Virus record (IMG/VR): IMGVR_UViG_3300032050_000182
Span: 1 to 53,456 of that record
Strand: one strand, 5' to 3'
Origin: a virus
Taxonomy: Duplodnaviria > Caudoviricetes
Length of the DNA stretch: 53,456 bases
Shown: positions 1 to 53,456 of the stretch, piece by piece
How the letters are laid out: the number at the start of each line of letters is the position of its first letter
How positions within the stretch are numbered: the first letter of the stretch is position 1
The notes under the pieces: model-generated
What the model saw: only the letters and a program-made list of their open reading frames with translations
The model's database searches: none
Told to the model about the DNA's origin: nothing
Translations under genes and position numbers: made by a program

Positions 1-2
1 CT

Positions 3-581
3 CTGGCGCAGGCCGGATTCAAGATGGCTGCGGCTGCTTCACGCCCCGGTGCTACGGCGCTTGGTGCGTTGGGTGAAGGTGCCTCTGAAGGTGCCAAGAT
101 GATGTCTGATATCAACAAGCAATACCGCGCCCTCCAGAGTGATTTGGAAGACAAGGTAATGACGTTGCAGCGTTATCAGCAAGAGCGCAAAGAAGGCAAG
201 ATCGACCGCGATATTGAGTTTGAACGCGAACTTGCTAAAGAAATTCGTGGCACAGAAGCGAAGATTGGAGAACTTGCAGAAGAATCTCGTCGGTTCGATG
301 TCACGACTCAACTTACTCGTGAGCAAATCGCGGCTACTCGTGACCGTGGCGCGGGTTCGGCTGAAGAAAAACTCAAGCGTGCCTACGTTAGCGGTGCCAC
401 TCCACAGATAAGACAGGAAGCACTCAGACGGCTTAGCGAGTTGCGTCGCGTTGATGTACGCTTGCTTGCCGAAGAGTTAAAGGCTGAAGCCGCTGAAAAA
501 CGCGCCGCTATGGAAAACCCCTTTGGCGGTATGGGAAGTATGGGAAGTGGTGAAGGCTGGGGCGAAGTAAGAGTTAAGTAA
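3..581 (+). CDS. 5'-truncated virion/ejection (internal core-like) protein, coiled-coil rich
   Basis: Frame is open from position 3 (LAQAGFKMAAA...); Ala/Glu/Arg-rich helical composition; abuts the 2070-aa gene in the late arm. Confidence 0.55.
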   Translation: MAQAGFKMAAAASRPGATALGALGEGASEGAKMMSDINKQYRALQSDLEDKVMTLQRYQQERKEGKIDRDIEFERELAKEIRGTEAKIGELAEESRRFDVTTQLTREQIAATRDRGAGSAEEKLKRAYVSGATPQIRQEALRRLSELRRVDVRLLAEELKAEAAEKRAAMENPFGGMGSMGSGEGWGEVRVK

Positions 582-3500
582 ATGCCTACCTACGAGATTA
601 CTGGGCCGGACGGTAAAACTTATAGTATCGATGGCCCGGAAGGGGCTACTCGTGAGCAGGTCATTGCGGCTATTCGTAGGCGGCTCGGCGTACAGCAGGC
701 GGGTTCAAGGCAGGCTGGCTTTGTCGAGTCCTTCAAAGAAGCCGCTACCACTCTAAAGGCTGCACCTGCTGCGGCTAAGTTTGCTGCTGCCGATACTCCT
801 GAAGAAAAGGCCGCTACTCGTAAGGCGTTGCTTGAGCAAGCCGGTGGCGATGAGTTCGACACGACGGCGTTTGCCGATATCAAGGATCTACCGGGTGCGC
901 TTGACTGGGCTAAGCAAGTACTTGGCTCGTCGGCAGGTGCATTGGCTGCACCCGCTTTGGCTGGCGTGGCTACTGGCCCGATTGGTGGCGTGGCTGCACT
1001 TGGCACTCAATACACAACGTCGAATCTTATTCGGCAGGCAGAGGAACAAGAGCGAGCCATTGCCGAAGGCCGTCAGGCTGAAGAGACCTCTGTTGGCAAA
1101 GCGATTGCCGGTGCAGGCGCGTCCACGGCGTTGGACGTTGTTGGCTTCAAGTTCTTCCAGCCCCTGTTTAAATCATTCCCGTTGGTTGGAAAACTCTTTG
1201 GCGAGAGTGGTGAGAAAGGCGCTGCGGAAGCTGGCGATAAAATTAAGCAGGCCATAGAAAACAAATCGCTCACGTTCAAGGGCGGTGTTGCTCGTGGCAT
1301 AGCCGAGGGTGTGGCTTTTGAAGTCCCGCAAGAAATCGCACAGACCGCGATTGAGCGTTGGCAGGCTGGCCTGTCCCTGACTGACTCTGAAGCCAAGAGT
1401 GAGTACATCGAAGCCGGTGCTGGCGCGGTTCTCCTTGGCGGTGGCCTTGGTGGTGCGTCTGGCTTTGTCAGTACTCGTAACGAGAAGCGCAGGGCTGAAG
1501 AAGCATTGCGTGAGAAACAACTTGCTGACGAGAAGGCTAAGAGAGAAGCGGCGGAAGCCGCCCGAGCAGCGGCAGGTGAGCCTGTATCGGCTGAGACAGC
1601 CGCAGAGAAACTTGAGCCTGCGAAGATTGATAATACGCTGCTGGCTAATGCCGAGCGCGTTGTTCGTGAGTTTGGCAACGAAGTAAAGGTAAGCGACCAC
1701 GTAAACAAGTTGGTTGATGAGCTTGGCCTGTCGGTCAAGGATGCCAAGAAGACTCTTAGGGAACTACAAAAGAACAAGATCATCTCTTTGAAAGACGGTA
1801 AGTTTACAGTTAACGCGCCCGAAGTTGATGTGCTGCCCTACGTGGGCAAAGAAGGCGAGACTGATTTAGAAGAAGTTGTAACGGATGAAACCGCAGCACA
1901 AGCCCAAGCCGCACAACAAGCACAACAGGAAGCCGCTCCTACCGGAGCACAGGCTGCTGAAACTGCGACTGCCGCTGGAGAACCTGCTGCCGTTGAAGTT
2001 GGCACAGCAGCCCCAACTGAGATTGCAACCACTGAAGGAGTACAACCTGATGAGTCCGTTGCAGGAATTGCAGATGTCACTGCTGAACCGACTGACGTTG
2101 GAGCAGGTGCAGGAGGCGTTGGAGTGCCTCCATCGGGATCAGTTGCCGCAGGATCAGACCTTGAAGGAACTGAAACTTCAGGATTGGGGGCTGCTACACC
2201 TGCTGCTGAGCGACTTGATGTCGGAGCGGAGGCATCTCAGCCTGCATTAACTAAGAAAGCGCAGGCTCAGGCAGAGGTTGTTCAGCGTAAGGAGCAGCGC
2301 AAGGTTGCCCTGAATGAGTTGACGGTCAACTTAGACAATCTAACTACGCTTCTGCCTGAAGATGCTGAGCAAGATACTGTTAGAGAAATTGCTGCTCTTG
2401 CCAAAAAGCTCGGTGCTGTCTATACGCAATTTGAGCGTCTCCCAAAAAACAAGACCGCTGCATTAGATAAGAAAGAATCTGCTCTTGATGCACAGATCGT
2501 ATCTATCCGTAACAGGATCAACTTCCTGACCGATCTTGTAGTAGAGCAGGGTAAGCCGTTCAAGAGCAAGGCTGAACTCGATGCTGAACTGAAGACGAAC
2601 GAGGCTGAGGCACAGCGCCGTGCTGCCCGTGAAGATGCGGGTGGCTTGTCTGCGACTGAAAAAGCGGAGCCTTTCAACCTTCAACTAGAAGCGCAACTGC
2701 GTAATGGCGTTAATAACGCTATCGACTTCATATCCCAAGACGTTGATCAGAGCCGAAGCGTTCTTCTGGCTCAGCCGCGCAAGCAAGTCATGCAGGATGT
2801 CAAGCGGGGCAAACCTGCTCTTGCTGAAGACATCACAGATACTATCGTTGAGGCCAAGCCTGCGATTGGTGGACGCCGCGTTGAAGCGGATGAAAAGCGC
2901 CAGATAGGTATTAAAGTATCTGAGGTTCTGTCAGGTCTGACAGAGCTTCTTAGCCGTGTCAGTTTCCAAGACTCTGCGGTGCAGATTGAAGGTGACGCAA
3001 ACACAGATCCAAATGTGTTCACCCGACTGCGGCAGGACAACCGTCTTGCTGAGTATGATCCGAAGACCAACACGTTCTACTTCACACGTGACGGTCTCTC
3101 AAGCAAGGTCTTCCTGCACGAAGCGGTACACGCTGCGACTGTAAAGATATTAAGGGCTTTTGAGACTGCACCAGACAGTCTTACGCCTAGTCAGCGTGAC
3201 GGCGCTGAACACATGATTAAAATCTACACCGAGGCAAAGAAGAAGCTCGGTGGGCGGTTCCGTAATGAGTTTGAGAACGTATATGAGTTCGTCAGTGGCG
3301 TGGCTACCGACAAGAAACTACAGCGCGAACTAGCGAAGATCTCTCGTCCCAATCTCGCCAAGTACACCAAGCGTGTCACGACTCTGTGGAATCAGTTCAC
3401 GGAAGCGTTGGCTAAGATGTTTGGTATTGATAGCCGCAAGGGGACTAAGGGTCGAATCCTCGACGAGAACGTACTTCCTCCAGAAGTCTCCGGCACAAGC

Positions 3501-6500
3501 CGCTTAGTACCGGGCGATGCTGGCTATCAAGGCAACCTGCTGCTTGAGGCATCGCAGGCTCTTCAGTACATCATCTCTGCACCCGAGAAGGGCGTGGATG
3601 TGGCTCCTCTGCCTGCCCGTGGTCGGCGTGGTAAGGGTCAGCGTCTCGTTGCTCCTACCCAAAAGATGACGTTAGAAGAGGCGATTGCTGCTGACACGGT
3701 TAGGTACAAAAAGAAGTACGACAAGCCAAGCACCGTCAAAAAATTGGCTAACTTCTTCTCTGGTCAGGATGGCTACGAGTGGCTTGCCCGTAAGTTTCAG
3801 AACGACCGTCGCCCGTTGGTCTGGCTGCAAGAACAGTTGCGCCGTGCGGGACTACTGAAATATGGCGGTAAGGATGCCAACAACCTGTATGACTTAATTG
3901 CTCTGTCGTCAGGTAAGGCATTCCACAACATGACTCAGTACATGCAGAGCCATTTTGACGACGTTCATAAGGCTATCAAGGACTACGCGAACGCGAAGGG
4001 TATCGATGTAGATACAGCGTTGATCCGTCTTAGCCGGTACTTGACTGCCCGTCACGAGCCTGAACGCAGGCATGTGAAGTATTTGATGAACGTGCCGCTG
4101 AATAATACGACTAAGGTTCGTAGTGCGGTGCTTGGCGTCGAGGGCACCCCTGCGATGCTACGTGAGTTCATTCTCCGTGAGTTGCATAAGCCACAGGATC
4201 TAGTCAGCAACGGCAAAGCCAAGCAATACCGTCAGGTTCTAGAGCAACTCGTTCAGAAGTACAAGGACAAGGACGGCGTAAGCACGACCAAGGCTAAGCC
4301 CGGTTCGATGTCTCTGGACGAGAACGCGCCTGAATACACGGTACTTGGCACGTTGGATAAGGAACTCATTGCCGAAACAATGAGGGATTTCGAAGCTGAT
4401 CAGGCCAATGAAGCAACGGCTGCGTCAATGAAGCAGTTGCTCGACGCTTTAGAAGTCATCAAGGAAAACTCCAAGATGCTGGATCGGGAGGCAAACTACT
4501 GGTCGCCCCCGGTTGATAACATCGTGAACTTCTACGGCTATCAGTACTACGTGCCGTTCAAAGGTAAGCCGCCCAAAGAGACTGATGTCAGCGAAGGCGA
4601 TGAGCGGTTTGAGATTGGCGGCCCCCGTCTGGGTGGCGAACTGTCCGAGGCCGCGCAAGCCGCTGAAGGTCGTATATCCGACTCCGAAAACGTGATCTTG
4701 CAGTTGCTTTCGGACGGTACAAAATCGACGATGCGGGCCGGGCGTAGCGGAGTTACTCAGGCCATTAAGAATCTCATTCAGGATGGCTACATCCGTGGCA
4801 GCAAGAGTCCCAAGGTCGTCAAGTTTGAAGACCGCTATAAGGGATTTGACCCGTCTGAGTTGCGCGGTGAGAACAAGATCTTCCACCACACGCCGGAAGG
4901 CAACATCGAAGTCTTCACCATCAATGATAACGTGATGCGTGATGCCATCCGTCGTGCATATCAGACGCCGAGTCCGTTCATTGAGTTCGCCAACAAGATC
5001 ACGAGCGGCATCGGTCACTTCCACACCCGATACAACCCTGCCTTCTACCCGTACAACTTTGTCCGTGACGCGCTAACCAACGCCTTCACGATGAGTTCGG
5101 AAATGGGGCCGAAAGCAGCGTTCGACTACATCGGCGCTGTGGCTGTACAAGTAGGCAAGATGGGTCTGGTCAAGACGGGTCGTGTTGCCAAAATGTATGC
5201 TGAGGGCCGCGTCTCAGAAATTGAGGCGATGGCTAAGAAAGATCCAGACGTTGCCAACATTCTTGAGTATCTCGAAGAAGGCGGTCGAACGACGTACATC
5301 CAAGGCTTGTCTTTGGAGAGCCAGAAGGAAGAACTTGCCAAGAGCATCGGCAACCAGAAGTACGCACGTACCTCCGAGCAGATCAACAAGTGGGTTGATA
5401 TCTGGGCAGACTCGTTTGAATTCACGAGCCGTGCCGCTGCCTACTCGGTAGCCAAGAGTAACGCTATGGCGCGTGGTGCTACAGAAGCCGAAGCCCGTCA
5501 GGAAGCCGCCGCCTACGCCAAGAACCTCGCTAACTTTGAGCAGGTCGGTGAATACGGCAGAACGGCAGGCGCACTCTTTATGTTCTTCCGTCCGGCTGCG
5601 ACGGGTGCTGTCCGTGCCTTCGACTCAATGGCTCCGCTGTTCCAGAACCTAGAGGCTGCTGAAGCCCGGTTGCCACCCGGCATTCGTGAGAACCCGGAGG
5701 CTATGGCCAAGTTCCGTGAGAACTTCATCAGACAACAGGACATGGCTCGGGCTACGGTCTACGGCCTCCTCGGTGCGGGTGCGACGTTGTATCTCATGGC
5801 TTACATGGCCTCGGATGACGACGAGTTAGGTCGCAACAAAGTCGAGACGGATGACATGGCTCTTTGGACGCGCAACCTGCGCCTGCCGCTTGGCATCATC
5901 GGCAAGGAAGGCTTTCTGCAACTGCCGTGGGGCTTCGGTCTTGGCGCGTTCGGTGCTGCTGGCGCACAGGTAGCGGGCGCTGCCTTCGGTAAAACGTCCA
6001 TGAAAGACATGGCTGTGAACATGACGAACGTAGCCTTGGATTCGTTCATGCCGTTGCCGGTGTCGCGTATCGATCCTACGGAGAACTTCCCGGCGTGGAT
6101 CGTGGACTCCATCGTGCCTTCGGCAGCGCGTCCGTTTGTTGAGTTTGCGATGAACGTCGATGGCCTCGGTCGTGAGATCTACAACAACCGTGCGACCAAG
6201 TACGGTGAAGCCTACACGGGTGGCAAGAACGTGCCTGAACTCTATAAGACGATGGCGCAGGGCATGTTTGAGTTCACAAACGGCGATATCAAAGTCCAGC
6301 CGAACACGTTGTACTTCTGGACTAATAATTACTTAGACGGTATCTCGCGTATCGCGCACAGTGCATACGGCATCGGCCTGACGGCGGCGGGAGATAAAGA
6401 CTTCGATGCTAAGACTGACCTTGTTCTCTTCAGCAGTTTTGTGGGTCGTAAGTCGAACTATGATGGCCGCGAGTTTGCACAGGTAGAAAAGAAGATTGAA

Positions 6501-6794
6501 GACAAGGCCGACACGCTTCGTTCTCTTGAGAACACGGCTAAACTAACTGGTGATGTTGAGTCGCTACGCCGGTACTATGAGCGTTTTCCGAATGACAAGG
6601 CGATTATTTACATCTACAACAAGCAGAAAAATAATCGGCTGCGTAACCTTCAGGAAATACGTAATGCCGTGGATAGTAATAAGAATTACACGCCGAAGCA
6701 GAAGAAAGAAATCATCGATCAAATTGATCTGGAACGAAACTACATCAAGCGCGGCTTGATCGAAACCTTCCGACAGTACGGCGTGAATCCTTAA
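582..6794 (+). CDS. Large polyvalent / internal virion protein with zincin-like metallopeptidase motif and LPD38-like C-terminal region
   Basis: 2070 aa; HEXXH motif FLHEAVHAAT at about 3117-3131; C-terminal LPWGFGLG...RPFVEFAMNVDGLGREIY segment resembles LPD38; last gene of the late arm. Confidence 0.7.
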   Translation: MPTYEITGPDGKTYSIDGPEGATREQVIAAIRRRLGVQQAGSRQAGFVESFKEAATTLKAAPAAAKFAAADTPEEKAATRKALLEQAGGDEFDTTAFADIKDLPGALDWAKQVLGSSAGALAAPALAGVATGPIGGVAALGTQYTTSNLIRQAEEQERAIAEGRQAEETSVGKAIAGAGASTALDVVGFKFFQPLFKSFPLVGKLFGESGEKGAAEAGDKIKQAIENKSLTFKGGVARGIAEGVAFEVPQEIAQTAIERWQAGLSLTDSEAKSEYIEAGAGAVLLGGGLGGASGFVSTRNEKRRAEEALREKQLADEKAKREAAEAARAAAGEPVSAETAAEKLEPAKIDNTLLANAERVVREFGNEVKVSDHVNKLVDELGLSVKDAKKTLRELQKNKIISLKDGKFTVNAPEVDVLPYVGKEGETDLEEVVTDETAAQAQAAQQAQQEAAPTGAQAAETATAAGEPAAVEVGTAAPTEIATTEGVQPDESVAGIADVTAEPTDVGAGAGGVGVPPSGSVAAGSDLEGTETSGLGAATPAAERLDVGAEASQPALTKKAQAQAEVVQRKEQRKVALNELTVNLDNLTTLLPEDAEQDTVREIAALAKKLGAVYTQFERLPKNKTAALDKKESALDAQIVSIRNRINFLTDLVVEQGKPFKSKAELDAELKTNEAEAQRRAAREDAGGLSATEKAEPFNLQLEAQLRNGVNNAIDFISQDVDQSRSVLLAQPRKQVMQDVKRGKPALAEDITDTIVEAKPAIGGRRVEADEKRQIGIKVSEVLSGLTELLSRVSFQDSAVQIEGDANTDPNVFTRLRQDNRLAEYDPKTNTFYFTRDGLSSKVFLHEAVHAATVKILRAFETAPDSLTPSQRDGAEHMIKIYTEAKKKLGGRFRNEFENVYEFVSGVATDKKLQRELAKISRPNLAKYTKRVTTLWNQFTEALAKMFGIDSRKGTKGRILDENVLPPEVSGTSRLVPGDAGYQGNLLLEASQALQYIISAPEKGVDVAPLPARGRRGKGQRLVAPTQKMTLEEAIAADTVRYKKKYDKPSTVKKLANFFSGQDGYEWLARKFQNDRRPLVWLQEQLRRAGLLKYGGKDANNLYDLIALSSGKAFHNMTQYMQSHFDDVHKAIKDYANAKGIDVDTALIRLSRYLTARHEPERRHVKYLMNVPLNNTTKVRSAVLGVEGTPAMLREFILRELHKPQDLVSNGKAKQYRQVLEQLVQKYKDKDGVSTTKAKPGSMSLDENAPEYTVLGTLDKELIAETMRDFEADQANEATAASMKQLLDALEVIKENSKMLDREANYWSPPVDNIVNFYGYQYYVPFKGKPPKETDVSEGDERFEIGGPRLGGELSEAAQAAEGRISDSENVILQLLSDGTKSTMRAGRSGVTQAIKNLIQDGYIRGSKSPKVVKFEDRYKGFDPSELRGENKIFHHTPEGNIEVFTINDNVMRDAIRRAYQTPSPFIEFANKITSGIGHFHTRYNPAFYPYNFVRDALTNAFTMSSEMGPKAAFDYIGAVAVQVGKMGLVKTGRVAKMYAEGRVSEIEAMAKKDPDVANILEYLEEGGRTTYIQGLSLESQKEELAKSIGNQKYARTSEQINKWVDIWADSFEFTSRAAAYSVAKSNAMARGATEAEARQEAAAYAKNLANFEQVGEYGRTAGALFMFFRPAATGAVRAFDSMAPLFQNLEAAEARLPPGIRENPEAMAKFRENFIRQQDMARATVYGLLGAGATLYLMAYMASDDDELGRNKVETDDMALWTRNLRLPLGIIGKEGFLQLPWGFGLGAFGAAGAQVAGAAFGKTSMKDMAVNMTNVALDSFMPLPVSRIDPTENFPAWIVDSIVPSAARPFVEFAMNVDGLGREIYNNRATKYGEAYTGGKNVPELYKTMAQGMFEFTNGDIKVQPNTLYFWTNNYLDGISRIAHSAYGIGLTAAGDKDFDAKTDLVLFSSFVGRKSNYDGREFAQVEKKIEDKADTLRSLENTAKLTGDVESLRRYYERFPNDKAIIYIYNKQKNNRLRNLQEIRNAVDSNKNYTPKQKKEIIDQIDLERNYIKRGLIETFRQYGVNP

Positions 6795-6997
6795 GCGAGC
6801 CTCCACACCCGCACACCAATAAGCCCGTCCTTACTGGACGGGTATACCCTGACTTTAACTTTTGCTTTCTTAGCTGAAGTGTCTATTTTGTAGACCATCT
6901 CTGCTGGCTTGAGAGTAGGCACGAAGAAACTGTCCCCAATCTTCATGAAGTCGAAAGGGAACAGCCACTCCGGTTCCTCAATCCTTACGGAGTTCAT
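6791..6997 (-). CDS. Small conserved phage protein, putative DNA-binding
   Basis: 68 aa with FPFxxMxIGDSFFVP...GVRVWR pattern; overlaps primase stop. Confidence 0.6.
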   Translation of the reverse strand: MNSVRIEEPEWLFPFDFMKIGDSFFVPTLKPAEMVYKIDTSAKKAKVKVRVYPSSKDGLIGVRVWRLA

Positions 6998-9794
6998 TCA
7001 CCAAGTTCTCTACGTTCTCGTCCTTGAATGCGTACGCCCAGACCGGATGGAAACTAGAACCGCCCTTCCAACCTGCGCCGAGACGCTTCTTCTTGGTGTC
7101 AACCAACAACCCCTGTGAAGTCATCACGTGTTCAAACTTGCGGATGCTGATGCCACGTGAGGCCAAGAACTTATTCAGTTCCGTGCGTGATACGTAGTAC
7201 ATCTTTGTATCCATCTCGATACGCCCGATCAACTGCCTCGGGTCGTACTGATTGACCAGACGCTCGCCGTCGAAGATCAAGAACGTGGACTGATTGTTGT
7301 TGCAGAACTCACCAAGCAGAGTCTTGTAGTCGCTCGGGTCAATCTTCACCGCACGGTCGCGGATGTCCATGATGTCAGTCAAGACCTTCTGATAAATGTG
7401 TTCCAGATCAAGGCTGATGATCTCGGCTTCGTTGGCAATCTCACCACCCGCAAACGCCGCTGCCACCAAACTCTCATAGAAGCGATGGCTCACATCGTCA
7501 CCGAAGTCGGCACGGAACCGATACTGCCACTTCTCAATCTTGCGCTTAACCTCATCTACGCCGATCTTATATACGTACTTGATGAACATCGGCCCTGCGT
7601 GCCCATAGTTGAAGCGGAATGGGTTAAACAACTTCATACCCACTTCGCGGGTCAGGCTGTGCGGTCGCTTCACATCAAACTCAACAATACGAGCCACCTC
7701 ACCATCCGGGCTTGCCTTCAGTTGCTGCAACTTATCGTAGAGCGGAGAGTTCGTAGTAAAGATAGCAATCAGCGATGCCGTCATCTCCAAATCACGTTCT
7801 GCGTTGACCGAAGACTGCATACGCAACTTGGCCTTACCCTGCGAGATCCGGTGAGCCAGACGAGAGATAGCCTCGGGGTCTGCGTTCGATGCCTCATCGA
7901 TACCGAGCGGCAGGTTCTTCAGGTTAAGCAAACGTCCAACGAAAGCGTTGTCCGTTGCGTTGCCATCCAACACGCTGAGTTCTCGTGGATCGCCCCAGAT
8001 CGACAAGGCTGAATACATGGCACTCGTCTTACCCGTGCCTGACTCGGCACTAGCGAAGGACACGCATACACCCGCAGTCGGGGTCAGGTACATAAGAGGA
8101 GAGCCGAATCCACAGAGCATACCGAAGGCATGCAACTCATAGCCCGGTGCGTCCAGTGCGTTGGCTGATTCCTTCCACAGATCGTACTCACCAACCGGAT
8201 TCAGCAGTTTAGAAATGTTCCGTACCAACGGACTGGCAGACGCCTTCACCGTTTCTCCGGTCGGGATAATCTCGTTCCCACCAATCACGAACGCATCGTG
8301 ATTCTCTGTCCATCCCATTTGCATACGCATAATTTCGGCCTTGTGTTTGCTCATCAAGTATTGGTTCCACTTGATTACATAGTTCTGTAGGTGAACCAAG
8401 TGGGTCGGAAGAAAGGTAACGCTGTTACTACTAAGGATCTTTTTAAAGAAATCAATGGCGTAGACCCAACTCATCGGCAATATAAATTCACGGAGCGGGT
8501 CGTGCTGCATCAGGTGGCGCATCAACATGCACTCACCGTCCGCTGGGCTATACATTCTCTTAACAGGAAAGAGATCATTAACTGACAGACAGATCGGATC
8601 TTGCTGCTGCTTTATACCTTCCTCGTCCACCTTGGGAGGAGGCACGAAATACACACCCCCGTTGCGGCCACGAGTGTATGGCTTCAAGAATGGTGGGAAT
8701 GTAGGAATCTCTTGGGGATTCTCCGAGAGCCGAACTGTGTCCTCCTCGGACATTTCCTTTGTCGGGGCTTCGACGAGCCGCTTTCCGATAGCAAGTGGGT
8801 TTGTGATTCGTCCCTTGAGGGGGCATCCTTCACAGCCACCGGGGTTGAGTTCGTCAAACTTCTCACACGAGAAGGGCTTACCAAATGCTTGGTTGGCTTT
8901 CTTAACGGTGTTTTCATAGTTATAGCCGGGGTGATCCTCAGACATGAGGTGGATGGCAGATTCCCAATCGGTGCAATGCCGTGCAATCGATAACCCCGCA
9001 TACCACATTGGCTCTTCCAACGTGGCGGCATTCATAAGGATGTGCTTGATCTGAGCGCAGCCCTCGCCGCTCAGACTACTCTCAGCAATGTCTTGGAACG
9101 TGGTCTCGTAGTTGTCGAGCCGCGCTATCTTCTTCGTATCTTCGTCCAAGCCCTTGGGGAACATGTCCAACAGGGACTTAGTATCGGGTTCGACGACACC
9201 CAGAAAGTCCTTGAAGTCTTCAAAACTGTACTGCCCAAAGTCTTCATCAAGCAGGCGAGTCGGTACAGGTTCGTCCTTCTTGTAATTAAACGTCTCAGGA
9301 CAGCGTAGGATTCTCGCTGCATCCGCTGTGACAGCAGGATCAATCTTGATGTGATCCAAACATAACTGTTTGAATTTGAGTGCGTAGGGCTTCCACTCCT
9401 CGGTAGGAATGTCCTGATCAAATAGCCAATACGCATGGACACCGCCGCCCGAATCCACGCGGACTGGAGGCGGAAGACCCACAATAGATATGAAGTCATC
9501 AAGCGAGGCTAATGCCTCTTCCTTGGTGCGGTACTTCTTCGGATTGTCACCTACGTCCAGATCGATAAAGAACGACCGGCAATAGATGGCATTCTCGGCA
9601 CGACGGCTATAGCCGTTGAACGTGTTTAACGCGACGAATACATTTTGGTTTACCTCTTTCAGTCCTTCAACAATTTCAAACAATTCGCCGAGTGTCTCTG
9701 CAAACTCGTTGGTAATCTTACCTTCTCTGTCGATTCCAGCAGCACAGTAAACACCCTGCGACGGCAATGCTTTCTCGTAGAATTCTTTTATCAT
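6978..9794 (-). CDS. Primase-helicase (AEP-type primase N-terminus; DUF927-like NTPase/helicase C-terminus)
   Basis: AEP motifs FFIDLD and DSGGGVHAYW, ARILR; Cys cluster CEKF...CEGC; Walker A ESGTGKTS and Walker B LGIDE. Confidence 0.85.
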   Translation of the reverse strand: MIKEFYEKALPSQGVYCAAGIDREGKITNEFAETLGELFEIVEGLKEVNQNVFVALNTFNGYSRRAENAIYCRSFFIDLDVGDNPKKYRTKEEALASLDDFISIVGLPPPVRVDSGGGVHAYWLFDQDIPTEEWKPYALKFKQLCLDHIKIDPAVTADAARILRCPETFNYKKDEPVPTRLLDEDFGQYSFEDFKDFLGVVEPDTKSLLDMFPKGLDEDTKKIARLDNYETTFQDIAESSLSGEGCAQIKHILMNAATLEEPMWYAGLSIARHCTDWESAIHLMSEDHPGYNYENTVKKANQAFGKPFSCEKFDELNPGGCEGCPLKGRITNPLAIGKRLVEAPTKEMSEEDTVRLSENPQEIPTFPPFLKPYTRGRNGGVYFVPPPKVDEEGIKQQQDPICLSVNDLFPVKRMYSPADGECMLMRHLMQHDPLREFILPMSWVYAIDFFKKILSSNSVTFLPTHLVHLQNYVIKWNQYLMSKHKAEIMRMQMGWTENHDAFVIGGNEIIPTGETVKASASPLVRNISKLLNPVGEYDLWKESANALDAPGYELHAFGMLCGFGSPLMYLTPTAGVCVSFASAESGTGKTSAMYSALSIWGDPRELSVLDGNATDNAFVGRLLNLKNLPLGIDEASNADPEAISRLAHRISQGKAKLRMQSSVNAERDLEMTASLIAIFTTNSPLYDKLQQLKASPDGEVARIVEFDVKRPHSLTREVGMKLFNPFRFNYGHAGPMFIKYVYKIGVDEVKRKIEKWQYRFRADFGDDVSHRFYESLVAAAFAGGEIANEAEIISLDLEHIYQKVLTDIMDIRDRAVKIDPSDYKTLLGEFCNNNQSTFLIFDGERLVNQYDPRQLIGRIEMDTKMYYVSRTELNKFLASRGISIRKFEHVMTSQGLLVDTKKKRLGAGWKGGSSFHPVWAYAFKDENVENLVNELRKD

Positions 9795-9808
9795 GACCGC
9801 TCACAGAT

Positions 9809-9836
9809 AAAAAAGCGGGGCGACGGCCACCCCGCT
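9809..9836 (-). terminator. Intrinsic terminator upstream of primase-helicase
   Basis: Minus strand AGCGGGGTGGCCGTCGCCCCGCT followed by a T run. Confidence 0.7.
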
Positions 9837-9861
9837 AACACCTATAGACTAACGACTCAGA

Positions 9862-10173
9862 TCAAACCTGACCTCCAACCATGTCTTCGATGTAGAGTTT
9901 CGCATCGATCATATTGGAAGCCGGAAGCCTACCAAACTCCATGTCTTTCTCTACAAGAGTCATGAAGGCTTCGACCATCTTGCGCTTCTCCTCACGGATA
10001 CCTTGGCCACGAAACCACGCATACACAGTCATGCGTGAGATCTTCAATGCTTTAGCCACGTACGTCGCAGGGAGATTGGCCTCGACACACAGCCTACCGA
10101 GTTTGACACCCAGACGAGTAGGGTCTGCGTCCTTCAGGCCGAGCAGAAATTCGTAACTGTATGAACGAGGCAT
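9862..10173 (-). CDS. HTH (XRE/Cro-like) DNA-binding protein
   Basis: ATYVAKALKISRMTVYAWFRG helix-turn-helix pattern. Confidence 0.75.
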   Translation of the reverse strand: MPRSYSYEFLLGLKDADPTRLGVKLGRLCVEANLPATYVAKALKISRMTVYAWFRGQGIREEKRKMVEAFMTLVEKDMEFGRLPASNMIDAKLYIEDMVGGQV

Positions 10174-10182
10174 GGCTGCTCC

Positions 10183-11025
10183 TTACTTCTTCGCCCACTT
10201 CTTGACTACCTCTGCTGCATCAGCAGAAGCGGCTTCAGGCTTCTTGGGCGCAGCCTCACGCAACTTCGGTTCCTCGACTTGAGCAACTTCTGCCGGGGCA
10301 TCAGTCTCGTCGGCCTGATACACAGTCAGTTTGATCGCTGACTCAGCCGCTGCCGAATCACGCTGCTTGGTGATGGCCTCGTAGTCATCCTGCGGAACCG
10401 GAGCCACAGGCGAGAACAACAACTTCGGCACAGGCGACTTCGTGTCGAACTGCATCTTGGTGATCACACGACCTGCCGAGATATTGTTGTTAGCCAACAT
10501 CTGAATGTACGGACGGAACGGGAACTTGCCGCTCTCTTCCTTACCAAAGCACGACGTAGCCGGAAGCACCAACTGCATGACATCCCCTGCCGGATCATGC
10601 GGCAACACAACAGCCGTACGCCACGACAGACGGCAAGCAGCACCGCTGCCACCCTGACCAGAACCCTTCACAGAGAACTGACACTTGTCACAGGCCGAGG
10701 CTTGCGGAGTCTTAACTTCGGCATCGGGAGTCTTACCGTCAGATGACCAACAGGTAGGAGCCGACTTCTCGCCTTCTTTGTACGTGCCTGAGTAGTAAGT
10801 ACGCGCAGCGTTGTGCGCCATCTTCACAAAGATCACGTTCATGTGACGATCTTCAATCGCACCAACTTCCTTGCCACCGGCCATCTTGCGGAATACACCG
10901 CCCTTGATGGAGATGCGCTTAGATCCTGCACCGCCACCACCTGCAACGGCACGAGTATCCTCATCCAACCCTCCCTGAATCTGAGAGAGTTGGCTCTTCA
11001 AACTAGCAATAATATCGTTAGACAT
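10183..11025 (-). CDS. Putative single-stranded DNA-binding/annealing protein
   Basis: 280 aa in replication block; RISIKGGVF, PTCWSSDGKTPD, CDKC..GSG..ACR motifs; low-complexity Ala/Glu tail. Confidence 0.55.
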   Translation of the reverse strand: MSNDIIASLKSQLSQIQGGLDEDTRAVAGGGGAGSKRISIKGGVFRKMAGGKEVGAIEDRHMNVIFVKMAHNAARTYYSGTYKEGEKSAPTCWSSDGKTPDAEVKTPQASACDKCQFSVKGSGQGGSGAACRLSWRTAVVLPHDPAGDVMQLVLPATSCFGKEESGKFPFRPYIQMLANNNISAGRVITKMQFDTKSPVPKLLFSPVAPVPQDDYEAITKQRDSAAAESAIKLTVYQADETDAPAEVAQVEEPKLREAAPKKPEAASADAAEVVKKWAKK

Positions 11026-11039
11026 ATAGACCTCTTGAT

Positions 11040-11435
11040 TTAACTTGCTTTACGTACTGACACGCCATACTCACGCATGACGTTTACACCGGGAGGGAGG
11101 CCGTCTCCCTCGTTATCATCCAAGAACTGCTTGAAGTTACCCTGATGGATACGCTTCTCAAGAAGTTGGACTGCATCGTGATCTAGAACAAACTTGTAGA
11201 AGTTGTCCCAGTCGGTGCAGAAATACTTCTCCTTCAACCTACGCATGACTGTGCCATGTGAAGTCTTGATGCTATCGGCATTCACCGAATTGCAGACATC
11301 CAACATAGCAGCCTCTAACTTCACCATCTCGTTCTCCAGTTCTTTGTCAGCCGCTTCGTATTCACGGAGAATTGCTTCGCGCTGATTACGGATCTGAAGA
11401 TACGCATTCACCAAATCTTCGGTATTGATACTCAT
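11040..11435 (-). CDS. Conserved phage replication-module protein
   Basis: 131 aa, N-terminal coiled coil then SIKTSHGTV...DWDNFY...LLEKRI...PPGVN; RBS GAGGTG. Confidence 0.6.
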   Translation of the reverse strand: MSINTEDLVNAYLQIRNQREAILREYEAADKELENEMVKLEAAMLDVCNSVNADSIKTSHGTVMRRLKEKYFCTDWDNFYKFVLDHDAVQLLEKRIHQGNFKQFLDDNEGDGLPPGVNVMREYGVSVRKAS

Positions 11436-11436
11436 C

Positions 11437-13023
11437 TCACACCTCGTCTAATTCCTGTTTATACAAGTCCACAATCTTCTGGTGGCTATCCACCTTTCCT
11501 TGCAACATCGAATACATCTTTCTCTCAACGTCAGAACCTTGGAGATGCACCACAGTCATCTTGTTCTGTTGTCCCACTCGGTCGATTCGCCCAATACATT
11601 GCAGGTAGGTCTCGACTGACATCACCGGAGACCAGAACACAATCGTGTCTGCGGCAGTCAGCGTGATACCGTGCGATGCAGATTGAGGCTGAATCACTAG
11701 CACTCGCGGATCAGGAGCCGTCTGGAATTTATTGACGATCTCCGATCTACCTTGTGCGCTAACAGAGCCTTGAATAACTGCGGTTGATATCCCTTGCTTT
11801 CTCAAGTACGCCACGACTACATCAATAGTGTGGATGTACGGAACGAATATTACTACTTTGTTGGACGTTTCGTCTAGTACTTCTTGCAAAGCATTTAGGC
11901 GAGGGGAGACATCGAACTCCACAACGTCATGCTTGTCGGTGTAGACCGCACCGCCTGAAATCTGTAGCAACTTGTTGAGACTGGCTGCGGCATTGACCGC
12001 GCTGATTTGTTCACCCGCTGCTTCGATAAGAAGTTGTTGCCTCAACGCCTTGTAGTACTGAGCTACTTGTGTCGTGAGTGGAACATCGCGTGTCTGATAA
12101 GTAAGTTCTGGAAGATCCAGACAGTCTTTCTTGCAATGCCGCACGGCGGGTTGCAGCGCATTGAAGACCTCGACCTGTGCCGTAGGCTTCGGCAACCACT
12201 TAAACCGAGTGACCGGATACATCACCCTGTCACGCCACGCCGTCGTGAACTTCGGAACCCGGTACGGCGAAACAAGTTTAGCAATGCCAAACGCATCGAC
12301 CGGAGACTGCGAGGCCGGTGTGCCGGTCATCATCCACAGCCACGTGTGGGGCTGAATCAATTTGGCCAGAGTCTTCCAACGCCGAGTCGATGTGGCCTTG
12401 TATGCGTTCGCTTCGTCTACGATGATCAGGTCGTAGTTAGCCTCAAGCAGTTCTTTGAAGACGATATGTGTGCCGTCAAAGTTGATGATCGTGAAGTCGG
12501 CATTGTCATCGATTAGATTCTTGCGCTTGGTAGCCGAGCCGTGAGCGATGGCGCAGCGACGGTGCATTGCTGTCTTGAAGATGTCTGCTTGCCACGCCGA
12601 GTACATGATCGACAACGGGCAGATCACAAGTACCTTCTTGATAATGCCTTGGTTCATCAGGTAGTCAGCCGCCCAGATCGCCGCTGATGTCTTACCTGTA
12701 CCTGCCTCGTTGAAACAGAACGCACGGGGTCGGAGCGACAGGAACGATGCCGTATCCCGCTGATGTTCAAACGGTGTGTGGAATCCCGGCCATGCGTAAT
12801 CTCGCATAATGGGCGAGGGGATCTTTGGCAGCGACGGGTTGGGTTGTTCTAGATCAAAGATCGTTGCCAACTTCATCGCTTCTTGGTGTCCCCAGTACAC
12901 CAACAATTCTTTGTAATCCTCGTCCGACTTCAGGATCTCGCACTTCTCAATGCGTGAGTAGGCTTCATCCGCTATCTGCGGATTCACCTGAAACTGAAGT
13001 GCTGTGTTCTCAATTACTTGCAT
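11437..13023 (-). CDS. SNF2-family (SF2) DNA helicase
   Basis: Motif I EAGTGKT, motif II IIVDEAN, motif III MTGTP, motif VI QCIGRIDRVGQ. Confidence 0.9.
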   Translation of the reverse strand: MQVIENTALQFQVNPQIADEAYSRIEKCEILKSDEDYKELLVYWGHQEAMKLATIFDLEQPNPSLPKIPSPIMRDYAWPGFHTPFEHQRDTASFLSLRPRAFCFNEAGTGKTSAAIWAADYLMNQGIIKKVLVICPLSIMYSAWQADIFKTAMHRRCAIAHGSATKRKNLIDDNADFTIINFDGTHIVFKELLEANYDLIIVDEANAYKATSTRRWKTLAKLIQPHTWLWMMTGTPASQSPVDAFGIAKLVSPYRVPKFTTAWRDRVMYPVTRFKWLPKPTAQVEVFNALQPAVRHCKKDCLDLPELTYQTRDVPLTTQVAQYYKALRQQLLIEAAGEQISAVNAAASLNKLLQISGGAVYTDKHDVVEFDVSPRLNALQEVLDETSNKVVIFVPYIHTIDVVVAYLRKQGISTAVIQGSVSAQGRSEIVNKFQTAPDPRVLVIQPQSASHGITLTAADTIVFWSPVMSVETYLQCIGRIDRVGQQNKMTVVHLQGSDVERKMYSMLQGKVDSHQKIVDLYKQELDEV

Positions 13024-13056
13024 TATATAAACCTAACTATACACCTACGCTGAATT

Positions 13057-13076
13057 AAAAAGCCCGTAACGTGGGC
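13057..13076 (-). terminator. Intrinsic terminator ending the candidate sRNA
   Basis: GCCC-ACGTTAC-GGGC-TTTTT on the minus strand; short stem. Confidence 0.6.
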
Positions 13077-13211
13077 CAGTCGTCTGAAGCATGGGAGAAA
13101 GTGTAAGACCATCTTCAGATGACGCAGTTAATTTGTTGGGTGGACTAAACCCTGTGGGTGAGGTGTGAATGACCCACGCCGCTATGGTCACTTGCGCCTT
13201 AGCCAAGCGGC
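13057..13211 (-). ncRNA. Candidate multi-hairpin small RNA with anti-RBS loops
   Basis: Non-coding gap bounded by a sigma70-like promoter (predicted +1 near 13211) and a terminator; stem-loops at 13178-13211, 13154-13177, 13138-13152 and 13079-13123; loops complementary to phage RBS regions. Confidence 0.65.
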
Positions 13212-13217
13212 ATAGAA

Positions 13218-13246
13218 TTTATAAGGACTCCTTACCCATTAGTCAA
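13218..13246 (-). promoter_or_regulatory. Sigma70-like promoter
   Basis: TTGACT-17 nt-TATAAA. Confidence 0.7.
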
Positions 13247-13250
13247 CCCT

Positions 13251-13505
13251 TTACTTCATGGAGCCGTCAGACTTTCTTCGGAAGGAGCGGTTCTTGCCGG
13301 GTGACTCAAGACGAGTTCCCTGCTTGTTGCTGCCGCCCTTCGATAGTGCTTTGACATGGGCAACGTCCTTACCGTTTCGGCTAATACCTTTCTTATCGTA
13401 GGAACGACGCGCTCGCTGGCGCTCCATGCGGTTCTCGTGTTCGCCTCTTTCGACCTGCTGCTTGTACTCTTTTTTGTACGGGCGGCTCTTGTTCACGTAC
13501 GGCAT
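13251..13505 (-). CDS. HNH-like small basic protein
   Basis: GKDVAHVKALSKGGSN...NRS pattern typical of phage HNH-fold proteins. Confidence 0.65.
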   Translation of the reverse strand: MPYVNKSRPYKKEYKQQVERGEHENRMERQRARRSYDKKGISRNGKDVAHVKALSKGGSNKQGTRLESPGKNRSFRRKSDGSMK

Positions 13506-14165
13506 CTATCTTCCTCCAAAATACTTGCATGACTCGACCGGGCAATGCTTGCGGCACAAGCCTGTCGGATTCGGTGGCCAGATCGCATTGTCGAACGCGA
13601 TGTGTAGCCTTTCAAGATCTGTCTCAAACGACTTCCAAAGTACGTCAGACGACTCCCGATGATACTCCTCCGTCACGAAAGCATTGTGTAGAAGAAACAT
13701 CAACGCTGACTTGATCTGAGCTACCTCGGGAAAGTGTGCAAACACCATCAGTCCCATCAACTTCAACTGATTCGGGTCGGCATACGTCGGCTTGCCTGTC
13801 TTGTAGTCCACGATGAATGCCGTGTCCCCGTCGATCACAAGCAAGTCGGCGATGCCCCTTACCCAATAAGTCTCGCCATGAAAGTCGCAGGGCTTCCGAT
13901 CAATGTCGAGAGCCATCTCATGTTCGCAATACCTCGTGCCCGGTATCTCTAGCAGCGGGTCAACCATCTTCCGAAAGTCATCGTAGAACCTCGGCAGCGG
14001 TGTCCCGTCTCTTACGTAATGCTCTAGTGCCGTGTGAACTTCCTTACCGTACCGGGCATCGTCGCCCTCTCTGGATATAAAGTTCTTAGCGACACGGATC
14101 TCATAGTACTGACGCGGACAAGTCTTGTACTGCTTGAGACTACTGTAACTCCATCTAATCATCAA
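13506..14165 (-). CDS. PD-(D/E)XK Cas4/RecB-like exonuclease
   Basis: WSYSSL..Y..CP, GKEVH, RGIADL, IVDYKTGK, QL, C-terminal C..C..C. Confidence 0.85.
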   Translation of the reverse strand: MMIRWSYSSLKQYKTCPRQYYEIRVAKNFISREGDDARYGKEVHTALEHYVRDGTPLPRFYDDFRKMVDPLLEIPGTRYCEHEMALDIDRKPCDFHGETYWVRGIADLLVIDGDTAFIVDYKTGKPTYADPNQLKLMGLMVFAHFPEVAQIKSALMFLLHNAFVTEEYHRESSDVLWKSFETDLERLHIAFDNAIWPPNPTGLCRKHCPVESCKYFGGR

Positions 14166-14628
14166 AACTGCCCCACATTACTTCGTTGTAGTCAAATGTG
14201 TTTTCAAAGCAGTCCTCAATAAACACAAGATTGTTGCTAAACCCTTCAACGGTATTGTTGTAGGTATAAACCTTGTGGGGAATGTTGATCTCCCTACGAT
14301 AGAACTGCCAACCTTTCTGGGTCGGTTTCCACAAACCGCTGTACTTGGTTTTGTTCACATCGTTCTTGTGGCATCGTTCGACCAAACCCCACCATGCTAA
14401 TGTAGGTAGTTGGTTGGTTCGTACGATGGATCGCGGCGCGGTATTGGGTACATCAACCCATGCGTCCGGGTCTTGCAACGCTTCTCGGCACAACCAGATC
14501 AATGAACGTGCCATCGTCATATTTAGGGAGCGTCCGTAGACTTTGCCCCAACGATCACAAACGGGGCACACACCGCCCTCATCGTGAATAGTATGTTCCC
14601 AGTCTTCTCTCAACTTTCTCAATTCCAT
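14155..14628 (-). CDS. Hypothetical protein with CxxC
   Basis: 157 aa ORF tightly packed between polymerase and exonuclease; CPVC. Confidence 0.6.
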   Translation of the reverse strand: MELRKLREDWEHTIHDEGGVCPVCDRWGKVYGRSLNMTMARSLIWLCREALQDPDAWVDVPNTAPRSIVRTNQLPTLAWWGLVERCHKNDVNKTKYSGLWKPTQKGWQFYRREINIPHKVYTYNNTVEGFSNNLVFIEDCFENTFDYNEVMWGSFDD

Positions 14629-14630
14629 AA

Positions 14631-16487
14631 TTAACAGTCTCCGTAGGATTCACCACACTTTGCTTCACAGGCTACGGGTAATCCGATAGCCCAATCTGGT
14701 GGAGTAGACATTACTTTAGTTATGAACGCAAGTGCTTCATCTTGCTCACTTTTTGGAGCGACGATTACTGCTGCGTCATGCACGGTCAGTACTGGACGGT
14801 AGTGGTCTCTAATAGACAACATCTGTTCGCCAACAATAATTCTGGCTAGTGCCTGCACCACGTTCTCAACGACAGCCCCGCCCCAGATCGTGACCTTACC
14901 CTTGCGGGAGTCGTAGGTAGCCTTGCCATCCTCCTGCCTCAAGTTCGGATAATGAATGTACAAACCGTTCGGTAATTTGATACCTGCTGGGCCAACCTCA
15001 AGAACTTTGTGCTTACCCAAGTAATACGGACGGCGATCCCTAGACCAACCCATCATGTCGTCCAACGCACGATCCGAATCCCGCCAGAACTCTGTGATCT
15101 TGTCGTTCTCTTTCCGATACAGATCGACGATGCGCTTGCACTCTTCCTCGGCCAAATCCGCACCGGGTGGCTGCGTCTTCAACGTGTGCTGAAGTTTCTT
15201 TGCACCTGTGCCATACCCCAGACCTAGTATGCAGGTCTTTCCGACAAAGCGTTCAACGGGGTTTGCTTTGCTGATGGGCTGCTTATAGATCTTGCTGGCA
15301 AAGACGCTATAAACGTCGTCTCCTTTAGCAAACTGTTCAACCACATCTGTCTGTCCTGCCAACCACGCAAGCACACGGGCTTCGATCTGCGATGAGTCAC
15401 AGTTGATAACCACGTGATCCTTCGGAGCCATGACTGAGTTCTTCAAGGCTTTCTTTTTCTTGTCGCGGCTCGGCAGGTTCTGGAAGTTTACCGAATCGGC
15501 TCCTGCCCAACGCCCGGTGTGCGCCCCGTAATACTTCAACGGAATTGGAAGTAATCCTTTGTTCCTAGCGCCGATGCCGATGAATCTCTCCACGCGAGAC
15601 TCTTCGATGGTGGACTTCGTACCCAACCGGACAGCACACAACTGCTGAATGAACGGATCTTCGTGTTCCGATAACGCGATAAACCCCTCGTCGTTCTTGG
15701 CAAGAGCGTATGTCTCCTTGCCTGTCGTGGGGGATATCTTCAGAGGAACCGTAATCCCGCTGTCTTCCAAAACGGCAGCAAACTGTTTGTTGCTTGCGAG
15801 TTTCTTCCGCACTTCCTCTTCGTTGCCTACCTCAAGAGTATCCATGAGGCCACGCAACAACGTGGACTTCTCCTGTCGGATCTCATCCAAGCGTTCAACC
15901 AACAACGCATCATCCACCCGCAGTACCGGCATCGTGTACATGCGGATCGTCATGTCGATCAGGTCGAGTTCGCTTTGAGGGAATCTCTCAATAAGCCTAT
16001 TAAAAAGATTATAGGTAAGATCAACATCGTTGCGGCAATAACCAGCATACCGATCAAGATCTCCACTATTAAAATCCAACCTCTTCTTACCCAACGCATT
16101 GACTACCTCCGTCCCTTTCTCTCCAAGTTCGTATCTTTTGACAAGCGCAGATAATGATCCACCTGCATCTACACCATGTAATGCTCTCGCTATACACAAC
16201 GTATCAAAGTAGTAAGCTGGCACGATCCCGAAAATGAATGACAGGATGCCGCCATCAAACTGCGTGTTGTGGCACAGGAGCGCAGACGTATTCCAGTCCA
16301 CCTGATTCAGCCACGCCTTGATCTCCTCGTGCGTACCGCTGAACCATTGTGTCTCGTCCTCGTCAATCTTCATCGCAACGCCGATCACCTCAAATCTCGG
16401 GTCGCGGATGTATTCTTCAGTTGTTAGCCTCTTCAGACTGAACTGCTGATCGTAATAAGTCTCAAAGTCCAACGTCACGAAACTCAT
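14631..16487 (-). CDS. polA: DNA polymerase family A with 3'-5' exonuclease domain
   Basis: Exo motifs LDFET, HNTQFD, YCRND; HTGRW, motif A DSSQIEAR, motif B RFVGKTCILGLGYG, motif C TVHD. Confidence 0.92.
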   Translation of the reverse strand: MSFVTLDFETYYDQQFSLKRLTTEEYIRDPRFEVIGVAMKIDEDETQWFSGTHEEIKAWLNQVDWNTSALLCHNTQFDGGILSFIFGIVPAYYFDTLCIARALHGVDAGGSLSALVKRYELGEKGTEVVNALGKKRLDFNSGDLDRYAGYCRNDVDLTYNLFNRLIERFPQSELDLIDMTIRMYTMPVLRVDDALLVERLDEIRQEKSTLLRGLMDTLEVGNEEEVRKKLASNKQFAAVLEDSGITVPLKISPTTGKETYALAKNDEGFIALSEHEDPFIQQLCAVRLGTKSTIEESRVERFIGIGARNKGLLPIPLKYYGAHTGRWAGADSVNFQNLPSRDKKKKALKNSVMAPKDHVVINCDSSQIEARVLAWLAGQTDVVEQFAKGDDVYSVFASKIYKQPISKANPVERFVGKTCILGLGYGTGAKKLQHTLKTQPPGADLAEEECKRIVDLYRKENDKITEFWRDSDRALDDMMGWSRDRRPYYLGKHKVLEVGPAGIKLPNGLYIHYPNLRQEDGKATYDSRKGKVTIWGGAVVENVVQALARIIVGEQMLSIRDHYRPVLTVHDAAVIVAPKSEQDEALAFITKVMSTPPDWAIGLPVACEAKCGESYGDC

Positions 16488-16672
16488 TTCTTATTTAATT
16501 CCCTTACGTAGACCCAACCCCTGCCTGTCTCAATAAACCCTGCTGCTGCAAGGGCTTCTACTGAACGGCACGAACCAAACTTGTAGTACCTATGTGATCT
16601 GAACGATTCTGGTGTAGCAAACTTGCGCTTACACTCAGTACACCTTCTTTCCTTTTTTACCACGACTGTCAC
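16484..16672 (-). CDS. Small zinc-finger protein (FDXHR-like)
   Basis: CTEC...F.T..SFRSHR....C; ATGA overlap with polymerase start. Confidence 0.6.
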   Translation of the reverse strand: MTVVVKKERRCTECKRKFATPESFRSHRYYKFGSCRSVEALAAAGFIETGRGWVYVRELNKK

Positions 16673-16835
16673 TTTCTAACCTCGCTACTTCCTTTCTCAA
16701 CCAAATGATTTCGTGGTGGCACTGCCACAACACGCTTCCCACCGTCAAGAACTTCATCTCTGTTGTCGTTGACGCATCGTTGACCTCGTTTGGTAAGGCA
16801 CGAATTAGATCTAAGATATCGTCTTCAATTTCCAT
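16635..16835 (-). CDS. Hypothetical protein
   Basis: 66 aa, RBS GAGG, overlaps both neighbours. Confidence 0.6.
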   Translation of the reverse strand: MEIEDDILDLIRALPNEVNDASTTTEMKFLTVGSVLWQCHHEIIWLRKEVARLESDSRGKKGKKVY

Positions 16836-17532
16836 ACGCCCTCTTAATTACTAACATCTGCGGGTAGTACCGTATTTCATCGATCAGATTCTTACCGTCC
16901 ACTTCCTGCATCAGGTAGTCCATAAACTTCACGATCTCGGCTCGGTTGTTCACCGCTGCCGGATTGAAGTACTTACGGAACTGTTCGGTGTATGCAGGGT
17001 TATACGTGCAGCCCAAGTCTTCAATGACGTAGTACCCGCCATGCGCTACGTCCTGAAAACAATTACTAAACATCGCCACCATGTCCTCAGCAATGTGCGA
17101 GGCGTCATCCACGAACAGGTCAACCGTTTGCGGCAGCATCTCGTTGGACTTGCACAGATCAGCGATACGGATCTCGACATTCTCCATGTCCTTACAGAGT
17201 TCTTTACACTCTGGTCGAATGTCATACCCGATGATCTCGGATGCAGGGAGATAGTTACCCCACATGCGGAGTGATGCGCCACACGCAACACCTGCCTCAA
17301 CCACAAGCAACTCTGCCTTCTTACGATCCCGCCCTGCCAACAACTCACTAACGATCTTCTCGTAGTGCTTGGTGTAATTGTGTTTGATCGTACCCTTGTC
17401 GCTGCCGTACAGATCGGCAAGACCTTGCAGCGAGAGTTCGGTCAGATCAACCTCACCTACGTTAGGCACGTACTCTTCTGGGTTAACGGTATCCAGATAC
17501 CGGCGCACCCCACCTCTAGCGTTTCGATCCAC
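16825..17532 (-). CDS. Class I SAM-dependent methyltransferase, sugar O-methyltransferase-like
   Basis: GSDK...HNYTKHY, VEAGVACGASLRMW, GYDI, FVDDASH, GGYYVIEDL motifs as in MycE/TylE-like enzymes. Confidence 0.8.
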   Translation of the reverse strand: MDRNARGGVRRYLDTVNPEEYVPNVGEVDLTELSLQGLADLYGSDKGTIKHNYTKHYEKIVSELLAGRDRKKAELLVVEAGVACGASLRMWGNYLPASEIIGYDIRPECKELCKDMENVEIRIADLCKSNEMLPQTVDLFVDDASHIAEDMVAMFSNCFQDVAHGGYYVIEDLGCTYNPAYTEQFRKYFNPAAVNNRAEIVKFMDYLMQEVDGKNLIDEIRYYPQMLVIKRAYGN

Positions 17533-17731
17533 GTAACAACTCCACTTCAGTCTTCAAAGTACTGAGTTCTAATGAAATCACTGTAGCCTCCGCGAACAAT
17601 CCGGCTCTGCGGATATTCTCCAAGGCTCGCTCTATCTGCTGTTGCTGTGTTTGCCCATAGCCCCACGGTGCTGCACTCATTTCGTTTTTCCATGAACCGG
17701 GCGGCGATTTGTCGTCGTATGTTACTGACAC
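17516..17731 (-). CDS. Hypothetical protein
   Basis: 71 aa, GTG start after GAGG; largely overlapped by upstream ORF in another frame. Confidence 0.55.
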   Translation of the reverse strand: MSVTYDDKSPPGSWKNEMSAAPWGYGQTQQQQIERALENIRRAGLFAEATVISLELSTLKTEVELLRGSKR

Positions 17732-17957
17732 GCTCTTCCTCCTTTATCCGGTCGTCATATTGTTTGATTCCACGGTACACGGCACTAGCCATGTGATGCT
17801 GCTTGATGCCCCAATTCTCTACCAAGTCTTTGTACTTCACCCGCTCGTCATACTCTCTGGCGTATGCCTTTCGTTTCAGCAGAATCTTGTACTGCTCAAG
17901 CGAGAGAACCAAGTTAAACCTCGACGGCTTGGTGTATACACTCAGCCTCTTACGCAC
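17547..17957 (-). CDS. Hypothetical protein (possible HTH in N-terminal half)
   Basis: Likely GTG start at 17957 overlapping the upstream stop; YKDLVENWGIKQHHMASAVYRG is HTH-like. Confidence 0.5.
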   Translation of the reverse strand: MRKRLSVYTKPSRFNLVLSLEQYKILLKRKAYAREYDERVKYKDLVENWGIKQHHMASAVYRGIKQYDDRIKEEERVSNIRRQIAARFMEKRNECSTVGLWANTATADRASLGEYPQSRIVRGGYSDFIRTQYFED

Positions 17958-18216
17958 GTTCCTGCCTCGTCTTATCTCGTACCAGTACAAGCAACTTACA
18001 CATCACGTGCGACTGAGTGCGGTTCTTGTTGTCGATGTCGTACTGCTTGGCGTACATCTCAATGATGTCCCAACGGATAACTTCTAGATCACCGTTGTCA
18101 CCAATCTTCGCCCAGACGGTATCAGCGGGGACTGCCTTAGAGTTACCTTTGCTGATAATCAACTCGGCGTACTCTGCACCATCAGTGGGTGCAACTGCTG
18201 CGGGAACCTTTGCCAT
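17950..18216 (-). CDS. Hypothetical protein
   Basis: 88 aa, RBS/junction GGAGATGTGAGATG. Confidence 0.6.
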   Translation of the reverse strand: MAKVPAAVAPTDGAEYAELIISKGNSKAVPADTVWAKIGDNGDLEVIRWDIIEMYAKQYDIDNKNRTQSHVMCKLLVLVRDKTRQERA

Positions 18217-18217
18217 C

Positions 18218-18892
18218 TCACATCTCCTTCGCTATTGCCAACCACTCGTCGGCGTACTCAACATTCTGCCAATCCTTAAACCACGGCCCACCACGTGTCA
18301 TGTGTACGGCAATCGGGTTCGGGCAGTCGTTCTTGGTGTGCCAACCTTCTAGGTAGTTGTAAGCAATCGGCAATCCACCAATGTGTTCATCGCCCGTCCA
18401 TCTGAACCGATGCAGATACATACCCGTAGCGATGTTCACGGTCTTCGGCGTCAGGATCTCCCGTACATCCTCATGACCACAGTTGAACAGCATCAGGCTC
18501 GACCAATTCTTTCTCGGATATTGGTGCTGCACAGCCCCGTCCATCTTGGTCTCTTCCTTCGGCTTGTACCGATGCTGCACACACATGACGCTGTATTTTG
18601 GATCGGCGTAGTCCATGATCCCTGCTACATCTCCTCGCCAGAGAAAGTCACAGTCCATGAACAACGCCCAACCCTCGTAGCCTGCGAGATACGGCGTGAG
18701 GAAACGAGTAAAGGAAAACTCTGTAGACGACAGCGGGTCATGCTCCCGCCAGTACAGATTCTTCTCACGCAGATCGCTCTGCTTGATCGGCTTGATGTTC
18801 AGTTCGATGGAGGAGTTACGCGCAAGCGACTCCCGACAGACCTGATACGCAATGTCTTCTCGACTGTCCCAACCAATAAATACTTTCATCAC
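18218..18892 (-). CDS. GT-A fold glycosyltransferase (GT8-like)
   Basis: VFIGWDSRE, STEFSFTRFL, DxD motif DCDFL, RKNWSS, HMTRGGPW. Confidence 0.85.
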   Translation of the reverse strand: MMKVFIGWDSREDIAYQVCRESLARNSSIELNIKPIKQSDLREKNLYWREHDPLSSTEFSFTRFLTPYLAGYEGWALFMDCDFLWRGDVAGIMDYADPKYSVMCVQHRYKPKEETKMDGAVQHQYPRKNWSSLMLFNCGHEDVREILTPKTVNIATGMYLHRFRWTGDEHIGGLPIAYNYLEGWHTKNDCPNPIAVHMTRGGPWFKDWQNVEYADEWLAIAKEM

Positions 18893-20751
18893 ATAGCCTC
18901 AAACAGTTGTTTCCGACTCGGCCCTTTGTAGTGCAGGATCTTCGCACCATCGTGCTTGTTTTCTGGCAGACAGCCGATGACTGACTCCGGCATCTCATGA
19001 TGCGCGTAGCGTTTGCCGAATTCTCTCAAGACCTCCTGATCTCCGTACCACTTCCTAAACTTCTCGGGTAGTTCCCTGTACATCTGCAACATCATTTGCC
19101 ACATACTTCCATCCTTCATGGCAATGGCACAGCCCACGTACGGATACAGTTCATCCAGAGTCTTGCCTTCGTACTCATCGAACCGCATACCACGCTGCTC
19201 GATATTGAAGATAGCGTCCTTACCAAACTCACGGCGGCAGAGTGCTGTGTATTTATCACTCACCAAATCGTTCACCACCACGCGATCCACAAAGATCATA
19301 TCGGTGTCGATGTAGAGTGCGGGTTCTGCGAAGTTCAACCCTGCAAACGCTTTCATGCGTGAGTACATCAAGTTCTCACGATCAACCACAAACTCTTTGC
19401 GGTCAGTGATGCCCATGACATCCGGTGTATCTTTATCCGTACACATGATGATGTTGGCATCTGGGTTGTACCGTAGCAGCGACTTGACCATCTTCTGTGG
19501 ATACGAAATGTCATCGCCCACGTGGAAGAACACAAAGTTATCTCGCACACGTGTGGCTTCAAAGTTGAGCATAAGATCTAATTCGTCCTTGACCTGTTTC
19601 AACTGCAAGTCCCACGGCGCGTTCATGTTCTCGCGCTGATAAACCTTCACCCCGCTGTACCACATACTCTCGTTGCCAAGGCGGTTGTTCCAGTACCAGA
19701 GTTTGTTGGCATCAAGAAGCAAAACATTCTTACCCATCGCACCTGCCAGATGCACCGTTGCACATGATGGCGAGATGATCAGATCACACAATTCAATCAA
19801 CGCAGCCGTGTTCTCCAGATCCAAGAACGTATCAATGTGCGTTGTGATCAGGTTCGGGTGAAAGTCTCGCCCTTCTTCTTGGGCTTTGCCGTACTGAAGA
19901 TTGATGAACTTCACGTGTGGGGTATCTAGTATGGGTTTGAACGCCGCCAAGGGCACGGACTTGTGTTCCCCGATAATCGGAGCGGTACTTGTCCATGCCA
20001 GACCAATCGTGAACGTCTCGCCCAGATCCAACTCCTTACGCAACGCTTCAACGCGATACATATCAGAACTCATGTATACGGTAGAGACGTAATGCGGGAT
20101 GTCATGCACCCGTTTAATAAAGTATTTACCCATGCTTGCGATGGGGATGTGTGAGTCATGATCCGACATCTTGATCTTGGCATTGTGCGGCAGGAACGTG
20201 ACGTTGTTGGCCTTACACCCACGCTGCAACAAGTTAGCCAGACGCATGTCGATCAGGACAGTTATGTGTTCAACCTCACCCGCTAACGCTTCGATCAGGG
20301 ATGCGTAAAGAATCTGATCACCGATGCCCTGCTCCGTCCAAATGATCGGACGCTTCAAGCCAAGGCCACGCTCCCATTGAGGATGTATGGTGGACAGGCG
20401 CGGGGACTGGAACGATTGGCTACCCCATCGTCGCTCATAGCCTTCCCATCCTGCCTTGAAGTCGCCCATCTGTAGCGCGAGCAAACCCAACGTCCACCCG
20501 GCATCGTCGTTCACCGGATCAAGGCGGTTGGCTATCTCGAAATACTTTCTTGCAGGTTCCCACCTGTGCATCTCCCAATGACAACGCCCAGTCTGTAAGG
20601 CAGCCGCAACAAAGATCGGCAAGATTGAGTTCACGTTCTCAAGTAACCCAATGGCCTCGTCATACTTGCCCTGACCTGCTGCTGCCAGACCTTTCTCAAA
20701 GATGTCTTTGGAGAAGTCGTACAGAGTCTTGCCTTTCTTTTCTTCGGTCAT
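18889..20751 (-). CDS. TPR + GT9-like (GT-B) + GT-A glycosyltransferase fusion
   Basis: N-terminal TPR helices; GWEGYERRW, EQGIGDQI, NLQYG, HLAGAMG, WY; C-terminal domain with IDTD, DQEVL, ILHYKG. Confidence 0.8.
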   Translation of the reverse strand: MTEEKKGKTLYDFSKDIFEKGLAAAGQGKYDEAIGLLENVNSILPIFVAAALQTGRCHWEMHRWEPARKYFEIANRLDPVNDDAGWTLGLLALQMGDFKAGWEGYERRWGSQSFQSPRLSTIHPQWERGLGLKRPIIWTEQGIGDQILYASLIEALAGEVEHITVLIDMRLANLLQRGCKANNVTFLPHNAKIKMSDHDSHIPIASMGKYFIKRVHDIPHYVSTVYMSSDMYRVEALRKELDLGETFTIGLAWTSTAPIIGEHKSVPLAAFKPILDTPHVKFINLQYGKAQEEGRDFHPNLITTHIDTFLDLENTAALIELCDLIISPSCATVHLAGAMGKNVLLLDANKLWYWNNRLGNESMWYSGVKVYQRENMNAPWDLQLKQVKDELDLMLNFEATRVRDNFVFFHVGDDISYPQKMVKSLLRYNPDANIIMCTDKDTPDVMGITDRKEFVVDRENLMYSRMKAFAGLNFAEPALYIDTDMIFVDRVVVNDLVSDKYTALCRREFGKDAIFNIEQRGMRFDEYEGKTLDELYPYVGCAIAMKDGSMWQMMLQMYRELPEKFRKWYGDQEVLREFGKRYAHHEMPESVIGCLPENKHDGAKILHYKGPSRKQLFEAM

Positions 20752-20760
20752 AATTTTTCC

Positions 20761-20982
20761 TCAAGCGTCCTTGATATGAATATCAAACATATCTCTCGCC
20801 ACGCAGCCACGCTCATAACAACCGGGGTCAAGAAACTTAACATCCTCTCTCAATCTGTCGAGTTCCTTTTCTTGTTCAACCCAACGTATTTCACTCTGAG
20901 CCAAACGCTCCTCAAGAAATTCAATCCGCGCTCTGAGTTTCTGCTTGGACTCAAAAAAAGATTTTAAGAATTTAATAATCAT
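20761..20982 (-). CDS. Hypothetical coiled-coil protein
   Basis: ATG at 20982 preceded by AGGAG; 73 aa. Confidence 0.55.
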   Translation of the reverse strand: MIIKFLKSFFESKQKLRARIEFLEERLAQSEIRWVEQEKELDRLREDVKFLDPGCYERGCVARDMFDIHIKDA

Positions 20983-21002
20983 GGTCTTCGTATCTCCTAT
21001 GT

Positions 21003-21119
21003 TCACCAGTACTCCCTCCCACCTCTTGATGCACCCCAACTCGGTGGCGGCACGTGTGCCCACTCTCGACGGCGATACTCTTCGCGTCTCTTAAAGAAAT
21101 CTAACAGCCATCTGATCAT
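21003..21119 (-). CDS. Small hypothetical protein (38 aa, MIRWLLDFFKRREEYRRREWAHVPPP...)
   Basis: Below ORF-track cutoff; ATGA overlap with upstream stop, AGGAG RBS, fills the gap. Confidence 0.55.
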   Translation of the reverse strand: MIRWLLDFFKRREEYRRREWAHVPPPSWGASRGGREYW

Positions 21120-21772
21120 GTCATCTCCTGTCGGACGAATTCGATCCTGCTATATGGAATCAGGATCGCGGTTTTGTTTACGTTCCGTGGATAGATCAAC
21201 GTGGTGTTGCTCCGCTCCAGAAGCAACGCATTAGCCACACCCTTCTCGGTTCCCTCAAAGTCATCAAGCACAAAGACAGTATCGCTATACTTCTCTGTGC
21301 TTACCTCGCGCAGATCGTCCTTGGTCAGACGCCCGTCTAGATACACTAGATCAGGCGTAATACCTTTCAGCCTCATCTTTTCAAACATCACATAGGACGG
21401 TGTTAACGGGTATTGATTGATCAGCGGAAGCACTATCTTGATGTCATTGGAGAAGTCGCACGTATGAATGTCTACCTCACCCTTACAAGCCTCGTAGATA
21501 ACATGGGTAGACACGCCGATAAACGTGCCCACCTCTGCTACGACTCGTGGTTTGAAGTAATTGATGATGGTGTAGAGATCATACGCATCGTTGTACGCAA
21601 GAGATCCGGTGTTGTAGTTAGCCTCCACCCGCATCCGGTTCTGGTTGTAGATAATGCTTTCAATCTTCTCGTGTGGGTTGTCTTCATCTACAACTAACTT
21701 CTCATCCATGATCTCCCAGACAATCCTGCTGAATCGATCACGCCCGATCTGTAGGTTGGTGTTCGGGATCAT
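21116..21772 (-). CDS. Class I SAM-dependent methyltransferase (Methyltransf_24-like)
   Basis: AEVGTFIGVST, HTCD, DLVYLDG, VFVLDD. Confidence 0.75.
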   Translation of the reverse strand: MIPNTNLQIGRDRFSRIVWEIMDEKLVVDEDNPHEKIESIIYNQNRMRVEANYNTGSLAYNDAYDLYTIINYFKPRVVAEVGTFIGVSTHVIYEACKGEVDIHTCDFSNDIKIVLPLINQYPLTPSYVMFEKMRLKGITPDLVYLDGRLTKDDLREVSTEKYSDTVFVLDDFEGTEKGVANALLLERSNTTLIYPRNVNKTAILIPYSRIEFVRQEMT

Positions 21773-22221
21773 TTCTCCCCCTCCTTGAGCAAACGATGTA
21801 GTTGCTCAATAAGTTTTGCATATTCAAGTGACTTCACCGGATCATCAACCTCACAGTTAATCACAAGACGATGCGCGGCAATCCGCATAGCCTTGATCAG
21901 TTTTTCTCTTGTGATCGGAACGATATGTTCATCGGGACTAGCAACGTCAAGATCGCTCGGTGGCCAATTCTCCAACTTCATATTAAATTTCAAACCGACC
22001 TGCACCAAAGATTTTTCCAACTCTTCGATTGACTTCCTACCCAAGTTGGGTATGCAGAGAAGTTCCCATCTTTGTTTTTGGACAAGTTCGCCAATCGTGT
22101 TTATCCCACCGGCTTTCAAACAATGACTCAAACGAACTGTTAGCCAAAGTTCATCAACAGGTGCGGTAAATATGTTTGTATACCTTGATAGGATATCTTT
22201 CTTTAAGTCGTACTCGCTCAT
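21769..22221 (-). CDS. Stand-alone RNA polymerase alpha-subunit C-terminal domain homolog
   Basis: PVDELWLTVRLSHCLKAGGINTIGELVQ...PNLGRKS...LENWPP aligns without gaps to proteobacterial RpoA CTD; no alpha-NTD. Confidence 0.9.
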   Translation of the reverse strand: MSEYDLKKDILSRYTNIFTAPVDELWLTVRLSHCLKAGGINTIGELVQKQRWELLCIPNLGRKSIEELEKSLVQVGLKFNMKLENWPPSDLDVASPDEHIVPITREKLIKAMRIAAHRLVINCEVDDPVKSLEYAKLIEQLHRLLKEGEK

Positions 22222-22655
22222 GCGTTCTTCCTCGCGGCAATCTCACGCTGCAAGTACCACGCAGCCTTCTCAAGATCCTGCACCGGATCGGAAGACTTCT
22301 TCCCTGCGCGACTCACATACTTCACGACGTTACCCAGTCGGTAGTTAAGATCTTTGGCTTCGATGAAATCGATAGTCTCAAAGCCACCGGCCTTGTAATG
22401 CGGAGGATGATTCACGGGATCGATTTCGGTTGCTTGTAGTCTGTGTTTCGGCCTTCTCATCTCAATCACATCCAACACTTGCTTCATCTCGGTCACAGCC
22501 TTCACGATCTTCGACTTCTTGGTTTTGTTTTTGTAGTTACGCAGCACCACAGCGATGAGTGCATGGCTGCACTTCAACTTCGCTTTAATCTCTTTGACGG
22601 TCTTACCTTCGTCGTACAACTTACGAATTTGCTCAGATTTATTTACCTTTGACAT
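22218..22655 (-). CDS. HTH + DUF3310 (T7 gp1.7-like nucleotide kinase family) protein
   Basis: DPVNHPPHY...ETIDFI...GNVVKYVSRAGKK...DLEKAAWYL; N-terminal HTH-like segment. Confidence 0.8.
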   Translation of the reverse strand: MSKVNKSEQIRKLYDEGKTVKEIKAKLKCSHALIAVVLRNYKNKTKKSKIVKAVTEMKQVLDVIEMRRPKHRLQATEIDPVNHPPHYKAGGFETIDFIEAKDLNYRLGNVVKYVSRAGKKSSDPVQDLEKAAWYLQREIAARKNA

Positions 22656-22938
22656 GACTTAAAATCTCCTTTCTCAAGTTTTCAACATTAGTTTCATCGA
22701 CGACCAACGCCACGCCACCCGCAGTCCGAATAGCCTTCATGTGCGCGTGTTGTAGTGCAGTCGGGCGTCCACCATTTGCCTTACACTCAATAGCATAAAA
22801 CAACCCTTCTTTACAAATCAAGAAGTCTGGAACCCCTGAGTTCCCGTAACCTCCTGTAACTGGCATCGCATAATATGCGCCCATGTCCTCCAAGATTTTC
22901 TTTACCTTGGATTTAACTTTGCTCTCGGGGGTACTCAT
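22639..22938 (-). CDS. VRR-NUC nuclease / Holliday junction resolvase-like
   Basis: TPESKVK, GVPD, AIECKA, PTALQ, AGG. Confidence 0.85.
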   Translation of the reverse strand: MSTPESKVKSKVKKILEDMGAYYAMPVTGGYGNSGVPDFLICKEGLFYAIECKANGGRPTALQHAHMKAIRTAGGVALVVDETNVENLRKEILSHVKGK

Positions 22939-23357
22939 ACGTCCTCCTTCGGTTTACGTAGCCATTCACTCTTGAGTGAATCCTTATCTTGGCTGTTCAT
23001 GTACACGCAGTAGAACAGTTCATTCACCCGATACCCAACGTCAGGTAGAAACTCCACGCCGGGTTTGAGTGGTGGATACATAAACAACTTGGGCATGCCC
23101 ACTACCTCAAAGTCCTCATTCTCGACCGGCCAGTTAAACCCATTGTTGAACCCATTGATTATGGCTAGACGTTCTTTTAGAAGATCCGGTAAGTTCCTAT
23201 CTGTGAAGTGCATCACAATGTAGTCATCAGCCTTCCCAGTCCACACCTTGTATGTACCCTCCCGCACCTTGACGGGCATACGCCAGATATCTTTTCTCAG
23301 ATCGTAGAACGCATACAGCCTGTCGAACAATCTGTTCTCGCTCAGTAAGTTATCCAC
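22935..23357 (-). CDS. Hypothetical protein
   Basis: In-frame GTG at 23357 after GAGG preferred over TTG at 23369. Confidence 0.6.
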   Translation of the reverse strand: MDNLLSENRLFDRLYAFYDLRKDIWRMPVKVREGTYKVWTGKADDYIVMHFTDRNLPDLLKERLAIINGFNNGFNWPVENEDFEVVGMPKLFMYPPLKPGVEFLPDVGYRVNELFYCVYMNSQDKDSLKSEWLRKPKEDV

Positions 23358-23358
23358 A

Positions 23359-24366
23359 TCAAACCTCAATCATGTAAGTATGTTTCTCTGCCCAGTACGT
23401 AACAGCAGACGCACCCATGTCTCGCCAAGTCGTTGATGCGTGATCTCCGCGAGGGAAGAGTGTGTTCTGTCCCGTGTGTGCCTTCAGCATGGCGAGCGAT
23501 GCCATGACTGATGTACGCAGATCTTCAGGGAGATCGTCGAGACTTTTGTACCACATGCCGCTGCCCAACTGCGGCTTGCCATGCAGCGTACGTTCAGCCA
23601 CGAGACCTCTAAAATCCGTATGCCGATTACGCTTCACCTGATTAAGAAAGTCTTTGCAGATATCAGCAGGACAGTACGTCACGTTGATCCCACCATACAG
23701 ATCATTTGTGATCAGCACCTTGTCACGAGAATAGAACGACTCGACATCTTCAAAGTCGATAGCCCGCTGCTCCTCTAATTGTTTGCGTTCCTTGACTCGT
23801 GAGGCACACTCAGCCCGTGTGTATTGGCTAAGATCTGCACTAGTGATCTCACCTTCTGCGAGTAGTGCAAGTTCAAGCAACAAGTCGCCGTTTATCCGTT
23901 CGTATGACGAATCATTTTCCGTCAATTTCGGATAGTTGTCGTTGAGTACTCTGCTGATCATCTCACTCACTCGCTTGATCATGGCGTGTTCTGCCTGTAC
24001 CACTTCAGCCTTCACTTCATCCTTGAATGAAGTCTTAATCTTGTTGGCCAGATACTTGGGCTTATCACTACGCAAGTCAGCCCTACCTGCATTGACGTAG
24101 GTGTAGTAGTCATGGGCGAATGGATTGCTCGTAAACTTGAGCGCGTAGTACGAACGCTTCTCCGTCTGTTGCCGATAGACGAACCCGATCTGCAACCCAT
24201 CCTCCAATGCAAAGTGCATGTTCCCTGCCTCCGTCAGTTCTGCGATGCGGATCTTTCCTTCCGAGACGTTATGCAGCGCAGCGTACACAGGCCACAACGC
24301 ATGACGAGTGATGGCAAGTTTCTCTTGATCAGAGTACTTACCGTTCAAAAAGAATTGCTCAAACAT
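23359..24366 (-). CDS. Hypothetical protein
   Basis: 335 aa with strong RBS GGAGGTG. Confidence 0.75.
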   Translation of the reverse strand: MFEQFFLNGKYSDQEKLAITRHALWPVYAALHNVSEGKIRIAELTEAGNMHFALEDGLQIGFVYRQQTEKRSYYALKFTSNPFAHDYYTYVNAGRADLRSDKPKYLANKIKTSFKDEVKAEVVQAEHAMIKRVSEMISRVLNDNYPKLTENDSSYERINGDLLLELALLAEGEITSADLSQYTRAECASRVKERKQLEEQRAIDFEDVESFYSRDKVLITNDLYGGINVTYCPADICKDFLNQVKRNRHTDFRGLVAERTLHGKPQLGSGMWYKSLDDLPEDLRTSVMASLAMLKAHTGQNTLFPRGDHASTTWRDMGASAVTYWAEKHTYMIEV

Positions 24367-24577
24367 GATTCACCTCCTCTGCCAAAACCCATTTTTCAGA
24401 ATCTCCAAAGACTTCTTCGACCCACACAGCGAGCGGTTTATGTCCGCTGACGAACCCCTCTACCCACTCTTCCGTGGATTGAGTCAAGCCCCGCACAATC
24501 TCGTCAGCCTTGTCACTTTCGATGTCATCTACTCCATCAAACTCAAACACAACCAACACTTGCATCTTCTTACTCAT
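24359..24577 (-). CDS. Hypothetical acidic protein
   Basis: 72 aa, GAGGTGTGAGATG junction. Confidence 0.65.
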   Translation of the reverse strand: MSKKMQVLVVFEFDGVDDIESDKADEIVRGLTQSTEEWVEGFVSGHKPLAVWVEEVFGDSEKWVLAEEVNHV

Positions 24578-24578
24578 C

Positions 24579-24737
24579 TCACACCTCTTGAGTCCGTAGT
24601 ACTTTCATATCCTCACGCATCTTGCGTGCTTGCTCGATGCGTGCCAAAGTTTTCCTATCCTGTTCAAGAACATAATTAGTCACGTGTGTGCGCTTGAAGT
24701 CAGGTGGAGGGATTAACTCTTCCTCCTTCTTACTCAT
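24579..24737 (-). CDS. Small hypothetical protein (52 aa, MSKKEEELIPPPDFKR...TQEV)
   Basis: Below cutoff; fills the gap exactly between two GAGGTGTGAGATG junctions. Confidence 0.65.
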   Translation of the reverse strand: MSKKEEELIPPPDFKRTHVTNYVLEQDRKTLARIEQARKMREDMKVLRTQEV

Positions 24738-24738
24738 C

Positions 24739-25944
24739 TCACACCTCCATCTTCACAAGCCGACCACTCGGCGGGGTAAAGTCACGAGCCATCGTCACCA
24801 TCCACAGCGTCGGGATGTTCGTCTGCCATCTGATGTTGTCCTCAACGTATCCGTCCGTGAACACAACCAAGCACTCGGCGTTGGAGTTCTCGCTGCATAA
24901 CAGTTCACTCACAGATGAAACCCTAGTTCCACCACCACCCTCGGGCTTCAGCATCGTTGCCAGTCCGTCGTAGTTGTCGCTGAATACTTGCTCACCTCGT
25001 ACCTGATGATCCCACCAGATCACTCGCACCCGATCAGGTGACGCCATGTCGCAGATCGATATCATCTCGGTCGCAAACTCAGTCAACTCACGGCTGCCGA
25101 TACTGCCGGACGTATCGATGGCGATGATGATCTCGCTCACCTTCTCCGCTTCCAGAGTTGGCAAGTAAACATCATCAACCATGCGACGACGATTCATCTT
25201 GCGCCACGTGTACTCATCTCGCCCCTTCGTGGTGGATGACACAAACTCACGCAACTCGTCACGCCACGATACCTTTGGTGTCATCAAGTCTTGGATGACG
25301 CGCGGTACTTTGACGCCAAACTTCCCGGCCAACATCGCACCCTGTTGGATAGCCTCGCTGATCTCGTCGGACAACTTCCGTACATCCTCAACGCTCGCAC
25401 CGGCCAACGCTTCCGCATCATGCTCGTCGAGAGGCTGCATCTCCTCGGGGTTCTTCCCGCTGCCTGTACCTTGTCCACCTTGTCCGTTACCTTTCTTCTT
25501 GCGCTTGTCCATCTCTGCCTTGAGATCGTTGTACACCTCACGCACCGACCAGTTGTGGTACTTGGCATCGTACAGCCCACCTTTCGGCAACTTGACCAGA
25601 TCAGGAGCCTTCTTGCCGATCTCTGTGATGATGTCATTGATCACAAAGTCCATCGCCACGTTAGCGAGTCGCGGGTTCTCCTTCACCAAGTCCATGTGAC
25701 GAGGGATGTGCTTCAAGAACACGTGACCATTCTCGTGCAGCACCAACGCAGATTGCTCGGGCAACGTCAAAGATTGAAAGAACTCACGACCATACCGTTT
25801 GTTCTTGCCATCCGTGTACGCTGTCGGGATGCCGTCTTCGATGGTCGATTCACCCATCAACATGATCCCACCGTACAAACAAGTCTCGGGGTGGCGCATC
25901 AGTCGGATGTGTGCCTTCTTCAATGCTGTGTTTGCGTCAGTCAT
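24739..25944 (-). CDS. DUF2201-like metallopeptidase + vWA domain protein
   Basis: PTAYTDG, HEXXH (LHENGH), MIDAS IDTSGS, GGGGT, VFTDGY. Confidence 0.85.
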   Translation of the reverse strand: MTDANTALKKAHIRLMRHPETCLYGGIMLMGESTIEDGIPTAYTDGKNKRYGREFFQSLTLPEQSALVLHENGHVFLKHIPRHMDLVKENPRLANVAMDFVINDIITEIGKKAPDLVKLPKGGLYDAKYHNWSVREVYNDLKAEMDKRKKKGNGQGGQGTGSGKNPEEMQPLDEHDAEALAGASVEDVRKLSDEISEAIQQGAMLAGKFGVKVPRVIQDLMTPKVSWRDELREFVSSTTKGRDEYTWRKMNRRRMVDDVYLPTLEAEKVSEIIIAIDTSGSIGSRELTEFATEMISICDMASPDRVRVIWWDHQVRGEQVFSDNYDGLATMLKPEGGGGTRVSSVSELLCSENSNAECLVVFTDGYVEDNIRWQTNIPTLWMVTMARDFTPPSGRLVKMEV

Positions 25945-26120
25945 AACGTCACTTCCTCTTGCTTGACGACGATTGTGTAACCCAACTCTTTGATCAGAGA
26001 TAATTCTGTACGAGTGAATGTCCTACGATGTGCGAGTCTTGCCAACAACGCAGCCTTCACGCACTCGGGATAGAACCGCTCTGTCCCATACTGTTCTCGA
26101 CGAGTGATCACGATCTCCAT
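25941..26120 (-). CDS. Small phage protein (59 aa, MEIVITRREQYGTERFYPEC...LGYTIVV)
   Basis: Below cutoff; RBS GGAGGTG; ATGA overlap with the vWA gene. Confidence 0.7.
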   Translation of the reverse strand: MEIVITRREQYGTERFYPECVKAALLARLAHRRTFTRTELSLIKELGYTIVVKQEEVTL

Positions 26121-26132
26121 GTCACACCTCCG

Positions 26133-27218
26133 TCAGATCAACAACTCATAGTTGCTCTTTGCCCACTCGCTCACCTGTGAGTTCAGTCTTGCGATACGGC
26201 TCGTGCGCTTGCTCTGCAACAGCATCGTGAAGAACACGGCTTGCACCTCGGACGATCTCACGCGATTGACGAACCGCATGAACTTGCTCAAGTCATCTTG
26301 TGTTTCGATCACATCGATGGCGTTGAACATCGTCATGAACAACGCAGCCGGTCGCTCGGGTATCTCCACGTTGTCGGGATCAGCCAAGATTTGTTTGACC
26401 GATACCAACTCTTTCTCTAGTGCCAAGAACGCAGCCATTGATTCAGCCGCAGCCACGCCAATCGTACCGGCCAAGGATGAGTGAGTCAGTTTCGATCCGA
26501 TCAGATCACGCTTGCGAACAATCGGATCAGCCTTGGCGAGACTACGTGGTGAGACGAATGACAGGATGCGATTACCCGGCTTGAAGATGAACGGATTATC
26601 TTCCTGCCCACCGTCAAGGTACGACGCGAGACAACGAGGATTCATCGCCACCCATGCACGAATGACAGCAGAGATGCCATTGTCCGTTGCCCACGTGTTC
26701 CACATTTTCTCGTTCGACTTGCTGACGTTGATGATCGTCACGCGATTGCCGCCGTGTGCGAGGATCGCATCACCCACACCGTCAGAGAAGTTATTAGTTG
26801 TTGCGAACACCATTGAACCATCGGGGAGTTCCTCGTCACCCAACACGTGATCCAACACGAGACGCATCGCCATCTTCTGCATCATCTTGTCGCACTTGCC
26901 GATCTCGTCGAGCATGATGATCTTCGGCTTGCGTGACTTCATCTTGAAGATAGATGACGGATAGAACTCCAACTCACCTGTCTCCCGATTCGGAGCGCGG
27001 ATGAACAAGTCACCCAAGTCCGTGTTGGAGAAGTCCACGTAGATGTGGTCGTACTTGTCGGCGGGAAAGTCTATGTCTGACTTCAGCCGTGAGTGAAGTG
27101 ATGATTTGCCGATACCCGGCTCGCCAACGAACAAGAACGTGTTGCTCGTGCCGAGAGTCTTGACCAACGTATACGCCTCGTCGATGGTGACGGGGTTAGC
27201 GAACAGATTGATAGCCAT
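26133..27218 (-). CDS. MoxR/CobS-like AAA+ ATPase
   Basis: Walker A GEPGIGKS, Walker B IIMLDE, sensor ATTN, SPRS; adjacent to vWA gene. Confidence 0.85.
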   Translation of the reverse strand: MAINLFANPVTIDEAYTLVKTLGTSNTFLFVGEPGIGKSSLHSRLKSDIDFPADKYDHIYVDFSNTDLGDLFIRAPNRETGELEFYPSSIFKMKSRKPKIIMLDEIGKCDKMMQKMAMRLVLDHVLGDEELPDGSMVFATTNNFSDGVGDAILAHGGNRVTIINVSKSNEKMWNTWATDNGISAVIRAWVAMNPRCLASYLDGGQEDNPFIFKPGNRILSFVSPRSLAKADPIVRKRDLIGSKLTHSSLAGTIGVAAAESMAAFLALEKELVSVKQILADPDNVEIPERPAALFMTMFNAIDVIETQDDLSKFMRFVNRVRSSEVQAVFFTMLLQSKRTSRIARLNSQVSEWAKSNYELLI

Positions 27219-27292
27219 TACACTTTTCTCCTAATGGTTTACTAAATCAAACGTATAAATTCTGGAGGATTGAAATCATCATTTCAGTCTCC

Positions 27293-28219
27293 TCACACAC
27301 CAAACTTGCTCAAGATATCGTCCACACTTTCCTTGACCACAACACGCTTGGTGTCGCTGTCTCTCAACTGATCAATCGTCACACCTTCTAATGCCCGCAG
27401 CAGAGAGACACGTGCTTCTTCTAATGCAGAATCTTGTGACACGTTGAACTCTGCGAATGTGTTGCACAACTCAATAGCCCGTTGCAGGGTGGTGTCGTAC
27501 AGTTTCCGTCGCTTGATCTTGATCTCCCCGTTCTCGACGACGGTCTCGGTCTCGCAACAATGCGAGAGAGACTTCATCACCTCGACTAGTTGCTCCTTCT
27601 GCCTGTTGATGATGCCGTCCACCAAGTCACGAGCCTGTCGCTCGTAGTGAACCTGTAAATCAGACGCCAACTCGTTGGCAATCTTGCAACGGAAATCCCC
27701 AAGCGGAACCTCGCTTGTGTACAGACGGATGGAGAACTTGCTGAATACTTCATTAACTGACGGGTAGTCCTCCCGCCTGAACATATCTCCCTGTGCCACG
27801 AACGCCATGTTCGACACGATTGTGGGGTATGCCTTGATGAAGTCAGCCACGAGTCCGTTGAACGTAGTCTCGTGCTGTCCAAACTCCTTCATAAACCGAG
27901 GGAGTTCCACGGAAGGTAGTATGCGTTGAGATCCCGCCCAGTCGTACGTGCGTCGCTGCATCCAGTTATAAACTGTCTGGCGATAGTTCAGCACCCGCTT
28001 GTGTTCCAAGTTCTTGGCGAGCAAGTGCTTCACAAACTTACCCGCATCGCTGTCGGCTTTCTTGGCTTGCGTCACCTCCTCGCTGATTTGTTTATCCTGC
28101 ATCGTTGCCGTCCACACTCGGGTGTCTACGTCCACCAACACGCACGACGATGCGAGCGAGACGATGTGTTCCGGCTTCTTCAAGAATGTTTCGTTCGTTC
28201 CGTTTGCTACGTCCATCAC
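27293..28219 (-). CDS. DUF3150-like helical protein
   Basis: 308 aa, helical; context upstream of AAA and vWA genes; family call is by resemblance and synteny. Confidence 0.55.
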   Translation of the reverse strand: MMDVANGTNETFLKKPEHIVSLASSCVLVDVDTRVWTATMQDKQISEEVTQAKKADSDAGKFVKHLLAKNLEHKRVLNYRQTVYNWMQRRTYDWAGSQRILPSVELPRFMKEFGQHETTFNGLVADFIKAYPTIVSNMAFVAQGDMFRREDYPSVNEVFSKFSIRLYTSEVPLGDFRCKIANELASDLQVHYERQARDLVDGIINRQKEQLVEVMKSLSHCCETETVVENGEIKIKRRKLYDTTLQRAIELCNTFAEFNVSQDSALEEARVSLLRALEGVTIDQLRDSDTKRVVVKESVDDILSKFGV

Positions 28220-28292
28220 TTATCTCCTAGTTCATGTCCAAGTGAATCGTTAGTTAGTCCAGTTGCTTACTCATCCCTACGTCTATGTTCAT

Positions 28293-28338
28293 AGTATAGG
28301 ATAAGTTTACATATAAAGCAAGAGTTTGGGTAAAAAAG
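28293..28338 (-). promoter_or_regulatory. Sigma70-like early promoter with T-tract upstream element
   Basis: TTGCTT-17 nt-TATACT; upstream CTTTTTTACCCAAACTC. Confidence 0.75.
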
Positions 28339-28353
28339 TCCCGAGAAAGTAAA

Positions 28354-28503
28354 TCAGAAGGCTCCCTCTGTTACTTCCCACGCACTTTGCCACCCCCCAT
28401 TACTCTGCACTTTTTCGAGCAACTCTTTCCGCTCCATGTATTCAAGTTCTAACTCACGCTGATATGCAGCCGCTTCGATGGCGGCCATCTCTTCATCTTC
28501 CAT
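28354..28503 (-). CDS. Small acidic hypothetical protein (49 aa)
   Basis: Below cutoff; MEDEEMAAIEAAAYQRELELEY..., overlaps upstream stop. Confidence 0.45.
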   Translation of the reverse strand: MEDEEMAAIEAAAYQRELELEYMERKELLEKVQSNGGWQSAWEVTEGAF

Positions 28504-28699
28504 CGATCTTTCTCTCAAGAATTACTCGCAGCATTGCCTTCTTGATATGCAGCGGTACGGGTGTTCTGAACCCGTCCAGAAAAGTCTCACGTGGCAAAAA
28601 TACATACTGATCTGGACTGTCTTTGCCCACCGAATACCGCAACGCCGACTCTGGCAGCGTGAACGGCATCGGATCTTTTGCGCTGTTGATCTTCTTCAT
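28493..28699 (-). CDS. Hypothetical protein
   Basis: 68 aa, GGAGGTGTGAGATG junction. Confidence 0.65.
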   Translation of the reverse strand: MKKINSAKDPMPFTLPESALRYSVGKDSPDQYVFLPRETFLDGFRTPVPLHIKKAMLRVILERKIDGR

Positions 28700-28700
28700 C

Positions 28701-28856
28701 TCACACCTCCTCGGCTGTCTTGATTTGAAACTCTGCGTCGATACCTTTCTTAAAGAAGTGAGTCAGAGTCTCCCACTCCGCATCAGACAGTTCCTCACGG
28801 TTCCTCAACAGCGTGAGAATCCAACTCATTTCGTCTCGTGCTTCTTGCTCGGTCAT
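28701..28856 (-). CDS. Hypothetical protein (51 aa, MTEQEARDEMSWIL...AEEV)
   Basis: ATGA overlap with upstream stop; the longer listed ORF overlaps the zinc-finger gene. Confidence 0.6.
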   Translation of the reverse strand: MTEQEARDEMSWILTLLRNREELSDAEWETLTHFFKKGIDAEFQIKTAEEV

Positions 28857-29062
28857 CGGTAAAACCCTCCCTTGTTGTTGATCCCCTTCAAGTCGTCCAA
28901 GTCCTCTATCTTTATGTAGTTGCTCTTGTGGAGCGGGACGACGGTGTGCTTCCTCTTCCTTGCCTGTGCCTCGCCACATGGCATACAGGTGAGATAGCCA
29001 AGCACCACACGCTCGTCCTCGACGAACTCGGCATAGCATCGTGTACACAACTTCTTATCCAT
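28853..29062 (-). CDS. DksA/TraR-type C4 zinc-finger protein
   Basis: CTRC-x8-R-x7-CMPC; RBS GGAG. Confidence 0.6.
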   Translation of the reverse strand: MDKKLCTRCYAEFVEDERVVLGYLTCMPCGEAQARKRKHTVVPLHKSNYIKIEDLDDLKGINNKGGFYR

Positions 29063-29092
29063 CTATTTAATCTCCGTATAGGCTTGGCCAAC

Positions 29093-29494
29093 TCAGCCGC
29101 GCATATTTGCTTGATGGTTTACTTCGTGCCTCACCAAGGCATTCCCGAATCCCATGTCGAGAACGTCACGCAAGAAGTCCCGGCTTACCTCTGTACAAGT
29201 CTCGTGTGGGTGCGCCTGTCCCTTGTGCTTGGATGTGGTGATGGAGTACCTGTCCACGTTGGCAAACCAACGGTTCACGCTCGGGATGAAGGCATACATA
29301 GGGAAGTGCTTGCCGTACGAGTAGACGGCGTAGATGTTTTCTCCCGCTGTGCCGGAATACCCGACACCTGCCTTTACCCATTCAGCAAAGATGTTATTAG
29401 CGATGAAGGGTTGCTTGGCCTGTACGTGTGGGCGCACTTTGGGGTTGGTCGTCTTGATCGGCTTGGTCATGGCTTTCTCCGTTTCGTGATTCAT
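29093..29494 (-). CDS. Hypothetical early protein
   Basis: 133 aa (alternative ATG 8 codons in, after GGAG); YAVYSYGKHFP...YSITTSKH. Confidence 0.7.
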   Translation of the reverse strand: MNHETEKAMTKPIKTTNPKVRPHVQAKQPFIANNIFAEWVKAGVGYSGTAGENIYAVYSYGKHFPMYAFIPSVNRWFANVDRYSITTSKHKGQAHPHETCTEVSRDFLRDVLDMGFGNALVRHEVNHQANMRG

Positions 29495-29552
29495 GTCGAA
29501 GTGAAGTCCTATTTAATGTGTTGTGTTAGTTGTTCATCGGTCATGAGCCCAT

Positions 29553-29598
29553 ATTATAAGGCTTCTTTACGTTTATGTCAAGACTTTGGATAAAAAAG
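29553..29598 (-). promoter_or_regulatory. Perfect-consensus sigma70 promoter with T-tract upstream element
   Basis: TTGACA-17 nt-TATAAT; upstream CTTTTTTATCCAAAGTC. Confidence 0.9.
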
Positions 29599-29635
29599 AT
29601 ATCTAGCCACGTGTGGCCGCACGACGGACAAAATC

Positions 29636-29987
29636 TGTTCCATCTGTTCCAAGTTGTTCCAGATTTTGAACTTATACAATGCTACAAAAGGAGGGGGGTG
29701 GAGGGTAAGTAAGTTCTTGTTTTTATTAATATTTATTAGTAGTAGTAGTAGATGTTCAATCTGTTCCATGAAAAATGAGGTATACAAATGATTTGATGAT
29801 TTTTTGTGTGGGGGTTGACGCATCGCGGTGCAGACTTCCCCGACTTGGTTTTTACCCCCCTCCCCCTGCCCTACCTCGAAAAACGTGGAACATTGGAACA
29901 GATTTACACTATTCCTTTGCAAAACAATGACTTACCGATTTTGAACTTGGAACAAAACTTGGAACAAGTGTGGAACAACGTGGAACA
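29636..29987. repeat. Inverted clusters of TGTTCCA/TGGAACA heptamers; candidate replication origin
   Basis: TGTTCCA at 29636, 29645, 29655, 29762; TGGAACA at 29886, 29894, 29948, 29960, 29971, 29981; AT-rich tract at about 29718-29750. Confidence 0.7.
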
Positions 29988-30177
29988 GACCATCATTTTA
30001 TGACGTTATAAAACGATGCGGGACTTTGTGGGTTCAATTCACTTGGAGGTGAAGTCTTATTTAGTGGAACCCCTCTCGCTTAATGGCTTAACTAGCCATG
30101 CCTCTCCCCGCGCAGCCACGCACACGCGACACGCGCGCACAAACAAGGAACTGGTTTCTTATGCGAAACGCAGGCAC

Positions 30178-30210
30178 AAAAAAACCCCGGCAACCTTGCG
30201 GCTACCGGGG
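30178..30210 (-). terminator. Intrinsic terminator
   Basis: CCCCGGTAGCC-GCAA-GGTTGCCGGGG then T7. Confidence 0.85.
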
Positions 30211-30218
30211 CGCGTCGT

Positions 30219-30407
30219 TTAAGCAAAGTTGAATTCAAGTTGCTTTGCTTCGTGGTCGAGTCTGTAGAGCACTTTGAATTTGACGTCGTTGCGGGTCAGT
30301 ACATCCATCCAAAAGAGCAGTTGCTGGAATGACAACTCTTTGACAACTTCACCATCGATGGTGGATTCAGACTGAACTATGTAGACAACATTCTTTCCGA
30401 TTGGCAT
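30219..30407 (-). CDS. Small early protein
   Basis: 62 aa, RBS GAGG; ends KQLEFNFA. Confidence 0.65.
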   Translation of the reverse strand: MPIGKNVVYIVQSESTIDGEVVKELSFQQLLFWMDVLTRNDVKFKVLYRLDHEAKQLEFNFA

Positions 30408-30427
30408 AAGAACCTCTTAAATGAAGA

Positions 30428-30455
30428 GACCCGGTAACCTTGCGGCTACCGGGTC
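30428..30455 (-). terminator. Second copy of the GCAA-loop hairpin, weak U tract
   Basis: GACCCGGTAGCC-GCAA-GGTTACCGGGTC followed by TCTT. Confidence 0.55.
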
Positions 30456-30462
30456 GAGTGGG

Positions 30463-31080
30463 TTACATCTTGTCGATTGCCTCGTTGATCATCCGTTTCA
30501 ACTCGGCCTTGTTGGGTGCGGCAGTTGGGTCGCCCTTGCCTTGTGCGACCTTGTTGCGTTTAACCAACGTCTCGGCCGCTGCGTTTACCGTCTCTAGCAT
30601 TGTCTTATTCTCGCCGCGCGTCCGGCCTTTGATACCGGCCTTCAAGTCGTTCACGGCCTTCATCAGACTCTTCATGCGATTCGAGCGGTACTTACTCTCG
30701 TCGAGACGCGCCGCCCTGACTAACTCATAACGCGCATTGTCTTTGGTTTTCAGTTGGCCAAAGTCATAGGCCGACAATCCGCAAGCGTAATCGATAGTGA
30801 GGGCGAACAGGCCGTCAGCATCCTGTACCTGTTTCGGATTCTTAATCGGTGTGTACTCGCTGCCCTTGTGAGTGTAATAGCGCGTACCGTATAACTCCGC
30901 CTTGCGGCCTGTCATACCCCTCTCTAACTTGGCCTTACTCTCATCGGAGAATTCACCCGATGGATTGCGTCGGAGTAATTCCGCTGCGAGCACATCCAGA
31001 GTGTCGCCCTGCGATGCGGCAGAGTAACCGATTGAATCAAGATCGGCTGATTCAAGATTTTTGAAGTCTACTGCTTTCAT
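30463..31080 (-). CDS. Hypothetical protein, first gene of early arm
   Basis: 205 aa, RBS AGGA, promoter directly upstream. Confidence 0.75.
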   Translation of the reverse strand: MKAVDFKNLESADLDSIGYSAASQGDTLDVLAAELLRRNPSGEFSDESKAKLERGMTGRKAELYGTRYYTHKGSEYTPIKNPKQVQDADGLFALTIDYACGLSAYDFGQLKTKDNARYELVRAARLDESKYRSNRMKSLMKAVNDLKAGIKGRTRGENKTMLETVNAAAETLVKRNKVAQGKGDPTAAPNKAELKRMINEAIDKM

Positions 31081-31131
31081 CTGTGTAGTCCTATGTTGAA
31101 TGCGCCGCGCGGTATTGCGTGGCGTGGAATT

Positions 31132-31160
31132 GTTATATATCAGGTGAATCTATAAGTAAA
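31132..31160 (-). promoter_or_regulatory. Sigma70-like promoter
   Basis: TTTACT-17 nt-TATAAC. Confidence 0.6.
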
Positions 31161-31387
31161 GTTTCATCTATAAATGAAACGCTACATAGCCTGACCCCAC
31201 CCGCCCGCCGCCCCCCGCTGTGCAGTTGGGACTCCGCCGCGCCCCCCATACCCCTGAATACACACAAACAATGCCCACTTTTTCCACACTTGGCTGACCC
31301 CACCCCCCTTCATATAGAAAACCCCCCCGTCATCAATTTGGTACCATGCCATTCTCTTTTATATATTTTGTTGTACTATCCACGCAC

Positions 31388-31957
31388 ATGGATGCACAGC
31401 CGCTAGTCCCGGACATCGAAGACAACATCCCGCTTCCCGCTCATGCTCGGGAAGCCCTACCTGAGTTGTCTGCGCCCGAAGAGATCGAGATGCGGGCAAG
31501 GACAATTAAGTTGATCTCGGATCTCACGCTGACTCCGCTTGAGCCAACGGAAGCAGATGCCGATGCTGCCAAGGAATTGGCACGCGAGATGGTCGAGAAC
31601 CCGCAGGCGAAGCCCGACTTCAGTATCTATCCGAACGAAGTGATTGCTTTGTATGCCGGTATCGCTGCCCGATACAACCACATGATCGTCAAAGAGCTAT
31701 CTGACCTGAAGCTCTACGTGGTTAATAAGTTGTTTGAATCAGTGGAACAGGCCGATGACCTCAAAACTCGGGTCACAGCCCTCAAAGCATTAGGCGAAGT
31801 CGAGGGAATTGATGCGTTTAAGAAGCGCAGCGAGGTCACGCACATCATTAAGCCCATCGAAGAGGTGGAGCGAGAGCTAATGAGCGTGCTGGAGGGGATT
31901 GAGTACAAGGTTTTGGACAGCGGGGACGAGAAGAAAGCCCTGCCAAACCTAGAATAA
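31388..31957 (+). CDS. Putative terminase small subunit
   Basis: Immediately upstream of TerL; helical, RVTALKALGEV..IDAF pattern; ATG at 31388 preferred, start uncertain. Confidence 0.55.
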   Translation: MDAQPLVPDIEDNIPLPAHAREALPELSAPEEIEMRARTIKLISDLTLTPLEPTEADADAAKELAREMVENPQAKPDFSIYPNEVIALYAGIAARYNHMIVKELSDLKLYVVNKLFESVEQADDLKTRVTALKALGEVEGIDAFKKRSEVTHIIKPIEEVERELMSVLEGIEYKVLDSGDEKKALPNLE

Positions 31958-31969
31958 ACATAAAAAACC

Positions 31970-33478
31970 GTGCAACTGACCCAAGAAAACCTCGCCAAAC
32001 TGCGTCAAGCCTTGCCGACTCTGCCGGATAAGGAGAAACGGCGCGTTGCCGACCTCCTGAAGCAGTATCAGAACCAAATTACGCAGAAACTAGGCAAGGA
32101 TTCGTTCCTAGATTTCATTCATCACGTGTATCCGGGGTACAAAGTAGGCCCACATCACCGGAAATTGGCAAAAATCTTCGAAGACATAGCCGAAGGCAAG
32201 AAGAAGAGAGTGATCGTTAACATTGCCCCGCGACATGGTAAGTCTGAGATGATTTCTTACCTTGCTCCGGCGTGGTTTCTAGGCAAATTTCCGCAGAAGA
32301 AGGTCATCATGGCCTCACACACCGCAGATCTTGCGGTAAATTTTGGTCGTCGGGTGCGTAACTTAGTGGGAGCAGAGAATTACCGTGACATCTTCCCCAA
32401 CGTCTCTCTCCAAGCTGACTCTAAAAGTGCTTCTCGCTGGGGTACGAACTTTAATGGTGAGTATTTTGCTATTGGTGTTGGCGGTGCCTTGGCTGGTCGG
32501 GGTGCTGATCTATTCATTATTGATGATCCTCATTCTGAACAAGAGGCCAAGCAAGGAAGGGCTGATGTATTTGAGCCTGCTTGGGAATGGTTCCAATCGG
32601 GCCCCGTCCAACGACTGATGCCGGGCGGCGCGATCATCGTGGTGATGACGCGATGGTCGAAGATGGATCTGACGGGGAAGATCGTCGATCACATGACCCG
32701 CGAAGAGGGTGCAGATCAGTGGGAAGTAGTCGAGTTTCCCGCCATCCTCAACGAGAAACCGCTTTGGCCTGAGTTCTGGGATATCGACGAGTTGCTGGCT
32801 AAAAAGGCCAGTATGGATGTGCGGTATTGGCAAGCCCAGTACATGCAGCAGCCGACCTCGGAAGAAGGTGCACTCCTCAAGCGGGAGTGGTGGCAGGTAT
32901 GGGAGGGAGATAATCCGCCCCCGTGCGAGCACATCATCATGAGCCTCGACGCAGCCCAAGAGAAATCAAACCGGTCGGACTTCAACGCCCTCACAACGTG
33001 GGGTGTTTTCTTTAATGAAGAGACAAAAAACTACAACATAATCCTGCTCAACTCCATCAAGCAGCGACTTGAATTCCCTGAGTTAAAGGCGATGGTGCTG
33101 GAGGAGTACAAGGAGTGGAACCCGGACACGTTCATCGTGGAGAAGAAGTCCAACGGTGCGGCGCTGTATCAGGAGTTCCGCCGGATGGGTGTGCCCATCA
33201 GTGAGTTCACGCCGGGTAAGGGTCAGGACAAGATCAGCCGGGTCAATGCGGTGTCAGACTTGTTTTCTTCAGGTATAGTCTGGTGTACTGACCATAGGTG
33301 GGCCAGAGAAGTAGTCGAGGAGTGTAACGACTTCCCGAGCGGTACACACGACGACTTGGTGGACTCTACTACTCTCGCCCTCCTGCGCTTCAGGCAGGGT
33401 GGGTTTATTCGACTTCCGTCAGACGAGCCGGAACCAACAAAGTGGTTCAAGAGCCATCGGCGCGAAGGCTACTACTAG
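31970..33478 (+). CDS. terL: Terminase large subunit
   Basis: Walker A APRHGKS, Walker B FIIDDP, coupling motif MTRW, nuclease SLDAA...HDDLVD. Confidence 0.95.
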   Translation: MQLTQENLAKLRQALPTLPDKEKRRVADLLKQYQNQITQKLGKDSFLDFIHHVYPGYKVGPHHRKLAKIFEDIAEGKKKRVIVNIAPRHGKSEMISYLAPAWFLGKFPQKKVIMASHTADLAVNFGRRVRNLVGAENYRDIFPNVSLQADSKSASRWGTNFNGEYFAIGVGGALAGRGADLFIIDDPHSEQEAKQGRADVFEPAWEWFQSGPVQRLMPGGAIIVVMTRWSKMDLTGKIVDHMTREEGADQWEVVEFPAILNEKPLWPEFWDIDELLAKKASMDVRYWQAQYMQQPTSEEGALLKREWWQVWEGDNPPPCEHIIMSLDAAQEKSNRSDFNALTTWGVFFNEETKNYNIILLNSIKQRLEFPELKAMVLEEYKEWNPDTFIVEKKSNGAALYQEFRRMGVPISEFTPGKGQDKISRVNAVSDLFSSGIVWCTDHRWAREVVEECNDFPSGTHDDLVDSTTLALLRFRQGGFIRLPSDEPEPTKWFKSHRREGYY

Positions 33479-33488
33479 GAGAGTTTAG

Positions 33489-36062
33489 ATGGCCGTCGAT
33501 AAAAGTTTGATGGAAGCTCCGCAAGGCATTGCTGGCATGGCGATGGACATGGAGCCGATTGAGATTGAGATCGTTGACCCTGAAGAGGTCAGGATTGGCG
33601 TAGATGGGATGGTCATTGAGATGGCCAAGGCAGAACCCCGCGCTGAAGACTTCGATGCCAACCTTGCAGACTTTATTGACGAGCAGGAACTTCAGATTCT
33701 TGCCTCCGAGTTGATTGGAGATTACGAGCAAGACCTCTCCTCCCGCAAAGACTGGCTCGATACCTACGTCAAAGGTTTGAAGATTCTGGGTATCCGATAC
33801 GAGGATCGGACAGAGCCGTGGCCGGGTGCGTGTGGTGTGTTCCACCCGCTTCTTATGGAGAGTGCGGTCAAGTTCCAGTCCGAGACGATCATGGAGACCT
33901 TCCCTGCGATGGGGCCGGTCAAGACCAAGATCATCGGCAAGGAGACGGCAGAGAAGAAAGACTCGGCCATTCGTGTCGCGGATGACATGAACTATAAGTT
34001 GACCGAGGAGATGAAGGAGTATCGGCCAGAACACGAACGCCTCCTCCTGTCCCTAGCCCTCGCGGGTAACTCCTTTAAGAAGGTGTACTACGACCCGTCG
34101 CTTGGTCGTCAGACTGCGGTCTATATCCCGGCTGAAGATATCGTGGTGCCATACGGCGCTGCCAACATTGAGTCAGCCGAGCGTGTTACGCACCGGATGC
34201 GTAAGACTAAGAATGAGGTGAAGAAGCTTCAGTACGCAGGCTTCTATAAGGATGTGGATCTGGGTGATCCGATCCGTGTCATGGACGAGGTTGAGAAGCA
34301 GAAGGCTGAAGATCAAGGCTTCAGCGCGAGCATGGACGAGCGGTTCCAGTTGCTTGAGATGCACGTGAGTTTGGATCTCAAGGACTACCCGGACGTTGAT
34401 GACGACAATAGTGAGACTGGGATTGCGTTGCCGTACGTGGTGACGATTGAGAAGGGTACGGGGACGATCTTAGCAATCCGAAGGAATTGGAGGGAAGATG
34501 ACAAGCTCAAGCAAAAGCGACAGCATTTCGTCCACTACGGATATATACCCGGATTTGGATTTTACTACTTCGGCCTTATTCACCTCATCGGGGGACATAG
34601 TAAGGCTGCAACGTCCCTCCTTCGACAACTTATCGATGCAGGAACTCTCTCAAATCTCCCCGGAGGACTTAAGTCTAGAGGACTACGAATTAAGGGAGAC
34701 GATACTCCGATTGCACCGGGAGAGTGGCGAGATGTAGACGTACCCTCGGGTGCGATCAAAGACAATATCCTCCCGCTTCCGTACAAAGAACCTTCGCAGA
34801 CTTTGGCTACCCTTATGGATCGGGTGGTCGAGGAAGGACGCCGCTTCGCTGCGGTGTCGGATCTGAAGGTATCGGATATGTCTTCGCAGGCTCCGGTGGG
34901 CACTACGCTCGCTATCTTGGAGCGCGTGTTGAAGGTGATGTCGGCTGTTCAGGCTCGCATTCACTACACGATGAAGCAGGAGTTCAAGCTCCTCGCTGCG
35001 ATTATTCGTGACTACACCCCGGATGAGTATTCGTACGAACCAGAAGTCGGCGGTCGCAAGGCCAAGAAGTCTGACTACGATAACGTCGATATCCTCCCGG
35101 TCAGTGATCCGAATGCGGCAACGATGTCGCAGAAGGTGGTGCAGTATCAAGCAGTGCTTCAACTGTCGCAGTCTGCTCCACAAATTTACGATCTACCCTA
35201 TTTGCATCGTCAGATGATTGAGACGCTTGGCATACGAAACGCCAACAAGATCGTCCCGTCGCCTGATGATCAGAAGCCCGTAGACCCCGTGACGGAAAAT
35301 ATGAACATCATGAACGGCAAACCCGTGAAGGCGTTCTATTACCAAGACCACGAGGCGCATCTACAGGTTCACATGATGGCTATGCAGGATCCAAAGATCA
35401 TGCAGATTGTGGGTCAAAACCCGCAGGCTCAGGCAATCATGGCCGCTGGCGCTGCTCACATCATGGAGCACGTTGCCTTTCAATACCGCAAGGAAATCGA
35501 GAAACAGTTGGGAGCAAATCTCCCGCCGATGCCCGATGCGGAGAAGGACGAGAACTTCCTGCCAGAAGCAGCCGAGGTTCAGATCTCTCAACTTGCCGCA
35601 GCAGCCGCTGCCAAACTGCTACAGAAGGATCAGGCCGAGGCTCAAGCACAGCAGGCCCAGCAACAGGCTCAAGATCCTGTCGTCCAGATGCAGCAGATGG
35701 AGCTTCAACTCCGACAGCAGGAGTTGCAGATCGAGTCTCAAAAATTGCAGCTTAACGCTCAAATCCAGCAGCAGAAGTTGCAACTTGATGCTCAGGTCAA
35801 GATGGCTGATCAGCAGCGCAAGGAGAAGGAGTTGCAGATTGATGCGGCTCTTAAGGCTGACGAGATCGAACTCCGTCAGGCCGAGATCTCAAATCGTCAA
35901 CAAATTGAAGCAGCCAGAATGGGCGCTGATATCCAGAAGCACAAGGCATCCCTCGCCGCCAAACAGCAGGCAGATGGAGTCCGCATGGGTATCGACATCG
36001 CCAAGGCCAAAGAATCCGCTGATCTTCAGCGCAACCGCCCCCAAAAGGGCAAGAAGGAGTAA
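33489..36062 (+). CDS. Portal protein with long C-terminal coiled coil
   Basis: 857 aa right after TerL; KKVYYD; Gln-rich helical C-terminus as in P22-like portal barrels. Confidence 0.85.
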   Translation: MAVDKSLMEAPQGIAGMAMDMEPIEIEIVDPEEVRIGVDGMVIEMAKAEPRAEDFDANLADFIDEQELQILASELIGDYEQDLSSRKDWLDTYVKGLKILGIRYEDRTEPWPGACGVFHPLLMESAVKFQSETIMETFPAMGPVKTKIIGKETAEKKDSAIRVADDMNYKLTEEMKEYRPEHERLLLSLALAGNSFKKVYYDPSLGRQTAVYIPAEDIVVPYGAANIESAERVTHRMRKTKNEVKKLQYAGFYKDVDLGDPIRVMDEVEKQKAEDQGFSASMDERFQLLEMHVSLDLKDYPDVDDDNSETGIALPYVVTIEKGTGTILAIRRNWREDDKLKQKRQHFVHYGYIPGFGFYYFGLIHLIGGHSKAATSLLRQLIDAGTLSNLPGGLKSRGLRIKGDDTPIAPGEWRDVDVPSGAIKDNILPLPYKEPSQTLATLMDRVVEEGRRFAAVSDLKVSDMSSQAPVGTTLAILERVLKVMSAVQARIHYTMKQEFKLLAAIIRDYTPDEYSYEPEVGGRKAKKSDYDNVDILPVSDPNAATMSQKVVQYQAVLQLSQSAPQIYDLPYLHRQMIETLGIRNANKIVPSPDDQKPVDPVTENMNIMNGKPVKAFYYQDHEAHLQVHMMAMQDPKIMQIVGQNPQAQAIMAAGAAHIMEHVAFQYRKEIEKQLGANLPPMPDAEKDENFLPEAAEVQISQLAAAAAAKLLQKDQAEAQAQQAQQQAQDPVVQMQQMELQLRQQELQIESQKLQLNAQIQQQKLQLDAQVKMADQQRKEKELQIDAALKADEIELRQAEISNRQQIEAARMGADIQKHKASLAAKQQADGVRMGIDIAKAKESADLQRNRPQKGKKE

Positions 36063-36260
36063 ATGAGTTATACGACACCTCTTGAGTACCTCAAATCAAA
36101 ACTTGAGGACGAGCGTTCCAACATCGTGTCTTTTCTGTCTCAGGGCACGCTGAAGGACATCGAGGAGTACCGAAGATTGTGCGGGATCATCCAAGGTCTT
36201 GATGCCGCCAAAGTTCATATTAATGACCTTGAAAAACGGATGGAGACAGGCGATGAGTAA
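36063..36260 (+). CDS. Small conserved head-module protein
   Basis: 65 aa, EYRRLCGIIQGL; between portal and GroES. Confidence 0.7.
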   Translation: MSYTTPLEYLKSKLEDERSNIVSFLSQGTLKDIEEYRRLCGIIQGLDAAKVHINDLEKRMETGDE

Positions 36261-36630
36261 CATTGATATTGAGAAGACACAGGAGGAAGCGAAGAAGGCT
36301 TCCTTGCTCCCAGCGCCGAGAGGGTATCGGTTGCTGTGCGCGGTTCCTCATGTAGAAGAGGAATTTGAAGGCGGAATCGTCAAGGCCGAAGACACCAAGC
36401 GAACGGAGGAACTGACTACGGTTGTTCTCTTCGTCGTGAAGATGGGTGACATGGCCTACAACGATAAGGATCGGTTTCCTACCGGCCCTTGGTGCAAAGA
36501 GGGGGATTTCGTCCTCACTCGCCCGTACGCGGGCACCCGTGTGGTCATTCATGGCCGCGAGTTCCGACTTATCAACGACGACAGTGTGGAAGCGGTGGTC
36601 GATGACCCCCGTGGTATCCGCCGCGCATAA
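36253..36630 (+). CDS. groES: GroES-like co-chaperonin
   Basis: PRGYRLL, GGIV, VVKMG, KEGDFVL..YAGT...GREFRLINDDSVEAVV; ATG at 36253 after GGAG. Confidence 0.85.
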   Translation: MSNIDIEKTQEEAKKASLLPAPRGYRLLCAVPHVEEEFEGGIVKAEDTKRTEELTTVVLFVVKMGDMAYNDKDRFPTGPWCKEGDFVLTRPYAGTRVVIHGREFRLINDDSVEAVVDDPRGIRRA

Positions 36631-36640
36631 GGAGTGATTT

Positions 36641-37615
36641 ATGGCTAATGAAGAATTTAAATTCCCAGACGAGGTAGAGGCTGAAGCCAAAGCCACGCCG
36701 GGAGCCGATGATTTCAGCATTGAGGTCATCGATGACATGCCTCCAGAGGATCGGGCACACGCTAAGCCGATGCCGAAGGAGATCGTTGAGAATCTGGAAA
36801 AGGACGAACTTGACCAGTATTCAGACGATGTAAAGGAACGCTTCAAGCAGATGAAGAAGGTTTGGAACGACGAGCGTCGGGCCAAGGAATCTGCTGCTCG
36901 TGAGCGTGAGGAAGCCCTCAAGTTTGCTCAAGCCCAAATGGAGGAGAACAAGCGTCTCAAACAGCGCCTTGGCGTTGGTGAGCGTGTCTTCATCCAAGAG
37001 GTAACTAAGGCGGCTAACACCGAGTTGGCAGTCGCTAAAGATAAACTTAAGCAAGCTTATGATTCGGGTGATTCGGAGAGTATTGCCTCGGCACAGGAGG
37101 CTATGACCGATGCCAAGCTGCGTTTGAAGCAGTACGAAAATTTCCGACCCTCTTTACAAGACGAAGATTCGCGTGTACAAGAAAACCAACAGGTAACGAC
37201 ACCACAAGCGCCTGCTCCAGCTATCGACCCAAAAGCCGATGCTTGGAAACGGAATAACACTTGGTTCGGTGTGGACGAGGAGATGACCGCCCTCGCGCTC
37301 GGCCTTCATGAAAAATTGGTCAGGTCTGGAATCGATCCGCGTAGTGACGACTACTACCAACAGATCGATGCGACGATGAAGAGGCGGTTTCCGGAGGCGT
37401 TCGAAGACGCTGAAGAGGAAGCCAAACCTCAGAAGGAAGTGGCCAAAACCGCTCCCAAGCCCAAGCCGTCCACAAACGTGGCTCCTGTGACGCGGGGAAC
37501 CGCGCCTCGTCAGATTCGTTTGACAGCTACGCAAGTTGCTCTGGCTAAGAAACTTGGCTTGAGTAATGAACAGTATGCACGGGAACTTATGAAACTGGAG
37601 AACGACAATGGCTGA
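36641..37615 (+). CDS. Putative capsid scaffolding protein
   Basis: Acidic N-terminus, long coiled coil, C-terminal LTATQVALAKKLGLSNEQYA; position before capsid genes. Confidence 0.7.
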   Translation: MANEEFKFPDEVEAEAKATPGADDFSIEVIDDMPPEDRAHAKPMPKEIVENLEKDELDQYSDDVKERFKQMKKVWNDERRAKESAAREREEALKFAQAQMEENKRLKQRLGVGERVFIQEVTKAANTELAVAKDKLKQAYDSGDSESIASAQEAMTDAKLRLKQYENFRPSLQDEDSRVQENQQVTTPQAPAPAIDPKADAWKRNNTWFGVDEEMTALALGLHEKLVRSGIDPRSDDYYQQIDATMKRRFPEAFEDAEEEAKPQKEVAKTAPKPKPSTNVAPVTRGTAPRQIRLTATQVALAKKLGLSNEQYARELMKLENDNG

Positions 37616-38057
37616 GAATCGTCTGCAACGAGAAGTTGAGAATAGAGACGCCGCGCAGCGGAAAGCATCGTGGGCACCGCCCCAAACGCTCCCCGAACCG
37701 GAGCCGCAGGAAGGTTGGGTGTTCCGATGGATTCGGACAAGTATTATGGGTCAGGCTGATCCCACTAATACATCTGCAAAATTTCGTGAAGGTTGGGAGC
37801 CAGTCAAAGCTGCCGAACAACCTAAGCTAATGTTGCAAGCCGATCCCAATGGACGTTTTAAAGACAACATTGAGATTGGTGGGTTGTTGCTCTGTAAGGC
37901 TCCGGCTGAACTGATGAAGCAGCGTGATGATTATTACGCGAAGCAGGCGCAGTCTCAGATCCAGTCTGTAGACAACAACTTTATGAGGCTGAACGATGAG
38001 CGTATGCCACTCTTTAACGAGAGGAAGACATCGGTCTCGTTCGGCAAGGGTAAATAA
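37608..38057 (+). CDS. Conserved head-module protein
   Basis: 149 aa, FRWIR...REGWEPV...IGGLLLCK. Confidence 0.65.
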   Translation: MAENRLQREVENRDAAQRKASWAPPQTLPEPEPQEGWVFRWIRTSIMGQADPTNTSAKFREGWEPVKAAEQPKLMLQADPNGRFKDNIEIGGLLLCKAPAELMKQRDDYYAKQAQSQIQSVDNNFMRLNDERMPLFNERKTSVSFGKGK

Positions 38058-38077
38058 TTTCTTTATTGGAGTAACAA

Positions 38078-38737
38078 ATGGCTTATCCTTCCGTTGACAA
38101 GCCTTATGGCTTGAAGCCGATCAACTTGATCGGTGGGCAGGTGTTTGCCGGTTCGACCCGTCAGCGTCGTATCGCTTCCAGTGCGGATAGCATTGGTTTC
38201 GGCGACCCGTTGGAGTTCGCATCGGACGGCACCGTTAAAGTAACGACTGCCACGACGACGGCCCCGACCGCTGGCTTTGCCGGTGTGTTTTTGGGCTGCA
38301 CGTTCGTGTCCTCTGTGACGGGTCAGCCGACCTACTCGCAGCAGTGGACTTCGGGTACCTCGGTCAAGGCCAACACGTACATTGTTGCGTATGTGGCTGA
38401 TGATCCGGACACCCTGTTCAAGGCTGTGGGCGTGACGGCTTCGCTCGTTGTGTCCACCACGGGTGGCTTCACGTATTCGAACGTTGGCAACAACGTGGCT
38501 CTCGTAGCCAATACGCTGAACACCACGAGTGGTGATTCGCAGCAGGGTCTGTTGGTCTCGTCGGCCAGCACCACGCTGTCTCTGCCGATCCGCATCGTTG
38601 ATGTTGTTGAAGACACGGCCTTCGTGTCGAGCGGCACCGTCTATTACCCGGAAGTCATCGTTAAGTTCAATGCAGCTTACGTGAACTCTGGTGTGATCGA
38701 GGGTGGTCACTCTTACAACAACCCGACTGGCGTTTAA
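38078..38737 (+). CDS. Putative capsid decoration/cement protein
   Basis: 219 aa beta-rich protein directly upstream of MCP. Confidence 0.6.
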   Translation: MAYPSVDKPYGLKPINLIGGQVFAGSTRQRRIASSADSIGFGDPLEFASDGTVKVTTATTTAPTAGFAGVFLGCTFVSSVTGQPTYSQQWTSGTSVKANTYIVAYVADDPDTLFKAVGVTASLVVSTTGGFTYSNVGNNVALVANTLNTTSGDSQQGLLVSSASTTLSLPIRIVDVVEDTAFVSSGTVYYPEVIVKFNAAYVNSGVIEGGHSYNNPTGV

Positions 38738-38753
38738 TAGGGAGTTCTAAGAC

Positions 38754-39662
38754 ATGGCTATTTCACGCGCACAATTACTTAAGGAACTCCTTCCGGGCTT
38801 GAACGCCCTGTTCGGCCTTGAGTACAAGACCTATGGCGAAGAGCACAAAGAGATCTACGAAACTGAGACCTCTGAGCGTTCCTTCGAAGAAGAGACCAAG
38901 CTTTCTGGTTTCAGCGCCGCTCCGGTAAAGGCCGAAGGTGCTGCGATTGCGTATGACAACGCGCAGGAAGCATGGACTGCTCGCTACAACCACGAGACGA
39001 TTGCTCTCGGCTTCTCCATCACGGAAGAAGCGGTTGAAGACAACCTGTACGACTCGCTCAGCAAGCGTTATACGAAGGCTCTTGCTCGCGCTATGGCGTA
39101 CACGAAGCAAGTCAAGGCGGCTTCTGTTCTGAACAATGGCTTCTCGTCCAGCTACGCTGGTGGCGACGGTCAGGCTCTGTTCAGCGCGAACCATCCGCTT
39201 GTCTCGGGCGGTGTCAACAGCAACCGTCTGACGGCCTCGGATCTCAACGAAACCTCGTTGGAAGCTGCGGTTATTCAGATCGCTGGTTGGACGGACGAGC
39301 GCGGTCTCTTGATCGCGGCGAAGCCCAATAAGCTCATCGTTCCCCCGGCCTTGATGTTCGTTGCCAAGCGTCTTCTCGACACGGAACTCCGTGTTGCGAC
39401 CGCCGATAACGACATCAACGCTCTGAAGGCGATGGGTTCGATTCCGGGCGGCTACACCGTCAACCACTTCCTGACCGACACGAATGCGTGGTTCCTGACC
39501 ACGGACGTTCCGAACGGCATGAAGCACTTCGTTCGTACCCCGCTGGCTAACAGCATGGACGGCGATTTCGACACCGGCAACGTCCGGTACAAGAGCCGCG
39601 AGCGTTATAGCTTCGGCTGGTCGGATCCGCTCGGCATGTTCGGTTCGCCGGGTTCGACCTAA
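38754..39662 (+). CDS. Major capsid protein (Mu gpT-like, HK97 fold)
   Basis: MAISRAQLLKELLPGLNALFG, KAEG, DGQALFS..HP, KLIVPP, ERYSFGWSD; strong codon bias; followed by terminator. Confidence 0.9.
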   Translation: MAISRAQLLKELLPGLNALFGLEYKTYGEEHKEIYETETSERSFEEETKLSGFSAAPVKAEGAAIAYDNAQEAWTARYNHETIALGFSITEEAVEDNLYDSLSKRYTKALARAMAYTKQVKAASVLNNGFSSSYAGGDGQALFSANHPLVSGGVNSNRLTASDLNETSLEAAVIQIAGWTDERGLLIAAKPNKLIVPPALMFVAKRLLDTELRVATADNDINALKAMGSIPGGYTVNHFLTDTNAWFLTTDVPNGMKHFVRTPLANSMDGDFDTGNVRYKSRERYSFGWSDPLGMFGSPGST

Positions 39663-39685
39663 TAGGTTGATGACCTAGAGAGATT

Positions 39686-39725
39686 GGGGGGTTACAAGTA
39701 GCAATGCTTGTAGCCCCTCTTTTTT
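39686..39725 (+). terminator. Intrinsic terminator after MCP
   Basis: GGGGTTACAAGTA-GCAA-TGCTTGTAGCCCC then T run. Confidence 0.85.
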
Positions 39726-39743
39726 AGTGATATACAGTCGTTC

Positions 39744-39816
39744 ATCGGGATTAACAGGTTTATCAGACAGACCCGACTGACGACATGCAGACTGATAAAC
39801 CTACTCGCATGTGAGG
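39744..39816 (+). ncRNA. Structured RNA downstream of capsid gene, probable Mu-gpT-DE-like motif
   Basis: 11-bp perfect stem 39756-39766/39792-39802; loop segments pair with flanks (TCGGG/CCCGA, ACATGC/GCATGT); location matches the described Mu-gpT downstream element. Confidence 0.55.
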
Positions 39817-39823
39817 ATTTGAA

Positions 39824-40057
39824 ATGGCACGTACAACTTTTAGCGGCCCGGTTGCTTCCGACAATGGTTTCATTGGCGTTATTGCTTCCGATTCTGCCGT
39901 TGTTACTAACCTTCTTTGCACGACCCTGACGATTGGCAGCACCAAGCTGACCACGGGTTCGGTATCGGGCACGGTATCGGTTCAGGCCGGTCGCATCCCG
40001 GTTCTCATCGGCAGCACGACGCTCTACATCGGTCTGTACGCCAGTCTGGTTCCGTAA
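39824..40057 (+). CDS. Small virion protein
   Basis: MARTTFSGPVASDNGF N-terminus; RBS GAGG. Confidence 0.65.
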   Translation: MARTTFSGPVASDNGFIGVIASDSAVVTNLLCTTLTIGSTKLTTGSVSGTVSVQAGRIPVLIGSTTLYIGLYASLVP

Positions 40058-40106
40058 GATTTCGTGGGGGGCGTAAGCCCCCTTCATCCATTACAGGAGA
40101 ACCAGA

Positions 40107-40406
40107 ATGCAAACAGATGTCTTAGCTAGTAAGGTCGCCACAAATGCTGGCGACCTGCTGGATCAAAATAGCCTCGTTATTGGCCGCTCTCGCGTGAAGG
40201 CGATTTATGTTGTTCCGGATACGGGTGCTGGCACGGTCACGTTTCGTGATGGTGGAGTCAGTGGCCCGGTAAAAATTCAGATCAACACGTTGGCCTCTTC
40301 CACCACTCCTGACTACATCCTGATGCCGGGTGAAGGATTGCTCTTCCAAACGAGCATCTACATCGTCCCGTCAGCCGTAGTCTCGACGATGGTCATTTAT
40401 GGCTAA
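40107..40406 (+). CDS. Small beta-rich virion protein
   Basis: 99 aa, RVKAIY...PGEGLLF...YG; RBS AGGAG. Confidence 0.65.
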   Translation: MQTDVLASKVATNAGDLLDQNSLVIGRSRVKAIYVVPDTGAGTVTFRDGGVSGPVKIQINTLASSTTPDYILMPGEGLLFQTSIYIVPSAVVSTMVIYG

Positions 40407-40653
40407 GTCTCCCGCTTGGCAGCGTAAGGAAGGTAAGAACCCCGCTGGCGGCTTAAATGCTAAAGGCAGGGCTTCCTACAACCGGGCTAACCCCGGCAAG
40501 CCGGGACTCAAGGCTCCGCAGCCTGAAGGCGGCTCTCGTAAGAAATCCTTCTGTGCCCGGATGTCTGGGATGAAGAAGAAACTCACGAGCGCCAAGACTG
40601 CCAATGACCCCAACTCCCGTATCAACAAGTCTCTTAGAGCATGGAAGTGCTGA
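40399..40653 (+). CDS. Small basic protein (DUF6321-like)
   Basis: GGLNAKGRASYN...RKKSFCARM...SRINKSLRAWKC. Confidence 0.7.
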   Translation: MAKSPAWQRKEGKNPAGGLNAKGRASYNRANPGKPGLKAPQPEGGSRKKSFCARMSGMKKKLTSAKTANDPNSRINKSLRAWKC

Positions 40654-40654
40654 T

Positions 40655-40891
40655 ATGGAGATGGTTGTCTGGAACATGGTTCTTACGGGAATCGTGGCCA
40701 TTTTGGGTTTTGTTGTGAAAGAGAAGTTTGAAGAACTCAAGCGTCTCGGCATCCTTCTCAACAGAACTCGGGAAGAAGTTGCTAGGGATCACGTGACCCG
40801 TGCGGAAGTACGGGCTGATGCACAAATGCTGCTTGACCGGCTTGATCGGTTGGAGCAAAAGATTGACAGGTTGGTGAATCATGCCAAGTAA
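40655..40891 (+). CDS. Membrane-anchored coiled-coil protein
   Basis: N-terminal hydrophobic helix, then LDRLDRLEQKIDRL. Confidence 0.65.
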   Translation: MEMVVWNMVLTGIVAILGFVVKEKFEELKRLGILLNRTREEVARDHVTRAEVRADAQMLLDRLDRLEQKIDRLVNHAK

Positions 40892-41024
40892 GTCAGGCAA
40901 ACAGCACCGACTAATGGCCTTGGTCGCTAACGATCCGAAAGCAGCCAAGCGATTGGGTATCCCACAAAAAGTGGGCAAAGAGTACGTCAAGGCCGACAAA
41001 GGCCGCAAATTTAAGAGGAAATAA
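40881..41024 (+). CDS. Small basic protein (47 aa, MPSKSGKQHRLMALVA...)
   Basis: Below cutoff; fills the gap; GIPQKVGKEYVKAD. Confidence 0.65.
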   Translation: MPSKSGKQHRLMALVANDPKAAKRLGIPQKVGKEYVKADKGRKFKRK

Positions 41025-41026
41025 TC

Positions 41027-41347
41027 ATGGGCATGTCACCGAAAGCGATGAATATGGCGAAAGCGCGTATGGCCGACCGTGCTGGCCGCGCAATGATGGC
41101 TCCGCAGCCCCAGATGGGCATGAAGAAGGGCGGTAAGGCCGAGTCAAAAGCAATGGCCAAGAAAGAGATCTCCTTCATGAAGAAGAAGGGCGCTCCGAAG
41201 TCCATGATCAAGCACGAGAAGGCCGAGTACGGCATGAAGAAGGGCGGTATGGCCGGTGGTTCCTTCCGTAAGGCCGCTGACGGTATCGCCTCTAAGGGCA
41301 AGACCAAGGTCAAGATGGTTCGTATGAACTACGGCGGTAAGTGCTGA
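41027..41347 (+). CDS. Lys/Met-rich basic protein with MKKGG repeats
   Basis: 106 aa; RBS GAGG; ADGIASKGKTK motif. Confidence 0.7.
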   Translation: MGMSPKAMNMAKARMADRAGRAMMAPQPQMGMKKGGKAESKAMAKKEISFMKKKGAPKSMIKHEKAEYGMKKGGMAGGSFRKAADGIASKGKTKVKMVRMNYGGKC

Positions 41348-41667
41348 TGAAGTACAAAATGGGCGGACATATCAAAAAACCCCCTGAACCTGTTAGACCG
41401 CTTTCAAAAGGTCCGCAAGGTCGGCGGCGTTATCCCGGTCAGAACGAGGCTGATAAAAAGCGTCGTGAGGCAATGCAGGCTGTCGAGGACAGTGATATGT
41501 CCACCAAGATGCAGGAAGCTTACGAGCGTTTTGGCCGTAGTTCCGAGTCTGACTCGCCGGGCTATAAGAAGGGCGGTAAGGTCAAGAAGATGGCCGGTGG
41601 CGGCTCCGCTTCCAAACGTGCTGATGGCTGCGCTGTTCGCGGCAAAACACGAGGTAAGATGGTATGA
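41347..41667 (+). CDS. Basic protein with xxxGG and SASKRADG motifs
   Basis: ATG overlaps upstream TGA; ends SASKRADGCAVRGKTRGKMV. Confidence 0.7.
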   Translation: MKYKMGGHIKKPPEPVRPLSKGPQGRRRYPGQNEADKKRREAMQAVEDSDMSTKMQEAYERFGRSSESDSPGYKKGGKVKKMAGGGSASKRADGCAVRGKTRGKMV

Positions 41668-42275
41668 AAGGTTTTGGTAGCCGTGGCTTCGGCACAAAGA
41701 AGCGCATGCGTAAGTTTGAAGAAGGCGGTGCGACTGATTACGCCGAGTCCGGCAGTGCCGGTGGCACAAACATCAGTTTTGGCGAAGCCTTTCGCGCTGC
41801 TCGCAAACAGGGCCTGAAGACTTTCACATGGCGTGGCAAGGAATACTCAACAGACACCAAGGAAGATAAGGCTAAAAAGGCCGAGAAGTCCTTGACCGAA
41901 GTTGAAGTGACTAGCAAGCGTCCTGACTTCTCTAAGATTTACGAGATGGACAAGGTGACGGATAAGGCTGGCGCTGGTAGTCGCGGTGTCCCCCGTCGCG
42001 GCGGCGCTCGTGATCCTGAAGCGTCTAAGAAGGTTGAAGCCAAGATTGATGAGAAGATTGGCGCGTCAATCCGTGGTTCGACCAGCAGCATGAAGAATAC
42101 GGATAGCGTTTATGAGCGTCTTGCTCGCGGCTCAAATGAGTCTGAGCGTAAGGCCAAGCGCGTTCGTGAAGCCCGTGAAGCGATGAGTTATCGCAAGGGC
42201 GGCTCAGTCGGCTCCGCTTCTAAGCGTGCTGACGGTATCGCACAGCGCGGTAAGACTCGTGGGAAGATGTGCTAA
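41664..42275 (+). CDS. Basic protein with xxxGG and SASKRADG motifs
   Basis: 203 aa; SFGEAFRAARKQGLKTFTWRGKEYST module; ends SASKRADGIAQRGKTRGKMC. Confidence 0.7.
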   Translation: MKGFGSRGFGTKKRMRKFEEGGATDYAESGSAGGTNISFGEAFRAARKQGLKTFTWRGKEYSTDTKEDKAKKAEKSLTEVEVTSKRPDFSKIYEMDKVTDKAGAGSRGVPRRGGARDPEASKKVEAKIDEKIGASIRGSTSSMKNTDSVYERLARGSNESERKAKRVREAREAMSYRKGGSVGSASKRADGIAQRGKTRGKMC

Positions 42276-42571
42276 TGATGCCCTCTCGCGGAATGGGTGC
42301 AATTAGTCCGAAGAAGATCCCCCGTGCTAAACGCCGGGGGGACTCTAAGCCTGTAGAAGGCACGGGTAAGCCCATCCGCACCTTTAAGAAAGGCGGCGAG
42401 TCGAAGGTCAATCAGGCTGGCAACTACACCAAGCCGGGTATGCGTAAGAAGTTGTTTGAGTCCATCAAGGCTTCGGCAACGCAGGGCACCGGTGCAGGGC
42501 AGTGGTCAGCGCGTAAGGCGCAGTTGTTAGCCAAGCGGTACAAGGAGAAGGGCGGTGGATACCGGGACTGA
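42275..42571 (+). CDS. Basic protein, DUF5872-like N-terminal half
   Basis: YTKPGMRKKLF...GQWSARKAQLLAKRYKEKGGGY. Confidence 0.7.
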   Translation: MMPSRGMGAISPKKIPRAKRRGDSKPVEGTGKPIRTFKKGGESKVNQAGNYTKPGMRKKLFESIKASATQGTGAGQWSARKAQLLAKRYKEKGGGYRD

Positions 42572-42968
42572 CATCGAACTTTTCAAAGCGCAGGTTCAGG
42601 CTGAACTAAATCGGCTTGAGGCCAAGGCGTCTGCTAAGACTGTTGCTGGTAAGGCTATCGGCAAAGACGGTCTGAAGTACATTACAGCCATCGTCGTGAT
42701 TGGCGTCGTCTCTAGCCTCTTCTTGGATAACGACAAGATCGCTGCCGTGATGGGGCTGCTTGGCGCGTCTCTGACCGCTTTGATCTCGATGCTGAACGGC
42801 ATTGCAGGCACGGTTGAGAAGGAAGAGAAGCCCGAGTACGCGGTCATCAAGGAACTTATCGCCAAGTTGGATCGGCTGGATCGCAAGGAAATGCCCATGA
42901 GGGTCGATGTCGAGGGCGACCATGTGACCGTCACCAAGGGTGATGATGTGGTTAGGGCAAGCAAGTGA
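42555..42968 (+). CDS. Two-TM membrane protein
   Basis: Two hydrophobic helices; GTG start after AGGAG. Confidence 0.65.
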   Translation: MDTGTDIELFKAQVQAELNRLEAKASAKTVAGKAIGKDGLKYITAIVVIGVVSSLFLDNDKIAAVMGLLGASLTALISMLNGIAGTVEKEEKPEYAVIKELIAKLDRLDRKEMPMRVDVEGDHVTVTKGDDVVRASK

Positions 42969-43222
42969 ACATGCAGAAGATTGTAGATATGTTGTTTCCG
43001 GTTCTTCTGGCCGCCGTTGGCTGGCTATTGGCCGAGATTGCATCATTCAACAATCGGCTGATTGCTATCGAGTCGAAGATTCCGATCCTCATTACCGAAG
43101 ACGGCGTTCCGACCGACAGCCCGTTGAGCGCCTCCAAGCGGCAAGAACTTAAAGACGAGATCATGGAAGACATCCATGACTTGCAAGTGCGGGTCAAGTT
43201 GATGGAAGAGCGCAACAAATGA
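42965..43222 (+). CDS. Membrane-anchored small protein
   Basis: N-terminal TM LFPVLLAAVGWLL, coiled-coil C-terminus. Confidence 0.65.
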   Translation: MNMQKIVDMLFPVLLAAVGWLLAEIASFNNRLIAIESKIPILITEDGVPTDSPLSASKRQELKDEIMEDIHDLQVRVKLMEERNK

Positions 43223-43467
43223 AGTCCCCGCAGCAGTCCTTGAAGGCTTGGGGCGACCAGAAGTGGAGAACGAAGAGTGGTAAACGATCTTCTGACACGG
43301 GCGAAAGGTATCTTCCAGAGGCTGCGATTAAAGCTCTCAGCCCTGCTGAGTACGCCCGAACCACTGCCGCCAAGCGACGAGGCAAAGCCCAAGGCAAGCA
43401 GTTCGTCGCGCAGCCCAAGGGTATATCGCAAAAAACCCGTGCGTATCGTCAAAGGGGCAAAGGGTAA
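43219..43467 (+). CDS. Basic protein, DUF5872-like C-terminal half
   Basis: QQSLKAWGDQKWRTKSG...ERYLPEAAIKALS...KQFVAQP. Confidence 0.7.
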   Translation: MKSPQQSLKAWGDQKWRTKSGKRSSDTGERYLPEAAIKALSPAEYARTTAAKRRGKAQGKQFVAQPKGISQKTRAYRQRGKG

Positions 43468-43471
43468 GTAA

Positions 43472-44197
43472 ATGGCCTACAAGACTACAGCAACGACGGA
43501 CTTCAACCTTGATCTCAACACGATCATCGAAGAGGCTTTTGAGCGTTGTGGTGCTGAGTTGCGGACGGGTTACGACTTCCGTACCGCCAAGCGCAGTCTT
43601 GGTCTATTGCTCATGGACTGGGCAAACCGTGGTATTAACCTCTGGACGTTGGAGACCGGTACCCAAACTTTGACGTACAACGTCGGTACGTATGACCTGC
43701 CGGTAGATACGGTTGACCTGCTTGACCATGTGATCCGCACCGGGTCTGGCACGAACCAGCAGGACATCAACATCTCGCGTATCTCATCTAGCACGTACGT
43801 GTCGATCCCGAACAAGAATGCGACGGGTCGCCCGATTCAGATCTGGATCAATCGTCGTACGGGTGCAACGGATGCGGCTGGTACGATTATCTACCCGCAA
43901 TATACGGTGTGGCCGAAGCCCGATAACAGCACGACTTGGACGCTGTTCTACACTCGCCTTGTCCGTATGACTGATCCCGGCACGGGCGTGAATGGTCAGG
44001 ACATTCCGTTTCGCTTCTTGCCCTGCATGGTGGCGGGTTTGGCCTATATGCTGTCTATGAAAATCCCAAACGCTGATGCCCGTACACAAATGCTGAAAGC
44101 CCAGTACGACGAGGCTTGGGACTTGGCGGCTGGCGAGGATCGAGAAAAAGCGGCAGTGCGGTTCGTACCACGTGAGAGTTTCTTGGGTGGTTACTAA
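43472..44197 (+). CDS. Head-tail adaptor-like virion protein
   Basis: IIEEAFERCG, WANRGINLW, VWPKPD, GLAY motifs; position in late arm. Confidence 0.65.
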   Translation: MAYKTTATTDFNLDLNTIIEEAFERCGAELRTGYDFRTAKRSLGLLLMDWANRGINLWTLETGTQTLTYNVGTYDLPVDTVDLLDHVIRTGSGTNQQDINISRISSSTYVSIPNKNATGRPIQIWINRRTGATDAAGTIIYPQYTVWPKPDNSTTWTLFYTRLVRMTDPGTGVNGQDIPFRFLPCMVAGLAYMLSMKIPNADARTQMLKAQYDEAWDLAAGEDREKAAVRFVPRESFLGGY

Positions 44198-44574
44198 TGC
44201 CGAACAGGTTTGCAAGTGGCAAGCACGCGATTGCGATGTGCGACCGGTGTGGGTTTCAGTACAAACTCCGCCAGTTAAAGTCGCTAGTGATCAAGACCAA
44301 GAACGTGAATATCTTGGTCTGTCCGGAGTGCTGGGAGCCAGATCAGCCCCAGTTGTCGCTTGGTCTTTACCCGGTGGACGACCCGCAGGCGTTGCGGAAT
44401 CCAAGGCCGGACACGAGCTACTTTGCGGTGGGCAATGACGGCGCGAATGGCAGTCGTCAGATACAATGGGGCTGGGCACCCGTAGGCGGGGCCAGAGCAG
44501 ATGATGCAGGATTAACTCCTAACGACTTAGCGCCGTTTGGAGAAGTTGGAACGGTTACGGTCGTTACGACCTAG
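44197..44574 (+). CDS. Zinc-binding conserved phage protein
   Basis: CDRCG...CPECWE, DPQALRNPRPD. Confidence 0.65.
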   Translation: MPNRFASGKHAIAMCDRCGFQYKLRQLKSLVIKTKNVNILVCPECWEPDQPQLSLGLYPVDDPQALRNPRPDTSYFAVGNDGANGSRQIQWGWAPVGGARADDAGLTPNDLAPFGEVGTVTVVTT

Positions 44575-44583
44575 GAGACTGAA

Positions 44584-44760
44584 ATGGCTATGACTTTAAA
44601 AGAACACGCCAAACTTCCGGCGAATAAGGCCCACGGTAAGAACGCCAAGGGCTTTCGTGCTGGTGGCAAGACCAACAGCGAAATGAAGAAGTACGGTCGC
44701 GGTATGGCGAAGGTGATGAACCAACGCAGCCCGATGCGCGGCTCTTCTGGCCCGAGGTAA
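44584..44760 (+). CDS. Small basic protein (58 aa) with FRAGG motif
   Basis: Below cutoff; RBS AGGAG; MKKYGRGMAKVMNQ. Confidence 0.65.
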   Translation: MAMTLKEHAKLPANKAHGKNAKGFRAGGKTNSEMKKYGRGMAKVMNQRSPMRGSSGPR

Positions 44761-44765
44761 TTGCC

Positions 44766-44963
44766 ATGAAAGAACTGAATCCCGGCAAAATTAGGCCGAA
44801 CACGGACTCCACGGGGCGTAATGGCTACCCGGAGAAGGATGTGAACAAGGGCGTCACCCACATGGAAATGAAGGGTGCTGGTGCTGCCACGAAGGGTAAG
44901 AAGTTCGTGTCGCAGATCAACCTTGAGAACAACGCCAAGTACAGGGCGGGCTGGTCGCCGTGA
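44766..44963 (+). CDS. Small basic protein
   Basis: 65 aa; MKGAGAATKG. Confidence 0.65.
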   Translation: MKELNPGKIRPNTDSTGRNGYPEKDVNKGVTHMEMKGAGAATKGKKFVSQINLENNAKYRAGWSP

Positions 44964-45598
44964 ACTACTCTCAGCTTACTACGCTGATTCAGGACTATTG
45001 TGAGTCCACGGAGCAGAGCTTCGTGGCGAATATTCCTACGTTTGTGCAGTTGGCTGAAGAGCGGATTTACAACACGGTTCAACTTCCGGCCATTCGTAAG
45101 AACGTGACGGGTAGCACGAGCAACGGGAACCAATATCTCTCGTTGCCATCAGACTGGCTCTCGACGTTCTCAATGGCCGTGATTGACCCCACGACTCAGG
45201 ATTACGAGTACCTGCTCAATAAGGATGTGAACTACATCCGTGCGGCGTACCCGCCTCCGACCAGCACCGGCAAGCCTGCTTACTACGCCATCTTCGATGA
45301 CACGACGATGTTGCTGGGGCCGACTCCGGATGCGGCGTATACGATTGAACTGCACTATTACTACTACCCAACTTCCATCGTGAACTCGGGTACTTCTTGG
45401 CTCGGCACCAACTTTGAGACGGTGCTGCTGTACGGTTCGCTTCGTGAAGCCTATACCTACTTGAAAGGCTCCGAAGACATGATGAACTACTACGAGCAAA
45501 AGTATCAGGAGTCGCTGGGTCAACTGAAGCGCCTTGGCGATGGCTTGGATCGTCAGGATGCGTACCGTTCTGGTCAAGTTAGGGTTCCGGTGACTTAA
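44960..45598 (+). CDS. Adaptor / tail tubular protein A-like
   Basis: FVQLAEERI, GKPAYY, LGPTPD.AY, LLYGSL.EAY.YLK. Confidence 0.7.
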   Translation: MNYSQLTTLIQDYCESTEQSFVANIPTFVQLAEERIYNTVQLPAIRKNVTGSTSNGNQYLSLPSDWLSTFSMAVIDPTTQDYEYLLNKDVNYIRAAYPPPTSTGKPAYYAIFDDTTMLLGPTPDAAYTIELHYYYYPTSIVNSGTSWLGTNFETVLLYGSLREAYTYLKGSEDMMNYYEQKYQESLGQLKRLGDGLDRQDAYRSGQVRVPVT

Positions 45599-45840
45599 TG
45601 TTTAACGCAGGAACAGAAATCGGTAATGTGTTTGTCCAAACGACAGACCATCGTGAACATACGGTAGAAGAGATTGCGGAGCGTGCGGTTAATCGTGCGA
45701 TTCGCGTGGACTCACAAGAAGGTTTGAAGCAGGTACTAATTAAGTATCTGCAAGAGGCGCAAGACTCGGCCTTGAAGACTGCGCGACGTACGTTGATTGA
45801 ACAAGGTTTTGACGACGCGGCAGCGCGTTTAGGAGACTGA
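45598..45840 (+). CDS. Hypothetical virion-module protein
   Basis: 80 aa, TAATG overlap. Confidence 0.65.
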   Translation: MFNAGTEIGNVFVQTTDHREHTVEEIAERAVNRAIRVDSQEGLKQVLIKYLQEAQDSALKTARRTLIEQGFDDAAARLGD

Positions 45841-45841
45841 A

Positions 45842-46297
45842 ATGGCGATTACTCAGGCAATGGCTACGTCGTTTAAGGTTGAGATCCTTGACGGCATTCA
45901 TAACTTTGGTACCGGCGTGATCCGCGCTTCGACGGCTGCGGATGTGTTCAAGCTGGCCCTGTTTACTTCTTCGGCTACGTTGAGCGCCACGACTACGGCG
46001 TACTCTTCGGCTGACGAGGTTTCTTCGTCTGGCACGAACTACCCGGCTGGTGGTTTGACGCTGACGATCTCGCAGGTGCCGACTTCGAGCAGCACGACGG
46101 CCTTTATCGACTTTGATGATCTGACGTTCCCGAGCGCCACGATTACGGCCAACGGTGCGCTGATCTACAACGCGACTCAGGGTAACAAGGCGGTTGCGGT
46201 GTTGGCGTTTGGTAGTGACAAGACCTCGACGGCAGGTAACTTCACTATCCAATTCCCGGCTGCGGCTGCTTCGACTGCTATTCTGCGTATCGCTTAA
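45842..46297 (+). CDS. Virion structural protein (tail-associated)
   Basis: 151 aa Ala/Thr-rich, FKLALFT...GALIYN...VLAFG. Confidence 0.7.
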   Translation: MAITQAMATSFKVEILDGIHNFGTGVIRASTAADVFKLALFTSSATLSATTTAYSSADEVSSSGTNYPAGGLTLTISQVPTSSSTTAFIDFDDLTFPSATITANGALIYNATQGNKAVAVLAFGSDKTSTAGNFTIQFPAAAASTAILRIA

Positions 46298-46309
46298 TCG
46301 GAGGGTAAC

Positions 46310-48718
46310 ATGGCCCTCGTACTTGCGGATCGCGTCCTAGAGACGACGACCACTGCTGGTAGTGGCACGATTACCTTAGCTGGTGCAGAGCCGGGGTATC
46401 AGTCGTTTTCGGCTGTTGGTAACGGCAACCAGACCTACTACACCATTGCTAACGGTGCTGAGTGGGAAGTGGGCATCGGCACCTATACGGCTTCGGGGAC
46501 AACGCTCTCCCGAGATACGGTGCTGTCTTCTAGCGCAAGCGGCGCAAAGGTTACGCTCTCCGCAGGTACTAAGAACGTCTTCGTTACCTACCCGTCTGAA
46601 AAGTCAGTCAACTTCAACGTATCGGGCGACATCACGGCTGCTACAGGCAGGATCATCAATCTTGGTGCGCCTAGCCTGAATTCGGATGCGGCTACGAAAG
46701 AATACGTCGATAACATGACGACGGCTGCGCTGCACGTTCACGAGGCAGTTGTCCTTGCGACTCCAGCAAGTTCGGGACGTAACGATACTTACAACAACGG
46801 CACAGCGGGTGTTAGCGCAACTCTGACAGCGACAGCCAATGGCACCCTGACGATTGACAGCACGGTTGCTCAGGCGGCTCAGCGCGTTTTGATTAAGGAC
46901 TGCGACGATCAGGCCGAGAACGGGATTTACGTAGTTACAACGGTGGGCGACGGTTCTACCGCTTATGTAATGACCCGCGCATCTGATGCTGATACGTACG
47001 GTGAGCAGGGCGCTGAATCGCTTGACGAGGGTAGCTACTTCTTCGTCACGGGTGGTACGTCGTTAAAGGGCGCTGCTTTTGTCTGCAACACTGCGGGCAC
47101 GATTACGTTCGGTACGACGCCGATTACGTTTGGCGAGTTCAGTCAGGCACAAGTCTACTCAGCCGGTAATGGCATCAGTCTTACCGCTACGACTATTTCA
47201 CTCGCTTCGCCTGTTGTTGTTTCTAATGGCGGCACAGGGCTGACTACAACACCGACCAACGGCCAACTGCTGATCGGTAACGGCACGGGCTACACACTCT
47301 CGACCCTTACGGCAGGATCAGGTGTCTCCATCACGAACAGTGCTGGCAGCATCACGCTCTCTGCGACGGGCGCGGGCGGTACGGTCACGGCTGTTACAGC
47401 GACTGGGCCTTTGGCTTCGTCAGGCGGCACGACTCCTGATATCAGCATTGCCAATACGACTGGTACGGGTAGTGTTGTTCTAGATCAAGGCGCGACCATC
47501 TCCAGTGCCACGATCACGGCTGCACTCAGTGCGTCCATCACGACGATCACGGGTACGTCGGCTAACATTACCACCGTCTCCGGCACCACGGCACGGTTCA
47601 GCAGCGCGGCTATCACTCAACTGAGCGGCACCTCGGCGGGTATTACAACTGTCTCGGGAACAACGACTACGTTCTCAAGCGGCACGATCACTCAGTTCGG
47701 CGCGACCTCTGCGACGATTGCCAGCGTCTCTGGTACGAACGCTACCTATTCCAACGGTAACTTCACGAGTGCGACAGTCTCAACGATCTCCGGCACGACG
47801 GCTACTTATACGTCTGCCACGGTCACGAATCTGAATGTGACCAGCGTTACGCTGAGCAATCTCAGTATTGCCTCGGCTAACATCACGACTCTCACCGGTA
47901 CGACGTTTGGTACAACTGGTGCTACTCAGTTGCGTGGCGCATCTGCGACCATCAATAATGTTTATGTTCCTAATGCACTTTCAGTTTCTGCGACTGGGGC
48001 TAGATGGGATTCTAACGGCGATATTTATTCGTATCGTTCTGGTGGTACAACCGGTGTCATTTTCTTAAGTAGTAGCGCCACTCGTTATCTGTATTGGGAC
48101 GGCACCACATATTCTATGCCCGGTGGTCAACTTGACGTAAACGGGCAACGTGTTCTCAATGCGGGTAACTATAATACTTACGCTGTACCTGCTAAGACAT
48201 CATCAGATTGGAGCAATGCTCCGTCTGTAATCAGTAACGTAGTTGGCTTGATGGCGTGGAAGAACTACGGTAATAGCCACGTTATCTTTGATGCTTCAGC
48301 AAGTACGAGTCCTGCTGGTGGGGCGGTAAATAATACCAATTCAAGCTCTCCTTGGATTGCTTCGTATCCTACTTTGATGGGCTGGAATGGCGCAGGTACA
48401 TACGGCGTTCGAGTTGATTCCTGCCGAGTAGCCGATAACGGCCTTCCAATCGTTAACGTAACCTCGTCCACAAGTATTGCTGCGACGGCTGGTAATCATT
48501 ACATTTTGCGTGGCGGCGCTACGACGGTAACTTTGCCTGCATCGCCTGCTGCGGGCGCTCTAGTGTGGGTCACGGTATCCAACGGTCGCTCTGATAACGT
48601 CATTGCTCGTAACGGACAGAACATCCAAGGTTTGGCAGAAAACATGACGTTGGATGCGGCATACGCCGCAGTTCAGCTTCGCTTCTCCGATGCCACGATG
48701 GGTTGGGTATTCTGTTAA
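46310..48718 (+). CDS. Tail fibre protein
   Basis: 802 aa Thr/Ser/Gly-rich; [26 protein letters not shown]...NGQLLIGNG modules. Confidence 0.8.
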
Positions 48719-48721
48719 GCC

Positions 48722-49417
48722 ATGTTCGGCTTTACCCCATTTGCCGCCGCGCCATTTGCAGATCTTGGTAGCGGCGATGTAAACGTACAGGTTACTGGGG
48801 TAGAAGCCACCGGACAGCTTGGTGATGTCCTTATCATCGCTCAGGCCGACGTATTTCCGGCAGGTGTATCTGCTACGGCGGAACTGGGTAATGTCACTAT
48901 CCAGATCGTCTTCATCATCGAAGTCACGGGCCTTGAAGCTACAGGTTTCGTTGGTGATGCTCGTGCTGCGGCATCGGCTAATGCTCCGGTTACAGGCGTT
49001 TCGGCTTCTGGTGCAGTTGGCGATGTCACTGTCGTTGCCGAGTCGGTTGTATTCCCATCAGGGGTTGTCGGCACGGGTGAGACCGGCGATGTGTTCGTTA
49101 CCGGTATTGCTATTTTCTCCGTTACCGGCGTTGAAGGCACGGCGGAACTTGGCACGGTCACGGTCAGTATCCCCAAGGATGTCCCAGTCACGGGGGTGTC
49201 AGCCACAGGTGCGGTCGGTACTGTCTCTGTTACTGGCTCGGCTGTCGTGTTCCCGACCGGCGTTACCGGAACCGGCGCTATTGGTCAAGTCCTTGTTTGG
49301 GGTAAGATTGTCCCAGTTCCGACCGGGCCTTGGACTCCTGTGGATGATTCGCAGGCGGGTACATGGACACCGATTGACGATACACAAACGCCTAATTGGA
49401 TAGATATAGCGGCGTGA
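48722..49417 (+). CDS. Repetitive Val/Gly/Thr virion protein
   Basis: About eight ~22-aa repeats of VTGVxATGxVGxVxV. Confidence 0.7.
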   Translation: MFGFTPFAAAPFADLGSGDVNVQVTGVEATGQLGDVLIIAQADVFPAGVSATAELGNVTIQIVFIIEVTGLEATGFVGDARAAASANAPVTGVSASGAVGDVTVVAESVVFPSGVVGTGETGDVFVTGIAIFSVTGVEGTAELGTVTVSIPKDVPVTGVSATGAVGTVSVTGSAVVFPTGVTGTGAIGQVLVWGKIVPVPTGPWTPVDDSQAGTWTPIDDTQTPNWIDIAA

Positions 49418-49425
49418 GGTTTTAA

Positions 49426-50958
49426 ATGGCTAGTACATACTCAACCAATCTTGGCATCGAACTGATCGGAACAGGTGATCAGGCCGGTGCATGGGGTAAC
49501 ACCACCAACACGAACCTCGGCACGCTCATTGAGCAGGCCATCTCGGGGTACGTCACGCAGGCAGTCTCTACCGGAACAGATACGGTAATCACGATCCCAA
49601 GTGGTGCTACGGGTGTCGCCCGTAATATGTATATAGAGTTGACGGGCACGGGTGGTACGAACACCAACCTGATTGTCCCTGCCAACAAGAAGCTCTACTT
49701 CATCTATAACAACACCTCGTCTGGTCAGGTCACGGTCAAAGTGGCAGGACAAACCGGCGTGTCTGTGCCGAATGGCGTGAAGACGATTTTGGTGTCGAAC
49801 GGTACGGACATTGTTGATGCGACTTCTTACATCAATGGAGTTAGCGCCAACATCACAGTGCTAACTTCAAGCTCTGCCACGATCACGAATCTTCGTGCGA
49901 CCAGTCTTGTTGTTTCCAATGCTCTGGGCATTGCTCAAGGCGGTACGGGTAGTAGCCTCACCCCGTCTAACGGACAACTTCTGGTTGGTAATGGTACGGG
50001 ATTTACGCTCAACACTCTGAACGGTGGCCCCGGTGTCGGCATCACGAACGCGGCTGGCTCTATCACCATCACGGCCACGGGCACGGGCTTTATCGGCTCG
50101 GTCAACGCGACTTCACCGCTTCAGTCAGTAGGCACGCAGTCAATTACGATCAGTCTTGCTAGTGCTGTACCGATTTCGTTGGGCGGTACAGGACAAACTT
50201 CAGCCCCTGCGAACGGTCGTTTACTGATTGGTAACGGCACAAGCTTTGTGCTGTCCAACCTGACGGCAGGTACCGGCGTTTCTATTACCAACGGTGCTGG
50301 GTCTATCACTATTTCAGCAACGGGTTCTACCGGCGATATCACGTTTACCAGCGCAACTATTGCGTCTGTAAATACCAATCAGAATATCAATCTGATGGCT
50401 AACGGGACTGGTGCGGTAAACGTCAACACCACTGCTCCTTATCTTGCTGGCAGTTATGCCATGAATGTTTTCGCCAGTACATCTGGAAAAATTTACGGCA
50501 TGTTGGTCAAGAGCATTCAGCAACCTAGAGAGTGTGTTTCTTTTTGGAACGAAGCGAGTACAGGTGATAATCTTTTTGCTGTTTTCTTCACAGAAAGTAC
50601 TTTTGACGTAAGAGGAAGTATTACCTATAACAGAGGCGCTGGTCAGGTTGCATACAACACGACCTCTGATCGTCGCGCAAAAACAATTTACGGGCCTGTT
50701 ACTAATAGCGGCCAGATTGTTGATGAACTGAAGGTTTATACCGGGAAAATGAACTGGGGCACGACTCAGTACCCAATGATGATTGCCGATGAAGCGCAGC
50801 AAGTGACGCCGTACTGCGTTACAGGTCAGCCTAATGCTGTTGACGATAAAGGAAAGCCGATTTATCAACAGATGGACTACAGTGCTTTGGTTCCGCTGTT
50901 GATTGCAGAAGTTCAGTCACTACGCGCACGTGTTGCAGAACTAGAGGCGAAAAACTGA
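49426..50958 (+). CDS. Tail fibre with C-terminal intramolecular chaperone (peptidase S74)
   Basis: TSDRRAK autocleavage motif; MIADEAQQV.P, MDYSALVPLLIAEVQSL coiled coil. Confidence 0.85.
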   Translation: MASTYSTNLGIELIGTGDQAGAWGNTTNTNLGTLIEQAISGYVTQAVSTGTDTVITIPSGATGVARNMYIELTGTGGTNTNLIVPANKKLYFIYNNTSSGQVTVKVAGQTGVSVPNGVKTILVSNGTDIVDATSYINGVSANITVLTSSSATITNLRATSLVVSNALGIAQGGTGSSLTPSNGQLLVGNGTGFTLNTLNGGPGVGITNAAGSITITATGTGFIGSVNATSPLQSVGTQSITISLASAVPISLGGTGQTSAPANGRLLIGNGTSFVLSNLTAGTGVSITNGAGSITISATGSTGDITFTSATIASVNTNQNINLMANGTGAVNVNTTAPYLAGSYAMNVFASTSGKIYGMLVKSIQQPRECVSFWNEASTGDNLFAVFFTESTFDVRGSITYNRGAGQVAYNTTSDRRAKTIYGPVTNSGQIVDELKVYTGKMNWGTTQYPMMIADEAQQVTPYCVTGQPNAVDDKGKPIYQQMDYSALVPLLIAEVQSLRARVAELEAKN

Positions 50959-50959
50959 T

Positions 50960-51949
50960 ATGAGTTTGTTCACTCAATTTACTAACACTACTACGGGCGG
51001 TCGATACACGCTGATATCTAGCTCGCGTACGTTCACTATTCCGCAGTCGGGTACATATCGTTTATATGTGTGCGGTGCTGGCGGAAGTGGTGGATCGCTC
51101 GGACCTTCTTGGGGTCTTCCTGCCGCTGCTCTTGGCGGTGGAGCCGGGGGTCTCGCCATCAAAACCGCTTACTTCAATGCAGGCACTAACCTTGTTATGA
51201 CGATTGGCGCTGGTGGCACTGGCGCTGTAGGTTTTGTTGCAAACGGTACTGGTGGTGGAGCAACTAACGTAGCTGGTGGTGGAATTAACGTCACAGCAAA
51301 CGGTGGCGGCGCTGGCGGTATTGTAGGTGGTAGTACTGGAACGTGGAACGGCGGCGGTGGCGGCACTGCGGGCGGTGGCGATTTTAATTTTACTGGCGGC
51401 GCTGGCGGAGTAGTGCAAATTAACGGCGGCGGTGGACAAGCCGCTTCAGGAGGCGGTGCGGTTGCATGGAACGGTATTGGCTACGCTGGTGGAACCGCGA
51501 TTACATCTAACTGGTTTGTAGGTGCTGGCGGTGCTGGCGTTGGCGGATCAGGTGGTACAGCTACTGGAAATAATGACCAATGCGCTTCTGGTGGTGGCGG
51601 AGCCTTTGGCCCCGGCCCTGCGGTTACAGACAATCGGTTTGGTTCAGCCAACAACTCTCGCGGAGCGGGATTAAACGGTTTCACCAACAATACTCTCTAC
51701 TTTTCACAAGATCTTTTAAATCCCGCTGGGTGGGGCGGCGCACAAGGTGGCGGTGCCGCAGACTGGGGCGGTGGAGGTGGTGGTACATCAGCGGGTGGTA
51801 CTGGCCCTACTATGATGGGTCTTGGCGGCAGTGGCGGTGCTGCTGAGAACTCGATCAGTGGGCTTGTTGTTTATGGCGGCGGTTCTGGTGGCGGTTCTAA
51901 CGGTACTAGTAGAGGCGGTAACGGATTCGTAATTATCGCTTGGAGTTAA
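50960..51949 (+). CDS. Glycine-rich tail adhesin-like protein
   Basis: GAGGSGG, GGGAGG repeats, ends GGNGFVII; follows tail fibre. Confidence 0.75.
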   Translation: MSLFTQFTNTTTGGRYTLISSSRTFTIPQSGTYRLYVCGAGGSGGSLGPSWGLPAAALGGGAGGLAIKTAYFNAGTNLVMTIGAGGTGAVGFVANGTGGGATNVAGGGINVTANGGGAGGIVGGSTGTWNGGGGGTAGGGDFNFTGGAGGVVQINGGGGQAASGGGAVAWNGIGYAGGTAITSNWFVGAGGAGVGGSGGTATGNNDQCASGGGGAFGPGPAVTDNRFGSANNSRGAGLNGFTNNTLYFSQDLLNPAGWGGAQGGGAADWGGGGGGTSAGGTGPTMMGLGGSGGAAENSISGLVVYGGGSGGGSNGTSRGGNGFVIIAWS

Positions 51950-51951
51950 TT

Positions 51952-52332
51952 GTGATTTATCAAATTTTAAACGACGTTGGCGAAGTCATTAACAGAATTG
52001 TTGCTGACGAGGCTTTTGTAGAAGCTGCTTACCCCGGTCGGTACAGGCTGGAAGGTCCCGAGTCTTTGATTGTTGATCCAGCCATTATTACGAAAATTGC
52101 CATGATTACTCGGTTCCTTGATGCTGAGTATACGGGCATCCTGTCTGCTGCAAAGACTGACGTTGAAGTGCAAGGCTGGCTAGACCGTTTTTACGCTGCT
52201 GGAGCGATTGACCTTGGCGATACCCGAACTATTGACGGTATCAACATGATGGTTAGCAAAGGATTACTTGTTCCTGCTCGCGCAACAGAAATTTTGACAG
52301 CCCCGGTTCGTCAGGATGAGAAGCCGCAATGA
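51952..52332 (+). CDS. Tail fibre-associated/assembly protein
   Basis: GTG at 51952 after GGAG; NRIVAD, GLL..ARA.EIL. Confidence 0.55.
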   Translation: MIYQILNDVGEVINRIVADEAFVEAAYPGRYRLEGPESLIVDPAIITKIAMITRFLDAEYTGILSAAKTDVEVQGWLDRFYAAGAIDLGDTRTIDGINMMVSKGLLVPARATEILTAPVRQDEKPQ

Positions 52333-52988
52333 TTGACGGAATGGACAAGTGCACCACCCCAAGCATCGCGCAAGTGTTGGCGCAGAAATATCCTGCGCTC
52401 AAGTATGAAGTTGGTGATGACTTCATTGGGATATACGACGGTCTGTTCAGTAAAGAATACTGCGACCGTTGGATCAAGCATTTTGAAACCGCAGACGCTA
52501 ATGGGTTTGGCTATAACCGATTACAAGGACTTCAACGTGATGGTCATATAAATGCTGACCAGTCAATAGACTATGCAAACGCGGCGTTCTATCATGACCA
52601 CAGTATGAAACTTGAATGCGGCGAGTTTAACGTCGCGTTTTGGGAAGCTTGTTATGCGTTATACGCTGAAAAGTTTTCGATACTGAAGACAGCAGACCAA
52701 CACAAAATTTACGAAGTCAAAATACAGCGTACTCGTCCGAAAGAGGGGTACCACATTTGGCACTGTGAAGATACGACGCGGCTAAAACGTAATCGCCTGC
52801 TGACTTTTATTGTCTATTTGAACGATATTGAAGATGGCGGTGAGACCGAGTTCCTGTACTTGAGTAAGCGCGTAAAACCGGTTACTGGCCGTGTTGTGCT
52901 TTGGCCTGCTGGATATACCCACACACATCGTGGCAATCCTCCGCTGAAAGATACCAAATACATCATCACTGGCTGGGTGGAGTTCTAA
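52329..52988 (+). CDS. 2OG-Fe(II) oxygenase
   Basis: WHCED (HxD/E), YLND...GGETEF, HRG.PP, KYIITGW. Confidence 0.9.
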   Translation: MIDGMDKCTTPSIAQVLAQKYPALKYEVGDDFIGIYDGLFSKEYCDRWIKHFETADANGFGYNRLQGLQRDGHINADQSIDYANAAFYHDHSMKLECGEFNVAFWEACYALYAEKFSILKTADQHKIYEVKIQRTRPKEGYHIWHCEDTTRLKRNRLLTFIVYLNDIEDGGETEFLYLSKRVKPVTGRVVLWPAGYTHTHRGNPPLKDTKYIITGWVEF

Positions 52989-52990
52989 TC

Positions 52991-53456
52991 ATGATGACCC
53001 TAGTCTCGACGTTCCTTTCATTCCTCGCAGGCGGCTTGCCCAAAATCTTGTCGATCTTTCAAGACCGGCAGGATAAGAAGCACGAACTTGCACTTGTCGC
53101 TGCCCAGAAGGAGCGTGAGTTGGCTTTGGCTGAGCGAGGCTTCTTGGCACAGGCAAAAGTTGAAGAGATTAAGCTGGAGCAGATCCAGACTCAGACCGCT
53201 GCCGAAGAACGTCAGGCTCTCTATCAGCACGACATCGAGATCGGTAAAGGTGCGTCTCAATGGATGATCAATCTTCGCGCTTCGGTGCGTCCGGTCGTGA
53301 CATACATCTTCGTGCTGGAACTCGTGGCGCTGAATGTCGCCGGGGTTTGGTATGCGTACACCACCGGCATCCCGTTTGCGATTGCCATGGAGAATGTCTT
53401 CTCGGACGACGAGATGTTGATTCTGAGTTCAATCATCGCGTTTTGGTTCGGGACGC
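52991..53456 (+). CDS. 3'-truncated holin-like protein (3TM / GTA-holin type)
   Basis: Open frame MMTLVSTFLSFLAGGLPK...ASVRPVVTY...IIAFWFG running off the window. Confidence 0.7.
   Translation, partial: MMTLVSTFLSFLAGGLPKILSIFQDRQDKKHELALVAAQKERELALAERGFLAQAKVEEIKLEQIQTQTAAEERQALYQHDIEIGKGASQWMINLRASVRPVVTYIFVLELVALNVAGVWYAYTTGIPFAIAMENVFSDDEMLILSSIIAFWFGT

What the first reader, a model, noticed from the sequence alone, without database searches (positions are those of the whole stretch)
13057..13246. Phage small RNA whose hairpin loops are antisense to the phage's own ribosome-binding sites
Seen: promoter TTGACT-17-TATAAA puts +1 at the first base of hairpin 1 (13211); four stem-loops, an AU-rich linker and a terminator follow. 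Loop 2 (CAUUCACACCUC, 13171-13160) contains the exact complement of GAGGTGTGA, the RBS of five minus-strand genes (11437-11445, 24579-24587, 24739-24747, 26122-26130, 28701-28709), and its CAU can reach the AUG with one bulge. Loop 4 (UUACACUUUCUCC, 13106-13094) complements the AAA ATPase RBS GGAGAAAAGTGTAA (27218-27231) with one bulge. Loop 3 (UUAGUCC) matches the DUF3150-like leader (28254-28261) and partly the RBS at 31083-31091; this match is short and weaker. Inference: a trans-acting multi-seed sRNA made from a middle promoter shuts off translation of early genes, with one loop per RBS class. An alternative is targeting of host mRNAs. I know of no described phage system with this layout.
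Basis: partly seen in the sequence, partly recalled or inferred. Interest (0 to 1): 0.92.

Follow-up and report, generated by a model that had tools for sequence, protein, structure and literature searches.

The report
Pseudoknotted phage RNA matching own RBSs
Between two replication-module genes this uncultured freshwater phage carries a conserved, pseudoknotted RNA of about 155 bases, found in many related phages, whose exposed pyrimidine-rich loops are complementary to the ribosome-binding sites of the phage's own upstream genes, so it probably switches those genes off.

Summary
A promoter-like site, four hairpins, a terminator and the loop/RBS complementarities are at the stated coordinates.

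The loop of hairpin 1 pairs with the "AU-rich linker" to form an H-type pseudoknot.

This is a large RNA family with no match in Rfam 15. I found 151 instances and 100 distinct sequences in IMG/VR phage contigs, with strong covariation. Nearly all lie just upstream of an SNF2 helicase gene.

Only 16 of 100 have a promoter-like site and 11 of 100 a U-tract. The discrete promoter-to-terminator sRNA is therefore a lineage feature.

In 17 near-complete genomes, each RNA matches its own genome's translation-initiation regions (TIRs) more than other genomes' (0 of 20000 permutations). Hits cluster in a pyrimidine-rich stretch of hairpin P5 and fall on same-strand, mostly upstream genes (63 of 67). 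The TIR of an orthologous ATPase gene covaries with the seed (1 of 50000).

Best reading, about 0.5: an anti-RBS regulatory RNA on a pseudoknot scaffold.

Loop 3, the "HNH" label and "one loop per RBS class" are not supported. Expression is untested.

The parts
13241..13246 (-). -35-like hexamer TTGACT
   Evidence: Read. Identical in L004-L006 while the spacer differs. My scorer gives 10 of 12. Not listed by the consensus scan.
13218..13223 (-). -10-like hexamer TATAAA, 17-nt spacer
   Evidence: It lacks the conserved final T, so it is a 5-of-6 match.
13057..13211 (-). Predicted RNA of about 155 nt, from the inferred +1 to the end of the U-tract
   Evidence: Fold. Covariance model R1 matches 13079-13212 at 62.6 bits, E = 2.3e-13, and this is the only match in the window. 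The ends are inferred, not measured.
13178..13211 (-). Outer stem P0 (13211-13206 with 13183-13178). Its loop region encloses P1 and the 5' strand of the pseudoknot. Seen only in the window lineage and in L007.
   Evidence: Read from the alignment, one C-G to U-A compensatory change against L004-L006.
13186..13204 (-). P1 hairpin (13204-13200 with 13190-13186, one C.A mismatch) whose loop holds the pseudoknot strand
   Evidence: A P1 of at least 4 bp enclosing the pseudoknot strand is found in 97 of 100 distinct members, with different sequences. Read from the alignment, there is a G-C to A-U change against L004.
13193..13198 (-). Pseudoknot 5' strand GGCGCA
   Evidence: Pairs with 13126-13121. 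In alignment A2, 99.2% of cells are paired and 5 of 6 pairs change on both sides.
13121..13126 (-).
   Evidence: The MFE fold uses 3 of these bases to extend P5, a pairing that is not conserved in relatives.
13189..13192 (-). Near-invariant AGUG
   Evidence: A 99, G 100, U 100 and G 99 of 100 in alignment A4. GTG is invariant in A2 and A3.
13127..13129 (-). Invariant AAC just before the pseudoknot 3' strand
   Evidence: Invariant in A2 and A3.
13154..13177 (-). P3 hairpin. Loop at 13171-13160; seed UCACACCUC at 13168-13160.
   Evidence: Read from the alignment, the stem shows a U-A to A-U compensatory change against L004.
13138..13152 (-). P4 hairpin (loop UUAGUCC), optional in the family
   Evidence: It is absent from many members. 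Its complementarity to TIRs is at chance level.
13083..13119 (-). P5 long hairpin. Loop at 13108-13095; pyrimidine-rich seed at about 13106-13093.
   Evidence: In A4, 85.7% of cells are paired and 11 of 11 pairs change on both sides.
13057..13076 (-). P6 hairpin (13076-13073 with 13065-13062) plus U5: terminator-like here
   Evidence: In one search the downstream fold is -4.4 kcal/mol or lower in 95 of 100 members, usually a CCCC-GUAA-GGGG hairpin, but only 11 of 100 have at least 5 U in the next 8 nt.
11437..11445 (-). Candidate target: GAGGTGTGA at the TIR of the 131-aa gene (11040-11435)
24579..24587 (-). Candidate target: TIR of the 72-aa gene (24359-24577)
24739..24747 (-). Candidate target: TIR of the 52-aa gene (24579-24737)
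26122..26130 (-). Candidate target: TIR of the 59-aa gene (25941-26120)
28701..28709 (-). Candidate target: TIR of the 68-aa ORF (28493-28699)
   Evidence: My gene caller did not call this ORF, so only 4 of the 5 sites are in my TIR set.
27218..27231 (-). Candidate target: TIR of the ATPase gene (26133-27218), complementary to the P5 loop with one bulge
11437..13023 (-). Downstream gene: SNF2-family helicase, 528 aa
   Evidence: Pfam SNF2-rel_dom and Helicase_C.
13251..13505 (-). Upstream gene: small basic protein, 84 aa, function unknown
   Evidence: No Pfam family. Matches phrog_4590 of unknown function, E = 2.5e-7.

Best explanation
The region encodes one member of a large family of structured RNAs, absent from Rfam 15, found in uncultured tailed phages.

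ARCHITECTURE
- A 5' hairpin (P1) whose loop pairs with a downstream strand, forming an H-type pseudoknot.
- One or two variable hairpins (P3, P4).
- A long hairpin (P5) that displays a pyrimidine-rich, anti-Shine-Dalgarno-like stretch.
- A 3' hairpin (P6).

WHAT IS SHOWN
- The conserved fold.
- The genome-specific complementarity between exposed stretches and the phage's own TIRs.

WHAT IS INFERRED
- The exposed pyrimidine-rich stretches pair with the SD and spacer of a set of the phage's own genes. In this window these stretches are the P3 loop UCACACCUC and the P5 loop UUACACUUUCUCC.
- The target genes lie on the same strand, mostly several kb upstream. In the window they are five small genes and an ATPase gene.
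- Pairing blocks ribosome access once the RNA accumulates, giving a post-transcriptional shut-off of an earlier gene set.
- In this lineage the RNA has its own promoter-like site and terminator, so it would be a discrete RNA of about 155 nt. In most relatives it lies inside an operon transcript and would act after processing or as part of the mRNA.
- The pseudoknot/P6 scaffold most likely serves folding, stability or binding of a protein partner.
For: FAMILY AND FOLD
- 63 of 80 SNF2-anchored loci carry the RNA.
- All 89 loci fetched by sequence pattern have a model match: 88 full-length and 1 cut at its 5' end.
- There are 151 instances and 100 distinct cores.
- In a sample chosen through the SNF2 protein rather than the RNA, the pseudoknot is 99.2% paired and 5 of 6 pairs change on both sides. 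The covariation score is 0.674, against 0.286 +/- 0.014 in shuffles (0 of 500) and at most 0.203 when partners are slid.
- P5 has 11 of 11 pairs with changes on both sides.
- P1 is present in 97 of 100 members.
- The G-U pairs fit only the gene-sense strand.
- A 1-nt indel against L004-L006 rules out the overlapping 53-aa ORF as a coding gene.
- There is one copy per genome in 17 of 17 records.

PAIRING
- Window loop 2 against its own TIRs: -14.9 against -11.4 +/- 1.2 kcal/mol, 0 of 200 shuffles.
- In 17 genomes, TIRs holding a perfect complement to the genome's own RNA exceed cross-genome pairings. At 8 nt the diagonal is 112 against 67.8 +/- 9.2. At 9 nt it is 40 against 17.9 +/- 4.3. Both give 0 of 20000 permutations.
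- The result is unchanged after dropping windows within 300 nt of the RNA locus.
- It still holds with SD-independent start calls: 2 of 20000 at 8 nt and 300 of 20000 at 9 nt.
- Own mid-gene controls give 36 (8 nt) and 6 (9 nt).
- Orientation controls at 8 nt: 112 real, 31 reversed, 58 complemented, 67 sense.
- Matches sit at positions -8 to -15 and extend 3' of the SD core, where by my reading of the recalled 16S 3' tail the rRNA could not pair. Examples are CGAGGUAGC, UUGGAGAUCA, CAGGAGAAACC, GGAGAAAGCG and AAAGGAGAAGU.
- 63 of 67 seed hits are on the RNA's strand, against 33.7 expected. Most lie 1-16 kb upstream.
- The ATPase orthologue TIR has 8-9 nt matches to its own genome's seed in 6 of 13 genomes, each with a different sequence. 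The diagonal is 95 against 78.5 +/- 3.7, 1 of 50000.
Against: - There is no transcript evidence. The only RNA-library data are low-depth contigs of a relative, and they run through the promoter.
- Gene starts come from my own crude caller.
- The signal is uneven. G010, G011, G014 and G018 have 1-2 seed hits, and G001 has none at 9 nt.
- The orthologue test for the 131-aa gene is weak: 6.29 own against 5.52 cross.
- Part of the complementarity is generic anti-SD against SD.
- The sense control is high, 67 at 8 nt. I attribute part of this to the downstream TIR overlapping the 3' extension I added to each RNA.
- An elaborate conserved tertiary scaffold is unusual for a plain base-pairing sRNA.
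- 84 of 100 members lack a promoter-like site and 89 of 100 lack a U-tract.
- The RNA nearly always sits just 5' of a helicase gene, which suits a cis element.
- One copy lies in a bacterial chromosome outside any visible prophage.
Confidence: 0.5

Rival explanations
1. Cis-acting leader. The structured RNA would be a 5' UTR element (riboswitch-like or protein-binding operator/attenuator) that controls transcription read-through or translation of the gene just downstream, usually the SNF2 helicase. The loop/RBS matches would be a by-product of an anti-SD-like element.
For: - SNF2 starts within about 75-145 nt of the motif end in 80 of 89 pattern-fetched loci.
- Other downstream genes are a DNA-polymerase-like ORF (L136/L147) and a UvrD-like helicase IV in a bacterial chromosome.
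- Most members sit inside an operon without their own promoter or terminator.
- The pseudoknot, invariant unpaired AGUG/AAC and GNRA-capped P6 look like a ligand- or protein-binding fold.
- In the window a terminator stands between the RNA and a gene with a weak RBS.
- One clade (L011, L020-L025, L059, L061) shows better-than-cross pairing of P5 with its own SD.
Against: - Across 88 members the RNA pairs no better with its own downstream TIR than with others'. Own mean is -10.5 and cross mean -11.0 kcal/mol, mean z is +0.15 and median rank 0.59.
- Members whose SNF2 gene has no visible SD (L046, L047, L053) keep the pyrimidine-rich stretch.
- Downstream genes are not functionally uniform. They include an 86-aa ORF, a Cys-rich small ORF, a 103-aa ORF, SIMPL/DUF541 and an epimerase.
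- This reading does not explain complementarity to distant upstream TIRs that is specific to the RNA's own genome.
Confidence: 0.2
2. RNA processing or stability element. It would be a self-cleaving ribozyme, or a nuclease-blocking fold that cuts or protects the polycistronic transcript at the boundary before the helicase gene.
For: - It has an intercistronic position, with the RNA starting 11-17 nt after the upstream stop codon in many members.
- It has a complex conserved fold with a few invariant unpaired nucleotides.
- There is no match to any Rfam family.
- Pseudoknots that block exonucleases are known in RNA viruses (PMC11702639; search listing and start of abstract only).
Against: - No resemblance to a known ribozyme class was detected by Rfam models at E up to 10 in the region, or up to 1 in seven relatives.
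- It does not explain TIR complementarity specific to the RNA's own genome.
- Members with their own promoter placed at P1 (12 of 100) would not need 5' processing.
Confidence: 0.1
3. Anti-SD mimic aimed elsewhere. The pyrimidine-rich loops would target host mRNAs, or titrate a host factor that binds CU-rich RNA. The matches to phage TIRs would follow from the phage sharing the host's SD usage.
For: - The seeds contain CUCC/CCUC cores complementary to any strong SD.
- TIRs of other genomes are also enriched over mid-gene windows: off-diagonal mean 3.82 against own mid-gene mean about 2.1 at 8 nt.
- A chromosomal copy exists in a bacterium.
Against: - The own-genome excess and the covarying extensions 3' of the SD core are not predicted.
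- Hits are confined to one strand and one region of the phage genome.
- Host genomes are unknown, so host targets could not be scanned.
Confidence: 0.1
4. Ordinary intergenic region: a promoter and a terminator with incidental hairpins, and chance loop matches.
For: The MFE z-score is only -2.70. Short complementarities are easy to find after the fact. Loop 3 is at chance level.
Against: Covariation is strong in 40 and 100 sequences. There are full-length model matches at E of 1e-8 to 1e-23 in 151 loci. Permutation tests give 0 of 20000.
Confidence: 0.02

Closest known systems
c4 antisense RNA of phages P1/P7 (Rfam C4; the accession is recalled, not checked)
   Same: A phage-encoded structured RNA whose loop sequences pair with complementary stretches around a ribosome-binding site of the phage's own mRNA and block translation (PMC12197685, passages read). 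By recall, it is made from the same transcription unit as its target.
   Different: - No match to any Rfam model at E up to 10 in the region, or up to 1 in seven relatives.
- The scaffold is different: an H-type pseudoknot plus a long P5 hairpin.
- Candidate targets are many genes, mostly kilobases upstream, not one adjacent operon.
- The seed is anti-SD-like.
- By recall, c4 serves immunity in temperate phages. No lysogeny genes were looked for here.
C-rich-loop sRNAs of Gram-positive bacteria that pair with SD sequences (RNAIII/Rsa RNAs of Staphylococcus aureus, RoxS of Bacillus); recalled, no paper read
   Same: Pyrimidine-rich unpaired loops act as seeds against the SD of several mRNAs. 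More than one seed sits on one RNA.
   Different: Those are host-encoded hairpin-only RNAs with no conserved pseudoknot, and their targets are host genes. Here the RNA is phage-encoded and the seed extension covaries with the phage's own TIRs.
T4 RegB endoribonuclease (functional analogue)
   Same: It inactivates a set of early phage mRNAs through their SD. Strong sites share an extended motif beyond GGAG (PMC3014915, passages read). The logic is the same: a class of phage TIRs carries an address that is read later in infection.
   Different: RegB is a protein nuclease assisted by ribosomal protein S1. No RegB-like gene was sought in the window.
Candidate structured RNAs catalogued from IMG/VR (Fremin et al. 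2023, PMC10690425)
   Same: Same data source, and the same kind of object: conserved structured RNAs in uncultured phages, some just upstream of replication genes such as gp32 (passages read).
   Different: The main text has no occurrence of 'helicase' or 'HNH'. Whether this motif is among the more than ten thousand candidates could not be checked, because the supplements are closed. No function of this kind is proposed in the passages I saw.

Membership tests
Any Rfam 15 family (including C4, known ribozymes and riboswitches) | Match to the family's covariance model | tested here: not met
   No match at gathering score in the whole window. No minus-strand match at E up to 10 in 12900-13400. 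No match at E up to 1 in seven diverse members.
H-type pseudoknot RNA | A hairpin loop pairs with a downstream single strand, supported by covariation | tested here: met
   In 40 sequences, 99.2% of cells are paired and 5 of 6 pairs change on both sides. The enclosing P1 is present in 97 of 100 members.
Trans-acting base-pairing sRNA | Own promoter and Rho-independent terminator that define a discrete transcript | tested here: inconclusive
   The window has a 10-of-12 promoter-like site, conserved in L004-L006, and a hairpin plus U5. Family-wide only 16 of 100 and 11 of 100 members have these. No transcript ends were measured.
Trans-acting base-pairing sRNA | An accessible seed complementary to targets, with seed and target covarying | tested here: met
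   Seeds lie in predicted loops. Own-versus-cross permutations give 0 of 20000. The ATPase orthologue gives 1 of 50000. This evidence is statistical only.
Trans-acting base-pairing sRNA | Dependence on a chaperone (Hfq/ProQ), and a measured effect on target translation or stability | not testable with these tools
   The phage is uncultured and the host unknown.
c4-type phage antisense RNA | Target sites lie in the same operon just downstream, overlapping the RBS of the next gene | tested here: not met
   There is no own-versus-cross advantage for the downstream TIR in 88 members. Most seed hits lie 1-16 kb upstream. The gene after SNF2 is hit in the window, G008 and G017 only.
Riboswitch / cis-regulatory leader | Consistent position 5' of functionally related genes, plus an expression platform that competes with the conserved fold | tested here: inconclusive
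   The position 5' of SNF2 holds in 80 of 89 loci, but other contexts are heterogeneous. No covarying anti-SD/SD pairing with the downstream gene was found. Ligand binding is not testable here.
Intrinsic terminator (P6 in the window) | A GC-rich hairpin followed by a U-tract | tested here: met
   The scan lists 13077-13061 followed by TTTTT. This is a minority trait in the family (11 of 100).
Protein-coding small ORF (53 aa, 13045-13206, minus strand) | The frame is conserved in relatives | tested here: not met
   A 1-nt indel inside the ORF against L004-L006. Read from the same alignment, the substitutions keep base pairs rather than a reading frame.

The most novel reading that the evidence does not exclude
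A widespread, undescribed class of phage RNA in which a conserved pseudoknot scaffold displays a fast-evolving anti-RBS seed. The seed would co-evolve with an extended 'address' in the Shine-Dalgarno/spacer region of a block of the phage's own upstream (presumably early) genes. One RNA would then impose a timed, post-transcriptional shut-off on a whole gene class, doing with RNA what T4 does with the RegB nuclease. A copy in a bacterial chromosome, next to a helicase and an SRA-HNH nuclease, raises the further possibility that hosts capture such RNAs to silence incoming phages.
Probability: 0.4. Interest if true: 0.9.

Novelty: new variant of a known kind. Interest (0 to 1): 0.8.

Why it matters
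Temporal control in phages is usually explained by promoters, sigma or anti-sigma factors, and a few nucleases. Few phage-encoded RNAs are known to regulate the phage's own genes, and each acts on one locus.

If this reading is right, three things follow:
- A single conserved RNA defines a post-transcriptional regulon in a large group of abundant freshwater and marine phages.
- The 'regulon membership' is readable directly from genome sequence as an extended RBS motif.
- It gives a natural example of seed and target co-evolving across many genomes. It also gives a compact scaffold that presents a programmable anti-RBS seed, which could be useful for silencing genes in phages that cannot be manipulated genetically.

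Independently of function, the family is a well-supported new structured RNA. It has a pseudoknot, invariant unpaired nucleotides and a GNRA-capped hairpin, and it is absent from Rfam 15.

Tried and rejected
- DNA search of the phage collection with 12700-13600 found nothing.
- ARAGORN found no tRNA or tmRNA.
- Rfam gave nothing. Three plus-strand matches at E of 5.7-9.8 (a thermometer and two snoRNAs) are noise.
- Coding reading of the region. The 53-aa minus-strand ORF is rejected because of a 1-nt indel in L004-L006. The plus-strand 61-aa ORF 13169-13354, whose 'RBS' is the antisense of loop 2, is rejected because, by my reading of the alignment, the SD-ATG spacing collapses in L004-L006.
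- Extension of P5 by GUC/GAC, as in the MFE fold, is rejected because relatives do not keep it and those bases belong to the pseudoknot.
- Loop 2/RBS covariation in the closest relative was uninformative. The loop C-to-U change still allows a G.U pair with the unchanged GAGGTGTGA sites.
- SD sequestration of the downstream gene in cis shows no family-wide signal.
- Duplex-energy tests with long P5 segments were insensitive. For G005-G007, own energies were no better than shuffles, although exact-match analysis found clear seeds.
- RNA evidence. One metatranscriptome run (X19) holds low-depth contigs of a relative, 17 pieces mostly 90-95% alike. Among them are 13110-13320 and 12926-13065. A second run (X20) is probably DNA. 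Contigs show no ends, strand or level, and DNA carry-over cannot be excluded, so they neither support nor oppose expression.
- MAFFT alignments mixed the registers of P1 and P3. I therefore tested P1 per sequence instead and did not test P3 or P4 for covariation.
- The pseudoknot counts in alignment A4 are biased, because 80 loci were fetched with a fixed pseudoknot sequence. I rely on A2 for the pseudoknot.
- The genome-contig scan gave 18 pattern hits. Only 5 are strong model matches (49.6-72.7 bits), 2 more are weak (17.8-18.6 bits, E about 0.006-0.009), and 11 have no match at E up to 0.01. By my arithmetic the chance expectation for this pattern is of that order, so I take all 13 as chance matches.
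- Literature searches found no description of this RNA. A 2026 preprint on helicase-associated ncRNAs concerns PhoH2, not this RNA (passages).
- The host could not be assigned.
- No structure prediction or complex prediction was run.
Full report
WHAT IS THERE

The finding lies in a 227-nt gap on the minus strand. The gap separates an 84-aa gene (13251-13505) from a 528-aa SNF2-family helicase gene (11437-13023). The small gene has no Pfam match.

The sequence reads TTGACT (13246-13241), a 17-nt spacer, and TATAAA (13223-13218). After that comes a structured stretch that ends in a GC hairpin and five U (13076-13057). No tRNA, tmRNA or Rfam family matches.

THE LOOP MATCHES

GAGGTGTGA occurs six times against 0.64 expected. 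The five minus-strand copies all read GAGGTGTGA[G/C]ATG. That is an SD, then TGA, one base, then the start codon, and each copy precedes a small ORF of 52-131 aa. At 11437 the TGA is the stop codon of the SNF2 ORF.

- Loop 2 pairs with the window's TIRs better than any of 200 shuffled loops.
- Loop 4 matches the ATPase TIR as 9 + 4 bp with one bulge. As a whole loop it is marginal (0.065).
- Loop 3 is at chance level (0.715).

A FAMILY, AND A PSEUDOKNOT

Searching IMG/VR with the SNF2 protein gave 105 matches, of which 80 loci were kept. The closest distinct relatives (L004-L006, 84.5% identical across the element) show the following:
- Both promoter hexamers are kept while the spacer differs.
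- Read from the alignment, compensatory changes occur in P0, P1 and P3.
- A 1-nt indel breaks the overlapping 53-aa ORF.

More distant loci share a motif in which a hairpin loop reading AA-GGCRYR-AGUG is followed later by UAAC-YRYGYC. The two hexamers covary, for example GGCGCA/UGCGUC, GGCAUG/CAUGCC and GACGUG/CACGUC.

On 40 sequences chosen through the protein, not the RNA:
- The long-range helix is 99.2% paired, and 5 of 6 pairs change on both sides.
- P5 is 86% paired, and 12 of 12 pairs change on both sides.
- The covariation score is 0.674. Shuffles give 0.286 +/- 0.014 (0 of 500) and slid partners give at most 0.203.

AGUG and AAC next to it are essentially invariant.

A covariance model, R1, gave these results:
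- One match in the window, and one match in each of the 16 other whole records.
- A match in 63 of the 80 SNF2 loci. Sixteen lack it and one is cut off.
- A match in all 89 loci fetched by two sequence patterns.

Together that is 151 instances and 100 distinct cores. P5 covaries in the 100-sequence alignment, with 11 of 11 pairs changing on both sides. P1 is present in 97 of 100. Seven diverse members have no Rfam match at E up to 1.

CONTEXT

Of the 89 pattern-fetched loci:
- 80 have SNF2 starting about 75-145 nt after the motif.
- 3 are cut by the locus end.
- 6 have other neighbours. These are a DNA-polymerase-like ORF, an 86-aa ORF and a Cys-rich small ORF. In that last phage the small gene and SNF2 sit adjacent elsewhere without the RNA.

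Only 16 of 100 distinct members have a promoter-like site of at least 10 of 12, and in 12 of them it is placed right at P1. Only 11 of 100 have at least 5 U after P6. P6 is usually a CCCC-GUAA-GGGG hairpin and so looks like a structural module.

The window's promoter-to-terminator layout is therefore a lineage feature.

A scan of bacterial genomes gave five strong model matches:
- One lies in the chromosome of Methylophilales HTCC2181. It sits between a sortase gene and a 955-aa UvrD-like helicase IV gene, next to an SRA-HNH nuclease gene and then pheT/pheS/thrS. No phage genes are visible there.
- Three lie on short MAG contigs with non-SNF2 neighbours, or no nearby ORF.
- One lies on a short MAG contig with the usual small gene and SNF2.

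DOES IT PAIR WITH RBSs?

In cis, no. Across 88 members the RNA pairs no better with its own downstream TIR than with others'.

In trans, I fetched 16 further whole or near-whole records. I called genes with a simple scheme of my own.

In most genomes the TIRs with at least 8 nt of perfect complementarity to the RNA pile up on one pyrimidine-rich stretch. It is usually inside P5, and the match covers the SD and the spacer 3' of it. Examples:

| Genome | RNA stretch | TIR motif | TIRs |
|---|---|---|---|
| G004 | AUCUCGCUACCUCG | CGAGGUAGC | 4, one with 13 nt |
| G005 | CUGAUCUCCAA | UUGGAGAUCA | 7 |
| G006 | GGUUUCUCCUG | CAGGAGAAACC | 3 |
| G009 | CGCUUUCUCC | GGAGAAAGCG | 5 |
| G013 | ACUUCUCCUUU | AAAGGAGAAGU | 8 |

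Tests of this signal:
- Own-genome counts exceed cross-genome ones. At 8 nt the diagonal is 112 against 67.8 +/- 9.2, and at 9 nt it is 40 against 17.9 +/- 4.3. Both give 0 of 20000 permutations.
- Dropping windows near the RNA locus changes nothing.
- Replacing my start calls with SD-independent ones keeps the effect: 2 of 20000 at 8 nt and 300 of 20000 at 9 nt.
- Mid-gene and orientation controls are lower.
- 63 of 67 seed hits lie on the RNA's strand, against 33.7 expected. Most are 1-16 kb upstream in the direction of transcription.
- The orthologue of the window's ATPase gene exists in 13 of 17 genomes. In 6 of them its TIR has an 8-9 nt match to that genome's own seed, with a different sequence each time. 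The diagonal is 95 against 78.5 +/- 3.7, 1 of 50000.

Against this reading:
- Four genomes show little or nothing (G010, G011, G014, G018).
- G001 has none at 9 nt.
- The 131-aa orthologue test is weak.
- The gene calls are crude.
- Part of the signal is generic anti-SD against SD pairing.

READING

The fold and the family are secure. The genome-specific, covarying complementarity to the SD/spacer of a block of same-strand, mostly upstream genes is most simply explained by base pairing that blocks ribosome binding.

- The family-wide seed sits in P5.
- Loop 2 ranks as the top seed only in the window, and loop 3 is not supported.
- The RNA is usually embedded in an operon.

The conserved pseudoknot/P6 scaffold remains unexplained. 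The near-constant position 5' of a helicase gene keeps a cis-regulatory role alive as the main rival, and the two roles could coexist.

Expression is untested. The only RNA-library material is low-depth contigs of a relative, without ends or strand.

KNOWN RELATIVES IN CONCEPT

- The c4 RNA of P1/P7 has loops that pair with an RBS region (PMC12197685, passages read). The Rfam search found no match to any family, so membership fails.
- T4 RegB inactivates early mRNAs through an extended SD motif (PMC3014915, passages read).
- C-rich-loop sRNAs of Gram-positive bacteria also resemble it (recalled only).

I found no description of this RNA. It may sit unnamed in the supplementary catalogue of PMC10690425, which I could not open.

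VERDICT

- Real feature: about 0.97.
- Anti-RBS pairing as its function: about 0.5.
- It is a new RNA family and a new variant of a known regulatory principle.
- Interest: 0.8.

Noticed in passing
L271 7314-7420 (= G019:C3:1071314-1071420); L285 1-17801: A full-length copy of the RNA (49.6 bits) lies in the chromosome of Methylophilales bacterium HTCC2181. It sits between a sortase gene and a 955-aa UvrD-like helicase IV gene with a topoisomerase-type zinc ribbon. Next come an SRA-HNH nuclease gene and then pheT, pheS and thrS. No phage genes are visible. It may be a small defence-like island, or a captured phage RNA.
   Followed up: partly
L136 and L147 (RNA at oriented 2678-2783 and 7511-7616); L121 and L176: In the phages where the RNA is not next to SNF2, a short sequence (AGCCGTGTTGGTA-like) appears both just before the RNA and about 100-200 nt after it. 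These look like flanking direct repeats. They could be recombination scars from relocation of the RNA module, or a repeated regulatory site.
   Followed up: no
window 11437-11445, 24579-24587, 24739-24747, 26122-26130, 28701-28709: The recurrent 13-nt junction GAGGTGTGA[G/C]ATG looks like an SD, an upstream stop codon and a start codon together, i.e. a translational-coupling cassette. Two of the five copies continue identically into the coding region (ATGAGTAAGAAG), which suggests local duplication of small genes.
   Followed up: partly
window 13021-13045 and the TIRs listed: SNF2 TIRs across the family share a pattern YAGU-(A)AAGGA-YAGU-AUG, that is AGU on both sides of the SD. The window version is UAGUUAGGU, with an unusually long 8-nt spacer before the AUG. 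The meaning is unknown.
   Followed up: no
window 13169-13354 (+): The antisense of loop 2 reads GAGGTGTGAATG, which looks like an RBS plus a start codon for a 61-aa plus-strand ORF. The SD-ATG spacing collapses in L004-L006, so it is probably not a gene. The RNA seeds could have arisen as inverted copies of a TIR. In G004 the antisense of the seed is identical to one TIR over 13 nt, up to the start codon.
   Followed up: partly
L012, L013, L023 (P5 region): In this clade the 5' strand AUAGGU of P5b can pair either with CCUAG or with an upstream ACCU(C), giving two mutually exclusive helices. This may be a conformational switch inside P5.
   Followed up: no
window 11400-14600: DNA runs from freshwater and lake metagenomes, and some labelled fungus metagenome, hold 91-96% of the sampled words of this stretch. 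That is 18 runs, within the 14 studies that one search counts over all 20 holding runs. The phage is widespread and nearly identical across samples. The best holder may be the source sample.
   Followed up: no
window 11040-11435 (-): The 131-aa gene just after SNF2 matches phrog_13900, annotated 'minor head protein' (E = 4e-26). Pfam gives a weak, below-cutoff hit to a Mu Gam/Sipho_Gp157-like domain. Its place in the replication module suggests that the PHROG label is doubtful.
   Followed up: no
L008, L026-L028, L030, L031, L033, L037, L049, L050, L054, L070, L077, L078, L080, L081: Sixteen related loci keep the small gene and SNF2 adjacent but have no RNA match. Several have only a short gap or a plain promoter there. 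The RNA has therefore been lost, or was never gained, in some lineages. They form a natural control group.
   Followed up: no

Follow-up and report, generated by a model that had tools for sequence, protein, structure and literature searches.

A freshwater phage encodes a 150-aa protein of which residues 12-93 are the domain at the C-terminal end of RNA polymerase's alpha subunit (RpoA alpha-CTD), a likeness for which the sequence comparisons below exclude chance. The window, i.e., the whole stretch of DNA that was analysed, is the complete phage record of 53 kb. We estimate a probability of roughly 40% that the protein acts as a tethered binder of A/T-rich DNA upstream of promoters, in competition with the host alpha-CTD. 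More broadly, its sequence suggests that it probably has a role in the interference with, or redirection of, host promoters.

The Pfam family PF03118 (RNA_pol_A_CTD) matched residues 18-72 with 62.8 bits (E 2.5e-17) against a curated gathering threshold of 23.8 bits, which answers the HMM check proposed in an earlier note on this DNA; no other Pfam family matched the protein at E up to 1. A phmmer search of PDB sequences gave the E. coli alpha-CTD as the top match (1xs9_D, E 8.7e-20), and query residues 13-91 corresponded to residues 248-326 of the E. coli chain (329 aa) gap-free, at an offset of +235. In the hhalign comparison of the family profile with 60 full-length RpoA sequences, query residues 12-93 fell on RpoA 246-327 of 328 (probability 99.9, E 6e-37), and the homology covers the domain in full, as far as the natural C-terminus of RpoA. 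The AlphaFold2 model, with pLDDT of 82-86 across the alpha-CTD part, is predicted to adopt the compact double helix-hairpin-helix fold of the alpha-CTD. Foldseek superposed it on DNA-bound E. coli alpha-CTD at an rmsd of 0.8-1.0 A, with TM(target) of 0.92-0.93 over 72-73 columns for 3n4m_B and 3n97_B and of 0.83-0.93 over all four matches when 3k4g and 1lb2_B are included. Combined, the Pfam, phmmer, hhalign and fold results bear out the claim of the earlier note that the phage encodes a stand-alone alpha-CTD homologue. The protein is distinct from an RpoA orthologue: it contains no N-terminal domain for dimerisation and assembly (PF01000/PF01193) and begins in the linker-equivalent region, its residues 1-16 being the positional counterpart of the end of the RpoA interdomain linker. 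These residues are conserved only in the subfamily of the window and are missing from the 124-aa and 145-aa subfamilies (alignments A1 and A2). The positions of the gene, its parts and the related features are collected in Table 1.

Table 1. Features of the alpha-CTD gene, its neighbours and the candidate target promoters in the window
Feature	Position	Strand	Basis or description
Whole gene, alpha-CTD and tail protein	21769..22221	-	Stop codon 21769-21771; ORF list, Pfam PF03118, dN/dS
Shine-Dalgarno-like GAGGAAG	22227..22233	-	5 nt 5' of ATG, AGGA core 7 nt 5'; read from sequence
N-terminal extension, residues 1-16	22174..22221	-	Predicted helix 6-13; model, alignments A1 and A2
alpha-CTD domain, residues 17-91	21949..22173	-	Pfam, phmmer, hhalign, Foldseek
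Acidic flexible linker, residues 92-103	21913..21948	-	pLDDT, gaps/insertions in A2, charge
Orphan helical hairpin, residues 104-150	21772..21912	-	AlphaFold2 model, alignment A2
Neighbour with HTH-like N-terminus and DUF3310	22218..22655	-	Pfam DUF3310 66.4 bits, Clr5-like HTH 20.4 bits
218-aa neighbour without known family	21116..21772	-	No Pfam or PHROG match; synteny
VRR-NUC-like small nuclease gene	22639-22938		Upstream of the DUF3310 gene
Candidate (inferred) target promoter	29553..29598	-	Perfect TTGACA-17-TATAAT after T-tract/A-tract box
Candidate (inferred) target promoter	28293..28338	-	Same 20-nt box, then TTGCTT-17-TATACT; sequence read

The residue equivalences to E. coli RpoA drawn by eye in the earlier note were all right under the gap-free offset (W26=E261, R30=R265, H33=N268, C34=C269, Q50-R51-W52=285-287, N59=N294, G61=G296, K63=K298 and S64=S299), and the domain of the window also carries R62-K63 at K297-K298. 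Counted over 20 family members, R265, C269, G296, K298 and E302 are kept in 20/20 and position 297 is K or R in 20/20, while N294 is kept in 16/20, position 268 has N in 16 members and H in the other 4, and position 299 has S in 17, T in 2 and C in the remaining one. The DNA-contact columns fixed in the phage family are also invariant in the 62 RpoA sequences used as the host comparison. Judged by sequence, the phage family therefore carries the DNA-binding residues of the '265 determinant'. Neither the 261 determinant (sigma region 4 contact) nor the 287 determinant (activator contact) is conserved across these 20 sequences: residue 261 reads E in 11 of them, W in 5, P in 2 and Y in 2; T285 survives in 13/20 and E286 in 10/20, both together in 10/20; and 287 varies freely. 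R255 has been lost from all 11 sequences of alignment A1 (A in 10, K in 1), and K271, 273-277 including E273, 304, 315 and 317 are variable. The earlier note had described 'rewired contact surfaces'. This stands for the subclade of the window, with W at 261 and QRW at 285-287, but not for the family; E261, T285 and E286 are kept there in half or more of the members, so that E261W and the change from TEV to QRW mark the window's own subclade only. On these alignments, the novelty that defines the family is the tail, not the altered residues at 261 and 285-287.

Conservation of the 265 surface does not by itself single out DNA, because the same surface, conserved for UP binding, is reportedly overlapped by the contact site of NusA-AR2, as the title of a 2011 study by Schweimer has it. 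The earlier note had proposed a decoy that either occupies UP elements or titrates NusA and activators. In the second case, the free alpha-CTD would be a protein decoy for host or rival proteins that usually touch the alpha-CTD, such as NusA (AR2 or NTD), class I activators and enzymes that modify or cleave alpha. NusA with two C-terminal AR repeats was present in 3/3 of the genomes with the RpoA closest to the phage domain, and competition for NusA AR2 is described in PMC7171158. We nevertheless regard such a decoy as distinctly unlikely, given that the activator patch (286, 287, 315 and 317), K271 and E273 vary, and that a simple sponge leaves the conserved anchor and linker unexplained. PMC1874639 defines what the 265, 261 and 287 determinants do, and PMC3694059 gives R265 as the minor-groove UP contact.

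D258 (17/20), E259 (17/20), E288 (20/20) and L289 (17/20) are also kept, which may reflect some constraint beyond DNA binding, and such a constraint is expected if the protein works inside the initiation complex rather than against it. Here the hairpin would bind host core, sigma or the alpha-NTD, the enzyme would carry a phage-supplied alpha-CTD, and RNAP would be recruited to phage promoters with suitable upstream DNA, the protein being a positive factor or a surrogate subunit. This docking, which we consider somewhat unlikely, would use the same architecture, with the tail as the family signature, and accords with the constant E288 and the mostly kept L289. The sigma-facing 261 patch is partly kept through D258, E259 and the E261 of 11 members, but its R255 is lost.

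The AlphaFold2 model bears out the helical tail of ~55 aa described in the earlier note. The linker has pLDDT <50 at residues 91-101 and a net charge of -4 over residues 89-103, and its length differs among subfamilies through gaps and insertions in alignment A2. The two helices of the hairpin (105-124 and 128-149) were predicted equally when the tail was folded alone. L108, C123, P128, Y134 and L145 are invariant in it, and R113, A115, D126 (18/20), D127 (19/20), K130 and L137 nearly so. In at least 75% of the members, hydrophobic residues cover ~240 degrees of the circumference of helix 1, an arc that exceeds the burial capacity of a lone hairpin; the tail thus looks like an interface. A prediction of the tail homodimer (residues 96-150, two copies) scored 0.02 against a mark of 0.42, the partner's own fold being uncertain in it.

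Among 1.84 billion proteins the hairpin was found in 2 representatives only, both fused to an alpha-CTD. The PDB fold search with the tail-only model gave no match at E <=0.001 (best E 1.9, generic helical hairpins only), and querying the ESM Atlas with the tail produced no usable match. A derivation from ribosomal protein L17 was rejected after the tail profile had been compared with 61 L17 sequences by hhalign (probability 0.1, E 0.49), and so was one from another part of RpoA, e.g., the alpha-NTD dimerisation helices (hhalign probability 0.2). The L17 idea arose because rplQ follows rpoA and one tblastn match (H4) ran from alpha-CTD into L17. The tail is thus unlike known RNAP-binding modules and without similarity to any RpoA part, both of which weigh against docking on RNAP. 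GreA/GreB, DksA and TraR are secondary-channel factors with an acidic-tipped helical hairpin, and the phage tail shares with them the two-helix hairpin and an acidic turn (D126, D127). However, its helices, at 18-22 residues, fall short of a long coiled coil, they come without a zinc-binding or globular domain, and the protein gave no Pfam match to these families at E <=1. The D-D-P turn is also an ordinary helix cap.

About 19 protein clusters have a common architecture of alpha-CTD, variable linker and orphan two-helix hairpin. PF03118 was found in all 19 other tabulated family members by precomputed annotation, and 8 of them that were rescanned, including P0010-P0012, P0016, P0017, P0019 and P0020, scored 74-84 bits. 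The dN/dS of the gene is 0.09 versus locus L002 and 0.19 versus L004, indicating purifying selection. The dS value for the window and L004 comes to 0.33 over the tail and 1.97 over the alpha-CTD, and a mosaic history partly accounts for the stronger conservation of the tail inside the close subfamily; between distant subfamilies, the tail (25-36%) is less conserved than the alpha-CTD (50-58%). Identity to RpoA is highest for Burkholderiales (50-59%), followed by Salmonella and Acinetobacter (45-57%), and the Ottowia genome stayed the best match with 81.3 bits in a phylum sample of 401 genomes, with Ottowia as the seed. In the phylogeny, which the earlier note had also proposed as a check, the phage sequences form a supported clade (10 rows, SH-aLRT 96; 81 columns), but the branch that carries it is long and lies outside all beta/gamma RpoA rows. 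Its end branches measure 0.1-0.6 and the host alpha-CTD median is 0.019, which points to far faster evolution in phages. By sequence, the phage domain is closest to beta/gamma-proteobacterial RpoA and the tree singles out no donor, which in any case is not necessarily the present host. The proteobacterial host that the earlier note deduced from the LENWPP motif (residues 83-88) is therefore consistent with these results, yet less firmly indicated than was stated.

The host origin of the domain would also fit a functionless fragment of host DNA or an assembly chimera, and nothing further speaks for either. This is extremely improbable and contradicted by the low dN/dS, the 19 clusters of the same architecture, the synteny in divergent viral contigs, an identical 1101-nt contig that spans the gene in an independent lake-water run, and translational coupling to phage genes on both sides, where ATGA stop/start overlaps join the gene to its neighbours, the upstream one being the DUF3310 gene. 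Contigs from RNA libraries of three runs cover 22592-23265 or are diverged fragments, with the alpha-CTD gene outside. Positions 20000-26000 had no DNA similarity to any of 50,697 phage records. In the same collection, tblastn matched 21 records, four of which were looked at: H2 and H5 turned out to be rpoA operons of bacteria, H4 the 3' end of a bacterial rpoA with L17 behind it, and H18 a true phage alpha-CTD protein. Several matches in this 'phages' collection are thus bacterial rpoA contamination.

The neighbours of the gene are phage genes rather than those of the rpsD-rpoA-rplQ operon, whereas the genuine rpoA loci examined show S4-rpoA-L17. The order VRR-NUC-like, DUF3310 and alpha-CTD is constant in every locus compared, across four divergent phage lineages. 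The DUF3310 gene is always upstream; it directly adjoins the alpha-CTD gene in L004, L005, L104, L107, L110 and L112, and a 219-aa gene sits between the two in L002, L003 and L006. The 218-aa gene follows the alpha-CTD gene in the window, L104, L110 and L112, precedes it in L002, L003 and L006, and has no counterpart in L004 and L005. A PDB sequence search with its product gave only spurious designer-PPR matches with 0 passing stretches. The DUF3310 protein is a possible partner of the alpha-CTD protein. The alpha-CTD gene lies in a replication/recombination block with no obvious regulators beside it, which counts against the favoured competition with the host alpha-CTD. The constant gene order would suit a generic (HhH)2 DNA-binding accessory of that module without a transcription role, for example a DNA-targeting partner of the VRR-NUC-like nuclease or of the DUF3310 protein. 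Relatives have weak HHH_5 and RAD51D_N matches, and the only PHROG match of the protein, which belongs to no PHROG family, is a marginal one of residues 12-78 to the endonuclease family phrog_33635 (E 0.082). We consider such an accessory unlikely, since the domain has 50-59% identity to true RpoA alpha-CTD and keeps the specific set of UP contacts beyond the glycine loops of HhH motifs, and other viral proteins pair the alpha-CTD with sigma region 4, a transcription module.

Putative targets could be recognised in the same record. The perfect TTGACA-17-TATAAT occurs once in the window against 0.01 expected, and an exact 20-nt A/T-tract box stands immediately upstream of the -35 element in both candidate promoters (2 occurrences versus 0.01 expected). 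The second promoter, which shares its strand with the alpha-CTD gene and lies ~6 kb upstream of it, was passed over by the promoter scan, its -35 matching at 3/6 positions only. Both promoters, named in the earlier note as sites for binding assays, are real and have this upstream box in common, and their sequences suggest that the phage uses sigma70-type promoters. The box was not found in the related loci compared, most of which stop short of that region. Searches of the 53-kb record found neither sigma region 2 or 4 nor an alpha-NTD (PF01000), whose control was found in 14/14 genomes; T7-like RNAP (PF00940) had no match in the record, and its control likewise matched nowhere. That no phage RNAP or sigma was detected and that the two early promoters bear an A/T box would also fit an alpha-CTD docked on host RNAP.

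In the competition that we favour, the gene would have arisen from the 3' part of an rpoA of beta/gamma-proteobacterial type, beginning with the final stretch of the interdomain linker and running to the last RpoA residues, with a flexible acidic linker joining this piece to a novel hairpin of two helices. The alpha-CTD part would still bind the A/T-rich minor groove just upstream of promoters (UP-element-type sites). The hairpin would be an anchor that raises the local concentration by self-association or partner docking, a tethering that mimics the alpha-NTD dimer holding two alpha-CTDs. Because it lacks an alpha-NTD, the protein could not enter RNAP as a normal alpha subunit, and the free protein would therefore compete with the host alpha-CTD for UP-type sites. 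This competition would damp UP-dependent promoters, including those of the host rRNA type and the phage's own two boxed early promoters, and would thereby shift transcription during infection.

The alpha-CTD is a hub for UP elements, most class I activators and NusA on bacterial RNA polymerase. Other phages are known to disable the alpha-CTD/UP contact: three routes are described, T4 ADP-ribosylation of alpha R265 and phage G1 gp67 (PMC3694059), and cleavage induced by LUZ19 Rac (PMC7552054). By analogy, the proposed outcome would be the same, namely the loss of UP-dependent transcription; however, T4, gp67 and Rac modify, block or remove the host domain, whereas the phage alpha-CTD would compete as a copy of it. 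The likeness to T4 Alt/ModA, gp67 and Rac is hypothetical and functional, and the Pfam, PHROGs and PDB searches gave alpha-CTD only. With RpoA itself, the phage protein has in common the identity to Burkholderiales, the predicted fold and R265, C269, G296, K297, K298 and S299, but it differs in having no alpha-NTD, in its faster evolution, in the loss of R255 and in the orphan C-terminal hairpin. Other phage alpha-CTD proteins are likewise stand-alone or fused domains (PMC9127768), and 9/9 proteins from other IMG/VR loci passed the PF03118 cut-off. Some of them carry sigma70 region 4, the promoter-recognition module adjacent to the alpha-CTD, and others have a further alpha-CTD or tails of unrelated sequence, whereas the C123/D126-D127-P128/Y134 hairpin was found in this phage family only. 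Small phage alpha-CTD proteins are already auto-annotated, and the architecture with the hairpin tail is a new variant; a full-text literature search found no functional study of phage alpha-CTD proteins.

A sharper form of the proposed competition, possible but doubtful, is that the hairpin self-associates, and the protein would then be a minimal 'alpha2 mimic' and a fourth viral way to neutralise the alpha-CTD/UP contact. In this form, the product of the early leftward operon would consist of a small helical bundle, free of any RNAP-assembly surface, to which two alpha-CTDs are flexibly tethered, and it would saturate the UP-type sites of host rRNA-class promoters and of the phage's two boxed early promoters.

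A free phage-encoded copy would represent a principle different from modifying, blocking or cleaving, namely the mimicry of a core polymerase domain, and pattern-seeded scans show alpha-CTD modules joined to varied partners in many viral contigs. The protein is small and lends itself to expression, and it would be a natural experiment on alpha-CTD surfaces: the sequences in the family show which of them are free to drift outside the holoenzyme (255, 261, 273-277, 285-287 and 304) and which are not (265, 269, 288, 296-299 and 302). If true, the alpha2 mimic would be mechanistically new, the host polymerase being out-competed by a stolen piece of itself, and, together with the sigma-region-4/alpha-CTD fusions of other viral contigs, it would establish phage 'promoter-upstream decoys' as a class.

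The product of the alpha-CTD gene, which shares ATGA overlaps with the genes upstream (22218-22655) and downstream (21116-21772), matched Pfam RNA_pol_A_CTD over residues 18-72 at 62.8 bits (cut-off 23.8) in the HMM search that the earlier note had proposed as a check. Its top PDB sequence match in phmmer was the E. coli alpha-CTD (E 8.7e-20), with residues 13-91 aligning gap-free to E. coli RpoA 248-326, so that the residue equivalences drawn by eye in that note were all correct. A family profile compared with one made from 60 full-length RpoA sequences placed residues 12-93 on RpoA 246-327 of 328 (probability 99.9), and the captured rpoA piece thus extends to the natural C-terminus of RpoA. 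These results, together with AlphaFold2 and Foldseek, confirm the alpha-CTD assignment. The protein belongs to PF03118 at the domain level and is no RpoA orthologue, because it lacks an alpha-NTD and is not encoded in a ribosomal operon.

Features of the window and of the compared records L007, L015 (viral loci) and L137 (Bacillus phage)
Feature	Coordinates	Strand	Details
alpha-CTD gene	21769-22221	minus	ORF, 150 aa
Shine-Dalgarno-like GAGGAAG of alpha-CTD gene	22227-22233	minus	read from sequence
Unexplained gene block adjoining alpha-CTD gene	18889-21772	minus	620-aa TPR protein (phrog_36377), 100-aa coiled-coil-like protein, 218-aa protein
Perfect TTGACA-17-TATAAT promoter	29581-29553	minus	sigma70 consensus, 17-nt spacer
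TTGCTT-17-TATACT promoter	28321-28293	minus	read by eye
Common exact 20-nt box	28319-28338 and 29579-29598	minus	T-tract, then A-tract, ends in first -35 bases
Two near-identical GC-rich hairpins	30184-30211, 30428-30455	minus	12-bp stem, same GCAA loop; gene-poor stretch 29923-30462
Large polyvalent protein	582-6794	plus	2070 aa; sole recognisable domain LPD38, 55 bits
Bacillus phage vB_BmeM-Goe8, Goe8_c00050	L137:1060-1692		210-aa CDS annotated 'RNA polymerase subunit alpha'
sigma70 region 4 + one alpha-CTD	L007:5602-6225		33.7 and 69.5 bits
sigma70 region 4 + two alpha-CTDs	L015:5539-6810		region 4 at 22.6 bits, below cut-off

The AlphaFold2 model (mean pLDDT 76.8, from an input of 11 family sequences) consists of the alpha-CTD helices, a disordered stretch (91-101) and a tail of two helices (105-124 and 128-149). 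In Foldseek its alpha-CTD part superposed over 70-73 columns, at 0.8-1.0 A, on the DNA-bound structures 3n4m, 3n97 and 1lb2 of E. coli alpha-CTD. The tail hairpin had no fold match in the PDB and no likeness to L17 or any part of RpoA, and a tail-only search of 1.84 billion representatives matched 2 proteins, both alpha-CTD fusions. Around tail helix 1, some 240 degrees are hydrophobic in at least 75% of members, which suggests that the hairpin packs onto additional helices, from copies of itself or from a partner. It might dock on RNAP, the phage protein then acting positively, which we consider unlikely; no route into RNAP via an alpha-NTD exists for the protein.

A length-restricted search gave 10 clusters, and a profile search gave 2304 matches at E <= 1e-5, of which 120 were listed. 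Among the matches listed, only P0001-P0017, P0019 and P0020 reach a query coverage of at least 86%; the others are alpha-CTD-only proteins, many of which carry alpha-NTD domains and are therefore RpoA fragments. Family members were found on viral contigs, and their linker length varies from subfamily to subfamily. In the 20-sequence alignment, L25, T28, R30, C34, V47, E53, G61, K63, E67, L72 and L77 of the domain and L108, C123, P128, Y134 and L145 of the tail are invariant, and R113, A115, D126, D127, K130 and L137 of the tail nearly so.

In E. coli numbering, R265, C269, G296, K298, E288 and E302 are invariant among the 20 members, position 297 is K or R in all of them, position 268 is N (16/20) or H (4/20), N294 is retained in 16, and position 299 is S (17), T (2) or C (1). 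Position 261 is E in 11/20, W in 5, P in 2 and Y in 2; T285 is retained in 13/20 and E286 in 10/20, position 287 is free, positions 315 and 317 are variable, and R255 is retained in none of the 11 sequences of the 11-member family alignment. PMC1874639 defines the 265 determinant as DNA-binding, 261 as sigma-facing and 287 as activator-facing; by these definitions the family, at the sequence level, keeps the 265 determinant, and the 261 and 287 determinants are relaxed. The contacts described in the earlier note as rewired (E261W, TEV to QRW) are thus real in the window protein but confined to its own subclade. On the host side these columns show no variation among 62 distinct Burkholderiales-type RpoA sequences; end branches of the tree have a median of 0.019 for host domains versus 0.1-0.6 for phage members.

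The dN/dS of the alpha-CTD gene is 0.09 against the viral contig L002 and 0.19 against L004; it is a real phage gene under selection, and its being inert host DNA is extremely improbable. Tail conservation exceeds that of the domain in close relatives (88% versus 68%) and falls below it in distant subfamilies (25-36% versus 50-58%). The close-range part is partly mosaicism, because dS between window 21772-22173 and L004:6001-6453 is 0.33 in the tail versus 1.97 in the alpha-CTD part. This dS contrast points to a recombination joint within the gene, near the linker.

Identity over residues 17-92 reached 50-59% with the best Burkholderiales RpoA, 45-55% with Salmonella and 45-57% with Acinetobacter. 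The best 80 loci of a pattern-biased genome scan were Burkholderiales almost throughout, and when 401 genomes sampled evenly across the phylum were compared (388 matched; the tally includes G384, an unpublished genome), the best match was still the seed Ottowia genome (81.3 bits, 56%). A phylogeny of host and phage domains singled out no donor. Of the proteobacterial host proposed earlier, what is supported is a beta/gamma-proteobacterial source of the domain, which need not be the present host.

Relatives share the order VRR-NUC-like nuclease, DUF3310 protein and alpha-CTD protein, then usually the 218-aa and TPR proteins, even where the alpha-CTD protein is about 40% and its neighbours 50-75% identical. 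One reading, which we rate below docking on RNAP, is that the protein serves the adjacent nuclease or DUF3310 genes as a generic HhH DNA-binding partner. The adjoining block 18889-21772, whose 218-aa protein matched no family, is conserved in L104, L110 and L112 and absent from L004 and L005, both of which lack the 218/219-aa gene. That gene lies downstream of the alpha-CTD gene in the window (21116-22221) and upstream of it in L002 (5345-6453), L003 and L006, where it is just 53% identical, the alpha-CTD protein being 97% and the flanks 97-100% identical. Contigs of a lake-water run break at the borders of this two-gene stretch 21116-22221 (21116-21151 and 22193-22292), one diverging at 22218; these breaks and the swapped gene order suggest that the arrangements co-exist. 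An identical 1101-nt contig spanning the alpha-CTD gene occurs in one lake-water run, and near-identical DNA in 15 metagenome runs (freshwater, lake-water or 'fungus') that belong to some 10 studies, one run possibly being the source sample.

The window is the entire IMG/VR record, estimated 85% complete, and encodes a large terminase subunit, portal protein, DNA polymerase, helicases, DUF927 primase-helicase, exonuclease, VRR-NUC-like nuclease, DUF3310 protein, DUF2201 metallopeptidase/VWA protein and AAA ATPase; the 2070-aa ORF had no PHROG match. The minus strand carries every gene from about 31080 down to 6978, and two promoters head this block, both preceded by the T-tract/A-tract box (2 occurrences versus 0.01 expected). 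Neither alpha-NTD nor sigma70 region 2 or 4 was found in the window, and a search for T7-type RNAP gave no match, its control being silent as well. The phage seems to depend on host sigma70-type promoters. The GC-rich hairpin at 30184-30211 is followed by a T-run and is terminator-like.

Automatic annotation of small alpha-CTD proteins in phages already exists. Goe8_c00050, with an alpha-CTD-like segment, lies near the genome end of a cultured Herelleviridae phage whose record matches in two places, and an excerpt of PMC9127768 annotates ORF40 of Erythrobacter phage vB_EliS-L02 as a small alpha-CTD protein. All nine proteins from other IMG/VR loci scored above the Pfam cut-off, with partners including sigma70 region 4 or a second alpha-CTD. 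The L007 and L015 proteins unite in a single chain the two holoenzyme modules for promoter-upstream recognition, and P0018 has a Cys-rich N-terminus followed by two alpha-CTDs. Five tblastn matches in a phage collection (H1-H5; AFYI01000003.1, CAKLQH020000003.1, MT839537.1) were rejected as contamination, being bacterial rpsD-rpoA-rplQ operons filed as phage; the 86% coverage of H4 is an artefact of the alignment, which ran past the stop codon of rpoA into L17. The full-text literature searched, outside which most subscription journals lie, yielded no functional study of a phage alpha-CTD protein. What is new is the alpha-CTD-plus-hairpin family; phage alpha-CTD proteins are known, annotated yet unstudied in that literature.

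The window protein is a stand-alone alpha-CTD whose DNA-contact residues are intact, followed by a flexible tether and an orphan hairpin that is conserved. Most likely, at a probability of roughly 40%, its alpha-CTD part would bind A/T-rich DNA upstream of promoters and compete there with the host alpha-CTD, the hairpin would give avidity or anchorage, and UP-dependent transcription would fall, including that from the two boxed early promoters upstream of its own gene. The interpretation given in the earlier note is as a whole partly supported; the decoy proposed there would occupy UP elements or titrate NusA or activators. Titration of NusA or activators, less likely still than a role beside the nuclease or DUF3310 genes, is favoured by AR repeats in all three best-matching genomes and by the NusA-AR2 site, which by the title of Schweimer 2011 reportedly coincides with the UP-binding site of alpha-CTD. 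As for competition at UP elements, excerpts of PMC3694059 and PMC7552054 describe other phages that target the alpha-CTD/UP contact, T4 by ADP-ribosylating R265 and G1 by gp67 (PMC3694059), and LUZ19 by Rac-induced cleavage (PMC7552054), whereas the window protein would act as a competing copy. If true, such a copy of alpha-CTD would be a new phage route against the alpha-CTD/UP contact.
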